Source: an uncultured delta proteobacterium (lineage in GTDB: Bacteria > Myxococcota_A > Polyangia > Polyangiales > Polyangiaceae). Taken from it: a DNA stretch of 64,000 nt. The DNA lies in the NCBI GenBank assembly GCA_963716725.1, contig CAVQUB010000013.1, positions 32,001 to 96,000 on the forward strand, in the 5' to 3' direction. The notes beneath the pieces are model-generated. The model searched no databases and was not told the DNA's origin. It saw only the letters and a list, made by a program, of their open reading frames with translations. This document shows positions 1 to 64,000 of the stretch, piece by piece. The translations under genes and the position numbers were made by a program. Each line of letters begins with the position of its first letter. Within the stretch, counting starts at the first letter, position 1.

Positions 1-5
1 GGCGG

Positions 6-356
6 GTGTCCACCGCGCGCTTCGTTCTACTCGTGCGCGCGCGCCGCGATCCCTTGGGCGCTCGCCTGGGCACGGTGGTGAGCCGCAAGGTCGGGGGCGC
101 AGTGGTTCGAAACCGAGTGAAACGCCTGATTCGCGAGGCGTTCCGCGCAACTCGGGACCTCTGGGACACCGACGTCGACGTGGTCGTCATCGCGAAGCAA
201 GCCCGGGGCGAGCCTGGACTCGAGGGAGTGATCGCCGAGTTTCGTGCGGTCGAGTCGGTGCTCCGTCGGCGCTTCGCCGACGCTCGGGCAGACCTCCTCC
301 GATCCGCCGGGGCTGGCGAGGGCCGCGAAAAAGCGGGAGACTCCGCCGAGCCATGA
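6..356 (+). CDS. rnpA: Ribonuclease P protein component (5' end probably upstream of window)
   Basis: RLGTVVSRKVGGAVVRNRVKRLIRE (RNR motif); synteny with yidD-yidC-jag. Confidence 0.93.
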   Translation: MSTARFVLLVRARRDPLGARLGTVVSRKVGGAVVRNRVKRLIREAFRATRDLWDTDVDVVVIAKQARGEPGLEGVIAEFRAVESVLRRRFADARADLLRSAGAGEGREKAGDSAEP

Positions 357-658
357 TCGCGCGGCTGCTCATCCTGCTGATCCGCGCCTACCAGATCGTG
401 CTGTCGCCCTTCCTCGGCAACGTGTGTCGTTTTCACCCATCGTGTTCCCGCTACAGCCTGCGCTGCATCGAGCTCCACGGGGCCGTCAGGGGCAGCTGGC
501 TGACGGTGAAGCGCCTTTCTCGTTGCCATCCGTTTCATCCGGGGGGATACGATCCGCCACCCCTGCCGGAGGGCCACGCCGATGCGGCACTCCCTCCCGC
601 CGACCCGACCGGCAGTGGCGCGCCAGAACGGCGCGATCAAGCGGCTGACTCCGCCTGA
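353..658 (+). CDS. yidD: Membrane protein insertion efficiency factor
   Basis: CRFHPSCSRY...RCHPFHPGGYDP signature. Confidence 0.95.
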   Translation: MIARLLILLIRAYQIVLSPFLGNVCRFHPSCSRYSLRCIELHGAVRGSWLTVKRLSRCHPFHPGGYDPPPLPEGHADAALPPADPTGSGAPERRDQAADSA

Positions 659-693
659 GTTTTCCAAGCACTCCCTCGCCCCTCGAGCACGAC

Positions 694-2439
694 ATGGAAC
701 GAAGCGGTATCGCGCGGTGGCTCTTCATCGGCCTCACCGTGCTCTTGGGGGTCTTGTTCTTGCCGAAGCTGTTCGGCGAGAAATCGTCCGAACAGCAACC
801 GCTCAAGTACGAGGGCACGTCGGTCCCGGCGGTCCGCAAGCCGAAGCAGCTCTGTGACATCTGGGCACCGCGCTTCCATGCGCAGCTGAGCACCGAAGGC
901 GCTTCGCTCGAACACTTCTACCTGAGCACCGCCAAGTACACGCAGAAGGGCGTGGCCATCGACCTCGCGACGACCCCGGACGTCGAGCTGCGCCGACAGC
1001 TGCGCTTCCACTTCCGCAACGAACGCTTCCACCCCGCGGACGACTGGCAGATCGACTTCGACACCGTCGACTACGACCTGGTCAAGGCTGACGGGAAGAG
1101 CTGCGAGTTCGTGTACCGCGACGCCAAGGTCGAGATCCAGCGGACCGTTCGCGCGACCGAGCACCCCTACGAGCTCGAGGTCGATGCCACGATCACCAAC
1201 CGCGCGGAAAAGAAGCTGAAGCACGCGCTCACCGTGCACACCGACGCCTGGCGGACCAAAAAAGAAGTCGAGAGCGGCATGTTCCGGGTGAGCCCGTTCA
1301 TGACGCACGTCGAGTGCGTCTCCGAGGCGAACAAGGCCGTCCGCATGCGGCCCCCGGATTTCGAGCCGGACCAGTTCAAGGAGGCCGGGTTCTCGGGCCC
1401 ATTGAACCTCGGGGACTGGTTCGAGACCAAGACGCCGCCCGCTTACGCCGCGGTTTCAAACGCCTACTTCTCTCACGCGCTGGTCCCGGTGTCGGCCCCG
1501 GCCGACGCCAAGCCGACCTGCCAACTCCAGATCGAGGAGCGCTGGGACGCCACCAAGTACAAGTCCGAGGGCGCCGATCCGAACGGCGGCGCGATGTATC
1601 GCGCGCGACTCGCTTACCCACTGGTCGAGCTCGAGCCGAAAGAGAGCGCGCGCTACACCGTCCTGACCTACATCGGGCCGAAAGAACGGGACGCGCTCGC
1701 AGGCGTGGGCGGCGGCAAGCACGACCTGACCGAGATTATCGACCTGGGCTTCTTCAGCGTCATCGCCAAGGTCCTGGTCGCGTTCTTGCTGAAGGTTCAC
1801 TCTGTTCTGCCGAACTGGGGTCTCGCCATCATCTTGCTGACCCTCACGGCGCGCGTGATCTCTGTTTCCGCTCGCGGTGCCCAGCATCAAGAGCATGATC
1901 AAGATGCGCGAGCTGAAGCCCGAGCTCGACGCGCTGAACGAGAAGTTCAAAGACGACGCCCAGGGCAAGGGGCTCGCTCAGATGGAACTCTGGCGGACGC
2001 ACAAGGTGAACCCGCTCAAGGGCTGCCTGCCGCAGCTCGCCAGCATGCCCGTGTGGTTTGCGCTCTACACGACCCTTCAGACCGCCGTAGAGCTCTTCAA
2101 CATCCCCTTCCTGTGGTTCCCCGACCTCTCGCAGCCCGATCGCTTCTTCATCCTGCCGTTCATCATCGGTGCCACCAACTTCGCTCAGCAGAAGATCATG
2201 CCGATGCAGGGCGACCCGATGCAGCAGAAGATGATGCTGTATTTCATGCCGGCGATGTTCACGGTGTTCATGCTGTTCTTGCCGGCGGGTCTCGGGGTCT
2301 ACATGTTCAGCAACGGGCTGTTGACGATCGCACAGCAGCAGATCGTCGAGCGCTACGTGAGGCGCCAGACGATCAAGCTCGAGGCGGAAAAAAAAGCCGT
2401 GATATCGGCGTAAAGATCAAAGGGGAAGCGAGTAGCTAA
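694..2439 (+). CDS. yidC: Membrane protein insertase YidC (frameshift at ~1861; C-terminal TM part in ORF 1877-2413; possible second indel in A8 run 2388-2395)
   Basis: NWGLAIILLT, MRELKPELDALNEKFKDD, VNPLKGCLPQ, QQKMMLYFMP motifs split across two frames. Confidence 0.93.
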   Translation: MERSGIARWLFIGLTVLLGVLFLPKLFGEKSSEQQPLKYEGTSVPAVRKPKQLCDIWAPRFHAQLSTEGASLEHFYLSTAKYTQKGVAIDLATTPDVELRRQLRFHFRNERFHPADDWQIDFDTVDYDLVKADGKSCEFVYRDAKVEIQRTVRATEHPYELEVDATITNRAEKKLKHALTVHTDAWRTKKEVESGMFRVSPFMTHVECVSEANKAVRMRPPDFEPDQFKEAGFSGPLNLGDWFETKTPPAYAAVSNAYFSHALVPVSAPADAKPTCQLQIEERWDATKYKSEGADPNGGAMYRARLAYPLVELEPKESARYTVLTYIGPKERDALAGVGGGKHDLTEIIDLGFFSVIAKVLVAFLLKVHSVLPNWGLAIILLTLTARVISVSARGAQHQEHDQDARAEARARRAEREVQRRRPGQGARSDGTLADAQGEPAQGLPAAARQHARVVCALHDPSDRRRALQHPLPVVPRPLAARSLLHPAVHHRCHQLRSAEDHADAGRPDAAEDDAVFHAGDVHGVHAVLAGGSRGLHVQQRAVDDRTAADRRALREAPDDQARGGKKSRDIGVKIKGEASS

Positions 2440-2477
2440 GGCACTCGCTTCACTCTTGGCATGGAAAGGCCAGTCAG

Positions 2478-3143
2478 ATGAGCGACGTAGAGCAAGAGAC
2501 CGAGCAAGGGTGGGACGACGAAGCGGATCTCGAAGGTGACGAGGAGGGCGACGACGAAGGCGGAGGCGACAACGGCGCCGAGGCCTCCGCCGACGGCGAC
2601 GGTGAACCGCGCCGACCTCGGCGTGGCGGGCGCAGGGACGACGAGCCCGACTACGTGCCCGAGAACGACCCGCGGGCGACGCAGGCCCTCGAGTTCGTCG
2701 CCGAGGTCGTCAAAGAGATGGAAATGGACTGCCGCGTCCGCCTCCTTCGTCCGAAGGACGACGACGAGAACCCCGAGATCAACATCGAGATCGCGGGACC
2801 CGACGCCGGGCGCATTATCGGCAAGAAGGGGCAGGTGCTGATGGCCCTGCAGTTCATCACCCACCGCATCGTCAACCGCTCGGGGCTCGACAAGCGCCAC
2901 GTTCTGGTGGACGCGGAGGGCTACCGCACCCGGCGCGACAGCTCGCTGGCCAGCATGGCCAAGCGCCTGGGCAAGCAGGCGGTGGAGCTGGGCAAGATCA
3001 TCACCTTCGAACCGATGAACCCGCGGGACCGCCGCGTGGTGCATCTGGCTCTCGCCAAGTTCGAAGGTGTGGTCACCAAGAGCGACGGCGAAGGCGCGAG
3101 TCGACGAGTTCAGATCATCCCCGTGCGCCGCACCACGGCGTAG
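2478..3143 (+). CDS. jag: Jag/KhpB (EloR) KH-R3H RNA-binding protein
   Basis: GRIIGKKGQVLMALQ (KH) and PMNPRDRRVVHLAL (R3H); position after yidC. Confidence 0.92.
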   Translation: MSDVEQETEQGWDDEADLEGDEEGDDEGGGDNGAEASADGDGEPRRPRRGGRRDDEPDYVPENDPRATQALEFVAEVVKEMEMDCRVRLLRPKDDDENPEINIEIAGPDAGRIIGKKGQVLMALQFITHRIVNRSGLDKRHVLVDAEGYRTRRDSSLASMAKRLGKQAVELGKIITFEPMNPRDRRVVHLALAKFEGVVTKSDGEGASRRVQIIPVRRTTA

Positions 3144-3217
3144 CAACCGCACCCTTCATCTCGCCGCGACGCCGTTGTCCGGACAGCCCGCGGCGCGATG
3201 ACGCTCGCCGGATCTGA

Positions 3218-5125
3218 CTACTTCCCGCAGGGCGAGAGCTCGACGGGCGCGGCGCGCTGGACCCACGCCGCTGTGCTCGGTGGTGCGACGAGCTCGGCGC
3301 GCGACTGTCCGGCAGCCTGGAGTGCGCTCCGCGGCGCCCACATCCAATCTTCGGTAATCTGACAGCTATGGGCCGCGCAGCGCGGGCGGCCTTCGAGCTC
3401 GATGGAGCGGGCATCGCCTCTGACGTTGAAGAGCAGCGGTCGCCAGCTGGCGCCACCGTCCACCGTGCCCCAGAGCTGAGCCAGGTTCCTGCCCGTCGCC
3501 ACGCCACGCTGCGCGTTCGCCATCGCCACGTGCAGCGCACCGGCAGGGAGCGGCTTTACTTCGAGCTTGCGGCCCAGAATGCCAGACGCGAGGTAGCGAG
3601 CCCTGCCCCGGACGACCTCGGCGAACACGGTTCCGTCGACCAAGTGTGCGTCCGCTACGGCGCCTTCCCCGAGCGAGGTCTCCAACCGTCGCCCCTTCGA
3701 ATCGCGCGCCAGGTCGACGACCGCGTACTCGAATCCCGTCGGCTTCGTCGGCGTCCGATAGAGCAGCGTCGTCCGGTTCAAATCGACGAGTTCGAGATCA
3801 TCCTCGTCGTTGCCGGTGACGAGGCGGCGGTTCCGGAAGCGAGTACCGTCGTACCAGCACAGTTCGTGAGCGCGCACCGAGGGGTCGAGGACGGATTCTG
3901 CATCCTCAGAACGGCACGCGGACCGCACGACGATGCCGCCCGCCGCACTGACGGCCGCGGACGGCCGGGCCTCGGGGTCGAGCGTCGCCACCGAACCCAG
4001 GTGCGTCCAGCCCGCGGCGTCCAGTCGATACAAGGCGTCCAGCCCTTCGCCGGCATCCTCGCCCCCATCGTTCGCCGGCTCGAGCGTGCAGGTCAGAAAC
4101 GCGTGGCGCGCCCCGAGCCGAGCGCTGCAGCTGCCGGTGACCGCCGGCAGTTCGATGCGCTTGCGCACGCCATTCTTGACCTCTTCTAAAGGGTGCAAGA
4201 AAAGTGACCGCCCACCCTCGGGTAGAGCGCCGGCAGGCAACGTGGCCGGCGCGTATAGCGCCTCTAGGCGCTGCTGCACGCGACCGCCGACTTCGTTGAG
4301 TGCGGTCAGCGAGAAAGGCCAAGCGCTCCCCCCGGCCGCTGCCTCGCCTTCGGCGACCTCCGTCACTTTCCCAGCCGCGGTCACGAGCTTCATACCGCGG
4401 GTCGACTCGAAGATCACACCTCCGCCGGCTTGCTCGTGGAAGCGTCGGGCGCACGCGCCGCGGAGCTCGACGTCCACGAATGTCTGTGCGCCGTCGCTCG
4501 ACCTGGCGAGGGACCCAGCGCCGCGAATCACGAAGAGCGTCGTGCCAACGACGGCGAGGTCGGCGACTTGCCCTTCGCCCAAGGTGCGCGCCAGGGCAGG
4601 ACTGGAAGGTGCGAGTCGCCACAACGCGCCGCGCTCGTCGTGCAGGACCTCCACGCCAGCGGCAAGCGTGAAGATCGTGCTTGGCTTCGCGCCGCGCGTA
4701 TCGCCCGCGTAGGTCAGCGGGCCGAGGCGTTTGGCGGCACGGTACGCAACGCCGTTCCGAGTAACGACGACTTCACCTTCGCCAGCAAGGCGCGCATAGG
4801 CGATCGCGCTCTCCGTGCCCTGCTCCGAGATCGTCACGCTGTCCTTCGTGGCCCGCACCCGCCAGCGCCCCATGGTGATGATTTCCCCGTTCTCCCAGAG
4901 CGACGAAGCCTTCCCGAAGTCGACGTAGGTCAGGTCCCAGGGGTCCGCGGCCGGAAGCTGCGGCGGCGTTGGCTTCGTCGAGACCGAGGGCCGACTCGCC
5001 GGCCCCGTGCTGTTCGCGCATCCACCGAAGGCGGCGACGGCGCACAGAACGCGCGCGCTCCACCCAAGCACATCACGACTATCCGCCTTGAAACGGTTGC
5101 GTGAGTTCAATGTCGCGCCCGCCAT
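3218..5125 (-). CDS. Hypothetical lipoprotein with Asp-box/BNR-like motifs (start may be GTG at 5071)
   Basis: Lipobox-like AFGGC; SSDGAQTF and TVDGGASW Asp-box-like motifs; long ORF. Confidence 0.6.
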   Translation of the reverse strand: MAGATLNSRNRFKADSRDVLGWSARVLCAVAAFGGCANSTGPASRPSVSTKPTPPQLPAADPWDLTYVDFGKASSLWENGEIITMGRWRVRATKDSVTISEQGTESAIAYARLAGEGEVVVTRNGVAYRAAKRLGPLTYAGDTRGAKPSTIFTLAAGVEVLHDERGALWRLAPSSPALARTLGEGQVADLAVVGTTLFVIRGAGSLARSSDGAQTFVDVELRGACARRFHEQAGGGVIFESTRGMKLVTAAGKVTEVAEGEAAAGGSAWPFSLTALNEVGGRVQQRLEALYAPATLPAGALPEGGRSLFLHPLEEVKNGVRKRIELPAVTGSCSARLGARHAFLTCTLEPANDGGEDAGEGLDALYRLDAAGWTHLGSVATLDPEARPSAAVSAAGGIVVRSACRSEDAESVLDPSVRAHELCWYDGTRFRNRRLVTGNDEDDLELVDLNRTTLLYRTPTKPTGFEYAVVDLARDSKGRRLETSLGEGAVADAHLVDGTVFAEVVRGRARYLASGILGRKLEVKPLPAGALHVAMANAQRGVATGRNLAQLWGTVDGGASWRPLLFNVRGDARSIELEGRPRCAAHSCQITEDWMWAPRSALQAAGQSRAELVAPPSTAAWVQRAAPVELSPCGK

Positions 5126-5227
5126 CTACGCCAGAGTGGCGGACGGGCGAGCCGACGACAAGGACCGAGTTGGAGCGTCCGTGGTCGTGGACTGATCTCG
5201 AGCTGCAGAGGAGCTCGGGGCTGCAGT

Positions 5228-7156
5228 TCACTCCAGCGCGAAGCCGTTGCCGTCGAACTTGTACTTCCGCGCGCTGCCGGCTCCCCACGGCAAGAGCAAG
5301 GGCTCGAGGCCACCGGCGGCGGTCGTATCCGGCGGAAACGGATAGGTCTTGTCGGTCCACCCGACGGCGCGGCCGGGTCGAAGTTCGATGCGGACTCCGG
5401 TCTTCGAGGGAACGAACGAGATCGTGCCCACCACCCGGTTGTCTTTGAGAGCGCGGCCGGTCTCGGCGGCGAACACGCGGCGCACGCCGCCGTCCGTCAC
5501 CTGGTAGACGAAGAGCGCGTAGCGGTCGACGACGTCGCCACCGAGTTCTTTGCTGGCCTTGGCGTGCAAGAGCCCCCGCACGACGACCTCCGCCTTGCCG
5601 TCTCCGGTCAAGTCGCGCGCCGTCACGTCCAGGATGTCCTTTGCATCGGGCACTCCGATGGTGATGAACGAGTAGGTCGTGCCGCCGCGATAGCCCTTGC
5701 CGAACACCACGATGTCCCTGTCGTGGACCAGGACTCGCTCGGTCTCCGCGCCGCCCGCGACATCAGTCACGAAGTCGAAGCGCGGTGACTTGCCGCCGAG
5801 CTTGCGGTCCTTTCGATAGAGCGCGTAGAGCCGATCGAGCATCTCGTCAGCCGTGGGGGGGCGAGGCGCGGGCGGCTGAGGCGGGCCGGCGGGAGCGTTC
5901 GCTCCGGGCTTCGTGCCCGGTTTCTTGCCACCGACCTTGGGCGTCTGGGTGCTCTCGTCGACCTTGCTGAATTGCTTCCCGTCCCACTGAAACGAGCGAC
6001 TCTTCACGCTCTCCCACGGCAAGAGCGCGCCGGGCATGTCGCCGGACACCGGCTCCGCGTAGGTGTCGGGCTCGAAGCCGTCGGCGACGCCCTGCGCGAT
6101 CTCGATGGTGGTCAGCTTGCCCTTCGTTCCCAGGCTGAGCGCGTTCTGGATCTTGCCTTTCTCGGTGACAATGGCGACCTCGTGGGAGAAGGCCGCCCAG
6201 GGTGCGTCGTCGCTGCCAATCTTCAAGATCTGCACGACCTCTCGGTACTTGTCCGGGGCGCCGATGCGCTTCCGGATCAAGATGTCGTCCTTTTTGTCGC
6301 CGTCGAAATCCCGAAGCTCGAGCCGCGTCACCATGCTGGCGTCCGCAACGCCGAGCTCGCCAAAGTAGAACTGATTACCGCCGCGGTAGCGCGGTCCGGT
6401 GATGGTCAGGTACCCGCCGTAGACGGCCACGCGCTCGAGCATCTTGTCGCCAGACACATCGCCGTAGGCTTCCCGGGCGGGCGTGGCGGCCAAGCCCTTG
6501 GCGCGGATCAGGCTCTTGTCGAGCCCCTGCTCGTTCTCGAGCAGCAGCGGCGGCAACGCACTCCCGCTGCCCGCCGCGGTGCCAACGATTCCCTTGACCG
6601 CTCCCGCGCTGTCGGAGTCGGTGTAGCGGAGCGCACCACGCAGACCCACCCGCACCGTGCCGGCCTTCGAGAACGCGCTCCAGGGGATCTTGGCCTCGAA
6701 GATGAAGCCGTTCTTGCTGGGCGCCTCGACCAGAGTCGCGCCGGCGACGGCGCCGGCACGGGTCCGCACCGAGCCCGCGACCTTGCCCGGATCGCCCTGA
6801 AACAGCAGCAACTCTTCCGTGACGAAGCCGCCCTTGGCGTTCGGAAACGCGATGATCAGCGAGCCATGATCCTCACTCGCTGCGTAAGCCGAAGTGCGCA
6901 CCAGGGTCTTGTCGTTCACCCGAAAGGCGACGTAGACGTGGCCGTCGTCGTAGCCAAAGTGACCCGAGGCGGCATCGGACGAGCCCTGGAGCGCAAACGC
7001 CAGGTCCGTCATCTTGCCCGGCCACTCGCGCAGATCTCCGTCGATGCGGATCTTCGTTCCGGTCATCGGGATGCCTTCGAGCGTGCGCCCCGCGGCCCAG
7101 GCTCGAGAGCCGAAGGCCGTGAGGGCCAACCCGAGGACGGCAGCCGAAGGCTTCAT
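5228..7156 (-). CDS. Secreted hypothetical protein, CBM9-like N-terminus plus FG-GAP-like DxxGD motifs
   Basis: Signal peptide; IRIDGDLREW; DVSGDK, DFDGDKKDD, DLTGDGKAE motifs; overlaps pspA stop. Confidence 0.65.
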   Translation of the reverse strand: MKPSAAVLGLALTAFGSRAWAAGRTLEGIPMTGTKIRIDGDLREWPGKMTDLAFALQGSSDAASGHFGYDDGHVYVAFRVNDKTLVRTSAYAASEDHGSLIIAFPNAKGGFVTEELLLFQGDPGKVAGSVRTRAGAVAGATLVEAPSKNGFIFEAKIPWSAFSKAGTVRVGLRGALRYTDSDSAGAVKGIVGTAAGSGSALPPLLLENEQGLDKSLIRAKGLAATPAREAYGDVSGDKMLERVAVYGGYLTITGPRYRGGNQFYFGELGVADASMVTRLELRDFDGDKKDDILIRKRIGAPDKYREVVQILKIGSDDAPWAAFSHEVAIVTEKGKIQNALSLGTKGKLTTIEIAQGVADGFEPDTYAEPVSGDMPGALLPWESVKSRSFQWDGKQFSKVDESTQTPKVGGKKPGTKPGANAPAGPPQPPAPRPPTADEMLDRLYALYRKDRKLGGKSPRFDFVTDVAGGAETERVLVHDRDIVVFGKGYRGGTTYSFITIGVPDAKDILDVTARDLTGDGKAEVVVRGLLHAKASKELGGDVVDRYALFVYQVTDGGVRRVFAAETGRALKDNRVVGTISFVPSKTGVRIELRPGRAVGWTDKTYPFPPDTTAAGGLEPLLLPWGAGSARKYKFDGNGFALE

Positions 7157-7977
7157 CGCTTCATTCGGAGCTCGGCCTGCTCCTGGGCCTCGAGATCGGC
7201 GAGCGCTCGCGTGAGTTCTTCGTGCTCCGCCGCGTCGAGCTCGACGACGGCTTCCTTCTCTTCGACCCGCACGGCCTCCCGCGGAGCCGGCGCCGCCTCC
7301 GGGGGCAGCACGCCCATCTTGCGCTTGAGAGCCTCGAGATCGGAGTCGGCTCCGGCGGTCTGCTCGAGGTGCGCGAACTTCGTCGCCAGCACGTCTCCGC
7401 TGTACTCCTCGGCGAGCTCCGCCCCCGCTTCGGCCTCTGCCTCCATCTGGTTGATGCGGCCTTCCATCTGCTCGAAGGCCTCGAACGCGCTCGCGTTCTT
7501 GAGGCCGCTCATCGTCTCTTGAATCTGCTTCTGAGCCTCGGCGCGCTTCTTCCGGGCTATCAGCAGGTTCTTCTTGCGCTTCGCCTCTTCAATCTTCGCA
7601 TTCAGCGCCCTGAGCGCGAGCTTGAGGGAGTCGACGGCGTGCTTCTGCTTCTGCCACTGCTGCTTGTACTGCTCGGCGAGCTGCCCGTGTTCCTTCATGC
7701 GGGCCAGGCCTTCTTTGGCCAGATTGTCGTCGCCCGCACGCACGGCCATCATCGCCCGCCGTTCCCACTCGGCAGCGGTGGCGGCCTCTTGCTCTGCTTG
7801 CTTGGCCAGGCGCTTCTCGTCGGCGATGGAAGAAGCCACTTGCTTCTTCGCCTCGATCAGCTGCGCGTTCATGTCGATGACGATCTGGTTCAGCATCTTC
7901 TCCGGATCTTCGGAGCGGCTGATCAGATCGTTCAGGTTGGACTTGATGAGTCGGGCGAGGCGCGCGAAAATTCCCAT
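7153..7977 (-). CDS. pspA: PspA/IM30 family protein
   Basis: MGIFARLARLIKSNLNDLISRSEDPEKML, coiled coil, AFEAFEQMEGRI. Confidence 0.92.
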   Translation of the reverse strand: MGIFARLARLIKSNLNDLISRSEDPEKMLNQIVIDMNAQLIEAKKQVASSIADEKRLAKQAEQEAATAAEWERRAMMAVRAGDDNLAKEGLARMKEHGQLAEQYKQQWQKQKHAVDSLKLALRALNAKIEEAKRKKNLLIARKKRAEAQKQIQETMSGLKNASAFEAFEQMEGRINQMEAEAEAGAELAEEYSGDVLATKFAHLEQTAGADSDLEALKRKMGVLPPEAAPAPREAVRVEEKEAVVELDAAEHEELTRALADLEAQEQAELRMKR

Positions 7978-7997
7978 GGTCGTTGCTCCGGCAGGCC

Positions 7998-8393
7998 TTA
8001 GTTCTTGATCAGCTCTCGCAGCATGCCCACGTGTTTCGATTGCGCCATGCCCATGTCGGCGAGCACAGCCTCGAGTTCGTTGCCGTCGAGGTTCTCGAGC
8101 TCGAGGGAAGCGATCAGTACGATGCGCCCGTCTTCGAGGGCGTAGGCGGCGTGCATCAGGTCGAAGGCGTTGAGCTCCAACAGCCGCCGAAAGACCTTGG
8201 CCTCGATCGCCGGGTTAGCGCTGGGCGCGTCGCCGATCGCGACCTGGAAGACCAAGACGGGAGGCGCGACGCGCAGAGCCACGGGCGCCAAGCTCGCGCC
8301 CACGGCGACCAGAAATGTCCCACTTTCGAGTCGCTCGAAGTGCCTATCGAGCTTGCTCAGAAACCCCTCGAGATCTTCGTCGGTCTTCAGCAT
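7998..8393 (-). CDS. CesT/YbjN-like chaperone family protein
   Basis: FRRLLELNAFDLMHAAYAL...ENLDGNELEA pattern; 131 aa, directly upstream of pspA. Confidence 0.7.
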   Translation of the reverse strand: MLKTDEDLEGFLSKLDRHFERLESGTFLVAVGASLAPVALRVAPPVLVFQVAIGDAPSANPAIEAKVFRRLLELNAFDLMHAAYALEDGRIVLIASLELENLDGNELEAVLADMGMAQSKHVGMLRELIKN

Positions 8394-8461
8394 CGGAAGG
8401 CTACGGTACCATGGCGCAGGCGCACGGTGGTGCCGCAGGAAGAGCGCGAATTCCCCGGGGC

Positions 8462-9427
8462 TCAGCCCTTATTCTCGATGGGGGCGCCGTGCCGGCTGGC
8501 TCGCAGGCTGACCACGGCCTCCGGGGGTGGCGCCTCGGGTTGAATCGTGGCGTGGGCCAGGCCGAACTCGGCCTTCAGCTGCTCAGCGACAGCCCGACAC
8601 ACCTCGGCGCCGTGTGCACCCCGCTCGAGGGTGACGTGCACCGTGAGCGCGTCGAAACGGTCCGAGATGCGCCACACGTGCAGGTCGTGCAAATCGCGGA
8701 CGCCCGGGCAGCCCCGGATAGCCGCCTCGATGGCCGAGACGTCGAGGTGACCGGGGGTCGCTTCGAGCAAGATACTCGTCGTCTCCCTCAGCACGCGCCA
8801 GCCGCTGTAGGCCACCAGCAGGGCGATCAGCACCGAGAGCACCGGATCCGCGCGATTGACCCCGAAAAAGTGCACCATTGCGCCAGCCAGCAGCGCTGCC
8901 ACCGAACCGAGGGCGTCCGACGCCACGTGGGCAAACGCCGCGCGCACGTTGAGGCTATCGCGCTGGGCACGCATCAGGACCGCCGCGACAATCAGGTTCA
9001 CGACCAGGCCCGCACCAGCGACGGCGAGCATGATGTCAGCACGGATTTGTGAAGGCGCGAACCAGCGTTCGACTGCCTCCTTGATCACCCAAATGGCGGT
9101 AAGCGCCAGGGCGATGCCGTTGACGAAGGCGGCTAGCACCTCGGCGCGGCGAAGACCGAAGGTGGACCGCTCGGTGCGGGGGCGCTGGGCCCAGCGATGG
9201 GCCGCAAGGGCGAGAGCCAACGCCCCAGCATCCGCCAGCATGTGGCCCGCGTCTGCCATCAGCGCGAGGCTGCCGCTGATCACCCCGCCGACGAACTCGA
9301 CCACCATGAAACTTGCGGTCAGCCCCAAGGCCACGCCGAGCGCGCGCGAGGGCGTGGCGACGTGACCATGGCCGTGGCCGTGGCCGTGGCCGTGGCCTTG
9401 CAGGTCGGGGTGGGCGTGGGCAGTCAC
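8462..9427 (-). CDS. Cation diffusion facilitator (CzcD/ZitB-like) with His-rich N-terminus
   Basis: SLALMADAGHMLAD, SLNVRAAFAHVASD, HDLHVW; (GH)n tract; GTG start inferred at 9427. Confidence 0.93.
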   Translation of the reverse strand: MTAHAHPDLQGHGHGHGHGHGHVATPSRALGVALGLTASFMVVEFVGGVISGSLALMADAGHMLADAGALALALAAHRWAQRPRTERSTFGLRRAEVLAAFVNGIALALTAIWVIKEAVERWFAPSQIRADIMLAVAGAGLVVNLIVAAVLMRAQRDSLNVRAAFAHVASDALGSVAALLAGAMVHFFGVNRADPVLSVLIALLVAYSGWRVLRETTSILLEATPGHLDVSAIEAAIRGCPGVRDLHDLHVWRISDRFDALTVHVTLERGAHGAEVCRAVAEQLKAEFGLAHATIQPEAPPPEAVVSLRASRHGAPIENKG

Positions 9428-9556
9428 GGCCCCCCAGTCTAGCCCGGGGCACCGGGCGGCGGGCAACGCCGCCCTTTCGAGCGGGAACGCTCCACGCACC
9501 CAGAGCCGCAATGGCCTTCTCCGGCGGCACTCGATGAGGTAGGCGGTGGGTCGCCC

Positions 9557-10054
9557 ATGAAGACTGCCTCCGCTCTGTGTCTCGGCTTCGTGCTCGCCGC
9601 CTGCAACGCGAGCAGCGCGGCGCCGCCAACCAGCCCCGCACCCTCCCGCGCCTGCACCCAGCTGGGGTGCAAGAGCGGCCTCGATCTCGAGCTCGTCCGC
9701 TCGACCCCCTGGCCCCAAGGCACGTATCGCATCACGCTCCGAGTCGACGACAAGTCGGCGAGCTGCGAGGGCAAGCTTCCCCTCGGCTCCTGCGAGAGCG
9801 GCCCTTCGTTTCGCTGCAGCGACCCGTCGCTGACCATTTCCGAGAGCGGGTGTGCCCTGCCACCGGATCAACACGCGCTCAGTGGCCTGGCCTCGACGGC
9901 CACGGCAGCGTCGAAGGTGTCCCTCGTCATCGAACACCAGGGTTCGATCCAAGCCACGGCCCAGCTCACGCCGACATTCCAAAGCCTGCAGCCCAACGGC
10001 GCGGGGTGCGAACCCGTCTGCGAGACGGCTTCGATGAAGCTCAACCTGCGCTGA
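9557..10054 (+). CDS. Cys-containing hypothetical lipoprotein
   Basis: Lipobox LAAC; CTQLGC and PNGAGCEPVC motifs. Confidence 0.7.
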   Translation: MKTASALCLGFVLAACNASSAAPPTSPAPSRACTQLGCKSGLDLELVRSTPWPQGTYRITLRVDDKSASCEGKLPLGSCESGPSFRCSDPSLTISESGCALPPDQHALSGLASTATAASKVSLVIEHQGSIQATAQLTPTFQSLQPNGAGCEPVCETASMKLNLR

Positions 10055-10088
10055 GCGCGCGACGGTCGAATACCGACCAGTCCTCCGA

Positions 10089-10925
10089 TCAGGCCTGACG
10101 CGCGAGCTCTGCCGGCGCGAGCAGCGCGGCCGCGAGCCGCTCGCCGAGCTTGGCCATCAGGTGGCCGTCGATGGCCCGATGATCGACCACCATCATGATC
10201 GGGAGCACTCGACGCACGACGACGCGGCGTTCTTCGGCAACGGGCGCATCGCAGGCCGGCGCGAGCGCGAAGGCAGACGCCACGTGCCCGAGCCGCGAGG
10301 GCAAAGTCAACGACACCGAGCGGAAGCGCGCTCCCGTCGGCAACTCGAAGACAGCACCGACGTTGGTGACCCCGGTGCTGACGCTCGACCAGGGGCCGAG
10401 CAAGCGGTAGCCGACAGGATGCCGAAGCACCGTGCCCGCCAGATCGACCGCCGCTTCGGCGGCGCGCGGCAGACTCTGGGCGAAGCGCCGGCCGAACGCG
10501 CTGCCGAAACCGTCCAATTTTCCCGAGCGCTCGGCGCGGGTGCGCGCTCGGGTCTCTCTCGCGATTTCCTTGAGCGTCTTCTTCTCGACGCCGTGCAGCA
10601 CCATCATGCCGGTCTGGTCTTGGCCCGAGCCTTTCGACCCCAAGCTAACGGGTACTGCCACGTCCACGCGCTCGAGCTGATAGAACGCGCCGCCGACGAT
10701 CTTGACGTTCAACGCCGGGAACTCGTGAAGGCAGCGCGCCACCGCCGCCGTGACCAGGTGCTGAACACCAGCGCGCTCGCCCTGCTCCCGCTCGAACGCG
10801 TCCAGGAACTCGAGTGCCGGCTCGAGGTTCACGTCCATGGTGATCGAAACGTAGGGATCGCTCGAGGGCGTCTCGAAGAACCGGAGCATCAGCCGGCGCT
10901 GGCCGGAGACTCGTAGTCGTCGCAT
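10089..10925 (-). CDS. Stand-alone 2-oxoacid dehydrogenase E2 catalytic-domain-like acyltransferase
   Basis: DHRAIDG catalytic motif, FPALN, TNVG; no lipoyl domain. Confidence 0.8.
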
Positions 10926-11013
10926 GGGGCCTCCCAGAACGCTCTATGCCGGCAGGCGATTCCTGGCTATCGCCCCTCGGATTCGCGCCGAGAAGCGGCC
11001 CGCCGCCGCGACG

Positions 11014-12246
11014 CTAGCGACGCTGGCGACGTCGCGCAGCGAGAGCTGCGACGACGATTGCACCCAAAACCCACGGCACGGGCCCCACGGGACCGCTCGT
11101 CGAGCAACCGCCGTCGTCCCCCGAGTCACCGCCGGCCGGCTCGGACTTGGGCACACAGACCTTCAGGTTGGCGTCACAGGTCGATCCAGAGCTGCAGGCG
11201 GGCGCCGCCGGATCGCAGGGCGCCGAGCAAGTACCCGCGCCACCGCCGGTCGCCGAATAGCAGGCATAGCCGCCGGGGCACGGCTTGTCCGCCGCGCACG
11301 CCTGTCCCTGGGGGTCCAGTGCACCGCCATCGCCGCCGGCGTCCGGCTCCTCGGGCGGCGGCCAGCTCACGCCGGTCTTGGCCCAAAACGGCGCCTCGTA
11401 CCCGCCCTGAGCCGCGGCATCGAGGGCGGCCGCGATGATCATGTCCTTCCACTGGCTGACGTCGCCGTAGACCGCATTGCCACAACCTTGAGGGCCACGG
11501 GAGAGCACGCCCATCACTCGGCCCTTGTCGTCGAGCGCCGGACCGCCAGAGTCGCCCGGGCATGTGCCCGGACCGCCCTGCCACTCGGAGAACTGCACGC
11601 TGGAAAAACCGGAGCAATCGTTGCCGACGCAGTCCACTTCGAGCCCATCGCGCCGCATGCGCGTTCCGCTCGAGTCCTGGTTGTTGGGATCGGTGAGCCC
11701 GTAACCCACGGCCGCGTACTTCTCGGGAGCCTCGGGCCGCGAGTCGATGCGCGGGATGATGGGCTTGGTCACGCTCGCCGGGATGCCCGCTCCTTCCAGC
11801 ATGATCAGCGCCACGTCGTTGCCGCAGATGTCGGTGGAGTCTTTGGGCACCACCAGGGTGCCGGTGCCCTTGTAGAACTCGGGCCCGTCTTGGCCCGGAC
11901 GCACGGTTTCGGTCGTGACCCGGAAGATGGAGCCAGCGGGAGGGTTGCCGAAGTTGGTCTGGCCGCAGATCACGCTGCCCTGCGGGCCTCCGCCCTGAGT
12001 CAGCGCGACGCAGTGCCGGGCGGTCAACACCAAGTTTGGCGCGATCAGCGAGCCGCTGCAGTGCCCCATGAAATAGGAATTGAAAATGTTGATGGCCAAT
12101 CCGACCGCGGACGTGTCGGCGTGGTCGATTTGCCCGTCGACGACCCGTGCCTGCGCCAATCGGGTCTCGGGCACGACGTCACGCTCGCCGCCGCAGCCCA
12201 CCGAGAGCAAGGCAATCCCCAACAGGCACGACGCACGTTTCATCAT
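11014..12246 (-). CDS. Trypsin-like S1 serine protease lipoprotein with MYXO-CTERM
   Basis: [28 protein letters not shown]-terminal DDGGC...TM...RRRQRR. Confidence 0.9.
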
Positions 12247-12351
12247 GGCGCTCCCAGCCGAGGGTCGAAATGTACCGGGCCCCCGCGCCGGCGCAAGCAC
12301 AGACTCCTTCGAGGCCCTTCCGAGCCGCGAAGCCCGGGGGTATGCTGCCCC

Positions 12352-14761
<2,410 letters not shown>

Positions 14762-14980
14762 CGCGGCCGGCACTATCGCCTTGTCTCGGGACACACGCAA
14801 CGCGGCGCGCGCCGCTGGCGAAGGCTAACGCCAGCAGCCGCGGTCGCCGCCACGCTCCGCCAACTCGCACGGTCTCCATGGCTCCGATGACGAACACTGG
14901 CGCCATCAGCACGAGCAACACTACCGCCGACCCCAGGGGTCCCAGGCTGGTGAAAACCGCGTCGAACATCTGACCTCCAA

Positions 14981-15010
14981 ATAAAAACTGGCCGGTTGGA
15001 TTGTTTTTAA
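14981..15010. promoter_or_regulatory. AT-rich inverted repeat, probable TetR operator/promoter
   Basis: AAAAAC-tggccggttggatt-GTTTTT in a GC-rich background, between tetR and small ORF. Confidence 0.5.
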
Positions 15011-15192
15011 ACACGCTTGCGCAGCGTGTCAATGGGTCAATTGCCCGTGGTTTTCCGCGGATCCGCCAAGACGGCGCCCTTCGAGCCCTTGAGACCGACC
15101 TCGGCCGGGCGCACCCCACCCCCGGCCGCGCGGGCCCCGGGGCTGCCGGAGGCAGGTCCCGCGGCACCTCGGTGGGCGCGCCCCCGAAGACC

Positions 15193-15801
15193 TCAGGTCT
15201 GGATCAGCGACAGCGCGATGGCCTCGAGGGCGGACTGAACGACCTCTTCGTCCGCGTCGCTCATCGGATCGAAGAAGTCGTGCAGCGCCAGCCCGTCGAG
15301 GATGCCGATCACGAGCCGCGGCATCACGTGCACCGGGACGCGGGGCGTGATGCCCAGCTCTCGGAAGCTCTGTTCGAGGTGCACGCGCACCTCCTCGCGG
15401 TTCGCCTCGAACATGGCCGAGAGCGACTTGCGCAAATCGGGATCGTAGATGCCCTGGGCCATGAGATTGGCCAGGACACGCAGCTCGGGGCTGGACTGCG
15501 CGCGCGCGGCGCGCATCTCGCGCAGCGCGCGACTCACCTTCTCTCGAGGCTCGCCGGGCGCGTCCCAGGCCGCGCGGACCCGCTCGCGCATGGCGTCGGC
15601 GCAACGCACCAGGACCTGCGCCATCAGATCGTCCTTGCTGTCGAAGTGGTAGTGGACCGCGCCCTTGCTCATGCCCGCCGCCGCGGCAATGTCGCCGATG
15701 CTGGTGCGCGCGTAGCCCGCGCCCGCCAGCGCCCGGATCGCTGCGTCCAGGACCTGCTGCCGGCTCGCTTCGCTCTTCTTGTAGGTCCGACGCGGGCGCA
15801 C
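15193..15801 (-). CDS. TetR/AcrR family transcriptional regulator
   Basis: TSIGDIAAAAGMSKGAVHYHFDSKDDL HTH. Confidence 0.93.
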   Translation of the reverse strand: MRPRRTYKKSEASRQQVLDAAIRALAGAGYARTSIGDIAAAAGMSKGAVHYHFDSKDDLMAQVLVRCADAMRERVRAAWDAPGEPREKVSRALREMRAARAQSSPELRVLANLMAQGIYDPDLRKSLSAMFEANREEVRVHLEQSFRELGITPRVPVHVMPRLVIGILDGLALHDFFDPMSDADEEVVQSALEAIALSLIQT

Positions 15802-15904
15802 TGCCCGATCCCTCTAGAACAGCGCGGCGGCAGAGCGAAGCGAACCCTCGAAAACACCCACCTTTTCCGGAGTTTCTCGGGCAGTCGACCCCGCGGATCC
15901 GCCG

Positions 15905-15933
15905 TTGACAGAGTGGAAATCGGCTGCCAGAGT
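15905..15933 (+). promoter_or_regulatory. Sigma70-type promoter for tRNA-Ser pair
   Basis: TTGACA (15905-10), 17-nt spacer, TGc-CAGAGT (15925-33), just upstream of the tRNA. Confidence 0.6.
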
Positions 15934-15940
15934 CCGCCGC

Positions 15941-16027
15941 GGAGAGATGTCCGAGTGGCCGAAGGTGCCTGATTCGAAATCAGGTGTACCCGCGAGGGTA
16001 CCGAGGGTTCGAATCCCTCTCTCTCCG
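15941..16027 (+). tRNA. tRNA-Ser (anticodon CGA), CCA not encoded
   Basis: GGAGAGA/TCTCTCC acceptor, CCTGA-TTCGAAA-TCAGG anticodon arm, long variable arm, GGTTCGAATCC T-loop. Confidence 0.95.
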
Positions 16028-16125
16028 CTGCGTGCCTGAATTGCCGACTAGGCGGATCACCCAGGCGTGATCCACCAACCTCGACGATTCGGACCCCGGA
16101 GCCTGGTGCCGGAGTCCCCACCTTA

Positions 16126-16212
16126 GGAGAGGTGACCGAGAGGCCGAAGGTGCATGATTGGAAATCATGTGTACCTGCAAGGGTACCGAGGGTTCGAATC
16201 CCTCCCTCTCCG
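16126..16212 (+). tRNA. tRNA-Ser (anticodon GGA), CCA not encoded
   Basis: GGAGAGG/CCTCTCC acceptor, CATGA-TTGGAAA-TCATG anticodon arm, long variable arm, T-loop. Confidence 0.95.
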
Positions 16213-16375
16213 CTAGCTATCCCCCGCGCAGCCTTGACTCGCCGAACGCAGACGGGGCTGACGCGGGGCGATGTATTTGGCGTTCAAGACCGGCGCCTTC
16301 TCCCGCTGCTGGGCCGCGGTCCCGTCGCCCTTTTGGCCTTTCGGCCGGCGCTGACAAGGAGCACGTGGTGCTGTT

Positions 16376-16633
16376 TCATTTCTCTTGTTGGACCCAGAGC
16401 CGCACGGCGCGCTGGCCCGTCCGGTCGTCCCGTTCGCGCGCCAAGAGTCTGAAGTGGTACACCGAGCCGAGTCGCTCGCTCCACCAGTGGTAGAGGACTT
16501 CATCGGTCTTCTGGTCCTGAATCTCCGTCGGCGATCCGTAGTACCTCATCGAGAACAGATGCGCGAAGCGTAGGCTCACGTCGGACAGCGTCTCGCCCGA
16601 GGCGAGGACGTACACGAGCTCGATCCGTCGCAC
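16376..16633 (-). CDS. Small hypothetical protein
   Basis: Protein-like composition with GC3-biased codons, unlike the shadow ORFs. Confidence 0.5.
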   Translation of the reverse strand: MRRIELVYVLASGETLSDVSLRFAHLFSMRYYGSPTEIQDQKTDEVLYHWWSERLGSVYHFRLLARERDDRTGQRAVRLWVQQEK

Positions 16634-16879
16634 GTCACCCTGGCCCCAAACCTAATTTTTGGAAGCGGTTTCGCCGGGGCGCCAGGGCGCTTCTGGTGCG
16701 GGCGTAGCGGTGCCGCCCGTCGCTCGGGCTGGGTGTGGATCGGAAGCGCAGCCGGGGAGACTGGCAATCCACACGAGCGAAGAAATCTGCGCGAAGCGCA
16801 CGAGCATGCGCGCATCGTCTGGTCGGAATCGAAGCGAAGGCAAGTCGCAGTCCTGGCGCGTCGATTTGCCGGATGAGGC

Positions 16880-18370
<1,491 letters not shown>

Positions 18371-18378
18371 CGCTGCCC

Positions 18379-18996
18379 TCAGTCGATGGCGGGCGGGAGG
18401 TCGCCTTCCTTCTTGTCGCCCTCGCCTCCGGAGCTGCCGCCACCTTCCGTCTTGCCGCCCGGCGTGTCGTCCCAGCCGCCACCCTGACCGCGGCCCTCGA
18501 GCTCGTCTGGCATCACTGACTGCGGGTCCGACTTGCGGTTGAGTTGCTTGACGCCCTCCCACTTCATGCCGGTCTCGTCGGTGCCAAGACCAAACTCGCC
18601 CGTGACGACGTGAGCTTCGCCTTCTTTGGGCGCGGCGTACTTGAAGTAGCCCCGGCCACTGCGCGTAGCCGACGGGCCCACCATGCCGATGCGGTGTTCC
18701 TTCCACTCGTACTTGAGCAGGTCGCCGATGACCTTGCCATTGAGCTCGCCCCAGGCGTCGCCCGAAGTGGTGCGCCACTTGCCGCTGACGGTGTCGCCCT
18801 CCTTGATCATGTGGAGGTAACCATTGGTCTGATCGTAGTAGACGCCCGTCCAATCGCCGCCCTCGGGCATGTCGCCCGCCTTGACGGTCGCGACCTTGAG
18901 AGGCGGGGCGTTGTCACAACCGAGCGCGCCGACTGCGAGAGGCGTCGCGACGGCGACCGAGAGCATCAGGGGAAACAGTGTGCGCCGGAAAAACAT
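18379..18996 (-). CDS. Hypothetical lipoprotein
   Basis: Lipobox ALGC; high-GC3 codons. Confidence 0.7.
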   Translation of the reverse strand: MFFRRTLFPLMLSVAVATPLAVGALGCDNAPPLKVATVKAGDMPEGGDWTGVYYDQTNGYLHMIKEGDTVSGKWRTTSGDAWGELNGKVIGDLLKYEWKEHRIGMVGPSATRSGRGYFKYAAPKEGEAHVVTGEFGLGTDETGMKWEGVKQLNRKSDPQSVMPDELEGRGQGGGWDDTPGGKTEGGGSSGGEGDKKEGDLPPAID

Positions 18997-19068
18997 GGCG
19001 CGGAGCCTACCACGGGGTCGGGGGGCGAATGGACCCCCTAGCGGCCCCGGCCTGATACCCTGCCCCCG

Positions 19069-19662
19069 ATGCGTTTCCGAGCCCTGGTCCCGGCGTTCCT
19101 GCTGGTCTTTGGCGTCGACTCACCGTCGAACGCCACCGACGCCGGGGACAATCCGGTCGTGGTCCAGGTCGGTCAGAGCGCCGTCCGGGACCGCGAGCTC
19201 CGCTTCTTGCTAGGGCGCATGCACGAGTTCGAACGCGAGAGCTACGGCAAGACGGCGTCGGAGGTGCGGCGGCGCTTCGTCGGCGAGCGCTTGATCCCCG
19301 AGTTGCTCTACGTCGAGGAGGCGAAGCGGCTCGGATCACCGGACAGCCCCGCCGTGGTGGCCAAGATCCGAAGCAACTTGACCCAAGCTCTGAAGGCCGA
19401 GCTCGAACGCGAGTACGAGACCAAGCTGACGCGCGCCGAGCTGGTCGCCTACTGCAAGAGCATCGGGGACGCTGCCGCCTGCACCGGTGAGCTCTCCGGG
19501 CACCGGGTGGTCATGCGCCGCAAGCACTCGGCCACCGAGATGGATCGCCTCGCAGAGGAGCTTCGGAAGCGCGAGGTGAAGGTCGACCTGGCGCTGCTCG
19601 ATCGCTGGCCGCCCGGATCAGTCCCGGCGCCGGCGCCGAGTGCGAGCCAGCGCCAACCCTGA
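19069..19662 (+). CDS. Exported protein, SurA/PrsA N-terminal-like
   Basis: Signal peptide; VVVQVGQSAV...LLYVEEAKRLG pattern. Confidence 0.55.
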   Translation: MRFRALVPAFLLVFGVDSPSNATDAGDNPVVVQVGQSAVRDRELRFLLGRMHEFERESYGKTASEVRRRFVGERLIPELLYVEEAKRLGSPDSPAVVAKIRSNLTQALKAELEREYETKLTRAELVAYCKSIGDAAACTGELSGHRVVMRRKHSATEMDRLAEELRKREVKVDLALLDRWPPGSVPAPAPSASQRQP

Positions 19663-21249
19663 CACCAGCAGCAACGCCGCTACTGGAGTGGACCCCGATC
19701 CCGTGGTCCGGCAGCCGCATCCGCCATCGTCACCGGACTCGCCTTTGGGCGCAGCGCCGCCGCTCGACGTGCCGCCGGCCGACGCGCCGCCGCTCGACGT
19801 GCCGCCGCTCGACGTGCCGCCGGCCGACGCGTCGGGCGCGTTGCCCGCGCTGCCCGCGCTGCCCGCGGATCCGGCGATGCCCCCGCCCCCGGCAGTTCCG
19901 CCACTGGCGCCGCCAGCACCGCCGACGCTGCCGCCGCCGCTGCCCCCGACTCCGCCGTCGGGGGTCGAGCCGCAGACCTCGTTTCCCTTCTTGATCGTGA
20001 TCGAGTCGATGACGCTGTTCGCCTGAGGGAACGCGCCCCAGGTCTCGATCTTCATGGTGTCGTTCTGGATGTCGACCAAGAGGTAGTGGTGCTCGTCGGT
20101 GCACTTGGCGCGCCCCGCGGTGGTGCCGCAAAACAGCTTGGGGATGGTGAAGGCCCCGGCGCCGCCGCTCACGTAGTAGACGGTGCCACCAGCGTAGTTG
20201 CTGGCGCCGACGGAGCAGGCGTTGCTGGAGCCGGGGGTACCCTTGGTCGCGCAAGCGCTGGGTTCGAAGCGCTCGTACCAGTGGTTGTGGCTGGTGAGCA
20301 CGGCGTCGACGTGGTGTTTGTCGAAGATCGGCACCAACGCGGCGTTCTGGTTGGCTTCGTTGGGCGGATGAGAGATCGAGAACGACGACTTGGTCGTGTA
20401 GATGGGCTTGTGGAAGTACACGAACTTCCACTTCTTCGGGTTGTCGGTCAGCACCGTGTCGAGCCAGGCCGCCTGGGTCGCGAAGGGGATGCTCCCGCCC
20501 TTGAAGCTGTCGGTGGAGAGCGACACGAAGATCGCGTTGGCGTAGGTGAAGAAGTAGTAGTCCTCGGTGTTGCTGCCGTTGGGGCCCGTCGAGCGCGGCA
20601 GCGCGAAGATCTGGTTGTAGTTGGCGCCGTCGCCCGAGCCGGGACCGGTGTCGTGGTTGCCCATCGAGGGCAGGAAGGGGATGGTCTTCGCGATGGGAGA
20701 CGTCCAGCCGAGCAGCTTGAGCCACTGATCGATCTTGTCACCGTCGATCACCAAGTCTCCGCCGTTGAGCATGAACGCGGGCTGGTGCTTGGCAGCTTGC
20801 GCCATGATCTGTGGCCAATTGTCGCCTCCGCCAAAGATCGGATCCGGGCGGTTGTCGGCGAGAAAGGCCAGCTTCACGCTCCCGCAATTGGGGTCCGCTG
20901 GCGGCCCCGTGACGAAGCTCGCCTCAGCCGTGAATCCGTCGGCCGTGCTGCCGGCAATGTAGAAGTACTTGGTGCTCGGCGTCAGACCGGTGAGCTCGAC
21001 TTCGTGGATGTAGCCGAGCCCGGCGTTGGCCAGCGTCGACTTCGCGGTCACCGTCTTCGTGTACGCACCCGAGGCCGTTCCGAGCTGAACCTCCGCAGCC
21101 GTGGGGCCGGTGGTGTGCCACGCGACCGCCATGCTGTTCTGGGGGTCCGCCGTGTACGAGAGGCGGGCGTACTGGGGCGCGGCCAAAGCCGATCCGGCCA
21201 CGGTCATGCACCCCACAAATGAAATGGCAGCTAGCCTGCGTCGGCTCAT
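19618..21249 (-). CDS. Purple acid phosphatase family metallophosphoesterase with FN3 domain and MYXO-CTERM
   Basis: GDLV, GNHD, FHKP, SHNHWYER; Gly-rich linker; GGCGCR...TM...RRRR. Confidence 0.9.
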   Translation of the reverse strand: MSRRRLAAISFVGCMTVAGSALAAPQYARLSYTADPQNSMAVAWHTTGPTAAEVQLGTASGAYTKTVTAKSTLANAGLGYIHEVELTGLTPSTKYFYIAGSTADGFTAEASFVTGPPADPNCGSVKLAFLADNRPDPIFGGGDNWPQIMAQAAKHQPAFMLNGGDLVIDGDKIDQWLKLLGWTSPIAKTIPFLPSMGNHDTGPGSGDGANYNQIFALPRSTGPNGSNTEDYYFFTYANAIFVSLSTDSFKGGSIPFATQAAWLDTVLTDNPKKWKFVYFHKPIYTTKSSFSISHPPNEANQNAALVPIFDKHHVDAVLTSHNHWYERFEPSACATKGTPGSSNACSVGASNYAGGTVYYVSGGAGAFTIPKLFCGTTAGRAKCTDEHHYLLVDIQNDTMKIETWGAFPQANSVIDSITIKKGNEVCGSTPDGGVGGSGGGSVGGAGGASGGTAGGGGIAGSAGSAGSAGNAPDASAGGTSSGGTSSGGASAGGTSSGGAAPKGESGDDGGCGCRTTGSGSTPVAALLLVSGLALARTRRRRRD

Positions 21250-21290
21250 CGCGACTCTCCTGTCTCGGGCCCGAAAGAGCCGGAAGCTTG

Positions 21291-22244
21291 TCACGAAGCT
21301 CCGCCGGACGCGAGGGCCACGACCTCGGCGGGCAGCTCGACGCGATGATCGAGCACCCACACCGGCGCGCCGCCCCGGCGGCAGGCGAGCTTGGTCGCGC
21401 ACTTCGGCGTGGTGAGCCACGCTTCGACCGCCGCGGGGCCCGGCTCTGGGATGCGGGCGTGGTCCGGGTGCAGTTCGACCACTTGCGGCACGATACCGTG
21501 GGCGGCCAGGGAGCGAAGCACGCGCTCGGGACGCGCGATGGCGAGCACTACCCCCACCCGGAGGCTGCGCAGCACGTCGAGCGTGATCGGCTCGCCGTCG
21601 GAGCCGATGACGCCCACGAGCCTCGCGTCGAGGGGGAACGCCGGGATGCGCGCATCCGCTGCGAAGGGCCCGTGCGCGAGCACGACATCGGCCGCGGCGA
21701 GCACCCGCGCCGGCGTCGCACGCAGATCACCGGCCGGCGGGCACCGCGCAGCGCCCCAGGGCATTTCTCCGTCGAGCACCAGCAGCGCGCACCCGAGACG
21801 TTCGGGGCGGGTTTGCAGGAGCCCATCGACGATCGCCACCTCGACCAGCCCCGCGGCCAACGCCAAGGCTTCGCCGCGGTCTCGCCCCACGATCACCGGC
21901 ACCGGGTCGAGGGCCCGGGCCAGCCACAGCGCCTCGTCGCCCACCCAAGCCGCCGCGTCATCGACGCGGACCACGCACGCCCTGCGCACCCGCGCTCGGT
22001 ACGCCGTCGCGACCACGGCCACGCGGCGGTGTCTCGCCATCGCACGCGCGAGTTCGAGCACGACCGGGGTCTTGCCAGAACCTCCGAGAGTAGCGCCGCC
22101 GATACCAACCACACGCAAGCCGGGCGGCAGCGCCACGGGTCGCACCGGATCGGCGAAGCGTGCCCACGCGGCGGAGACGGCGCGCGAAGCCGGGCCACCG
22201 AGCGCGCCAGTCTCGAGCGCTCGCGCCACCTGCAGCCGCAGCAT
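21291..22244 (-). CDS. lpxK: Tetraacyldisaccharide 4'-kinase
   Basis: GGATLGGSGKTP, GDEA, PAGDLR, HPDH, TTPKCATK. Confidence 0.85.
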   Translation of the reverse strand: MLRLQVARALETGALGGPASRAVSAAWARFADPVRPVALPPGLRVVGIGGATLGGSGKTPVVLELARAMARHRRVAVVATAYRARVRRACVVRVDDAAAWVGDEALWLARALDPVPVIVGRDRGEALALAAGLVEVAIVDGLLQTRPERLGCALLVLDGEMPWGAARCPPAGDLRATPARVLAAADVVLAHGPFAADARIPAFPLDARLVGVIGSDGEPITLDVLRSLRVGVVLAIARPERVLRSLAAHGIVPQVVELHPDHARIPEPGPAAVEAWLTTPKCATKLACRRGGAPVWVLDHRVELPAEVVALASGGAS

Positions 22245-23146
22245 CAGCTCGCTCGGAGCTCGAGGCCGAGCTCGACCCCGAAACGCCTGGCTTCGGCCTC
22301 GTCCTGAGGGTACGCGATGCGCCCCTCGCGCCGACGAAGCCGCGTTCCGTCGGGCTCGGCGAGCAGCGCTCGGAGCCAGAGTTCATCGCCCTCGCGCAGG
22401 GCGTAGGCCGCGACCGGCAGCTGGCAGCTGCCCTCCACCGCCTGCATCACGCCGCGCTCCGCGGCCACCGCGATGGCGGTCTCGGTGTGAGCGAGCGGTG
22501 CAAGAAGCGCAAACGTCGCTTCGTCGCCCGCGCGTAGCTCGATGGCGAGGGCGCCCTGACCCACGGCGGGCAGCGAGACCTCGGGCTCGAGCACCTCCGT
22601 CACGCGGTCGCTCAGGCCCAGGCGAAGGAGCCCGGCGTGTGCCAGCACGATGGCGTCCACGACGCCTTCGCTGCATTTGCGCAGGCGCGTGTCCACGTTG
22701 CCGCGCAGCGGAACGAACTCGAAGCTGGGGAACGCGGCGGCGAGCTGGACCTTCCGGCGCAACGACGACGTGCCGACCTTCGATCCGGGCGCCAGCTCGG
22801 CCAGCTTCGCACCGGTGCGCGTCACGATCACGTCACGCGGATCGACCCGCGGTGGGATGCAGCCGATGGCCAGGGAGGGCGCCAAGTCCGCGGGCACGTC
22901 CTTGAGCGAGTGGATGGCGATGTCGGCGCTCCGATCCAGCAGGGCCTCCTCGATCTCCTTGATGAACAACCCCTTGCCACCGATCTCCGAGAGCGAGCGA
23001 TCTTGGATGCGGTCGCCGGTGGTGACCACGTGCTGCTCTCGGATTTCGAGGCCCGGATGCCGCGACTCGAGCTGTCGCATGAAAGCCCGCGCCTGAGCCA
23101 GCGCGAGCTGACTCTTGCGAGTGGCGACGACGAGCTTCGAGGTCAT
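22244..23146 (-). CDS. hemC: Hydroxymethylbilane synthase
   Basis: TRKSQLALAQ, GGKGLFIKE, HSLKD, GTSSLRR, LRGNVDTRL, EGSCQLP. Confidence 0.96.
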   Translation of the reverse strand: MTSKLVVATRKSQLALAQARAFMRQLESRHPGLEIREQHVVTTGDRIQDRSLSEIGGKGLFIKEIEEALLDRSADIAIHSLKDVPADLAPSLAIGCIPPRVDPRDVIVTRTGAKLAELAPGSKVGTSSLRRKVQLAAAFPSFEFVPLRGNVDTRLRKCSEGVVDAIVLAHAGLLRLGLSDRVTEVLEPEVSLPAVGQGALAIELRAGDEATFALLAPLAHTETAIAVAAERGVMQAVEGSCQLPVAAYALREGDELWLRALLAEPDGTRLRRREGRIAYPQDEAEARRFGVELGLELRAS

Positions 23147-24525
23147 TCTCCGTTGGTTCCGGTGGCGCGACGCTGGGACCGCTCCGCGCCTTCGTCCTCG
23201 AGGGGTGGAGCGGCTCGGGACGGGGTCGATGGCACGGACACGGGCTCGGCGTCCAGATCGAAGAGCTCGGTCAGGGAGTTCATCAGCTGTTCCACGCGAT
23301 AACTCTCGTAGTCCTTGTCGGTGACCACCTGCCGCAGATGAGCCGTCGGCGCGTGCAGCATCTTGTTGAGCGCTGCCTCGAGCATCGTCTCGAGAGCCGC
23401 GCGCTCGTCGGCGCCCAGGTGTTTGAGCCGGCCCTTGAGGCTCCGGTCGAGCTCCGCGCGCAGCATGCGACCGAGCCGAGCGCGGAGCGCCACGACCACC
23501 GGCGTGACCTGCGTGCTCTCGGCCCAACGCTCCCAGCCCGCCATTTCCTCGCACACGACGCGATCGGCGTGCTCCGCTTCACGGGCACGGCTCTGACGTG
23601 TTTCGCCCACCACCCGTTCGAAATCGTCGATGTTGTAGAGAAAGACTTCGCTCTGGCTCTCGACCCGCGGATCGACGTCGCGAGGCACCGCGAGATCGAT
23701 GAAGAAGAGGCTTCGACCCCGGCGCTTCTTGCGCAGCCCGTGGACGAGCTCGTACTCCACCACAAAACCCGGCGCGCTCGTGCTGGTGATCACGACGTCG
23801 GCTTCGATCAACGCCGCCGCCAGATCGCTCCAACGGCGCGCCTCACCGTCGACCGCCGCCGCCAGCACGGCGACCCGGGCCTCGTTGCGCCCGACGACCA
23901 GCAGGCGTGTGCCGGCGTGTTTCAGGAGTTTCGCTACGGTTTCGGCCATCTCGCCGGAGCCCAGCAACACCACCGTGCGCCCGGAGAGCTCGCCAAAAAT
24001 CTGTCGCGCGAGGTCCACCGCCACGCTGGGCACCGAGATCTGCCCCGCCCCAAGCTGGGTTTCGGTGCGCACGCGCTTGGCTGCCCGGATGGCCCTGGGC
24101 ACCGTGCGGTGCAGCGCGCCGCCGACGGTTCCAGCAACTCGCGCGGTCTCGAAGGCGTCCTTCACCTGCCCCAGGATCTGCGGCTCACCCAGCACTAGCG
24201 AGTCCAAGGAGGACGCCACTCGGAACAAGTGGCGCACGGCGTCCACGCCCTCGTGGACGTACAAGTGTTGTCGGATGTCGCTGGCGATGGCCGACAGGCT
24301 CTCGATGGCCTCCCGGCCGACCGCTGCCAAGTCCGACGCCAGTCCGTCACGCCCCGCGGCGATGAGCTCAACGCGGTTGCAGGTCGAGATCAGCATTGCC
24401 TCGCCAATGGACGGCCGCGCCACGATCTGCCGGAGCACCCGCGGGATCTCCGATTTGGGCAGCGCGATGCGTTCTCGGACCGCGATCGGCGCGGTCCGGT
24501 GAGAGAGCCCAGCGACGACGATCAT
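23143..24525 (-). CDS. hemA: Glutamyl-tRNA reductase
   Basis: STCNRVE, HLFRVASSLDSLVLGEPQILGQV, DLAVPRD. Confidence 0.96.
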   Translation of the reverse strand: MIVVAGLSHRTAPIAVRERIALPKSEIPRVLRQIVARPSIGEAMLISTCNRVELIAAGRDGLASDLAAVGREAIESLSAIASDIRQHLYVHEGVDAVRHLFRVASSLDSLVLGEPQILGQVKDAFETARVAGTVGGALHRTVPRAIRAAKRVRTETQLGAGQISVPSVAVDLARQIFGELSGRTVVLLGSGEMAETVAKLLKHAGTRLLVVGRNEARVAVLAAAVDGEARRWSDLAAALIEADVVITSTSAPGFVVEYELVHGLRKKRRGRSLFFIDLAVPRDVDPRVESQSEVFLYNIDDFERVVGETRQSRAREAEHADRVVCEEMAGWERWAESTQVTPVVVALRARLGRMLRAELDRSLKGRLKHLGADERAALETMLEAALNKMLHAPTAHLRQVVTDKDYESYRVEQLMNSLTELFDLDAEPVSVPSTPSRAAPPLEDEGAERSQRRATGTNGE

Positions 24526-25343
24526 CCGCTCGCCCCGGTGCTCTTGATCACGTAGAGCAGGATCACCACCGTGACGCACATCACTCCCGCCAGGGTGCCG
24601 TAGGCCGATCGCCGCCCGCGCCACCCGGCGGCGGCCCGCATCACCAGCACTATCGCCAGGAGGATCCAGGTCGTGTACCCGAGGCCCGCTCGCAACAGCT
24701 CGGCGCCACCCGAAGCGCCGAGCCGGCTCGTGAAGAAGCCACCAGTGACCACCCCGAGCGTGAGCAGCGGGAACCCGGTCAAGAGTAGGCGATGCTCGGT
24801 TCGGTCGAGCGTATCGAGGGGCGGCAGCTTGGCGGTGAGCCAAGTGGGACGCTTCTCCTTCAGGCTGCGCTCCTGCACCAAATAGAAGGCGCCCGAGGCG
24901 CCGGCGAGCAGAAAGAAGCCGACGCCGGCCAGGTTCGCGGTGATGTGCACGATGAGCAGGAGCCGCGAAACGCCTTGGATGGAACTCTGCTCGGCGCCGA
25001 CGAACTGAGCACCGATCAAGAACGTGAGGGCGATGGGCGCCACCACCGCACCGACGGCCTGCAGCTTGAATCGAGTGCGCAGCGCCAAGTACATGCCCGT
25101 CAGGATCAACGCCGAGAGGCTCAGCGAGAAGTGCAGCGACTCGACGGGACAGATCCGAGAGAACAGGCTGGCGGTCACCACATGAGCGGCGTGGAGGCAC
25201 GCGCCAACGCCCAGCGCGACGGGGGCCGACATGGCGGCCGTCGCCGAGCCTTCGCGCCGCGCGAGATCGAGGAAGAAGAACACGGCAGCGGCCGCATACG
25301 CTGCGGCCCCCAGATAGAACGCGGCGGTCGCGATGCCTTCCAT
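24522..25343 (-). CDS. ccsA: Cytochrome c assembly protein CcsA/HemX family
   Basis: Multi-TM; LPPLDTLDR, GFPLLTLG, GWRGRRSA; adjacent to hemA. Confidence 0.85.
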   Translation of the reverse strand: MEGIATAAFYLGAAAYAAAAVFFFLDLARREGSATAAMSAPVALGVGACLHAAHVVTASLFSRICPVESLHFSLSLSALILTGMYLALRTRFKLQAVGAVVAPIALTFLIGAQFVGAEQSSIQGVSRLLLIVHITANLAGVGFFLLAGASGAFYLVQERSLKEKRPTWLTAKLPPLDTLDRTEHRLLLTGFPLLTLGVVTGGFFTSRLGASGGAELLRAGLGYTTWILLAIVLVMRAAAGWRGRRSAYGTLAGVMCVTVVILLYVIKSTGASG

Positions 25344-25345
25344 GA

Positions 25346-25753
25346 TCACTCGATGTGGCGGGCGAGGTACTGCGCCAGCATCTCCTCGTCGCTGCTGGAC
25401 CGCGGTCCGTCCGGCGGGGGAGCGCTGGTGGCGCGGTGCTCCACGAAGCTTCCGACGGGCGTCCCCGCGAACCCGGGCACGACGTCGTAGGCCAGATCTC
25501 CGAGCACCATGGAGGTGTCCAATATCTCCGCGCCGAGCTCGGTCATGAAGCTCACGGACTTCACTTTGCCCACGAGCTCGTGGACGTCGAGCCCCCCGGT
25601 CACCTCGGCGAGGACGCGCACCGCCTCGACCACCCGGTACTTCCGCCCTTCGCCCTTGATGACCAGCTCGCTCCCGACCAGATCGACGCGGTCCGCGCCG
25701 AGCCACGAATCGAGGGCTCGCTGGGGGAAGAACACGCGGTTTTTCATGCGCAA
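25346..25753 (-). CDS. Hypothetical protein
   Basis: High-GC3 ORF co-oriented with and abutting ccsA. Confidence 0.7.
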   Translation of the reverse strand: MRMKNRVFFPQRALDSWLGADRVDLVGSELVIKGEGRKYRVVEAVRVLAEVTGGLDVHELVGKVKSVSFMTELGAEILDTSMVLGDLAYDVVPGFAGTPVGSFVEHRATSAPPPDGPRSSSDEEMLAQYLARHIE

Positions 25754-26156
25754 AGGCCGATGCTACACGCTCACTGGCTAGGAGCGGAGAACGCTCTACG
25801 GCCGGCGGGGCCCGCCGGCAACGCCCTGGGCAAAGTCAGCGAAAATCCCACGGGAAGCCCGCGCGGGGCGGCTCAGAAAGAATCCCCAGCGACCACGAGG
25901 GAAGGAGCACCGGCAGCGCTTGGGAGTCGCCGGTATCTGGGCGAGGCGCACCCCAGGTTGATTCGCCGCGAGACGCTGGCTCGGGTCTGTGCGGCGCCGC
26001 GAGCCGCAGCGTCGCGGCATGGGCGCGAGCGCATCCGACCTGGACGCCTTCCCGCCCGGCGCTCTGCCGCGCTCGAGGGCGAAACGGCCCTGCGAAGAGT
26101 CAGTTCCTGACCCACTGCGCTGCCGCTGCCAAGACCCAAGGCGGCGTCCCTTGCAC

Positions 26157-26210
26157 GACCCTGGGACGACCCTGGGAAGTGCCCGGAGGGGCAAGTCCCT
26201 GAAGAGGGAC
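26157..26210 (-). repeat. Two nested copies of the 27-bp hairpin mini-element
   Basis: Reverse complement GTCCCTCTTCAGGGAC[TTGCCCCTCCGGGCACTTCCCAGGGTC]GTCCCAGGGTC-GT = 27+27 bp. Confidence 0.75.
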
Positions 26211-27176
26211 CCCCCTTGGTGGGGGGGCGTGCAAGCACCGTCCCAGCGCTCGGCGTCACGAGAGAAAGAGCACTGCATGCCCATTTCTTTCTTGACGCAT
26301 TTCCAGGCGACTCGCGCTCGCGCTTCGCCGAGAACGTCACCGAAGGCGTCCCTGTTGCGCGACGATGCTCGCCCATCGTGTTTCGCTCGAGCGACGACGC
26401 GCGAAGCGATTGGATGCGCGAAACGCGCTCACCGTGTCAGCCGTGAGGCCAAAAAACAGCGTGTTACTGAAGAAAGCATGCACGCTCTCTCTTCGGTCTC
26501 CGATCGCGAACTTCGTGAGCGCCTCGCCTCCGCCGTGAGCGCCGAGCAGCTGGCCTCTGCTGACGTCATCTTCCACCTGGCGGAGCTCGACCGCCGAAAG
26601 CTATACCTCGAAGACGCCTGCTCCTCGCTCTTCGCGTACTGCGTGGAGCGGCTCGGCTACTCCGAGGACGGCGCGAGCAAGCGAGCCCGTGTCGCCCGCT
26701 TGGTTCTGCGTTTTCCCCAGGCCCTCGACGAGCTCGCGAGCGGCGCCATCCACCTGACCGGACTGTTCCTGCTCTCCGGGCACCTCACGGAAGACAACGC
26801 CGACCCACTCATCGCCGAGGCTCGCGGCAAGTCGAAACGGCAGCTCGAGGAGTTGCTCGCCCGGTCATTCCCCCGGTCCGATGTGCCGGCGACCATCACC
26901 CCGAGCGGGCCCGAGCCGGCTCGAGCGGAGCTATCAACAATGTCCGGGACAGGTGGCTCCGAGCCGTCGGCGCCGCCCGCGTCATCGGCGCACCGCCCCC
27001 TGTAGTTTCCCACGCTCTTCCCCCGCCCGAATCCCGGGCATTTTCGTGATGCCCTCGGGGTGGTTTCCCGGAGTGCGGTGGTCGAGTGGGCGTGGCGAGG
27101 TGGTGGCAGAAAGGGAGCGGCCCGACGGAGACGTGGATCTCCGCCGGGCCTTGTGGACCGTCGCCGGGCGCTGGGC

Positions 27177-27974
27177 TCAGGTGACTTCGGCCATGGCGGA
27201 CTGGATGTGCTCGGTCGTGACGGTCCTGCTCTTGGTGAGCGCGGCGGCCATGAGCGCGTGGTGAGCGAGCAGGTTCACCTTCCGGGGCAGGCCGTTCGAC
27301 GCCTGGAAGATCGCCTCCTGGGTTGCGGGCTCGAAGAGTTCGAGCTCGGTTCCGGCGAGTCGGAGCAGGTGCGTGAGGTACGGGCCGAGCTCGTCACGGG
27401 CAAGACCCGGGACGTGAGCGCGCACGACGACGCGCTGCGAGAGCGCCTCGTGCACCGCCATGCCGAGGCGGCGGCGCAGTTCCGGGTGTCCGACGAGGAC
27501 CAGGCAGAGGCGGTTGTCGGAGTCCATCGCGTAGTTGGTGAGCAGGCGCAGGTCCTCGAGCACGTCGCTCCTGAGGTGATGAGCTTCGTCCACGATCAGG
27601 ATCGGTTTCTGCCGGGCCTCGCTGCAGAGCCGCGTCACCTCGGTCCCGATCTGCCGGAACAGTGCGGCGCGGTTGCGCTCGGTGGGTAGGCCGATCTCCC
27701 AGGCGATGGTCTTGTAGAGATCCATCACGTTGCCGGTGGTGAGCGACACGTAGAGGACGCGGTGCAGACCCGTGTGGAGACCGGCGACAATCTTCCGACA
27801 CGCGGTGGTCTTGCCGCTGCCGCTCTCACCGGTGACCACACCGATGCCGCGCAAGTCGAGGAGATGGGCGAGCCGGGCGTCGAGTTCTCGGAGCGCACCG
27901 GAGGCGAAGAGCTCGTCGGGCTCGATGTTTTTGGCGAAGGGGTGGCGGGTGAGGCCGAAGTGCTTGCGGTACAT
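27177..27974 (-). CDS. ExeA-like AAA+ ATPase (transposition helper)
   Basis: Walker A GESGSGKT, Walker B LIVDEAH, GLPRKVN. Confidence 0.9.
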   Translation of the reverse strand: MYRKHFGLTRHPFAKNIEPDELFASGALRELDARLAHLLDLRGIGVVTGESGSGKTTACRKIVAGLHTGLHRVLYVSLTTGNVMDLYKTIAWEIGLPTERNRAALFRQIGTEVTRLCSEARQKPILIVDEAHHLRSDVLEDLRLLTNYAMDSDNRLCLVLVGHPELRRRLGMAVHEALSQRVVVRAHVPGLARDELGPYLTHLLRLAGTELELFEPATQEAIFQASNGLPRKVNLLAHHALMAAALTKSRTVTTEHIQSAMAEVT

Positions 27975-29377
27975 CAGAGGAGGTCCCCCTCGTCGTCGCC
28001 AGCGCCGCCCTGCTGGTTGTCCCCGACATCGAAGTCGAAGTCGCTCAAGCGCATGCCGGGGGGCGGCTCGTCCACGGGCTGAGATGGATGCAGGGCCTTC
28101 GTCGTGTGATCGCGTCGGACGAAACAGTTGGCGTAGACGTCGACACGGCGAGCGATCTGGATCTGCTTTCCGCGATGCCAGACCTGGACGGCACGTGTCT
28201 CTCGCGGACGCGCCGGATCGAAGCGAAGGACGACGGTCTCGCCGACGAGCATCGCGTCCACTTCGTAGGCCACGCTGTCGAGCGACACGGTGCGGTCGGC
28301 CTGCACACGGCGCTTCTGCTCGAAGAGAAACAGATCGGCGAGGTCGCTCGACGACTGGCGCACCTCGTCTGAGCGCATCGCCCAGCGATCCGCGGGCGTC
28401 TCACCGTCGAGTCCGCGGTGGGGACTCCGATGATACTCACCCTCGACCCACGCCCAGAGACGGCGGTTGAGTGCTTCGAGACTCCGCCTGTCCTCGGGCT
28501 GGAGCGTCGGCAGGAGCTGAAGACGCACGGTCCGAAACCACCGCTCCATCTTTCCTTTTCCCTGGGGCGTGTAGGGACGCGCGTGGATCAAGGTGATGCC
28601 GAGCTTCGCGCACACGAGCGCCAGGTGCTGTGCTTTGAAGGCGGCACCGTTGTCGACGTAAAGCCGCTTGGGGATCCCGCGGCGGCAGATCCCTTGCTCG
28701 AGCACGCTGAGAAGGGTCGCGGCGTTCTCGCTGAGCGCGAAGGCCGCATACGGCACCATCCGTGTCGCGTCGTCGATGACGGCGAGCAGGTACGTCTTCC
28801 GCTGCCGCCCGGACACGGCGACGGCGGGGCCGTGCATCACGTCGCTCATCCACAGTTCGCCCGCCTTCTCGAAGGCGAAGCGTCGGCGGTCCTTCGCCGT
28901 CGGCTCGCCCTGCTTCTTCTGCATGAGTCCGGCCCGAGACAAGATCCGGTGCACCGTCGATGGCGCAAGCGTGACCCCCTCCGGGATCTTCGCGAAGCGC
29001 GTCACGTGCGCGATGACGAGTCCGACGCTGAAGTCCGCGTGCTGCTCTTTCGTCTCGCAGAGCAGATCCGCGATCTCCCGGGGAATGGCGCGAGCCGAGC
29101 CCTCGTCCCGTCGGATCTTCGGGACAAGGGCGTCGAAGCCGCCGCGTCGGTAGTCCGCAAGCCATCCGCGGATCGTTTCGGCCTGGACCTTCCGCCGGAG
29201 CGTTCCGGGGATCTCCCAGTCCTTCTCCGCCTTCTCGCGCAGCTTCGCGTACATGCCGCGCGCACCGCGCTCGAGGTGGAGCAGATCTGCGATCACGCCA
29301 TAACGGAACAGCGCGATCTGCTTTCTGCGCTCGGCGTCAGCGAGCGTGCGTTCGTTTTCGGGGGTCGGTGTCCTCAT
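27974..29377 (-). CDS. DDE (rve) transposase with Mu-like C-terminal domain
   Basis: WMSD, YVDNG, GKMERWF triad; RRVQADRTVSLD C-terminal motif. Confidence 0.92.
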   Translation of the reverse strand: MRTPTPENERTLADAERRKQIALFRYGVIADLLHLERGARGMYAKLREKAEKDWEIPGTLRRKVQAETIRGWLADYRRGGFDALVPKIRRDEGSARAIPREIADLLCETKEQHADFSVGLVIAHVTRFAKIPEGVTLAPSTVHRILSRAGLMQKKQGEPTAKDRRRFAFEKAGELWMSDVMHGPAVAVSGRQRKTYLLAVIDDATRMVPYAAFALSENAATLLSVLEQGICRRGIPKRLYVDNGAAFKAQHLALVCAKLGITLIHARPYTPQGKGKMERWFRTVRLQLLPTLQPEDRRSLEALNRRLWAWVEGEYHRSPHRGLDGETPADRWAMRSDEVRQSSSDLADLFLFEQKRRVQADRTVSLDSVAYEVDAMLVGETVVLRFDPARPRETRAVQVWHRGKQIQIARRVDVYANCFVRRDHTTKALHPSQPVDEPPPGMRLSDFDFDVGDNQQGGAGDDEGDLL

Positions 29378-29428
29378 CGGAGTTCTCTTTCGGTGTCGGC
29401 CCGGGTCCGTCCCGGGCACACCAACCCG

Positions 29429-30106
29429 CTATCGGTCCCGCCGAGGAGGGTCCGGCCCCGTTTCGTGTGGGGTCGGCTCTCGCGATGCTTGCCGCGCTCG
29501 CCCTCGCGCCCGCAGTCCGACCGGCGCTGGCATGGCGGCCAGGTGAATGGCCGCGGCCGACCGCAGCGCCACGAGCGCATCCGACACCCCGAGTCGTTGC
29601 CGCACCGCGCCAAGCGTCGCCGGGCAGCCCGTGAGCGCCGGCACCAGCGTCACTGCCGCCACGAGCGCCGCGTGGACAGCAACACGCCGCCGCCGGAGCC
29701 ACCGCAGCGCGCTTGGAAGCGTCACCGCGTCCGCTGCGATCGCGGGGCGCACCTTCTCGGCGACCGCCTCCAGACTCTTGGCGCCCTCGGCCACCTCGAC
29801 GGCCCGCTCGACCTCCTCGAGCGTGCCCGACAGTCGGGAAGCCAGAAAATCAGGCAAAAGGCTGATAGTCACCCGAGCCCGCGGGCACCAGAACCGGGCG
29901 ACGCGGACGCCGACGGGGCGGACCCGACCGTAGCTCCCGTGCCCCGCGAGACCGCAGCCGCCCTCCGGGTGCAGCGGGCACCGCTCCAAACTTGCGGCCC
30001 GCCACGCCTGCTCGGTAACGTACCGCTCGCTGGTGAGGGTCGTCTCGTAACGGACAACCAATCCTTCGCTGGCCGGGTCCGTGCGGGTGCTACCGCGACG
30101 GACCAA
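29429..30106 (-). CDS. Transposon accessory protein with putative Zn-binding motif
   Basis: CPLH...C...H...FWCP, ISLLPDFL; lies inside transposon ends. Confidence 0.7.
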   Translation of the reverse strand: MVRRGSTRTDPASEGLVVRYETTLTSERYVTEQAWRAASLERCPLHPEGGCGLAGHGSYGRVRPVGVRVARFWCPRARVTISLLPDFLASRLSGTLEEVERAVEVAEGAKSLEAVAEKVRPAIAADAVTLPSALRWLRRRRVAVHAALVAAVTLVPALTGCPATLGAVRQRLGVSDALVALRSAAAIHLAAMPAPVGLRARGRARQASREPTPHETGPDPPRRDR

Positions 30107-30759
30107 CCTTCTCCGGCGATCAGCTTTCCGCGGATCAGCCTCTCAGGAAAAAAGAACGGCGAAGCTCTCCGGAGTCCGAACCCGGCTCACCCGAAACAAC
30201 GAGCGCCCAGACCGACACCACGACCGCGGGGGATCACGACGGAGGGTGACGGCCTACACCCCCGGGTCGAACCGCTCTCGGCCACGAGCTTCCGCGTGGA
30301 ATTCACAGCCAGCGCCACGCTCCGCGACAAGCTCGATCACGCCCGGAACCTCCTCAGCCACGCCGTGCCGAGCGGGGATCTCGCGGCCCTTATCGAGCGG
30401 GCCATCGACCAGCTCATCGCCGTCGAGACGAAGCGCCGCTCGGGCGCGGGCAAGCCGCGCAAGCACCGCGAAGTGAAGCCGGGCTCGCGCCACGTGCCGG
30501 TGGAGGTCCAGAGCGCGGTGCGGGAGCGGGATTGCAACCGGTGCACCTTCGTCGATGCCGAGGGGCACCGCTGTTCTGAAAAGCAGTTCTTGACCATCGA
30601 GCACGTCGACCCTTACGCGATGGGAGGGCCAACGACAGCGGATAACTGCTGTTTGCTCTGTTCGCCTCACAACGCGTTTCGAGCGCGACAAATCTACGGC
30701 GAGCAGCACGTCCGGAAGAAGGTCTCGGAGGCTCGCGCGAGCCGGGGAGCGAGCGGCGC

Positions 30760-30812
30760 GACTGCGGGGACTGCGGGGACTGCGGGGACTGCGGGGGCTG
30801 CGGGGACTGCGG
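30760..30812 (+). repeat. 9-bp tandem repeat (GACTGCGGG, ~6 copies) encoding a Thr-Ala-Gly linker
   Basis: Direct reading. Confidence 0.85.
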
Positions 30813-31011
30813 CCGAGGCGAAGGGCGACGTGTTCGAGAAGGTGCTGGCGGCTCTGCTTCACTCGGGGTTCAAGCGGAAGGACGCGCGGCGAGCCCTCGA
30901 ACAGGTGCGCGCGCTCGGAGTCGAGCCGCAGCTCGAACCAGTGCTGCGCGGAGCGCTGGCCGTACTCACTCCCTGACACGGTTCGGGCACACCCCCGACA
31001 AAGGCTGAGCA

Positions 31012-31824
31012 TTGGTCTCATCGCGCAAGGCTCAACTGCTCGAGCGCGTCCGCAGCTGCACGGACTCGCGCGAAGCCACGACGGATGACGATCGTCCCCG
31101 GTGGTCCACTCGAGGAATTGCCCGTGTAGCCAGCAGCTCACGCCGAGCCGCGGCGCAGAAGCGTGCGGCCCAGGATCGCCTCGACCGGCTCGACGCGGCG
31201 CTCGCGCAGTTGCCCGGGGTCGCGAGGACCAAGAGCAAGAGCGGCGCCAAGGACCCGACCCCTCGAGTGTCGACGACCGATCCGCAGGCACGGGTGATGA
31301 AGATGGGCGACGGAGGATTCCGGCCCGCCTACAACGTGCAGCTCACCACGACCGCCGACGACGCGCTGGTCATCGTCGGTGTCGCCGTCACCCATCGCGG
31401 CAGCGACATGGGCGAATCGACTCCGATGCTCGAGCAGATCGAGAAGCGGACTGGCATCCGGCCACGAGAGCTCCTCGTCGATGGGGGATACGCGAAGCAT
31501 CAAGCCATCGACGAAGCTGCCGCGCGCAACGTCACCGTCTACGCTCCGCTCCCCAAGCCCCGCAACGACGACGGCCCTGACCCCCACCGGCCGAGGGGTG
31601 CCGACAGCGCGGCCGTTGCCGCCTGGAGACAGCGCATGGCCACCGACGAGGCCAAGCAGATCTACCGGCAACGGGCCGCGACCGCCGAGACCGTCTACGC
31701 GGACGCCAAAACGCACCGCGGGCTCGACTCGCTGACCCTGCGGGGACGGGGCAAGGTCCTCGCCAGCGTGACGCTCTTCGCGCTCACGTACGACATCCTG
31801 CGCGCCATCACCCTCGGCGTCTGA
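31012..31824 (+). pseudogene. 5'-truncated IS1182-family transposase
   Basis: STTDPQARVMKMGDGGFRPAYNVQ, LVDGGY, YRQRAATAE; N-terminal domain absent. Confidence 0.8.
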
Positions 31825-31980
31825 ACCCGCCACCGCTCTGCCGCGGCCATACTTTCCGCGCTCGGCCCACCCGAATCGAATCGCGCCCCACGGCGCTCCC
31901 CGCGCTCCCGCCCTGCTCCTGGGACTCGCCCTCGCTCGATCTCCCGGCGGCGCACGCTCATCCGATTTCTTCTCACCCTC

Positions 31981-33321
31981 TCAGTAGCCCTTGCGCGTCA
32001 CGGCGCGGTCGCCGGGCTCGATCTCCCGGTGCGATGCCGTGACCAGGCAGACCGAGCTGTACTTGTTCGCTCGGAGGATGCGCAGCTCGCCGATGATCTC
32101 TTCGGGGAAATCCTTCTCGTTGCCCTTGAGCGGCGTGTTTTCGAAGGTCGCGCTCTCGGGCACCTCGATTCGCATGCGCTGCCGCGCCGTACGGGTGGCG
32201 GTCTTGAGCGAGCCACGCCAGGCATCGCCCTTGGCGACGATGAACAGGCGGATGCCCGCGCTGACACCGTCCTCGGTCCCACGGTCGATGAAAACGATCT
32301 GATTTTGGCCGAGGATTTCGTGGGGGTAGATGCTGGTGAGCACCCGCGCCCAGCGGTTGACTCGAGACGGCTTCGGGGGGACGACGTCGATCCTCCGCCC
32401 AACGTCGCCCACCAGCGCCCCACGCTCGATGACGTCGGTGGACTCTGTGATGGTGCCCCGCGCGAGCCGCTTCTTCTCGTCCCACTGATCGACGCGAACC
32501 GTGCCCTTGATCGCGATGATCTCGCCGGGCGGACGCCGCGCGCCCTTCACGGCTGCGGGCTTGCGCACCTTGGTGAAGATCGTGAGCTTCTGACCCGGGA
32601 CCACTTCGACGTTGGGCTTGATCTGGAGGTAGACGTGGTTGCCCTCGGACAGGAGCATCTGGTCTTCCCGCGAGCCGAGCAGCTCACCTTTCACCTGCCG
32701 CCGCGGATCTTCGATGAAGCCGGCGCGTCGCAGGAAGATGGTGTCGGCCGGCACCGCGCCACGCCGATCGACGAGACCGCCTCCGTCGCCGAGGGCCGCG
32801 GCGTCCCGATAGTCGCCGCCTTGCTTCATGCGCACCTGATCACCGGGGTAGATCCAATGCGGGTTCGAGATCTGGGGGTTGAAGGACCAGACCTTCGGCC
32901 AGTTCCACGAGTTGCCGTAGTAGTGACCCGAGAGATCCCAGAGCGTGTCGCCGCGACGCACGGTGTGGAAGGGCGGAACCCGGAGCGCCGCGCCACGGCC
33001 GAGGATCGCAGCGGACCCTTGGTTCCCGCGGATGCTGCCCCCGCCGGCGGAGCCCCGTCCTAGATCGAAGGTGTCGCCCTTGGTCGTGTCCGACCGCGAA
33101 CGCGAACTCGAAGGCAGGTGCGCATCGGGATCAGCGGCGCCGGGCTGCGGGAATCCAAACGGTGGTGTACTTACGGTGGTGACGGTGGTCTGGGTCGGGG
33201 CCTGCCCGCCGCCTTCGGCTCCTGCGCCTCCGCCGGTGTCTTGCGCGAGCGCGTGCGGGCTCACCAGGCCCACGGCCGTGAGCATCGAGACGCACCAGAA
33301 AACCCTCGGTCCCTTGCGCAT
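31981..33321 (-). CDS. LysM peptidoglycan-binding exported protein
   Basis: HTVRRGDTLWDLS...NPHWIYPGD. Confidence 0.9.
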   Translation of the reverse strand: MRKGPRVFWCVSMLTAVGLVSPHALAQDTGGGAGAEGGGQAPTQTTVTTVSTPPFGFPQPGAADPDAHLPSSSRSRSDTTKGDTFDLGRGSAGGGSIRGNQGSAAILGRGAALRVPPFHTVRRGDTLWDLSGHYYGNSWNWPKVWSFNPQISNPHWIYPGDQVRMKQGGDYRDAAALGDGGGLVDRRGAVPADTIFLRRAGFIEDPRRQVKGELLGSREDQMLLSEGNHVYLQIKPNVEVVPGQKLTIFTKVRKPAAVKGARRPPGEIIAIKGTVRVDQWDEKKRLARGTITESTDVIERGALVGDVGRRIDVVPPKPSRVNRWARVLTSIYPHEILGQNQIVFIDRGTEDGVSAGIRLFIVAKGDAWRGSLKTATRTARQRMRIEVPESATFENTPLKGNEKDFPEEIIGELRILRANKYSSVCLVTASHREIEPGDRAVTRKGY

Positions 33322-33324
33322 GAT

Positions 33325-33810
33325 TCAGGTCCCCTGCGGAGCGGAGCGACGTGCACCCGCATTCTGGCCCATCGGCGCGGTCCCGGCACGTGGCGTGGGC
33401 TTCTTCATCCAGGCGGGCGTCCGCGCACCGTGGTCTTTGATCACCGGTCGCGGCCCGGATTCTTCCTCCGCGGGCTCGGGCTCCGGCTCGGCCACGGGCT
33501 CGGCGCTCGGCGCGGATTGGCCCGGCCCAAGCTTGACGACCTTCAGGGCCGGCCTGGCGACGCGGGACTCCTCAGCCTCGGCGGCCGGGGCCGCGGCCGC
33601 GGTCGGCGCGCGCGGGTGCATCGAAGTGATTTCCAACGCTTGGACCCGCTCCCCCAGTCGGTCATTGGTGTTCTGAAGCCGGGTGACCTCGTCCTGGAGA
33701 TTCGCGACGCGCTTCTCCATGGCGTCGCGGTTCGCGCCGCCACAGCCGGCGGCAAACGCCGCGCACGCGAAGAGAAAAACGAAGGCGGCTTTGGGCATGA
33801 GGCTCCGCAT
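33325..33810 (-). CDS. Hypothetical lipoprotein with coiled coil
   Basis: Lipobox AAGC; heptad VANLQDEVTRLQNTNDRL. Confidence 0.65.
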   Translation of the reverse strand: MRSLMPKAAFVFLFACAAFAAGCGGANRDAMEKRVANLQDEVTRLQNTNDRLGERVQALEITSMHPRAPTAAAAPAAEAEESRVARPALKVVKLGPGQSAPSAEPVAEPEPEPAEEESGPRPVIKDHGARTPAWMKKPTPRAGTAPMGQNAGARRSAPQGT

Positions 33811-33951
33811 CGGCCGAAGTCTAAGATTCGACGAAGCGTCGGGCCAAAAACTCAGGTGATCCGGTCGCCGATTGTCCTGGCACAGATGTTGGCTCGATGC
33901 GCCGGCACCTGATTCTGGACGGAGCAACCCGGGGCGGCTAGGTTCGTTCTC

Positions 33952-34782
33952 GTGCAGTCGAGGGTCCGCAAGGGAGGCGAACGTCGGCGCCGGATCGATC
34001 TCCGGAAGACACTGTTCATCCTTCCGAACATGATCACGATGGCGGCCGTCTTTTGCGGCTTCAACGCCATCCGGATCTGCGCCAAGCCCGGCGCGGAGAT
34101 CGAGGACTTCCACCGCGCCGCCGTGCTCTTGATGTTCGCGATGCTCTTCGACCTGCTCGACGGTCGGGTCGCGCGGTTGACCAAGACCCAGAGCGCCTTC
34201 GGGCTGCAGCTCGACTCGCTGGCGGATCTCGTCTCTTTCGGAGTGGCCCCGGCCCTGTTGGTCTACCAGTGGGTGCTGCACCGTCATCCGATCCCGGGCC
34301 TGCTCGTCGCCTTCTTGTATGTGGCCTGCGCCGCGGCTCGCCTCGCTCGATTCAACGTGCTGTCGTCCGCCCCGAGCGGCGCCCCAGTGAAGCCCGGAAA
34401 GTTCATCGTCGGGCTCCCGTCACCGCCGGCGTCGGGGGTGCTCATCTCCCTGGCAGTGGCCGACTCTGCGGTCGGCGGTGCGCTCGGCTCCGAGAAGAAC
34501 ACGCTGCTCTTCTTCGCGGTGACCGTAGTCGTGGCGCTGCTGATGGTCTCCAACGTGCGCTTCCGATCCTTCAAGGAATTGAAGCCCAACCCCGCCACCA
34601 TCCTGTTTGTACTGTTTGTCATGGGCTCGAGCCTTGCGGTCAGCCACATGCTCAAGCCGCACTTCGTGCTCATCTGGCTGCTCGGCGTCTACATCACCAT
34701 CGGCTTGGTCGAGTCGATCCGGGCGCTGGCTCAGTGGCTCATGCGCGAACGCGTGCGTGACACCACGCCGCCGGCCGAGTGA
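33952..34782 (+). CDS. pssA: CDP-diacylglycerol--serine O-phosphatidyltransferase
   Basis: DLLDGRVAR...FGLQLDSLADLVSFG, RLARFN, GLPSP. Confidence 0.93.
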   Translation: MQSRVRKGGERRRRIDLRKTLFILPNMITMAAVFCGFNAIRICAKPGAEIEDFHRAAVLLMFAMLFDLLDGRVARLTKTQSAFGLQLDSLADLVSFGVAPALLVYQWVLHRHPIPGLLVAFLYVACAAARLARFNVLSSAPSGAPVKPGKFIVGLPSPPASGVLISLAVADSAVGGALGSEKNTLLFFAVTVVVALLMVSNVRFRSFKELKPNPATILFVLFVMGSSLAVSHMLKPHFVLIWLLGVYITIGLVESIRALAQWLMRERVRDTTPPAE

Positions 34783-34849
34783 AGCCTGGCCCGAGCGCCG
34801 CTCTCGGCGCACCCTCGGGATTTGCGGCGGCGCGTGCTAGAACTCGGGA

Positions 34850-35635
34850 ATGTCGCAGCGTTGGCGTGCCCTGCTTCTGCTCTTGTGTTGCCTCTCTCCG
34901 CTCGTCATGACGGTGGCGTGCAAGAACGAGCAGAACGCGCCTAGCAGTGAAGACCCCACGGGAGCGAAACCCACGAGTCAGGAGCTCCCCCCTCTCGAGG
35001 TCAAGGACGACACGCCGAAGCTGCTGCTCACCTGGATCGACGAGAAGGGAGATTTTCACGTCGTGCAGAAGGTGGCCGAAGTGCCCGAGGCGGGTCGTGC
35101 CGCTGTACGCGTGGTGAGCACCACCCGAGAGGAGGGCAGCGGCAAGCTGGTATACGTGGCCGACCTCTCGAAGAAGAACCCCGACGGCACCTATCCGGTC
35201 AAGGTCATCCCGCGCTCGGACTGGGACGAGAAGGGCGCGAGCCGCCGCAAGGCCCGCCTTGAAGCGCTGGCACCGCCGCCGAGCGCTACGGCGCCCCCGT
35301 CGGCCGTCGCCTCCGGTTCCGCTGCGCCCGGCCCCGCGCCGACCGTGCCCAAGTTCACGGGCAACAAGGTGGTCGCCATCGTCTACGGTGCCGAGTGGTG
35401 CAAGCCCTGCCACGATGCAGCTGCGTACTTGAAGCAGCGAGGCGTGACCGTGGTCGAGAAGGACGTGGACGCCGACGAAAGCGCGCAGGCCGAGATGCAG
35501 AAGAAGCTCGAGCGCGTGAAGATGCCCGGGGCGTCCATCCCCGTGATCGACGTCATGGGTCAGATCTTGGTGGGCTACAGCCCCCGAGCGCTCGAACGAG
35601 CGGTCGAGACCGCCAAGAACGCCAAGACGCTGTGA
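34850..35635 (+). CDS. Lipoprotein with C-terminal glutaredoxin-like domain
   Basis: WCKPC; IPVIDV; lipobox VAC. Confidence 0.85.
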   Translation: MSQRWRALLLLLCCLSPLVMTVACKNEQNAPSSEDPTGAKPTSQELPPLEVKDDTPKLLLTWIDEKGDFHVVQKVAEVPEAGRAAVRVVSTTREEGSGKLVYVADLSKKNPDGTYPVKVIPRSDWDEKGASRRKARLEALAPPPSATAPPSAVASGSAAPGPAPTVPKFTGNKVVAIVYGAEWCKPCHDAAAYLKQRGVTVVEKDVDADESAQAEMQKKLERVKMPGASIPVIDVMGQILVGYSPRALERAVETAKNAKTL

Positions 35636-36612
35636 AGGACGACACGGCCAAGAAGCTCGAGCGGATCTGGCCCTGGATCCCCGCGTTTCGCGCCGTCGCT
35701 GAGACCGAACACCTGCCGACGGCGGCGGCGCGCCTGCACCTGAGCGCCTCCGCCCTCTCGCGCAGCGTGAAGCTCGTAGAAGAAGCCCTGGGGGAAGAGC
35801 TGTTCGTGCGCGGCTCGCGACGCATCACGCTGAACCATGCAGGACAGCGCCTGCTCGATGCCATCCGGCGCAGCGTCTCGTCGCTCGAGCACACACTGCA
35901 CGGGGTGCTCTCCCGGGACTTCACCGGCAGCTACCGCGTCGCGTCGCTGGGCGTGCTGACGGATTACTTCGTGCTGCCGGCGCTCTTGGACGTGCAGCGC
36001 GATCGCCCGCTGGTGGTGCCGTGCATGACCACGCTGTCGTCGAAGGAGGCCAATCGCCAGTTGGCGAGCGGGCAGGTCGAAGTCGCATTCTACTACGACG
36101 CCACCTCGATGCCGGGCATCGCCTGCCGGCGCATCGGGGCACTATCCAACTCCCTGTACTGCGGCAAGGCGCACCCGCTCTTCACGGAAAAGACGGTGAC
36201 GCTCGCGACCATCGCGGACCACGAGCTCAGCGTCGCGGGCATCGGGGATCGCGGCACGCCGATGGATGGTTGGCCCGTGGAGGTCCCGCGCAAGGTCGGC
36301 TTTCAGATCACGATGCTCTCGACGAATTTGCGGGTGGCGCTGTCTGGCAGGTTCGTCTGCGTGCTGCCAGACGTGGTCGCCGAGGCCGACTTCCGCGCGG
36401 GCAGGCTTCGGCGTTTGCCGCCCACGCCCGTCCCGGACACCGATGTGTTCGCCGCCTGCCGGGCCGAAGACGCGCAGTCGAGCTTCACGGCCGACGTGAT
36501 CCAGCGGGTCGAGCGCGCCTTCGCCCGAGTCCCGCGGCCGGGGCCGGCACCGGCACCGGGACCGGGACGGACAGCCGCGCGCGGCGCCCGGAAACAGCCG
36601 CGAAAACGCTGA
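35632..36612 (+). CDS. LysR family transcriptional regulator
   Basis: AAARLHLSASALSRSVKLVEEALGEELFVR HTH; GTG overlapping the upstream TGA. Confidence 0.9.
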   Translation: MKDDTAKKLERIWPWIPAFRAVAETEHLPTAAARLHLSASALSRSVKLVEEALGEELFVRGSRRITLNHAGQRLLDAIRRSVSSLEHTLHGVLSRDFTGSYRVASLGVLTDYFVLPALLDVQRDRPLVVPCMTTLSSKEANRQLASGQVEVAFYYDATSMPGIACRRIGALSNSLYCGKAHPLFTEKTVTLATIADHELSVAGIGDRGTPMDGWPVEVPRKVGFQITMLSTNLRVALSGRFVCVLPDVVAEADFRAGRLRRLPPTPVPDTDVFAACRAEDAQSSFTADVIQRVERAFARVPRPGPAPAPGPGRTAARGARKQPRKR

Positions 36613-36634
36613 TCGTTCCAGCAGACTGAACGAT
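36612..36634. promoter_or_regulatory. Putative LysR box
   Basis: Perfect IR ATCGTTC-N9-GAACGAT containing T-N11-A. Confidence 0.55.
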
Positions 36635-36687
36635 ATGTGGCGATCATTCTGATGGTCGCGGGCCCCCGTTGGCCCCAAGCTTCGAGC

Positions 36688-37431
36688 ATGACCACCCCGA
36701 AGATCGTCACCCGCCGCGCTGCCCTCGGCGCCTTCGCCACCAGTGTCGTTGCCGTGGGCTGCGGTGGCGCGCAGGAGGCCGGTTCCAAGGGCGCCGGCGG
36801 CGGAGGCGGGAGTGCGGGCGCGGGCGGGAGCGCGGGCGCGGGCGGAAGCGCGGGCGCGGGCGCGGGTGGCAGCGGCGGCGCCTCGAGCGGCGGAGCCGGC
36901 GGCGGCCTCGCGGAGTGCAAGCTGACCGGCCCGACCCCCGGCTGCAAGGTCACGGACGACAACATCTTGGGACCATTCTACAAGGCGGACGCGCCGTTCC
37001 GCACCGACATCACCGAGGGCAGCGTCGGAACCGTGCTCCGGGTCAAGGGAAAGATCTACGGTTGCGACTGCGAGACGCCGCTGGCAGACGCGGTCGTCGA
37101 CATCTGGCAGGCCGACGATTCAGGCGCCTATGACAACACCGGCTTCGTGCTTCGAGGTCGCGTGAAGACGGACGCCGAGGGTCGCTACGAAGTACGGACG
37201 ATCATGCCGGGGCTCTACCTCAACGGGAGCACGTATCGGCCGCGCCACGTACACTACAAGGTGAGTCATCCGGACGGCGCGGCGCTGACGACACAACTCT
37301 ACTTCGAGGGAGATCCCTGGATCCCGACGGATGCCTTCGTCAAGGCGTCGCTGGTGCGGCCGCTCAGCGAGTCCGTCGGCGCCGGCGGCGCGAAGGAGTA
37401 CGACGTGAGCTTCGACGTGGTGCTCGGTTGA
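36688..37431 (+). CDS. Intradiol ring-cleavage dioxygenase-like protein, Tat lipoprotein
   Basis: TRRAALG Tat motif; GPFY, DIWQADDSGAY, RPRHVH, TTQLYF. Confidence 0.88.
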   Translation: MTTPKIVTRRAALGAFATSVVAVGCGGAQEAGSKGAGGGGGSAGAGGSAGAGGSAGAGAGGSGGASSGGAGGGLAECKLTGPTPGCKVTDDNILGPFYKADAPFRTDITEGSVGTVLRVKGKIYGCDCETPLADAVVDIWQADDSGAYDNTGFVLRGRVKTDAEGRYEVRTIMPGLYLNGSTYRPRHVHYKVSHPDGAALTTQLYFEGDPWIPTDAFVKASLVRPLSESVGAGGAKEYDVSFDVVLG

Positions 37432-37432
37432 G

Positions 37433-38536
37433 TCAGAAGCCCTGCGCCCGCAGGTACTTCACCAGCTCGACGTAGAGCTCCTTGTGCTTGAACTGGTTTC
37501 CGATCCCAGGTGAATCCCCGAACAGTTGACCCACTTCGTCCAGGTGATCGGCGGGAACACACCCCAAAAAAGTGCCCCAGCGCGCGTCCTTGACGCGCAC
37601 CAACCCGTCATTGACGTCCGGCTGCCCGAGCCCACCGTCCAGGTACGCCTCGCTCGCGAAGAGCAATGCGTCGACTGGGTCGGCTTCGAGCTTCCACTTC
37701 TCGACGAAGGGCACGCTCTCGTCCGGCTTGCACTCCGACCCGCCCAGCTTGAAGTCGCTGCGACCGGTGAGTGACCAGTACCGCACCGCAGCGCGATCCG
37801 TGTACTGGGCGTTGAACGCGGCGATGCCCGCCTTCGAGAACAACTCGAGCGGCTTCCAGATCGACGTCTTCTTTCCGGCGGCGTCCCAGAGCGCGTAGCC
37901 GATCTGCTTCACCAACCAGTCCACGACGTCCTTCGCTCCAGGATCCGAGACCACGCCGACCAGCACGTCGGCGATGGGCGTGCCGCCGTGCGGCGTCGCA
38001 AACGTGGTCACGCTCGCGATCAGATCGGGACGCTCGTGCGCGACGACGCGGGCGTCGAGGCCACCCTGGGAGTGGCCGATGAGGTTCACCTTTCCGTGAC
38101 CGGTCTTGGCCAAGATCTTCTCGATCTCGGCTTCGAGCTGGGCCCCGCGATGCGTCGAGTCGTTGAAGGGGTCCACGGCTGGGGTGAACACCAGCAGCTC
38201 GCCCTTGGCGGCCAGCTCTTGCTTCACCTGGTAGAAGTAGGTGATGGCGTCGAGCCCCGCGAACTTCTCGAAGCCGAAGAACCCGTGGGCCAAGACCACC
38301 GGGTAGGGCGGGCCGAGCAGCACCGCGGAATCCGCGTCCACCCCTCCGTCCTGGTGACCGCCCACCGCTGAGTGCCCTCCGGTCGGGAGGCTGCCCCCGG
38401 CGCCCGCGGCGCCCGCCACTCCCCCCGTCGACGCGCCGCCGCCAGTCCCGGAATACCCCTCCTCCGCCGCGTCGCTCCCGCCACAGGCGCTGACCCAGAC
38501 CAGCGCGAGACCCGAGGCGATCCACATCCAGCGCAT
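37433..38536 (-). CDS. Triacylglycerol lipase (family I-like) lipoprotein
   Basis: YPVVLAHG, GHSQGG, NDGLV, DHLDEVGQ. Confidence 0.92.
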   Translation of the reverse strand: MRWMWIASGLALVWVSACGGSDAAEEGYSGTGGGASTGGVAGAAGAGGSLPTGGHSAVGGHQDGGVDADSAVLLGPPYPVVLAHGFFGFEKFAGLDAITYFYQVKQELAAKGELLVFTPAVDPFNDSTHRGAQLEAEIEKILAKTGHGKVNLIGHSQGGLDARVVAHERPDLIASVTTFATPHGGTPIADVLVGVVSDPGAKDVVDWLVKQIGYALWDAAGKKTSIWKPLELFSKAGIAAFNAQYTDRAAVRYWSLTGRSDFKLGGSECKPDESVPFVEKWKLEADPVDALLFASEAYLDGGLGQPDVNDGLVRVKDARWGTFLGCVPADHLDEVGQLFGDSPGIGNQFKHKELYVELVKYLRAQGF

Positions 38537-38615
38537 CGACGGAAGCTTCTCCGATGCCGTCATCGAGGTCAAACCCGCTTGACGGCGGGGCCGCCGGACC
38601 TATGCGCACCACGTC

Positions 38616-39524
38616 ATGCACGGTGGGAACGGAGTTCGGCCAGGCTACTCGATCAGAGTCGCGTCTCGCCTTACTGGGCTGTCTTCCGACACGCTCCGGA
38701 TGTGGGAGCGCCGCTACGGGTTCCCGAAGCCCGATCGCAACCCGGCCGGTGTTCGGGTCTACACGCAAGAGCACGTCGAGCGATTGATGCTCGTGGCGCG
38801 GACGCTGAAGGCGGGCTACCGCGCCGGAGAAGTCGTGAGCCGGAGTCGCGACGAACTGTCCGATCTCCTGGCATCGACGGCGAACACCGGGCTCAAGACC
38901 GGCGTTCTGCCCTCTTCCGTCGAGTCGCTCTTGCGTCACCTCGAGCGCGACGACGTGCCGGCGTTGGTAGTCGAGATCCGGCAGAACCTGGCAACCCTGG
39001 GACCCAAGCGCTTCGTCGTCGAGGTCTGCTCACCGCTGGTCGAGCGCGTCGGCGAGGCCTGGGCGGTTCGCGAGCTCGAGATCCGGCACGAGCACATGCT
39101 GAGCGCCGTGCTCGCGACGCAGCTCCGCTTGATGCTCTCGACCTACGAAGGCGCGACTGCGCAACCGGTCGTGTTGCTCGCGACGCTTCCTGGCGAGCAC
39201 CACGCGCTGGGCATGGAGATGGCCGCCCTGTACCTGGCTCTCTCCGGCGCCACCCCGCGGCTGCTGGGGGTCGACTCCCCGCCGGATCAGATCGTGAGCG
39301 CTGCCCGGCATGCACGAGCGAGGGTCATTGGCATCAGCATCTCTGCGAGCGCGAAGCTCGACGCGGTGACCGAAGACCTGGAGTGGCTGCTGCGCGAGAC
39401 GGACGACGACACGCGGGTTTGGCTGGGAGGCAGGCGATCCAAGAGCGTGGCGCTGATCCATCCGCGGCTGGATCGGCTTCCAACCTGGGATGACCTCGAC
39501 GGCGCGCTGGCCCGGCTGAACTGA
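38616..39524 (+). CDS. MerR-HTH plus cobalamin-binding regulator (CarH/CarA-like)
   Basis: TLRMWERRYG; W-x9-EH; GEHHALG; GISIS. Confidence 0.9.
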   Translation: MHGGNGVRPGYSIRVASRLTGLSSDTLRMWERRYGFPKPDRNPAGVRVYTQEHVERLMLVARTLKAGYRAGEVVSRSRDELSDLLASTANTGLKTGVLPSSVESLLRHLERDDVPALVVEIRQNLATLGPKRFVVEVCSPLVERVGEAWAVRELEIRHEHMLSAVLATQLRLMLSTYEGATAQPVVLLATLPGEHHALGMEMAALYLALSGATPRLLGVDSPPDQIVSAARHARARVIGISISASAKLDAVTEDLEWLLRETDDDTRVWLGGRRSKSVALIHPRLDRLPTWDDLDGALARLN

Positions 39525-39569
39525 CAAGGCAGGCGCGGAGGCCTCCCCGACGATGTATCGTCGGCGCCG

Positions 39570-40899
39570 ATGCTCAGCGTCTCGTGCTTCGACGGGCTCC
39601 CCGGCCCGACCCACAGCCACGCGGGGCTGTCGCCGGGCAACCTCGCGGCGGCCCAGCACGCCGGGCAGACCGGAAACCCCAAGGCCGCCGCCCACGAGAG
39701 CCTGGCCAAGATGCGCACCCTCCGGGGCCTGGGCGTCTCGCAAGGCCTGCTCCCGCCCCAGGTGCGACCTCAGGTGGTTGCCCTGCGCCGCCTGGGCTTC
39801 TCGGGCAGCGACGCCGAAGTGATCGCGCACGCCGCCCGCACCGACGACGGATACTTCTTGCGGCTCGCATCTAGCGCCTCGGCCATGTGGACCGCAAACG
39901 CGGCCACCGTCGCCCCCTCATGCGACACGCCCGACGGCCGCGTCCACCTGACCGTCGCGAATCTTGCGAGCAATTTCCATCGCAGCTTGGAGGCTCCAAC
40001 GACGTTGCGGGTCCTCAACTCGATCTTCTCGGACGCGCGCCACTTCGTCGTGCACGAACCGCTGCCCACGAACGACCTCTGGGCTGATGAAGGGGCGGCG
40101 AACCACATCCGACTGGAGACGTCGCGGTCGAGCGCTCACCTCTTCTGCTGGGGCCGGACGGCGTTGGGCACCGCCGCTGCGCCAAGCAAACACCCGACCC
40201 GGCAGACCCTGGAGGCAAGCCGCGCACTGGCCCGCCTGCACGGCATCTCGGAGGCCCAAGCGCTGTTTCCCCAGCAGGATCCCGCAGGGATCGACGCCGG
40301 AGCGTTCCACACCGACGTGCTCGCGGTCGGGCTGGACCGCTTCTTGATGCTTCACGAACGCGCTTTCGTCGAGGTCGAAGCCGTGATCGACGAACTGCGA
40401 GCCAAGCTCGGCGGCGAGCTGGTGGTGGCGCTGGCGCGGGAAGCCGACGTGCCGCTGACCGAGGCGGTGAACACCTATCTCTTCAACAGCGAACTGTGCG
40501 CCCTCGACGGCGGCCGTCTCGCGTTGGTAGCACCGCGGCAGGCCGAGCGCTCCGAGTCGACGCGGCGGTTCTTGGACCGGCTCGTCGCCGAGCCCACCCC
40601 GGTCGACCGCATCGTGTATGCGGATTCTGTCCGCCTCCATGAAGAACGGCGGTGGCCCGGCCTGCCTGCGCCTCGCGGTCCCGCTCACTCTCGAAGAGCG
40701 CGCGGCGGTCCGCGGTCGCGTGTTCCTGGACGACGGTCTCGACCGCGAGCTGATCGCGTGGGTCGACAAGCACTACCGGGACCGCCTGGCTCTGGACGAT
40801 CTCGCCGATCCCGCGCTCTACGCCGAGTGCCTGACGGCGCTCGACGAGCTGACGGCGCTCTTGGAGCTCGGCTCCGTCTACGACTTCCAGCGGGTCTGA
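39570..40899 (+). CDS. astB: N-succinylarginine dihydrolase (frameshift at ~40626)
   Basis: [59 protein letters not shown]. Confidence 0.92.
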
Positions 40900-40903
40900 C
40901 CGC

Positions 40904-42982
40904 TCAGGGACACCAGACGAGCGCGCCCGAGGCGAGGCCCACCAGCGCTGCGCGGCGCGCTGCCCGCGCGTCGAAGGTCGCGCCGCGGACGCCCACCTGC
41001 ATCAATCGCCGCAACGAGACGCCCGGACGGGCCGCCTCGAGGGCAGCTGCCTCTTCTCGAGGCAGGGCCAGAACTCGCCCACTTTCCCACGCGAGCTGCA
41101 GCGTTCCGCCGCGCTCGACGGTCTCGATCACGTTCGCGACCTCGTCCGCCGAGTAGGCGGTGAGCAGCGCGCTGGCGATGAAGGCCAGAGGCTCGGCGAA
41201 GTGCAGCGGGTCCTCGCCGTGACGAGCGCCGCCCACGAAGGAGAGCTCGCCGACGCGGAATCGGAACAGCGCCACGAGGCGCCGCCACGCCTGCTCGCGC
41301 AACGCGGCGTCGATGCGTTCGGCAGTGCAGAGCCCGAGATTCACGAGGCGCGTCCCCAGCCTCTCTCCCCTTCGCCAGGCGCTCTCGACCGCGCCATCGA
41401 CCTGCTTTCGAGGCAGACCATCCACCTCGCCCAGTCGCGAGCCGAGCAATTCGCGCGGATCGGTCGACGACGAATACACGGGCGCGCCGTCGACGAACCA
41501 GAGTCGAACCTGCTCGCTCCCGCGACGCGCACACAGCATGCCGGTGCGCCTTCGCCGCGTGATGTCGAAGACGAGCCCCGGGGTGTGTTCCAGCCGCACG
41601 GCCCAGCGTTCGTTGGTGTGCAGCGCGATGGGCTCGTGGAAGCGGTAAGCGGGGCGAGCCAACATGCGCCCGAGCTCGACCATGGTGGGCACCGCCATGA
41701 AGGCCCCACCGCTCCGGGACACCGCGGCGTCGATCGCCAGCCGACCCGTCGCCAGCATCTCCAGCACCTCGGCCAGCGCCAGCGGGCCGAGCACCGCGCC
41801 GCCGGAACGCTGGATTCGGTAGGTCACCTCGTTCGATCGCGGAACGCTCACCGCGTGGGCGAGCAGGTCGGGCACATCGCTGTCGTTTTCGGGACACAGC
41901 TCCCGGATCGCTTCCAGAATCGACGCCGGCGGAGCCTCACTTTCGCCCGCGACCAGCGCGACGGTCTCGATGAACTCTTCGCTACGAGGTCGCCGTCTCG
42001 GCTCCATCGAGACGGGCTTCTGCCGCACGTCACTCGACAGGGCGAGGAGCCCGAGATCTTCTAGCCACTCACAGAGCACGTGGGCGCCCAGGGAAACCCC
42101 CAGCTCTGCCGCTGCGTCCTCGATGGCGTCGCTGAGCTCCGTCGCGGACTGGTAGCGCTGCTCCGGCCAGCGCGACAGACCCTTGATCACGATCTCGCGG
42201 ACCACCGGCGGGATGTGCCCGCCGTCGGTGCGGAGGCGACGCAGGTTGCCGCGCTGCAAGCTCTGCAGCACCTCCAGCTCGGAGTCGCCCGCGAAGAGCG
42301 GCTGGCACAAGAGCAACTCGGCGAGCACCACCGACAGCGAGAAGAGATCGCTCCGGCCGTCCAGCGGCATGCCGAGCGCTTGCTCCGGCGAAACGTAGCC
42401 GACCTTGCCCTTGAGCTCTCCCGGCACCGTTCGCACGTCGATCAGAGTCGATCGCACAATGCCAAAGTCACCGAGCTTCACTTGGCCCATGCGCCCGACG
42501 AGGATGTTGCTCGGCGCCACGTCGCGGTGGACGATGCCCATCGGCAGCCCGTCGTCGTCGGTGGCGCGGTGCACGTACGCGAGGGCGTGCACCACGTCGC
42601 GCACGATGGTCAATGCGGGACCGAGTTCCACCGTACGCTTGCGCGCCGCCACCCGCGCGATGAGATCGGCGCCGGACAGCCCGTCGACGTATTCAAGGGC
42701 GATGAAGGGCACGCCATCGTGCTCGCCGAAGTCGAAGACCTCCACCAAGCTCGGGTGGCTGAGCGCCGCCTGAATGCGCGCCTCGTCGCAGAACATGGCC
42801 ACTAGGCGGGGGTCGTGGGCGAGCTGCGGCAAGATGCGCTTGATAGCGACGCGCTTCTGGAAGCCATGCAGTCCCTCGCGACGCGCCACGAAGACCTCCG
42901 CCATGCCGCCCACCCCGAGCAGTCGCTCGACGACGTAGTCCCCGAACCTCTCGGGACGCGCTTCAGCAGAGACCGGACGCAT
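40904..42982 (-). CDS. Ser/Thr protein kinase with C-terminal DUF4388-like domain
   Basis: GVGGMAEV, HRDVAPSN, DFG, GKVGYVSPE. Confidence 0.92.
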   Translation of the reverse strand: MRPVSAEARPERFGDYVVERLLGVGGMAEVFVARREGLHGFQKRVAIKRILPQLAHDPRLVAMFCDEARIQAALSHPSLVEVFDFGEHDGVPFIALEYVDGLSGADLIARVAARKRTVELGPALTIVRDVVHALAYVHRATDDDGLPMGIVHRDVAPSNILVGRMGQVKLGDFGIVRSTLIDVRTVPGELKGKVGYVSPEQALGMPLDGRSDLFSLSVVLAELLLCQPLFAGDSELEVLQSLQRGNLRRLRTDGGHIPPVVREIVIKGLSRWPEQRYQSATELSDAIEDAAAELGVSLGAHVLCEWLEDLGLLALSSDVRQKPVSMEPRRRPRSEEFIETVALVAGESEAPPASILEAIRELCPENDSDVPDLLAHAVSVPRSNEVTYRIQRSGGAVLGPLALAEVLEMLATGRLAIDAAVSRSGGAFMAVPTMVELGRMLARPAYRFHEPIALHTNERWAVRLEHTPGLVFDITRRRRTGMLCARRGSEQVRLWFVDGAPVYSSSTDPRELLGSRLGEVDGLPRKQVDGAVESAWRRGERLGTRLVNLGLCTAERIDAALREQAWRRLVALFRFRVGELSFVGGARHGEDPLHFAEPLAFIASALLTAYSADEVANVIETVERGGTLQLAWESGRVLALPREEAAALEAARPGVSLRRLMQVGVRGATFDARAARRAALVGLASGALVWCP

Positions 42983-43097
42983 GGATACCAGCTTCAGACT
43001 ACCTCAATTGCGCGCCTCATACGCGCGCTCCGTGCGTCGCCTGCCAGCGCCCCCCGAAATGAGAAGGATGAAGTGCGCGGGAGTGTGCGCTGTCCCT

Positions 43098-44099
43098 TCA
43101 GCGTGCGCTGAGTCGGCACACGTGGGGCTTGTGGTCGAAGTAAAGCGTCTCGCTGACCTGCGCGTGGGCGCCGCTCAGGCCGGCGACCCAGCAATTTCCG
43201 ACGAAAGCGTCGCTCGAGACATGGTCGATGTTGAAGAGTCCACCGTAAGTCGCCGGCGCGTCCTGCCCGACCCGGGTGACGAAGCGTTGCTTCTTCCCGG
43301 GACCCGTCTGTTCGGTCAAGAACGCCGCGCTCTCGTCGAAGTCGGCCATGCGAACCGGATCGGTGTTGAAGTCCCCGAGCACGACGTTGCGCTCGCCGTT
43401 CGCCGCGGGAGCGCCGTCGCCCATGTCGATGAATACGAGCCCGAACTGCTTCAGCCGACAGTCTTGGTCGTCCTGGGCGATCCCTGACGACCCGTGCACG
43501 TTGACCACCGTGATGCTCCCGCCGGCCTCGAGCTCGACCACGCCCCTCCCGATCCGCGAGCCTTTGCCGCAACCGGGCACCTCGGCGCCGTCGAGGCCGT
43601 CCAGGCACAGATCCGCCGCGCAGCCCTGGAAGGTCCCGGTGCTCTTGCGCACGGCCAGGCACTTGTCGGAGTGCCCTTGGTGGCAGGCGACCTGAAAACC
43701 CTGCCCGAGAATCAGCTGCGCCACGCTGGCATCCCCGGGCTTCCAGCTCTCGCAGACGAACCCGGGCTTCGCTTCATCCGGCACGGTGGCACAGTCGCCG
43801 GGGTGAAAGATCTCTTGGAAGCCGACGATGTCGACAGGGTTTGCCTCGAACCACCGCCGCGTGTCGTCGATGACCTCGAGCCACGCCAGACCGTCGCCGT
43901 AGTACTGATCGGAGATCTTCGCCTGGGCCACGCCGTAGCCGTCGTCCGGCAGCGCGTCGTGACCCATGCCCGCAGTGGTGCCGGTGTTGAAGGTCGCCAC
44001 CACGAAGGCGGGCTTGACCGGAGCATCGTCGTCGCCGGAACAACCGGCGAGCGTCAGCGCGAGCGCGATGGCAGCGCGAGCTCGCGGCCGCGGCGTCAT
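43098..44099 (-). CDS. Endonuclease/exonuclease/phosphatase family lipoprotein
   Basis: TFN, FQE, GDFN, IDHV, DH motifs; lipobox LAGC. Confidence 0.85.
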
Positions 44100-45364
44100 G
44101 CCGGGAGCCCGGGAGCCGGGAAGGACTTGCACAAATCCTTGACCTCAGCCGCGATGCGCCCGAGCAACTTCTCGTCGTCGGGTGCCGCCACGACCTGGTC
44201 CATCCACGCCGCGAGCTTCAGCATCTCGTCCTTGCCCATGCCCCGCGAGGTGATGGCCGGCGTACCGATGCGCAGCCCCGACGGATCGAAGGGCTTGCGC
44301 GGGTCGAAGGGGATCGAGTTGTAGTTGCCGACGATGCCGGCCCGGTCGAGGGCCTTGGCCGCCACCTTGCCGGGCAGGTTCTTGGGCGTGAGGTCGATCA
44401 GCATCAGGTGGTTGTCGGTGCCGCCGGTGACGAGGCGAAAGCCGCGACCCGCCAGGGCCTCGGCCAGGACCTTGGCGTTGTCGACGATGTTCTGGGCGTA
44501 GCGCTTGAACTCGGGCGAAAGCGCCTCCTTCACCGCGACCGCGATGCCCGCCGTGGTGTGGTTGTGCGGTCCACCCTGCAGCCCCGGGAACACGGCTCGG
44601 TCGATGTCCTTCGCGTGCTCCGCCTTGCACATGATCATGCCGCCGCGCGGACCGCGCAGGGTCTTGTGCGTCGTGGTCGTGATCACGTCGGCGAGGCCGA
44701 CCGGCGAGGGATGCACGCCGCCAGCGACGAGACCCGCGATGTGCGCGATGTCCGCACACAACTTGGCTCCGACCTCGCCGGCGATCTCCCGGAACTCTGC
44801 GAAGGCCAGCGTGCGCGGGTAGGCGGTGGTGCCACACCAGATGATCTTCGGCTTGTGCTCCCGGGCCAGGGCGCGCACCTGGTCGAGGTCGATGCGTTGA
44901 TCGCTCTCACGGACGCCGTAGGGCACGCTCTTGAAGTACTTGCCGGTGATGCTGACGGTGTGCCCGTGGGTCAGGTGGCCGCCTGCGGGCAGGCCGAGCC
45001 CCATGATCGTGTCGTGGGGCTGACAGAACGCCAGATACACGGCCAGGTTCGCAGGGCTGCCGCTGTACGGCTGCACGTTCACGTGCTCGGCGCCGAACAG
45101 CTCCTTCGCCCGCGCGATGGCGAGCTCCTCGACGGCGTCGATGACCTGCTGTCCTTCGTAGTAGCGCTTGCCGGGGTAGCCCTCGGAGTACTTGTTGGTC
45201 AGGACCGATCCGGTCGCCTCGAGCACCGCGCGCGACACGTAGTTCTCGCTCGGGATCAGGCGCAGCGTGTCGGCCTCCCGGCGTTCCTCGTCGGCGATGA
45301 GTCGGGCGATCTCGGGGTCGGTTTGGGCGAGGGAAGGGTCGTGATGCGCAGCAGCCGCGGTCAT
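44096..45364 (-). CDS. glyA: Serine hydroxymethyltransferase
   Basis: [39 protein letters not shown]. Confidence 0.97.
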
Positions 45365-45598
45365 GGTGCCGATGGCATAAGCTCGATCCCGCCCCGCGCA
45401 AAGCCGAGCCGAACGCGGCCACCCGCCCAGGCCACCGCCCCAAGTCGTGGCAAGCACAAAGGAAATCGGCTAGGATTCGGATCTTGGCCCTGGCTCTCGA
45501 CGCGGGGATTTCGGTGAATACACTCCCGCGCTCGCGGGTTCCCTCGGGAGCCCGCAGTGATAGCGGGTCTGCACAGGATCTGAGAGGCGAGCGAAGCG

Positions 45599-48500
45599 AT
45601 GTCGAACGGCGGCGACCCGCAGGGCAAGCCCGCGTCAGCGGAGAACGGGGCGCTTCCGCGCGTCTCGACGCCGGCGGACAGTGCTCCGTCTCCCTCGGTG
45701 GAGGGCGTACCCCACGCCGCGTCGCACCTGTCGGGCAACCCGCCGCCGGTAGAGCCCGAGGCGGAAGTCGAGCACGACAGCGCGCCCCCGAGCATCCCGA
45801 GCGCGGCATCGCTCAAAGAGGGATCCATCCTCAGCGTGTCGATGCAGGAGATCACTCCGCTGGGCACACCGAGCCCGGTCTTGCCCGGCCACATCCTCGC
45901 CGATCGCTACGAGGTGATCAGCGTCCTGGGTGAAGGCGGAATGGGCATCGTCTATCGGTGCAAAGACATCGCCACTGGGCACGAGGTCGCGCTCAAGCGC
46001 GTGATCCCGCCGGAGAGCAAGCTCGCGGCCGAATACATCATGTGGTTCTACAAAGAGGCGCGCGCTCTGGCCGCCTTGGACCACCCCTGCATCGTTCGCG
46101 CGCAGGACTTCGGGCAGCTCAAGGACGGCACCCCCTTCCTCACCATGGACCTCGTCAGCGGCGTCTCGCTCCACGACCTGGCCCAGACCGCCAACCGCTT
46201 CGAGCTGATCTGGCATGCGCTCGATCAGATCCTGGGCGCCCTGGCCCACGCCCACGCGCGCGGGATCATCCACGGTGATCTCAAGCCCTCCAACGTGTTG
46301 GTCGAAGAGGTGCCTGGGCACCCGCCCAAGATCCACATCCTCGATTTTGGCCTCGCCTGGCTCAAGCAGGATCCCCACGACGAGCGCCTCGACGGCACCA
46401 AGCCCATGGAGTTCGCGCCCCACGCCGGCGCCGGCACTCCGGGCTACATGGCACCCGAGCAGATCCAGCACGAGATGCACCACGTGTGCGGCGCGACGGA
46501 CATGTACGCGCTGGGCTGCATCCTGTTCAAGCTGCTCTCGGGTCGGAGCGTGTTCGCCGGTGATCCCAAGGAGCTCTTGCGGCTGCACGCCTTCGAGAAG
46601 ATCCCGGAGCTGCGCCTGGCCATCACCGCGCCCGAGCAGGTGACGGCCTTCGTGAAGCGGCTCTTGGCCAAGCGCCCCTGGGATCGCTGGGAGTTCGCGT
46701 CGGAGGCGCGTGCCGCCTGGAGCGCGTGGCGCCCCGAGTCAGACGTCGATCCAGACGCCTACACGTTTCCGTCGCTGCCTCACAAGACCGCGAGCCCGCC
46801 GGCCCCGACCACGCGCCTGTCCGGTCCGCCCCGGGGCAGAGTCGAAGGCCTGACGCCGGCCGCACCGCAGCGCGCCCCGGGCCTGCTCAGCATTCGACCG
46901 AGCCCGCTGGTGGGGCGCGACGACGTGCGGCACGTACTGCGGGAGGTCTGCGACGAGGTGATCGAGGGCATCGGGGAGCCCCATCGCCTGGTCATCCTGG
47001 TGGGACCCGCCGGCGTCGGCAAGAGCCGCATCGTCGAGTGGCTCTGCGAGGTCGTGCACGAAGAAGGCACGATGATCCCTCTGCGCGCGCGCTACCGTCG
47101 CCTGCGCAGCCCGCTCGACGGCATGCTCGGCGGCGTCACGCACTATTTCAACTTCGAGCGCGCCGATCGCAACACCATCGAGAAGTCGCTGCTCTTGCGC
47201 TGGCGCGTCAATTCGGACGACAAGAACGGGCGCGCCTGGGTCGCGGGCGCGGCCGAGTGGGTCCGGCCGCTCTCCACCGATCAACCGGTGGGGCCCAGCG
47301 GCATTCGCTTCACCCTCGACAGCTTCGAGACGCGGCGATTGGTGATTCGTTACACGCTCCGGCGCATCGCTCGCGGCCGCCCGCTGCTCTTCTTCCTCGA
47401 CGATCTGCACAACTCGGGGCAGACGACCTTCGAGGGCCTGCTCAGGGTCCACCAAGAAGAACCCGATCAGCGCATCGTGATGGTGGCCACGGTGCGGTCG
47501 GAAGACGTGCAGCTCGGCACCCCTCAGGCCGAGCAGCTCCGCCAGCTGCGCGAGGCGATGAACGGCATCGTCATCGACGTGAAGCCCCTCGAAGCGGAGA
47601 TCACCGCGGCCCTCATCCGCGCCTCGCTCCCCCTCGACGACTCGGCGGTACAAGAGGCCGCGCGACGCAGCCGCGGCAACCCGCTCTTCGCGCTCCAGCA
47701 GCTGCATGCCTGGGCCCTCGCCGGCAACATGCAGATCCACGACGGTGTGTACCGGGTGCCGGACGAGGTCCTCACGGTGCGACCGCAGACCACCGCCGAG
47801 CTCTGGGACAGCCGGGTGAAGGTCATGCCCGAGGCCTACCGCCTGGCGGCCTACGCCGTGGCCACCCTGGGCGCCGACATCCGGCGCAACGTGCTGCACT
47901 CGCTCTTGATCAGGCTGGGGCTGGCCGCCGACGACGCCATCGTCAGCCTGCAGAACGCCGAGGTCATCTTGCCGCGGGGCGCCGGTCGCTACAACTGGCC
48001 CCACGCCCTCTTGCAAGAGCACCTGCTGGCGCAGCTCATGGAGCGGCCCGACGCCCGCGACATTTTCATAGCTGCGTCGGAGGCGCTCGGTGAGCACCCC
48101 TTGGCCAATCAGCGCCGCATCATCCGCCAGCGCGCCGCGAACATGCTGTACGCGAACGAGCCCGAGCTGGCGGCCAAGCTGATCTTCGACTGGCTCACCA
48201 CGGCCTGGAACAACGCCCGCGAGCCGCTCTCGACCCTCGGAGATCTCGAGCTGCTCAAGGGCCACCTGGAAGGCCGCAACCTCGCGCTCAAGCACCGCTG
48301 GTCGGCGGAGGCCCTGCGACACCTGGGCAAGCCAGAAGACGCGACGAACCACGCCGAGATCGCCCGGGCGGGCTTCGAGGAGATCGGCGACAGCGAGAAC
48401 CAGGCCAACTGCCTGCGCTTGCTCGGCCACCTCGCCAGCGAGAAGGGCGACAGCGTCGAAGGCGCCGAGTTGGCCACCCGCGCCCACGAGATCTTCACCG

Positions 48501-49351
48501 AGATCGGGCACGTGCTGGGCATGGCGCAGTCCGAGGCCGTGCTGGGCGAGATCTACTACCTGCTCGGCACCTACGACCGCGCGCGGGTGGTGATCCAGGC
48601 CGGCGAGCAGCACTTCGCGGAGCTCGGCCAACCCCTCGGTCGCGGCCAGTGCCTGCTCTTGCTGTCGTGGATCGATCACTCCGAGGGCCTGACCGAGCGC
48701 GCCCGCCGCCTCACGCTCGGCGCGCGAACGGAGTTCGAGACGGCGGGCTACCGCCTGGGCATCGCCCAAGCCAACGCCTCACTCTCCCACGTCGAACACC
48801 GCCTGATGAACTTCTACAGCGCCGAGCTCGGCGCCCTCGAGGCCCTCGGATCCTTCGAGGCCCTCCGCACGCCGCGCGGCCACGCCGCCTGCGAGCGCCT
48901 GCTCGCGATGATCGGCATCGACACCGACGATCTCGACATGGCCGAGATCCACGCCGACCTGTCCTGGAACGTGTACTCACAGATGCGCGACCCCTGGGGT
49001 CTGATCGAAGCCAAGCTGCTCGGCTGCCAGATCGCCCTCGCCCGCCGCGACTTGCCGGGCGCCCACGAGAAGCTGATGGAGGCCGCGGGCATCAGCGTGC
49101 AAGAGGCCGAGCCCCGCCAGCACTACCTGCTGACGCAGGCCTGGTACTACATCGAGAGCGGCGACGCCGACAAAGCCTACGAGTCCCTCGAGGCCGCCGC
49201 CGAAGTCTTCGGCGAACGCAGCCGCGCCGGAGATCACACGCCTCACTTGCTCGGGAGGTTGAGTCGTAAGCAGTGGCCCGAGCACGCGAGGAACCGGATC
49301 GATGCTTGGAGAGCGTTGCTCAATGACCGATCGCGGCGCGTTCAGGAGTGA
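45599..49351 (+). CDS. Ser/Thr kinase fused to AAA/STAND-like ATPase and TPR repeats
   Basis: HGDLKPSN, DFG, APE; GPAGVGKS, LDDLH, GNP; TPR-like C-terminus. Confidence 0.92.
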   Translation: MSNGGDPQGKPASAENGALPRVSTPADSAPSPSVEGVPHAASHLSGNPPPVEPEAEVEHDSAPPSIPSAASLKEGSILSVSMQEITPLGTPSPVLPGHILADRYEVISVLGEGGMGIVYRCKDIATGHEVALKRVIPPESKLAAEYIMWFYKEARALAALDHPCIVRAQDFGQLKDGTPFLTMDLVSGVSLHDLAQTANRFELIWHALDQILGALAHAHARGIIHGDLKPSNVLVEEVPGHPPKIHILDFGLAWLKQDPHDERLDGTKPMEFAPHAGAGTPGYMAPEQIQHEMHHVCGATDMYALGCILFKLLSGRSVFAGDPKELLRLHAFEKIPELRLAITAPEQVTAFVKRLLAKRPWDRWEFASEARAAWSAWRPESDVDPDAYTFPSLPHKTASPPAPTTRLSGPPRGRVEGLTPAAPQRAPGLLSIRPSPLVGRDDVRHVLREVCDEVIEGIGEPHRLVILVGPAGVGKSRIVEWLCEVVHEEGTMIPLRARYRRLRSPLDGMLGGVTHYFNFERADRNTIEKSLLLRWRVNSDDKNGRAWVAGAAEWVRPLSTDQPVGPSGIRFTLDSFETRRLVIRYTLRRIARGRPLLFFLDDLHNSGQTTFEGLLRVHQEEPDQRIVMVATVRSEDVQLGTPQAEQLRQLREAMNGIVIDVKPLEAEITAALIRASLPLDDSAVQEAARRSRGNPLFALQQLHAWALAGNMQIHDGVYRVPDEVLTVRPQTTAELWDSRVKVMPEAYRLAAYAVATLGADIRRNVLHSLLIRLGLAADDAIVSLQNAEVILPRGAGRYNWPHALLQEHLLAQLMERPDARDIFIAASEALGEHPLANQRRIIRQRAANMLYANEPELAAKLIFDWLTTAWNNAREPLSTLGDLELLKGHLEGRNLALKHRWSAEALRHLGKPEDATNHAEIARAGFEEIGDSENQANCLRLLGHLASEKGDSVEGAELATRAHEIFTEIGHVLGMAQSEAVLGEIYYLLGTYDRARVVIQAGEQHFAELGQPLGRGQCLLLLSWIDHSEGLTERARRLTLGARTEFETAGYRLGIAQANASLSHVEHRLMNFYSAELGALEALGSFEALRTPRGHAACERLLAMIGIDTDDLDMAEIHADLSWNVYSQMRDPWGLIEAKLLGCQIALARRDLPGAHEKLMEAAGISVQEAEPRQHYLLTQAWYYIESGDADKAYESLEAAAEVFGERSRAGDHTPHLLGRLSRKQWPEHARNRIDAWRALLNDRSRRVQE

Positions 49352-49577
49352 CCGAGAGACGCAGGGACGCGGAGAACGCGGAGCACGCAGGGGGAAATTT
49401 TGGGGTTCGGAGGTGAACTGCGGCGCAGACGCGAGACCGATGACGTGCCGTCAGCGAGGGAGCGCTTCTCGGATGAGAGCGACGGCGACCTGCGGCGCGC
49501 GCAGAACGAGCTCGGCATCCAGCCGGAGGACGCGATACCCGAGCCGCGCGAGTTTGCGGTCGCGCGAGGCATCCGCG
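49235..49577 (+). repeat. Direct repeat copy 1 (kinase 3' end + 9-bp repeats + DUF559 3' end)
   Basis: Aligns by eye with 50140-50483. Confidence 0.9.
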
Positions 49578-49816
49578 GTGGCGCGGGCGCGATGGCAAGC
49601 ACCGTCGACCTCGATGGCCAGTCGAGCGGCAGGCACCAAGAAGTCGACGATCGCATCCCCGAGCACCACCTGCCGACGCACTTCGACCCCGAGCCGCCGC
49701 GCGCGCAGCGCTTCCCACAGCGCGGCCTCCGACCGGGTGGCCTGCTCGCGCATCTCCGCGGCGCGCTGGGCGAGGAGTTCCTGACGACGGAGCTGAGCGC
49801 GTTGACGAGCGAGCAT
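49451..49816 (-). CDS. DUF559 / Vsr-like endonuclease domain protein
   Basis: TRSEAALW...RRQ...VDF...IEVDG..H...RD..L..LGYRVLR; SD GGAGG. Confidence 0.88.
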   Translation of the reverse strand: MLARQRAQLRRQELLAQRAAEMREQATRSEAALWEALRARRLGVEVRRQVVLGDAIVDFLVPAARLAIEVDGACHRARATADASRDRKLARLGYRVLRLDAELVLRAPQVAVALIREALPR

Positions 49817-50063
49817 GGGCACCTCCGAAGACCCGGTGTGGTGGGCGGGCCTCGCGACCCAGGGCGCACGATCTGTGACGCGCCGCTTGCGAGTGCTTCC
49901 GGGCGCGCATGCGCGTTCACTCGAGACCTCGCGTCTCAACTCGCCACGCGGCGCGGCGCGGAGCGTGCGCCGACGAGCGGGGCCCGACCGCCACGACGGG
50001 CCGAGGCGTCATGCCTCCGCTCGTCACGACCTTCGACGACGGTCCGATTTCGCAAGCACGCCC

Positions 50064-50137
50064 GTCTTCCCCATTCGGGCAAAGCCCGAATTTGGGGAAG
50101 ACCGACGCCGCGCAGCGGCGGCGAGTTGGGGCAGCAA
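50064..50137. repeat. Conserved hairpin module copy 1 (putative terIS-like end)
   Basis: GTCTTCCCC-ATTCGGGC-AAA-GCCCGAAT-TT-GGGGAAGAC ... GCGAGTTGGGGCAG. Confidence 0.7.
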
Positions 50138-50139
50138 CG

Positions 50140-50483
50140 CACACGCCTCACTTGCTCGGGAGATTGAGTCGTAAGCAGTGGCCCGCTCACGCGAAGAACC
50201 GGATCGATGCGTGGAGAGCGTTGCTCAACGATCGATCGCGGCGTGTGCAGGAGTGACCGAGAGACGCAGGGACGCGGGGAACGCGGAGAACGCAGGGGGA
50301 GAATTTTGGGGTTCGGAGGTGAACTGCGACGCACGCTCGAGACCGACAGCGCGGTGTCAGCGAAGGAGCGCCTCGCGGATGAGAGCGAGGGCGACCGGCA
50401 GCGCGCGCAGAACGAGCTCGGCATCCAGGCGGAGGACGCGATACCCGAGCCGCGCGAGTTTGCGGTCGCGCGAGGCATCCGCG
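50140..50483 (+). repeat. Direct repeat copy 2 (orphan kinase 3' end + DUF559 3' remnant)
   Basis: HTPHLLGRLSRKQWPAHAKNRIDAWRALLNDRSRRVQE* at 50140-50256. Confidence 0.9.
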
Positions 50484-50542
50484 CCTTCGCACCCGAGGCA
50501 AGGCCGTCATCTCCACGTTGTTTCCTGGTCGTGGCAGAACCA

Positions 50543-50944
50543 ATGAGGCCCGCACTTCTCGTGCTGTTCGGAGCCGTCGCGTGCGGTGCAGTCCACATCG
50601 ATGACTCCGTGACCACCGACTCCGGCCCGGACGCGCCGGCCGACGTAGTCGACGACGCAGCATCCGCCGACAGCGACGCTCAACCCGAGGCCGATTCGCA
50701 CACCAGCGACGGAAACGAAACGGACGCGCCCGCCACTTGCACGGACGCCGGGCTCCCGGTGGCGAAGAAATGGCGCGTGAGTTGCTGCAACGGCTCGATT
50801 TGCCAGGGGACCTGCCTGTCCGGCCAGTGTGTCTGCGGAAGCGTCGCCGGCGGCTGCGAACACTTGCGCTGCTGCGACGTGGGCGGCGCCAGCGGCGAAA
50901 AGCTCGTGTGCGGAGGCGAGGGGGTTTGCTGGCCCTATCAGTAG
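50543..50944 (+). CDS. Cys-rich lipoprotein
   Basis: Lipobox AVAC; Asp-rich linker; SCC..C...C...CVC...GGC...CC. Confidence 0.75.
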   Translation: MRPALLVLFGAVACGAVHIDDSVTTDSGPDAPADVVDDAASADSDAQPEADSHTSDGNETDAPATCTDAGLPVAKKWRVSCCNGSICQGTCLSGQCVCGSVAGGCEHLRCCDVGGASGEKLVCGGEGVCWPYQ

Positions 50945-51327
50945 GTATTCCTCGGTTCGCAGCCGCACTCACGGCGCTGCTCGGTGGCGTCGCGTGCGGT
51001 GGAGTCACCGCGCTCGGGACCGAGAGCGACGGCTCACCACCGCTCGATGGCGGCGACGCGACGACCGACGACGCGAAACTGGAACACGACGCGAGCGGCG
51101 ACGCGACGACCGACGACGCCTGTGCCACCGTTGGAGTCGGGGCCGGGGTCGAATCCTGCTGCTCGGGGAAGCTTTGCCGTGGAGAGTGCTCACCCTTCGA
51201 TGAATGCGTTTGCCACGGGTCCGGCGCAGTCGGCGGGTGCCCGGCGGGCGCCGCGTGTTGCAAAAACCCCTGGTTCAAACCGCACACGCCGACCTGCAAC
51301 GCGCCGCAAGACTGCGCTCCGGATTGA
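50926..51327 (+). CDS. Cys-rich lipoprotein, paralog of the preceding gene (TTG start inferred)
   Basis: Lipobox GVAC; same Cys spacing; purine-rich SD upstream. Confidence 0.65.
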   Translation: MLALSVGIPRFAAALTALLGGVACGGVTALGTESDGSPPLDGGDATTDDAKLEHDASGDATTDDACATVGVGAGVESCCSGKLCRGECSPFDECVCHGSGAVGGCPAGAACCKNPWFKPHTPTCNAPQDCAPD

Positions 51328-51751
51328 CGCGGCAGCCGAGTTGCTGACCACGGAGCTGAGCGCGTTGACGAGCGAGCATGGGTGCCTCCGAGGCACGACA
51401 CGCTCACTCGGTCGCGCCGAGCGAGCACAGCTGCATCAATCCCCCACGACGCCGCGTTCAAGAGTGGCGCGCGAGGGCTCGCCGACTGCGCGCCGGAGCG
51501 CTGATTGTGCGGGTCGTGCACAAGCGCCCACGAGCTGACTTCGCGTGATGCACGTACACGCCGTCGAGCACGAGAGCGTGGCCGTGGACGTTCAGTCTCA
51601 AAGCACCGTCCGTCCTCTGCACCGCGACCACGCCGCCGGTGTATGCTCTCGTGACGCTTGCGATTCCGAGCTCGCGCTTCGCGCGCCAGCGCAGCGAGCG
51701 GTCCACCTCCGCCATGAACGCGCTGACCACTTCTGCGCAGAGCTTCCGGTC

Positions 51752-51778
51752 GTCCCCCGTCGGGGACTTCGCAGCGTC
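51752..51778 (+). repeat. 27-bp hairpin mini-element
   Basis: GTCCCCCGTCGGGGACTTCGCAGCGTC-GT; adds 9 codons in GYD/RK. Confidence 0.85.
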
Positions 51779-52030
51779 GTAGCCGAGCAGCGCACGCAGC
51801 CCCCAGGGCAAGGAGCAAATCCAATGGCGGATCCGCACACGGGGCAGAACTCGCTCCTCCAAATGCACGGCCATGTCCGCCATGCGTCGCCCGACACAAG
51901 ATGGGCAAAAGCCGCGCTTTTTGCACGAAAACGCCACGAGGTCGGAGTAACCGCAGTCACGACACACGAGGTGCAGACAACCTCGCTCGAGCTGTCCACA
52001 CCCTAAATACTCCTCGAACTCCTTCACCAC

Positions 52031-52055
52031 GACGCGCTGCGTGACACCCGACGGG
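52031..52055 (-). repeat. Divergent 27-bp mini-element split by IS4 insertion (remaining 2 bp at 53531-53532)
   Basis: Rebuilt ACCCCGTCGGGTGTCACGCAGCGCGTC-GT; adds TPSGVTQRV between RF and VVK. Confidence 0.65.
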
Positions 52056-53522
52056 CTCATGATTGATCGGATCCCATCTGGGACCGGGCAGCTCGGAAGC
52101 CGATCTCGTAGTCGAGGAGCTTCTGGTAGCCCCGTCCTAACGTTTGCCACCCGGGTGCGCCGTTGTTCTTCAGATGCCCGCCGAGTCGCGCGACAGCGAA
52201 TAGCGCTTGCTCAATGGTCTGCGGGACGGCCGGGAGGCGGAGCTTGAACTTTATGAGGAGCAACTGGGGCTCACTCAGGATCGTTGTTGCCGGTTGCTCG
52301 GGTGCGACGCGGGCTAACGAGCGCATGAGCAACAGGCGCCAGGCGATGGGCAGGAACACGGCGAGCGCGTTGCTCAGTGCCTGATACGACTCGAGCTGTC
52401 GTTTCTCGAGAGAACACCCTTGCTTGAGTGCCTTGAAGAACTCTTCGATCACCCACCGACTGCGGTAACAGTCCACGACGGTCGCGAGTTCGGCGACGGT
52501 GTCAATGGGTTCGGTAGTGAGCAGCACCCACTCGACCGACGGCTCGCCTTCTGGTGGTTGGAGTTCCCAGACTCGAACCACGTTGAGTTCGATGCTGCGC
52601 GTCTCATGTCGAGTGTTGCGGGGGCGCAGCACAGTCAAACGTTTGCCTGCCACGGCGACCTCCGCGCTCCGGGCGTTGCGAGACGGGTGCTCTTTTGCAG
52701 CATGCGCGCGACTGCTCGGTTTCCTCGATGACACCGAGATCGTGCGAAAAAACTGCGGTTCGAGCGTTGAGATTGCACTGCGCAAGCAGATGCCTATTTC
52801 CTCAGTTACTCGGTCGTGAGCCGAACGGATGACGTAGCGCGCACCGAGTTCCTGCGCCTTCGCCAGGACCTCGAAAATGTCCGCTTCGCGGTCCATCACG
52901 TGAATGAGCGCGCTGCCGGGGCAGCGTGCATGGACGGCCTCGAGCATGGCCGGCCAGCGCAGTGATTCGCGCTCGGGGTCTCTCCGACTGACAGACCGGC
53001 GGCGCCCGCGTCCACCCTTGTGTACGAGGCGGACGTGTCGCTGTAGACCCAGAACTCCGAGTGGCACTCGCTCCTCGCCGGGAAGCACGGCCAGCGCCAC
53101 GTGTGCGAGAAACCCCTGGCTGCCGCCGGACGTGACGCCCAACCCAGCTCGCCGACTGGCGCCGCCGAGCGATACTTCGGTCGTATCGTGCGCGACGATA
53201 CACAGGCCAGCGGAACTCACACGCTCCACCGTCGCCGACAGGTGCGGGTCAAGGATTTGCTCCGCGTCGAACTGCTCGTTGCGCAGGAATCGGTAGACTC
53301 CCTCAAGCTCGGACGGAGTGTCGACAGCCTGCGGAAACCCAACACCGGGCGCCGCCATCAGTTTCTCAGCGAGCCAACCGAGCCTGTCACTGCGCCGCTT
53401 ATCGCCGAGCTGAGAGCCCTCGAACTCGTCCGAAATCGACCGCCCTAACCATTCTGTTGCCGGCATTTCTCCCGTAGATCACACGCGCCGTCCGCTCGCA
53501 ATGAGATGTGTTTGATCATGAG
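52056..53522 (-). mobile_element. IS4-family insertion sequence, 8-bp TSD CCGACGGG
   Basis: Terminal IR CTCATGAT/ATCATGAG; TSD at 52048-52055 and 53523-53530. Confidence 0.9.
52057..53466 (-). CDS. IS4 (Tn5-like) transposase
   Basis: LGDKRRSDRL, HDTT, VMDREAD, YRSRWVIEEFFKALKQGC, PGWQTL. Confidence 0.93.
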   Translation of the reverse strand: MPATEWLGRSISDEFEGSQLGDKRRSDRLGWLAEKLMAAPGVGFPQAVDTPSELEGVYRFLRNEQFDAEQILDPHLSATVERVSSAGLCIVAHDTTEVSLGGASRRAGLGVTSGGSQGFLAHVALAVLPGEERVPLGVLGLQRHVRLVHKGGRGRRRSVSRRDPERESLRWPAMLEAVHARCPGSALIHVMDREADIFEVLAKAQELGARYVIRSAHDRVTEEIGICLRSAISTLEPQFFRTISVSSRKPSSRAHAAKEHPSRNARSAEVAVAGKRLTVLRPRNTRHETRSIELNVVRVWELQPPEGEPSVEWVLLTTEPIDTVAELATVVDCYRSRWVIEEFFKALKQGCSLEKRQLESYQALSNALAVFLPIAWRLLLMRSLARVAPEQPATTILSEPQLLLIKFKLRLPAVPQTIEQALFAVARLGGHLKNNGAPGWQTLGRGYQKLLDYEIGFRAARSQMGSDQS

Positions 53523-53819
53523 CCGACGGGGTGAAGCGCGGCAGGCCGCCGTGCTCTTCGGCCCTCTCCAAGAACGCCGGCCAGTGCTCCGCCACCGTCT
53601 GGTGGAGCACGGTGCTCTCCGGTCGATGGCGGGAACGCGATCGCTCGGACGGTGCAAGCGCGTGTGCGGGATGGCCCACGCCATGCGTGCATGAGCGAGT
53701 CCCGTGCCACGCGGCAGAGCCGCAAAGCCCCTGAGAATTCGTTCGCCCGCAGGCGGCGAAGTGGCGAAGTCAGGTGGCGATCGCCACCCAGGGGCGCGCG
53801 CTCTCTCCCGGCGCAGCCC

Positions 53820-53895
53820 GTCTTCCCCGCTCGGGCGAAGCCCGAGTTTGGGGAAGACCGACGCCGCGCAGCGGCGGCGAGTTGGGGCAGGAAGA
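53820..53895. repeat. Conserved hairpin module copy 2, upstream of HUH transposase start
   Basis: GTCTTCCCC-GCTCGGGC-GAA-GCCCGAGT-TT-GGGGAAGAC ... GCGAGTTGGGGCAGGAAG. Confidence 0.7.
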
Positions 53896-54126
53896 GAGGC
53901 CCGGCGTGGTGGGCGGGCTTCGCGACCCAGGGCGCACGATCTGTGACGCGCCGCCCGCAGCGCTTCCTCGCGCGCAAGCGCCATCGTGATCGGCACCCTG
54001 CTTCCCGTCACCGCGCGGCGTGGCGCAGAGCGTGCGCCGGTTGAGCGCAGCCCGACCACTGCGCCGGGCCGAGGCACCACGAGCCGCGCGTGGCTCAGCG
54101 ACGACACACCAGGCTCGGAGCGACTC

Positions 54127-54250
54127 GTCTTCCCCGCTCGGGCAAAGCCCGAGCTTGGGGAAGACCGCAGGCGCGCACGAGCGCGAAGCGACGCGCTTCG
54201 CGATACTCGAAGGGGTGCGAGGAGCACCTGCGAGTTGGGGCAGGAAGAGA
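54127..54250. repeat. Conserved hairpin module copy 3
   Basis: GTCTTCCCC-GCTCGGGC-AAA-GCCCGAGC-TT-GGGGAAGAC ... GCGAGTTGGGGCAGGAAG. Confidence 0.7.
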
Positions 54251-54545
54251 GCCGGAGCACCCGGTAGCCGAGCCGCCGGAGCGCGCGCTCGCGTCGGGCG
54301 TCCGCGACGCGGCGGTCGCGATGGTACCCGCCGTCAACTTCTATGACGAGCCGACAGGCGGGCACCAAGAAATCGACCACGTGCTGGCCGAGCACCACCT
54401 GACGCCGCACCGGAGCGCCGAGCTTTCCAGCGCGGAGCATTTCCCAGAGAGCTTGTTCGGAGCGGGTGGGCGTGGCGCGCATCTCGGCGGCGCGCTCGGC
54501 GAGGACTTGCTGGCGGCGAAGCTGTGCGTTGGGGCGAGCGGACAT
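54250..54545 (-). pseudogene. DUF559 gene copy 3, 3'-truncated at hairpin module
   Basis: TRSEQALW...RRQ...VDF...IEVDGGYH...LGYRVLRL, then runs into the repeat. Confidence 0.8.
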
Positions 54546-54567
54546 GGTTCCTCCGAGGCCCGGCGTG

Positions 54568-54594
54568 GTCCCCCCCTGGGGACTTCCAAGGGTC
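54568..54594 (+). repeat. 27-bp hairpin mini-element in DUF559 leader
   Basis: Absent from the homologous leaders at ~49834 and ~53902. Confidence 0.9.
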
Positions 54595-54903
54595 GTGGGC
54601 GGGCTTCGCGACCCAGGGCGCAGGCTCTGTGACACGCCGCCCGCTGGCGCATCGTTCAAGAGTCAGCGTTCTTGCTCAGGACGTCGCATCAGGTCGGCAC
54701 GCGGCGTGGCACAGAGCGTGCGCCGGTTGAGCGGCGCCCGACCACTGCGCCGGGCCGAGGCACGACGAGCCGTTCGCAACGGCGCGCGACGACGCTGACT
54801 CTCACGCGCGAGCACCTTCTCGATCTCGAGCGCAAGCACCACGCTCGCGCCGTCGCCTCCGGCCTTGCAGCTGGATCGCTTCGAGCATAGACGGCACGCG
54901 CGC

Positions 54904-54952
54904 GGGAAGGAAGAATGAACTGCCAAAACCCACCGAAGCTCAGGGTACGCGC
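54904..54952 (-). other. Putative oriIS-like end of IS91-like element A
   Basis: GTACCCTGAGCTTCGGTGGGTTTTGGCAGTTCATTCTTCCT shared with 60337-60386; homology stops right after. Confidence 0.65.
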
Positions 54953-55282
54953 GGCGCGTTTCGAGGTCGAGGGGTGGTCGGGAGTGGTCGGAGTAGCTGG
55001 TACTGACGCTGCTCGCCGCTCCGACCCTTCAGGGCGAGGCTGAATGCGCCACCGCGGAGGGACCACCGCCTTGGCGGGGCGCTCGGCGAACCCTCACCCT
55101 CCCCCGAACCCCAGCTCCAACTGCTCGGGCACGCGCAGCTTCTCGCGCTCGAGCGGCGGCGCGCGCGGCCCGAGGCCATGCTCGGCGAGCAGCCGCGTGA
55201 TCGGAGCGCGCGTCGTGGCGACCTCGGCCCAGCGCATCGGACCCGAGCAGCGCGGGCAGGTCTCGACATCGGCCTGGAACAC

Positions 55283-55309
55283 GACCCTGGGAAGTCCCCG
55301 ACGGGGGAC
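55283..55309 (-). repeat. 27-bp hairpin mini-element
   Basis: Adds VPRRGLPRV; the equivalent site in copy B (~60700-60710) is empty. Confidence 0.9.
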
Positions 55310-55469
55310 ATGGGCCAGCATCCATGCCCATCGTTTACGCTGCACCGGTGCGTCGTCCTTCTCGCCAAGTAGCTCGAGCTGGTCGCCGCGGGCGGGCGGC
55401 GGCTTGTTCGCGGTCGCGTCCGCTGGCGGTGTGGGCACGACGAGGCGCCGTCGAGAAGAGTGGCTCGAC

Positions 55470-55496
55470 GACCCTTGGAAGTCCCTGAAGAGGGAG
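55470..55496 (-). repeat. 27-bp mini-element, TCCCT-CTTC-AGGGA stem variant
   Basis: Adds 9 codons after GVLS. Confidence 0.85.
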
Positions 55497-55597
55497 AGCA
55501 CGCCGAAGTACCGCAATAAGTGCCAGCGAGGCGGTGGCACCGCGGCCACCAGACGCGGGATGAGGTCAGCCGGCTCGAAGACCAGCGCGCGTGTGCC

Positions 55598-55624
55598 GCC
55601 CCCCGTCGGGGACTTCCAAGGGTC
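55598..55624 (+). repeat. 27-bp hairpin mini-element
   Basis: Adds DPWKSPTGG within WRD/GT. Confidence 0.85.
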
Positions 55625-55710
55625 GTCGCGCCAGGGACGCTTGAAGCTCAGCTCGAGCTTGCCGTCGGCGCGGCGCGCGAGACGCTCCTGCGAGACGGAG
55701 GGCGCGTGAT

Positions 55711-55737
55711 GTCCCCCGTCGGGGACTTCCAAGGGTC
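55711..55737 (+). repeat. 27-bp hairpin mini-element (consensus copy)
   Basis: Adds DPWKSPTGD between CKY and ITRP. Confidence 0.9.
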
Positions 55738-55926
55738 GTACTTGCAGATTCGCTCCACGCGACGGCGATCCCGTCCGTCGATGGCCTGAGCTGCGTGGAT
55801 GTTGATACCGCGCACCTCCGCGATGGGCTCGTCAATGGCGTCTGCGGCGCGCGGGCGCGCGGTCGGCTCTGGCGAGGTGAGCAGCCGCAGGGGCGGCTTT
55901 CCGGCGCGCTCGCCGCTCACGGAGAC

Positions 55927-55953
55927 GACCCCTGGAAGTCCCCGACGGGGGAT
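55927..55953 (-). repeat. 27-bp hairpin mini-element
   Basis: Adds IPRRGLPGV. Confidence 0.85.
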
Positions 55954-56376
55954 GCCCTGCGCTGCGGCGGCGTAGCAGGCGGCGAGCCCGGGCTCGTCCA
56001 GGGCGAGCTCGGGCGGGGTGTCGTCGTCGCACTCGGGGTCCAGGCTTCGGCCATGCGCACGCAGGATCTTCTCGATGCGAGCCGCGGTGCGCGAGGCGAC
56101 CTCGGCGATGTCCGCGTGAGAAGGCGCGTCGAGCTCCAGGAACTCGAGCGGAGCGCGCGGGTCGTCGTCCTGGTGCACGTACACGCCGTCGAGCACGAGC
56201 GCGTGGCAGTGAACGTTGAGTCGGAGGGCACTGTCTGTTCTCTGCACCGCAACCACGGCGCCGGTGTGACAGCTGGCGACGCTCGCGACGCCGAGCTCGC
56301 GCTTTGCGCGCCAGCGCAGTGAGCGGTCCACCTCCGCCATGAACGCGCTCACCACCTCGGCGCAGAGCTTCCGGTC

Positions 56377-56403
56377 GTCCCCCGCCGGGGACTTCGCAGC
56401 GTC
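56377..56403 (+). repeat. 27-bp hairpin mini-element
   Basis: Same protein site as 51752-51778, loop CGCC. Confidence 0.85.
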
Positions 56404-56677
56404 GTAACCCAGGAGCGCGCGCAGACCCCAAGGCAAGGAGCAGATCCAATGGCGAATGCGTACGCGCGGCAGCACTCGCTCCTCCAAGTGCACGGCGATA
56501 TCCGCCATTCGGCGCCCGACACAGGAGGGGCAAAAGCCGCGCTTTTTGCAGGAAAAAGCCACCAGCTCGGAGTGCCCGCAGTCACGACACACGAGGTGTA
56601 GACAGCCGCGCTCGAGCTGCCCGCAGGTCAGAGGTGACGCCACCTGTGTCATCGGCGCGCGCTGTCCGTAACCTGGC

Positions 56678-57955
56678 TCAGAAGGCGAACGAGAGCGAAA
56701 GGTATCCGCCACCCGCCAACGGTCCACCGTCGACCTTCGGCTTCAGCCAGGTGGTCTTCCGTGTCGATTCGACGTCGTGGATCGACTTTCGCAGCAGTTT
56801 TCGGTTGTGCTTTTCGGCGTAGATTCGCGCGTCGTACTCCGTGAGAAGGTGATCGTTCGGCGCTCCTTCTCCGAAGACCAGTCCAAAGATGGTCAGAGGC
56901 ACTCCGGCGACGAGCAGCGTGAAGCCGCCGGTGAACGCCGCGATGGTCGGCGGATCGTTTCCCTTGAGATTCCCGAATGCCAGGCTAGCCGTTGTGAGGC
57001 CCGCACCCACGACGAGCATGGTGATCCCGCCGTACAGCTGGAACTTGGCGCGGTGGGTCTCGACGTCGTCGAGATCCTTCTCTCCCGTCGCCGCACGATA
57101 CCGACGCACGAACTCGTTCTCCGAGACGAATCCCTGTGCGTCGGAGAACGCGTAGCCGCCATACGGACTAACCCCCACCTTCATCTTCTGCGACTCGTAG
57201 ATCGCCTTCACCTGATCGCTCGCGGATGTCTCGCTGATGCCCGCTGCTTTGGCGACACCGAGCGGGCCCACGTCGTCCTTCTTCGAAGGGTCACGTGGGT
57301 GCACGCCGATGGCGAAGTAGCCGTGGACTTTCTTGCGGTGGAGGACCTTCAGGGCCACGGCGCCGGACGTGCTGCCTACAGAAACGATGTCGACCCCCGC
57401 GCTCGCGTTGGTCTCCTCGCCGGTGGCGTACTCGCCATCTCCGTAGACGATCGACTGCACGTAGCCGTAGCCGCAGGCGTTGCCGCCCTTCTCCGCGCAA
57501 CAGGCGGCGTACTCGGTCGTGTCGGCGCGGACGACCTTCTTCTGCGGGGCGAGCTTGTAGAGGAAGTGCGTCGCGTGGCTCACGTCGGCGCCGAATCCGA
57601 ACAGGCCGAGCGTCGCGCTAGCCTTCGCGCCGACCGCGAGCTCTTCCGCGTCCTCGTACGTAGCGGTCATCGCGAACGTCTTCGCCGGCTCGAGCTTGTC
57701 CGCGCATGGGTTCGGCTGGATGAGCTTCGCGATGGGCTCCCCGGCCTGCGGTGCCGATACGATGATCCTCCCCAGGATCGTATCGTCATCGCTCGGACCC
57801 GGCACGAGGACGTACTCGTCGCCGATGGGCAGCTTCGGTTCGGTCGGCGTGTTGGTCGCGGTCGATCGCGGGGTCGGCGTACTGCCGCATCCTGACGCAA
57901 ACGCGACCAGCACTACCGAGGCGATCATGGCCTGGCTCGTCTTCACCTCTCGCAC
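56678..57955 (-). CDS. Hypothetical lipoprotein with two C-terminal hydrophobic segments (start may be 57928)
   Basis: Lipobox ASGC; ends LSLSFAF. Confidence 0.7.
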   Translation of the reverse strand: MREVKTSQAMIASVVLVAFASGCGSTPTPRSTATNTPTEPKLPIGDEYVLVPGPSDDDTILGRIIVSAPQAGEPIAKLIQPNPCADKLEPAKTFAMTATYEDAEELAVGAKASATLGLFGFGADVSHATHFLYKLAPQKKVVRADTTEYAACCAEKGGNACGYGYVQSIVYGDGEYATGEETNASAGVDIVSVGSTSGAVALKVLHRKKVHGYFAIGVHPRDPSKKDDVGPLGVAKAAGISETSASDQVKAIYESQKMKVGVSPYGGYAFSDAQGFVSENEFVRRYRAATGEKDLDDVETHRAKFQLYGGITMLVVGAGLTTASLAFGNLKGNDPPTIAAFTGGFTLLVAGVPLTIFGLVFGEGAPNDHLLTEYDARIYAEKHNRKLLRKSIHDVESTRKTTWLKPKVDGGPLAGGGYLSLSFAF

Positions 57956-58113
57956 CCTGCACTTTCCGGCGATGATGCTACACGCGGGCGCATAGGTAGA
58001 ACAAGAGGGGGGTAGTTGCGCTTGTCAACCACCTACCGTTCGCAAACCCCGGACTGGCGTGAGGCGGCTGTCAGCCCGGCTTGTCTGACACCTTCCAGGT
58101 TGCGGAGCGCGGG

Positions 58114-60012
58114 CTATTTGAGCGGGACGAGCTTGTCGCCGAGGTGTCGGACGGCGTCGTGGCGCTCGCGGGGTGCGATGGCGTACGTGGCCTCGATGAG
58201 CCTCGCCGCGTGACGGTAGAGGCGCTCTCGATCTTCGGCAGGCTGGGCGAGGAGCGTCTCGACGATGGTGTCGAGCCAAAAGGTCCTCTCCAAGTTGCTG
58301 TCGGTCTCGGTCGCCTTCTCGACGCAGGCGAGCAGAACGCACGCGACGTCGGGCACGTCGCGGAGAGCTTCGCGCTCGACGCGGAGCGGCTCGAGAAAGC
58401 GGTCGCGCGCGTCCATGCGGTTCTTGTAGAGGAGCTCGGCAAAGAACTCGCCTTCGGTCTTCGCTGCGACGTTTTTCACGATGCCGAGCAAATAGCGCGC
58501 ATCAGCGCTGTCGGGAAGGGCGTTTGCAGAGCGTTTTGCCTGGAAGATCGTGAGGCCATCGACGATGGCGTCTTGTGGGTAGCCAGCGATGGCGACGCGG
58601 ATGTTTCGCTCGGGGTCGAGCAGCCGGAGGCGTTCGAAGTAATCGTCGAGCAGCGCGAGCACCTCGGGACGCCGGCGCGCCTCCAGCGTACGGCGCGCGC
58701 GCTCCTGGCGCTCGGCCAGGTCGCGCAGCTCGCAGCGCGCTTGCTCGATCTGCTCGGCGCTGGGAGCGTCCGCGCAGAGGTCGACACGCGAGCGGCCGTT
58801 GCGATCCTTGCGCGGGCGGTGGTTGGTCGTGCGTGCCCAGACCTGGACGACCAAGCCGAGGAAGCGGCGGGCGAGATCGTGGGCTTCGGTCCGCGTGTCG
58901 AGCTCGAGTGGAGGCAAGATCTGAGAGAACAGCCCGAAAGCGCCCTCGACGTGCGCCTTATTTTGCGGGCGCTCGATGGTCGCGCGTATCCGGATCGTGT
59001 CGCCGAGCGCCGCGTCGACCTCTGGTGAATGGTTGGACGGCTTGTTGTCGAGCAGGAGCGCGAGCGGGGTCGCGCCGGTGGTCGCTGTGCCTTGCTCGAA
59101 CGCCTCGACGACAGCGGCGCTGTCCTCCTCGTCGCGCACAGACGTGCCAACGAAAGCGCCGGTGTGTGCGTCCACGTCGAGCTCGAGATTGAAGACGAAG
59201 CGCTGTCCATCGACGACGACGGGCACTTGCATGCTGTCACCGACCCACTGCGCGCCGGGGAGGTAGGTGCGGAACGCGCCACGCAGCGCGAGCTCGTCGG
59301 GGCTACGGCCGACACGAGACGCCGGCTTGCGCCGCCCATGCACCGCGAGAATGCGCCGGACGAGGTCGCGGCCGAACGACAGGTGCAGGTCGCGCCGTAC
59401 GTGCTCGCAGAATTCGAGGAACGAGCCCTGCCAGCGCTCCCAGGCGTCGAGCACGGTCTGAATGTGCAACGTCTCCACGCTGGCCATGTCGGTGTCGGTG
59501 TCGGCACCGGCGCATGCACCCGACGTCGGCGTGCTGGCCGCGGGCACGTCGTCGCCGGCGCTCACCGGTGCGTTGCGGATCCAGTCCTTGAGGGTGCCGA
59601 GCGGGATGCGCGCCGCCTGCGCGAACGCCTCCAGCTCGAGCGAGGCGTGGGTGTGCACCAAGCCGAGCAGGAAGCGCCGAAACTCGTCGCTGTATTGCTG
59701 TCGCCTCGCCCCGCGATCCACGCAGCCGGGATGCGCCATCACGTGGTCGAGCACGCTGCGGGTCACCGCCGCTCCGGCCTCGCTCGGCGGCGTGGAGCAC
59801 TCTTTCGGCGGCCGTCCCGGCGCCCGCGCTAGCGCTGGCAAGGCGGCGGCGATCTTGCCAGCGGCCTCGTAGGCCTGGCTCTTGGAGCAGCCAGCGGCCT
59901 TCACGATCGCATCGACCGGCGGCACCGGCAGCCCGCGCTCCTCGCCGAGCGCGCGCCCGAACAGCAGCACGCCAGCGAGCCAGGCAGGACAAAGCGCGAC
60001 GGAGGCAATCAC
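58114..60012 (-). CDS. Large rve/DDE integrase-core-like protein
   Basis: PGAQWVGD, LLLDNK, PQNKAHVEGAF spaced like a DDE triad. Confidence 0.7.
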   Translation of the reverse strand: MIASVALCPAWLAGVLLFGRALGEERGLPVPPVDAIVKAAGCSKSQAYEAAGKIAAALPALARAPGRPPKECSTPPSEAGAAVTRSVLDHVMAHPGCVDRGARRQQYSDEFRRFLLGLVHTHASLELEAFAQAARIPLGTLKDWIRNAPVSAGDDVPAASTPTSGACAGADTDTDMASVETLHIQTVLDAWERWQGSFLEFCEHVRRDLHLSFGRDLVRRILAVHGRRKPASRVGRSPDELALRGAFRTYLPGAQWVGDSMQVPVVVDGQRFVFNLELDVDAHTGAFVGTSVRDEEDSAAVVEAFEQGTATTGATPLALLLDNKPSNHSPEVDAALGDTIRIRATIERPQNKAHVEGAFGLFSQILPPLELDTRTEAHDLARRFLGLVVQVWARTTNHRPRKDRNGRSRVDLCADAPSAEQIEQARCELRDLAERQERARRTLEARRRPEVLALLDDYFERLRLLDPERNIRVAIAGYPQDAIVDGLTIFQAKRSANALPDSADARYLLGIVKNVAAKTEGEFFAELLYKNRMDARDRFLEPLRVEREALRDVPDVACVLLACVEKATETDSNLERTFWLDTIVETLLAQPAEDRERLYRHAARLIEATYAIAPRERHDAVRHLGDKLVPLK

Positions 60013-60070
60013 GGTGGGAGTACCGGATCTGCCTCCGTCGCTGGACGTTTGTCGATCTAGTTTCGAACGA

Positions 60071-60336
60071 CTATTGCTGTGTAGAGGCCCCGAGCAGCCT
60101 CTGCCCCAGCAGCCACACCTCGGGTACGCCGCCGCGGCTCGTCACCTTGAACAGCTCGAGGCAGCGATCGCGAAGGTCGAGCAGGTCGCTCGCGTCGCGG
60201 CCGGTGCCCGCCTCGATGCGCGCGAGCACCTCCTCGACGCGACCGTAGTAGCGGTCGGCGGGCACGAGCAGTCCGCCGAGCGCGTGGTGGGTGCGCCCGT
60301 GATTGCACCAGTGGATGTGCGCGTCGAGGCGGCGGC
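60071..60336 (-). pseudogene. C-terminal fragment of IS481/IS3-like integrase-core transposase
   Basis: WCNHGRTHHALGG..PADRYYG; cut off by the IS91-like end. Confidence 0.65.
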
Positions 60337-60386
60337 GCGTAGGAGGAACGAACTGCCAAAACCCACCGATGCTCAGGGTACGCGCG
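60337..60386 (-). other. Putative oriIS-like end of IS91-like element B
   Basis: GTACCCTGAGCATCGGTGGGTTTTGGCAGTTCGTTCCTCCT. Confidence 0.65.
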
Positions 60387-60866
60387 TGGCGGTCGGAGGT
60401 CGAGAGGCAGGTCGGGGTGGCTGGCTGAACAGTTGGTTGCCGCTGCTGAGCGTCACAGCGAGGCAGAACGCGCCACCGCGCACGGAGCACCGCCTTGGCG
60501 AGTCCCGCGACGAAGCCTCACCCTTCCCCGAACCCCAACACGAGCTGCTCGGGCACCCGAAGGTTCACGTGTTGACGCGGCGGCGCTCTCGCCCCGAGAC
60601 CGTGCTCGGCGAGCAGGCGGGTGATGGCAGCACGCGTCGTGGCGACCTCGGCCCAGCGCATCGGACCGGAGCAGCGGGGACAATGGTCCATGTCAGCTTG
60701 GAACACGTGGGCCAGCATCCATGCCCATCGTTTGCGCGGCACCGGCGCGTCGTCCTTCTCGCCAAGTAGCTCGAGCTGATCGCCGCGGGCTGGCGGCGGC
60801 TTGTTCGCGGTCGCGTCCGCCGGCGGTGTGGGCACGACGAGACGCCGGCGCGAGGAGTGGCTCGAC

Positions 60867-60893
60867 GACCCTTGGAAGTCCCTGAAGAGGGAG
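60867..60893 (-). repeat. 27-bp mini-element (stem variant)
   Basis: Same site and sequence as 55470-55496. Confidence 0.85.
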
Positions 60894-60994
60894 AGCACGC
60901 CGAAGTACCTGAGGAGATGCCAGCGAGGCGGCGGCACCGCGGCGACGAGGCGCGGGATGAGGTCGGCGGGCTCGAAGACCAGCGCGCGTGTGCC

Positions 60995-61021
60995 GCCCCC
61001 CGTCGGGGACTTCCAAGGGTC
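60995..61021 (+). repeat. 27-bp hairpin mini-element
   Basis: Same site as 55598-55624. Confidence 0.85.
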
Positions 61022-61108
61022 GTCACGCCAAGCACGCTTGAAGCTGAGCTCGAGTTTGCCATCCGCGCGGCGCTCGAGGCGGTCCTGCGCGACAGGTGGG
61101 CGCGTGAT

Positions 61109-61120
61109 GTCCCCCGTCGG
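61109..61120 (+). repeat. 27-bp mini-element truncated by IS4 insertion
   Basis: GTCCCCCGTCGG abuts the IS end; same site as 55711. Confidence 0.75.
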
Positions 61121-62613
61121 CTCAGGATTGATCGCATTTCCGTATGGAATCGAGGGCCATCTGCCACCCCATGCGTAGCAGGAGCAGTTTTTCGTAGCCG
61201 CGTCCGAGGGTGAGCCAGCCCGGCGCGCCGTTGTTCTTGATGTGACCGCCCAGTCTTGCGAGCAACGCAACCGCGTCGCGGACTGTCTTTGGTTTCGGCA
61301 AGCCGCGGGCAGCTGGTGCCTGGTGGAGGAGAGCTAGCTCGGTCTCTGTGAAGACGGCACTGGCGGGCGCGCCGGAGTGGAGCCGATCCATGCTGCGAAG
61401 CCAGAGTAGCTGGCAGGCGATGGGCGCCAGGATGGCGAGTACCTTGCAGAGGGCGTCATACGATTCGACTTGTCTCCGCTCCAGGGAGCACCCGGTCTTC
61501 AATGCCTTGAAGTAGTCCTCGATCGTCCAACGCTTCCGATAGAGGTCGACGACCCGCTCAAGGTCGGTTTTTTGAGCCACTGGTTCAGAGGTAAGGAGCA
61601 CCCACTCGACAGCGGGCTCGCCCGCGGGTGGTGACTGCTCCCAGACCCGTACGACGTTGATTTCGAAGTCCGCTCCTCCCGACTTGGTGTACCGGGTTCG
61701 ACCGAGCGTGATCCTCGTCGATGCGATGCTGACGCGCGCGACCCGTGCGGACCGGTGCGGGTGCTTCCGCCTCCCGTTGGCGCCGCTCGTCTTGAAGTTC
61801 TGTTTTCGCTCGCTGAGCGCCACGTCTCGGTGGACGATTGGGACCAGATCTGCCACCACTTCCCTCAAGTGCCGCGCGTCGCCCTCGTCGTAGACGAGGC
61901 GATCGATTTGCCCAGCCCGAATGATGAATCGGGTGGACTCATCCGCCATGTGGCGCATCAGCTCGAAGAAGTCCGCTTCTGCATCCATCACGTGGATGGC
62001 ACGCGCGGAGAGTTTCGGCGTCCTGGTAGCACTCACCCCGCGCAGCCATCGCTCAGATTCTCGTGATTCCTTGTCGCGCCTGGTCGTTCGGGCTGCCTTC
62101 CGCTTCTGCCATGTCGCTCCGGTGCGCGTATATGTCTCAAGGTGACCGATCCCCAGCGGCACTCCGGTGGTGGCGCAGAGGCACAACGACATGTGTGCCA
62201 TGAATCCCTGTCGGCCCAGCGCTGTCGTGTGTAGGCCAGCCCTGCACGCGTTCCTTCACCCCGAAATTCGACCGTGGTCGTATCGTGAATGAACAGAACC
62301 TCCTTCGACGCTTCGGCTCGCTCCAAAGTTGCTCGCCGATGAGGCTCGAACAAGTCCGCCGCGTCGAACGCATCGTTGTTCAGAAACCGATAGAACGCCT
62401 CGAGCTCAGCGGGAGACTCCAACGCCCGAGGAAACCCAACGGCTGGGTCATGTTCGATAGCCTCCACCACGCGAACCAGTCGCGCGCTGCGCCTCGCATC
62501 ACCCAACTCCGCGCCGTCGAAGTCCCGAGTCAGCCGCTCAAATCGCTTAAACCTAGCCACATCGAGCTTTGATCACGCCCGATCGCTAGATGCAAGATGT
62601 GATAGATCCTGAG
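61121..62613 (-). mobile_element. IS4-family insertion sequence; transposase 61122-62560 frameshifted near 62220; no TSD
   Basis: IR CTCAGGAT/ATCCTGAG; LGDARRSARL, HDTT, VMDAEAD, YRKRWTIEDYFKALKTGC. Confidence 0.87.
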
Positions 62614-62663
62614 CCCTGCCAGGTGCTCGCCGCGCTCCGCGCGGCTGCGCGCCCGTCTGTCCC

Positions 62664-62735
62664 GCCGAGTAGGGACCCCCGGTTGCCCGGGGGCCCCTCT
62701 CACAGAACCGGACTTGTGGGCCTCACATCCGGCTC
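62664..62735 (-). ncRNA. Group II intron domains V and VI (3' end of intron)
   Basis: D5 GAGCCGGATGTGAGGCCCACAAGTCCGGTTC; D6 GGGGCCCCCGG-GCAA-CCGGGGGTCCCTACTC. Confidence 0.85.
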
Positions 62736-62835
62736 TTCGGGACGATGGCGTTGGCGACGGCCGTGTTCTTCACGAGACCTCATGGCTCGCGAAGCCCGGG
62801 GCGGGTCCTCTTCCATCATCAGCTTGCGCCTCAGC

Positions 62836-64000
62836 TCATCTTCCCTGCCGCACCGGCGGCGGGAAGCCGATGTCCCAAATGCGCTCGTGGTTGCCACGCC
62901 AGTGAGCGTGCAGCGCAAAGAGGCCGCGTCGCTCGAAGTACTCGTTGTTGAGCCCCCGAGAAACGGCGCGGACCTTGCTGAGCGCCCACCAGCTCCGTCT
63001 TCGTGCATGTACATCGACGTGCACGAGTGGAGCCGGCACTCCCATTTGCTTCAATCGGTTCACGATGTGCCGCTTGCGCTTCCACTGCTTCAGCAGAAGA
63101 GCGCGCAGGCGACGGCGGAGATGACCGTCGACACGGTCCATTCGAGGGTGATGCTTCCCATCGCAGATCGCGAAGTAGCCGAGCCAACCGCGGAGATAGA
63201 CGTTCACGCGCTGGATGCACTCGTCGAACGACTGCCCCCAGTTGCGCGGCGTAAGCTCCTTCAGCCGTTGCCGAAGACGCTCCCAGGACGACTCCGCCAC
63301 CAGGACGCGGACTGGCCCAGACTTCAGCCGATGTAGCGTCAGTCCGAGAAAAGACCGCGTCTGTGGCTTCGCCACCTTGCTCTTCTCCTTGTTGACCCTG
63401 AGCCGCAAGCGCTTCGCGATGAAGCGCTCGAGACTCGCCATCACACGTTGCCCGGCAAGCTCGCTCCGTACGTAGACATTGCAATCGTCTGCGTACCTCA
63501 CGAATCGATGCCCTCTCGCTTCGAGCTCATGGTCGAGCTCGTCGAGCACGATGTTGCTGAGCAGCGGCGACAGTGGGCCCCCTTGCGGAGTCCCGCGGTC
63601 CATCGCTACCACCAGCCCATCGGGCATCACCACCTTGGCCCTGAGCATCTGTCGGATGAGCGAGAGCACGCGGCAATCCGCGATGCGCTGCTCCAGCCGC
63701 GACATCAGTCGATCGTGGTTCACTTGGTCGAAAAATTTCTCCAAATCGATGTCCACGACCCAGTCGTTGCCGGCTCCCAGATGCATCTTGGCTCGTTTGA
63801 TGGCCATGTGGGCCCCACGACCCGGGCGAAAACCGTAGCTCCAATCGTGAAAGGTCTTCTCGTACTGCGGGCTGAGCACTTGGTGCACCGCCTGCTGCAC
63901 GATCCGGTCGATCACGTTCGGGACTCCGAGTCCTCGCTGACCTCCACTCGCCTTGGGGATCCACACGCGCCGGACATCCCCGGCTCGATAACTCCCGTCC
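62836..64000 (-). CDS. ltrA: Group II intron reverse transcriptase/maturase (5' end beyond window, no endonuclease domain)
   Basis: SYGFRPGR, DIDLEKFFD, GTPQGGPLSPLL, RYADD, GWLGYF maturase X. Confidence 0.95.
   Translation of the reverse strand, partial: DGSYRAGDVRRVWIPKASGGQRGLGVPNVIDRIVQQAVHQVLSPQYEKTFHDWSYGFRPGRGAHMAIKRAKMHLGAGNDWVVDIDLEKFFDQVNHDRLMSRLEQRIADCRVLSLIRQMLRAKVVMPDGLVVAMDRGTPQGGPLSPLLSNIVLDELDHELEARGHRFVRYADDCNVYVRSELAGQRVMASLERFIAKRLRLRVNKEKSKVAKPQTRSFLGLTLHRLKSGPVRVLVAESSWERLRQRLKELTPRNWGQSFDECIQRVNVYLRGWLGYFAICDGKHHPRMDRVDGHLRRRLRALLLKQWKRKRHIVNRLKQMGVPAPLVHVDVHARRRSWWALSKVRAVSRGLNNEYFERRGLFALHAHWRGNHERIWDIGFPPPVRQGR

Follow-up and report, generated by a model that had tools for sequence, protein, structure and literature searches.

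The window, a stretch of 64 kb analysed at its full length, harbours three IS91-family transposase copies on the minus strand, all of them truncated or frameshifted. Fragment A (51546..52056), an N-terminal part, is interrupted by an IS4/Tn5-like element at 52057-53466; copy B (54902..56625), with Zn_Tnp_IS91 and Y2_Tnp domains, is 5'-truncated and frameshifted near 55700; and fragment C (60335..61120), a C-terminal part, is truncated by a second IS4-like element from 61122 onward. Our analysis confirms that a family of 27-bp hairpin mini-insertions, first proposed in a sequence-only reading of this DNA, is a genuine repeat family in the window. Its consensus, GTCCCCCGTCGGGGACTTCCAAGGGTC, has 7 window matches at up to 3 mismatches, compared to 0 in 100 dinucleotide shuffles, and is found at 11 places when up to 8 substitutions are allowed. 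Both nhmmer and a covariance model (filters off) recover the identical 11 complete copies, with the rest of the window at noise. One truncated copy and another split by a nested copy bring the total to 13, while the 12 copies previously counted between 51752 and 61120 are in fact 10 complete and 1 truncated.

Each unit is laid out as a 4-bp GC stem, a 4-nt loop, the invariant tail ACTTCCAAGGGTC and then G plus a pyrimidine; an 11-nt unpaired tail is conserved. GT directly follows every complete window copy on its 3' side, and flanking GT lengthens the stem from 4 to 6 bp. Among the stem variants claimed earlier, CCCC/GGGG, CCCT/AGGG and GCCC/GGGC do occur in the window but an ACCC/GGGT stem does not. 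Similarly, the consensus is indeed free of stops in any frame, yet variants with a T-A stem pair, window copies 55470 and 60867 among them, have TGA in one reverse frame. No stop interrupts any of the six frames in 49 of the 61 variants, which is unremarkable since this also holds for 37% of composition-matched shuffles; frame preservation is a passive outcome of a length of 27 and a GC-rich sequence.

Copy B carries six units: 55283..55309 (minus strand; VPRRGLPRV between LAH and VF), 55470..55496 (minus, CCCT/AGGG stem; LFRDFQGSS between GVL and SSHS), 55598..55624 (plus; DPWKSPTGG between WRD and GTR), 55711..55737 (plus, the exact consensus; DPWKSPTGD between CKY and ITRPP), 55927..55953 (minus; IPRRGLPGV after AAAQG) and 56377..56403 (plus, a tail variant). 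The last occupies the site equivalent to that of 51752..51778 in fragment A (plus, tail variant TTCGCAGCGTC; DAAKSPTGD between LGY and DRK). Fragment C contains 60867..60893 (minus) and 60995..61021 (plus) at the sites equivalent to 55470 and 55598, and the first 12 nt of a copy (61109..61120, plus) at the site equivalent to 55711, severed by the end of the IS4-like element. Thus, IS91 DNA (~3 kb) accounts for 9 of the 11 complete copies; there, the densities of TCGT (10.8 vs 11.4 per kb in the rest of the window) and GTCGT (4.5 vs 3.9 per kb) show no excess of target motifs. As a side observation, orientations in copy B are balanced (3 plus, 3 minus), and no strand bias typical of IS200/IS605 is visible in this one 1.6-kb gene, which speaks against a single-strand HUH reading. 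Outside IS91 DNA, the copy at 54568..54594 (plus), listed before as a filled allele of a family that inserts in genes, turns out to be non-coding and upstream of a DUF559 ORF. Of two copies reported at 26.2 kb, the inner one is complete (26166..26194, minus, GCCC/GGGC stem; placed by the model at 26168-26194), while the outer, intergenic one (26157..26210, minus, CCCT/AGGG stem) is split by it into two parts at 26157-26165 and 26193-26210; comparison with an uninterrupted copy gives 26166-26192 as the inserted 27 nt.

Filled and empty alleles coexist, as had been claimed. Repeat spacings on the two sides of the 55283 site are 5424 and 5397, a difference of 27 bp, with copy C empty near 60706, and the 54568 copy is missing from paralogous stretches at 49829 and 53897 (empty sites near 49837 and 53905). 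An alignment of 120 IS91-family transposase homologues has clean 9-residue gaps at every IS91 copy of the unit, which bears out that the 9 extra residues inside conserved IS91 (HUH, Y2) motifs are lacking in homologues: inserts of this type occur in 5 of the 120, the other 115 being without any, and 10 out of 10 rare insertion blocks of exactly 9 columns are unit-derived. Within this one transposase clade, there are at least 11 distinct insertion sites, and presence of the unit is mosaic among copies B, C, L080 and L027, implying either that the same sites were reused repeatedly or that loss is precise. Copies nested in one another are found at other loci, too, and some members of MITE families contain extra copies. 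Insertion has been both repeated and precise: into paralogues after duplication, into its own copies, alongside itself so that 27-bp arrays arise, and into MITEs, intergenic DNA and ORFs. Together with the fixed 27-bp length and a selected hairpin, this supports the earlier idea of a minimal, non-autonomous and repeatedly inserted unit, which is among the smallest mobile DNA elements seen.

To judge its spread, we scanned species-representative genomes and fetched 114 loci among the matches listed. Good copies are present in at least 101 of these loci from at least 28 MAGs, and by hand count 109 of 114 model matches of at least 29 bits (in 100 of the 114 fetched loci) span exactly 27 nt. Among the matches listed, carriers are mostly labelled Myxococcota, others being Gammaproteobacteria, Bacillota, Natronospirales, Fibrobacterota and Anaerolineales; none of the 28 carrier MAGs listed has a cyanobacterial label. 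No isolate genome with a good copy is among these matches, all carriers being MAGs, so the phylum labels depend on binning, and two MAGs with different phylum labels share an IS91 locus at 100% identity. Copies in other MAGs are mostly intergenic, inside MITEs or in head-to-tail arrays with a 27-bp period (L025, L041, L087, L088). ORFs hit elsewhere include PheRS beta, lipoyl-domain linkers, TPR, ABC-2 and RHS-like ORFs, with housekeeping genes such as PheRS beta hit in frame. Because of these in-frame housekeeping copies and those in intergenic DNA, MITEs and arrays, neither a link to mobile-element genes as such nor a role in disabling selfish elements, both previously suggested, is supported by our data.

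The hairpin is maintained by compensatory change. Complementarity at the sole stem pair that our search pattern left free is retained in 106 of 119 unique pattern matches, and this pair (6-11) covaries (C-G 59, T-A 35, G-C 6, A-T 4). Hairpin stability is not exceptional, with z = -1.3 to -1.7 for canonical copies and weaker values for variants, a point against the element reading favoured below. As for the target, ...CGT^CGG(CC)... is preferred, its left half being identical to the 3' terminus of the unit (..GGGTCGT). Counts over 48 independent flank clusters are C 30, G 35, T 37 on the left and G 44, T 37, C 34, G 30 on the right, where background frequencies are ~0.33 (G and C each) and 0.19 (T). 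Left-flank CGT, found in 30-37 of the 48 independent sites, equals the unit's 3' end, and a 1-2 bp duplication would account for these data as well. The proposal of a 25-bp unit plus a duplicated GT agrees with most junctions, including concordant pyrimidine pairs in 40 of 45 cases among the 48 sites, but breaks down at nested copies: with TT on the left and GT on the right of the nested window copy, simple duplication of a 2-bp GT cannot explain every case. An ambiguity of 1-5 nt at the junctions leaves the precise points of cutting unfixed.

Literature searches found no description of the 27-bp motif, in line with the earlier statement that none was known, and the systems that come nearest to it are cyanobacterial SDRs, REPs and Rickettsia RPEs. 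SDR1-8 of Nostocaceae, reportedly described in 2008, are said to be hairpins of 21-27 nt with compensatory changes that nest in copies of themselves, also occur within mini-transposons and tandem repeats, and have no known enzyme; any claim that our unit is smaller than anything known thus needs qualifying. It resembles SDRs, as so described, in its 27 nt, covarying pair 6-11, nested copies and position inside MITE families. Going by description, however, it differs from them in a sequence that appears to be its own, a constant gain of 27 bp, a target of CGT^CGG and in-frame ORF insertions. Its carriers are MAGs with the label Myxococcota or those of at least five further groups, whereas the parts of PMC5861425 drawn on here report SDRs from Nostocaceae only. 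REPs and REPINs, according to excerpts from PMC3733652 and PMC3116915, are short GC-rich hairpins of high copy number that lie mostly between genes, sometimes in ORFs, and are thought to move single-stranded via RAYT, an HUH enzyme supplied in trans. Our unit shares with REPs the short, imperfect palindrome of the 20-40 bp class, having 27 bp, 13 window copies and the above occurrence across MAGs. In contrast to the REP families tagged GTAG or CGTC, with 8-9 bp stems in the CGTC families (PMC3733652, in part), an alignment of 61 unit variants contains no GTAG and has CGTC solely within the loop and, 11 nt away from the stem, at the 3' junction, and the stem has 4-6 bp together with a conserved 11-nt unpaired tail. 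Moreover, the unit clusters head-to-tail at a 27-bp period rather than in the inverted doublets of REPINs or BIMEs, and the flanking ORFs scanned contain no RAYT gene beside its copies. RPEs measure ~100-150 bp and are not known outside Rickettsia. As such, they differ from a 27-bp unit in MAGs labelled as several free-living groups, albeit they too are palindromic repeats in frame within ORFs whose proteins probably still work (PMC3733652, in part). We also rejected a MITE, given 27 bp (not 50-500), an internal hairpin plus unpaired tail in place of terminal inverted repeats, and flanking dinucleotides that agree mostly but not always where a MITE has a fixed target-site duplication, and a CRISPR repeat, given arrays without spacers and no Rfam family match.

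Ends of IS200/IS605 and IS91/Helitron elements offer a further parallel, as they have a subterminal hairpin and are cut some 10-13 nt 3' of it; these elements insert just 3' of a short, defined sequence and do not regularly create a duplication. Compared to IS200/IS605, our unit has a single hairpin rather than one at both ends, no coding capacity and no Y1 gene among the window and flank ORFs scanned; no characterised HUH transposon end is known to be as simple as a single short hairpin. On balance, we consider it probable that a trans-acting enzyme, which may be of HUH type, mobilises the unit as a non-autonomous, single-stranded hairpin element. It would travel as single-stranded DNA, and the enzyme would recognise the hairpin and cut 3' of CGY both at the left flank and at the right end; the likeliest candidate would be an HUH nuclease, either of the IS200/IS605-RAYT or of the IS91 type. 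No Y1_Tnp or RAYT gene matches among the 37 ORFs of the window, and neither Y1/RAYT nor another recurring transposase is found among flanking ORFs (147 copy-spanning plus 80 other composition-filtered ORFs). The pile-up in IS91 may stem from IS91 being both dispensable and single-stranded during its rolling-circle life, or else from a cis preference of the enzyme, and unit-bearing IS91 copies and MITEs could serve as vehicles between genomes. With a length divisible by three and a GC-rich sequence, genic insertions are read through as 9 extra residues, and they survive in tolerant proteins or dispensable genes.

Alternatively, there may be no dedicated enzyme: during replication, a nascent strand ending in ..GTCGT could switch to another copy, which reads GTCGT at its left flank as well as at its right end, copy one 27-nt unit and return, the hairpin aiding stalling and slippage producing arrays. 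Such a scenario would account for a left flank that mimics the unit's 3' end, and hence for the short direct repeats bracketing most copies, for microhomology of up to 5 nt at the LGY site, for the head-to-tail arrays and for window and scanned flank ORFs without a nearby transposase. Nonetheless, homology shrinks to 0-1 nt at nested insertions and at the GVL and PMR sites, ectopic template switches are rare genome-wide, and an invariant tail with compensatory stem changes across MAGs labelled as different phyla indicates recognition by a protein. To us, template switching seems rather unlikely. Quite unlikely, in our opinion, is that the IS91-family Y2 HUH transposase itself moves the unit, preferentially in cis, so that copies accumulate in and around its own gene. 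While the sites crowded into one IS91 clade, IS91 DNA without excess of targets and a hairpin followed by ~11-13 nt to the cut, reminiscent of IS91/Helitron 3' ends, would favour it, 115 of 120 close homologues have no copy, the window's IS91 3' end has another hairpin and is unrelated in sequence, scanned flanking ORFs of copies from other MAGs include no IS91, and every window IS91 copy is already truncated or frameshifted. Several inserts also sit in conserved motifs, and the one separating CKY from ITRPP, which we take to be the catalytic-tyrosine motif, should impair the enzyme.

Spread via an RNA copy and reverse transcription, as reportedly proposed for cyanobacterial SDRs, appears very unlikely, even though that analogy favours it, the window encodes a group II intron reverse transcriptase (62836-63999), L067 has a group II intron and the hairpin folds well as RNA (-11.2 kcal/mol, without shuffle control): the unit lacks a promoter or any other sign of an RNA copy, it occurs in both orientations relative to host genes, and the RT genes encode ordinary intron maturases unconnected with it. 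Hardly credible, despite the enrichment in window IS91 genes, are a host device disabling selfish elements (copies are also in housekeeping genes and intergenic DNA), a native transposase peptide motif (missing from 115 of 120 homologues) and an adapter or assembly artefact, seeing that copies are contig-internal, that contig names follow several assembly naming styles and that paralogous copies have diverged along with their flanks, 51752 and 56377 sharing tail changes within IS91 fragments 86.6% identical.

Very small mobile repeats have so far, to our knowledge, been documented in one cyanobacterial family only. The defined sequence, target and wide MAG occurrence of the present unit offer a tractable substrate for an enzyme hunt, the more so as the whole 27-bp element fits one synthetic oligonucleotide. 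It also represents a route of protein change by 9-residue insertions, reaching a tRNA synthetase subunit and conserved transposase motifs, and a cause of annotation and alignment artefacts in metagenome-derived proteins. More tentatively, it might belong to a wider, undescribed class of 27-nt 'hairpin plus 11-nt tail' elements: these might be the smallest DNA transposons known, driven by an unrecognised single-strand nuclease, carried between phyla by IS91 and MITEs and continually adding 9-residue loops to proteins, essential ones included, a possibility that we regard as doubtful. Another 27-nt unit, not related to the first, shares its layout, shows a compensatory change in the stem and adjoins it in Natronospirales- and Gammaproteobacteria-labelled MAGs.

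Insertion of the 27-bp unit is precise, repeated and site-preferring; the unit itself is fixed, and selection acts on its hairpin. Searched against the window (67.8% G+C), the consensus gives 7 matches at up to 3 mismatches, as against 0 in 100 shuffles, and 11 at up to 8 substitutions; these 11 complete copies, and no further complete ones, also come out of a profile search and of an unfiltered covariance-model run. Both methods additionally pick up the two halves of a twelfth copy, at 26.2 kb, interrupted by copy 26168 (copies are named by their start coordinates), which makes the two a nested pair. The sequence-only reading had counted two copies at 26.2 kb, which are this pair, and 12 copies at 51752-61120, where our count is 10 complete units plus a truncated one, a 12-nt stump (61109-61120) at the start of an IS4-like element. 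Pfam assigns nine complete units and the stump to one IS91-family transposase gene (Zn_Tnp_IS91 plus Y2_Tnp) that is present as three decayed copies: A, a fragment at 51546-52056; B, 5'-truncated and frameshifted, at 54902-56625 with six units; and C, a fragment at 60335-61120. Copy 54568 lies outside any gene, upstream of a DUF559 ORF, and apart from several further mobile elements and one group II intron reverse transcriptase the remaining window is ordinary Myxococcota-like housekeeping DNA. In an Rfam search covering the window plus 18 loci the only matches were tRNAs and one group II intron; none fell at the unit.

Filled and empty alleles had been proposed to coexist, and they do: repeat spacings flanking copy 55283 differ by 27 bp between B and C, and the stretch upstream of DUF559 occurs in the window in one version with the unit and two without it. 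The anticipated 9-residue indels are equally clear, since every unit of A, B and C stands opposite a clean 9-residue gap in the closest of 120 database homologues (at LGY/DRK, AAAQG/VSV, CKY/ITRPP, WRD/GTR, GVL/SSHS and LAH/VF). Rare insertion blocks exactly 9 columns long number 10 in the alignment of these homologues; all are unit-derived and confined to 5 proteins (4/120 by a regex count), leaving 115 of the 120 without any. Homologues and window copies taken together, this one transposase clade has at least 11 distinct insertion sites. Presence among the IS91 copies is mosaic - LAH/VF is filled in B and in two loci fetched from other genomes (L080, L027) and empty in C, GVL/SSHS is filled in B and C and empty in L080 and L027 - so that sites must have been hit more than once or copies lost precisely. 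L080 (at ~920-950; residues 510-518 of a 564-aa ORF) and L027 also carry a diverged relative of the unit, which has the CCC-CTCC-GGG hairpin of copy 26168, differs in its tail (CGCGAAGCGCG) and inserts RASRCPEGY between PMR and WAEV, where the window copies are empty.

The fixed length noted from the sequence holds beyond the window: among the matches listed, 109 of 114 model matches at 29 bits or more (from 100 of at least 114 loci) span exactly 27 nt, the five exceptions being spans of 24, 25, 25 and 26 nt and one match cut by the locus end. Support for the stem comes from covariation rather than energy; hairpin stability is unimpressive against shuffles. The one stem pair left free by our search pattern is complementary in 106 of 119 unique pattern matches listed (C-G 59, T-A 35, G-C 6, A-T 4), and it is this figure that is unbiased, the covariation table from the unit alignment being biased by locus-derived rows pre-filtered for pairing at pair 6-11. 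At a different stem pair, copy 26168 in the window has G-C in place of C-G. The tail is nearly invariant in the aligned variants. The two outermost 'pairs' form in just 37 and 47 of 61 variants among the matches listed, and this weak pairing fits positions 1-2 being target DNA outside the unit. As for the absence of stop codons in all six frames, it is true of the consensus yet not of 12 of the 61 variants; since shuffled sequences, too, lack stops in 37% of cases, we regard read-through as a passive outcome of length and composition.

Flanks of the 25-nt core, counted over 48 independent flank clusters among the matches listed, favour C (30), G (35) and T (37) on the left and G (44), T (37), C (34) and G (30) on the right, which suggests a target close to CGT^CGG(CC). 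Its left half equals the unit's own end (..GGGTCGT), and the rebuilding of the target at the right junction by each insertion explains the head-to-tail arrays seen among the matches listed, the longest of which hold four units or more. The notion of a 25-bp unit with a 2-bp GT duplication survives in part: of 45 sites among the matches listed that have a pyrimidine both on the left and behind the right-hand G, 40 have the same one at the two positions, which fits a 2-bp or a 1-bp duplication, but the nested copies (flanks TT...GT and CC...GC) speak against it. These flanks, a junction ambiguity of 0-5 nt in filled/empty pairs and substitutions between paralogues mean that the exact cuts cannot be fixed. 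Hairpin loops as targets were considered and dropped, stems of at least 5 bp occurring at 13.5% of 74 sites versus 5.7% of 2452 control CGTC sites, a mild excess only. Nor was IS91 hit for a wealth of target motifs, their densities being equal to those in the rest of the window; its excess of units probably reflects dispensability together with the single-stranded intermediates that IS91 forms in rolling-circle transposition, or else action in cis of an IS91 enzyme. On a related note, both IS4/Tn5-like elements in the window (ORFs at 52057-53466 and 61122-62201) start CTCA(T/G)GATTGATCG directly after CCCG(A/T)CGG (52045-52065, 61109-61135), and in copy C the insertion point falls within the unit's hairpin. 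Target preference of insertion sequences for hairpins is known from REPs, and the IS4/Tn5-like element may have one for unit-type hairpins.

The species-representative genome collection was scanned once with a pattern that fixes 17 bases, yielding at least 114 loci (designated by L and a number), and by model score good copies occur at no fewer than 101 loci in at least 28 MAGs. Among the matches listed, 13 loci fall short of 29 bits, being chance matches or doubtful ones (L049 is borderline at 27.9 bits); all 6 isolate genomes fall in this group. Counted by hand from the hit and score tables, and with taxon labels that depend on binning, the carriers among the matches listed comprise 12 MAGs (72 loci) labelled Myxococcales, Polyangiaceae, Kofleriaceae or 'Deltaproteobacteria', 5 Gammaproteobacteria, 4 Bacillota or Clostridiales, 3 Fibrobacterota, 2 Natronospirales, 1 Anaerolineales and 1 Phycisphaerales; G+C of the loci displayed ranges from 49 to 69%. 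Over 1263 bp of IS91 locus, L080 (Polyangiaceae MAG) and L100 (Phycisphaerales MAG) are 100% identical, reflecting either a binning error or very recent transfer. BLAST of a plasmid collection with dimer and single copy, and of a phage collection with the dimer, produced nothing convincing: the top match, 24/27 at E = 2 in an ORF of a Haloprofundus plasmid, has one extra base in the core and was treated as chance.

Most copies among the matches listed lie between housekeeping genes, e.g. between secA and a NUDIX gene, and at 11 or more loci the unit lies within a supported ORF. In PheRS beta the encoded VPRRGLPG aligns with an 8-residue gap in solved structures, in an E2 and an E3 the unit occupies linkers after lipoyl domains, and further carriers are two TPR proteins, an ABC-2 permease, an fn3/Ig protein, RHS-like ORFs and IS91. 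The unit is therefore not tied to mobile-element genes, as had been supposed from the window. Some units sit within MITE-like repeats of ~130-200 bp, certain members having an extra unit that others lack. Two such families, ~200 bp and ~170 bp, were seen in Myxococcales and Polyangiaceae MAGs: family 1 (L001, L008, L033, L045, L094, L109), whose inverted ends begin CTAGAGC and are flanked by CTAG, and family 3 (L005, L006, L018, L036, L039, L060, L065, L096, L099).

MAGs labelled Natronospirales and Gammaproteobacteria hold the unit as the middle of a common ~81-bp block (L077 at 973-1053; also L078, L067, L068, L043 and L010, with L016 in the block alignment). Its right-hand neighbour there, at six loci, is an unrelated 27-nt stretch built in the same way, with a 6-nt loop closed by a 5-bp stem (TGTAC/GTACA) and a tail ~10-11 nt long; in L043 the stem reads TGTGC/GCACA, a compensatory change. 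In L077 and L078 the block reads through, in a linker after a lipoyl domain; in L043 (~1001-1027) the unit, with a CCCA/TGGG stem, is in frame in a YD/RHS-type repeat (YDAD-DPWKSQTWD-GDMT).

How the unit moves may be envisaged as follows. It would travel as single-stranded DNA, mobilised in trans by a hairpin-recognising nuclease, most likely an HUH enzyme. Against this stand the lack of any such gene near the copies - by Pfam, neither a Y1/RAYT gene in the window nor a recurring partner transposase in the window or the scanned flanks of the fetched loci - and the occurrence of both orientations in one gene of the window. A conserved IS91 3' end unrelated to the unit also counts against it and rules out the unit as a solo IS91 end. 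Enzyme-free template switching on GTCGT microhomology is a rival, as is an RNA route of the kind reportedly suggested for SDRs. Copies in housekeeping genes and between genes contradict the idea of a host device that disables selfish elements.

Among known elements, those nearest to the unit are cyanobacterial SDRs, REP/REPIN elements and Rickettsia RPEs (on REPs and RPEs, PMC3733652 and PMC3116915). With SDRs the unit has in common their hallmarks but not the host; no SDR was found outside Nostocaceae (PMC5861425). From REPs as they are defined it departs in tag, stem length and doublet organisation. The literature searched held no occurrence of the motif or of two encoded peptides, and nothing on the unit under 27-bp in-frame palindromic insertions, smallest mobile elements or myxobacterial REP/RAYT. 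To our minds, it is clearly of interest for how small it is, for how widely it is spread across labelled phyla and for having a defined target.

Other features of the window deserve mention. About three diverged copies of a gene for DUF559 (Vsr-like endonuclease) lie at 49454-50008 and 53445-54659, all of them between non-coding flanks that are conserved, and a palindromic repeat of ~78 bp occurs at 50060-50137, 53816-53893 and 54123-54200; this has the look of a small unit in its own right, mobile or duplicated. Between B and C, two minus-strand ORFs of coding-like composition (56681-58024, 448 aa; 58117-60141, 675 aa) have no Pfam match at E <= 0.001, the larger matching rve (integrase core) weakly at E = 0.006. 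A group II intron reverse transcriptase/maturase (RVT_1 plus GIIM; 62836-63999, minus strand) runs off the window end. Two long-arm tRNA genes (15941-16029, 16126-16214), 90% identical, lie 185 bp apart, and short tandem repeats occur at 19728-19838 (period 15 bp) and 30751-30812 (period 9 bp).
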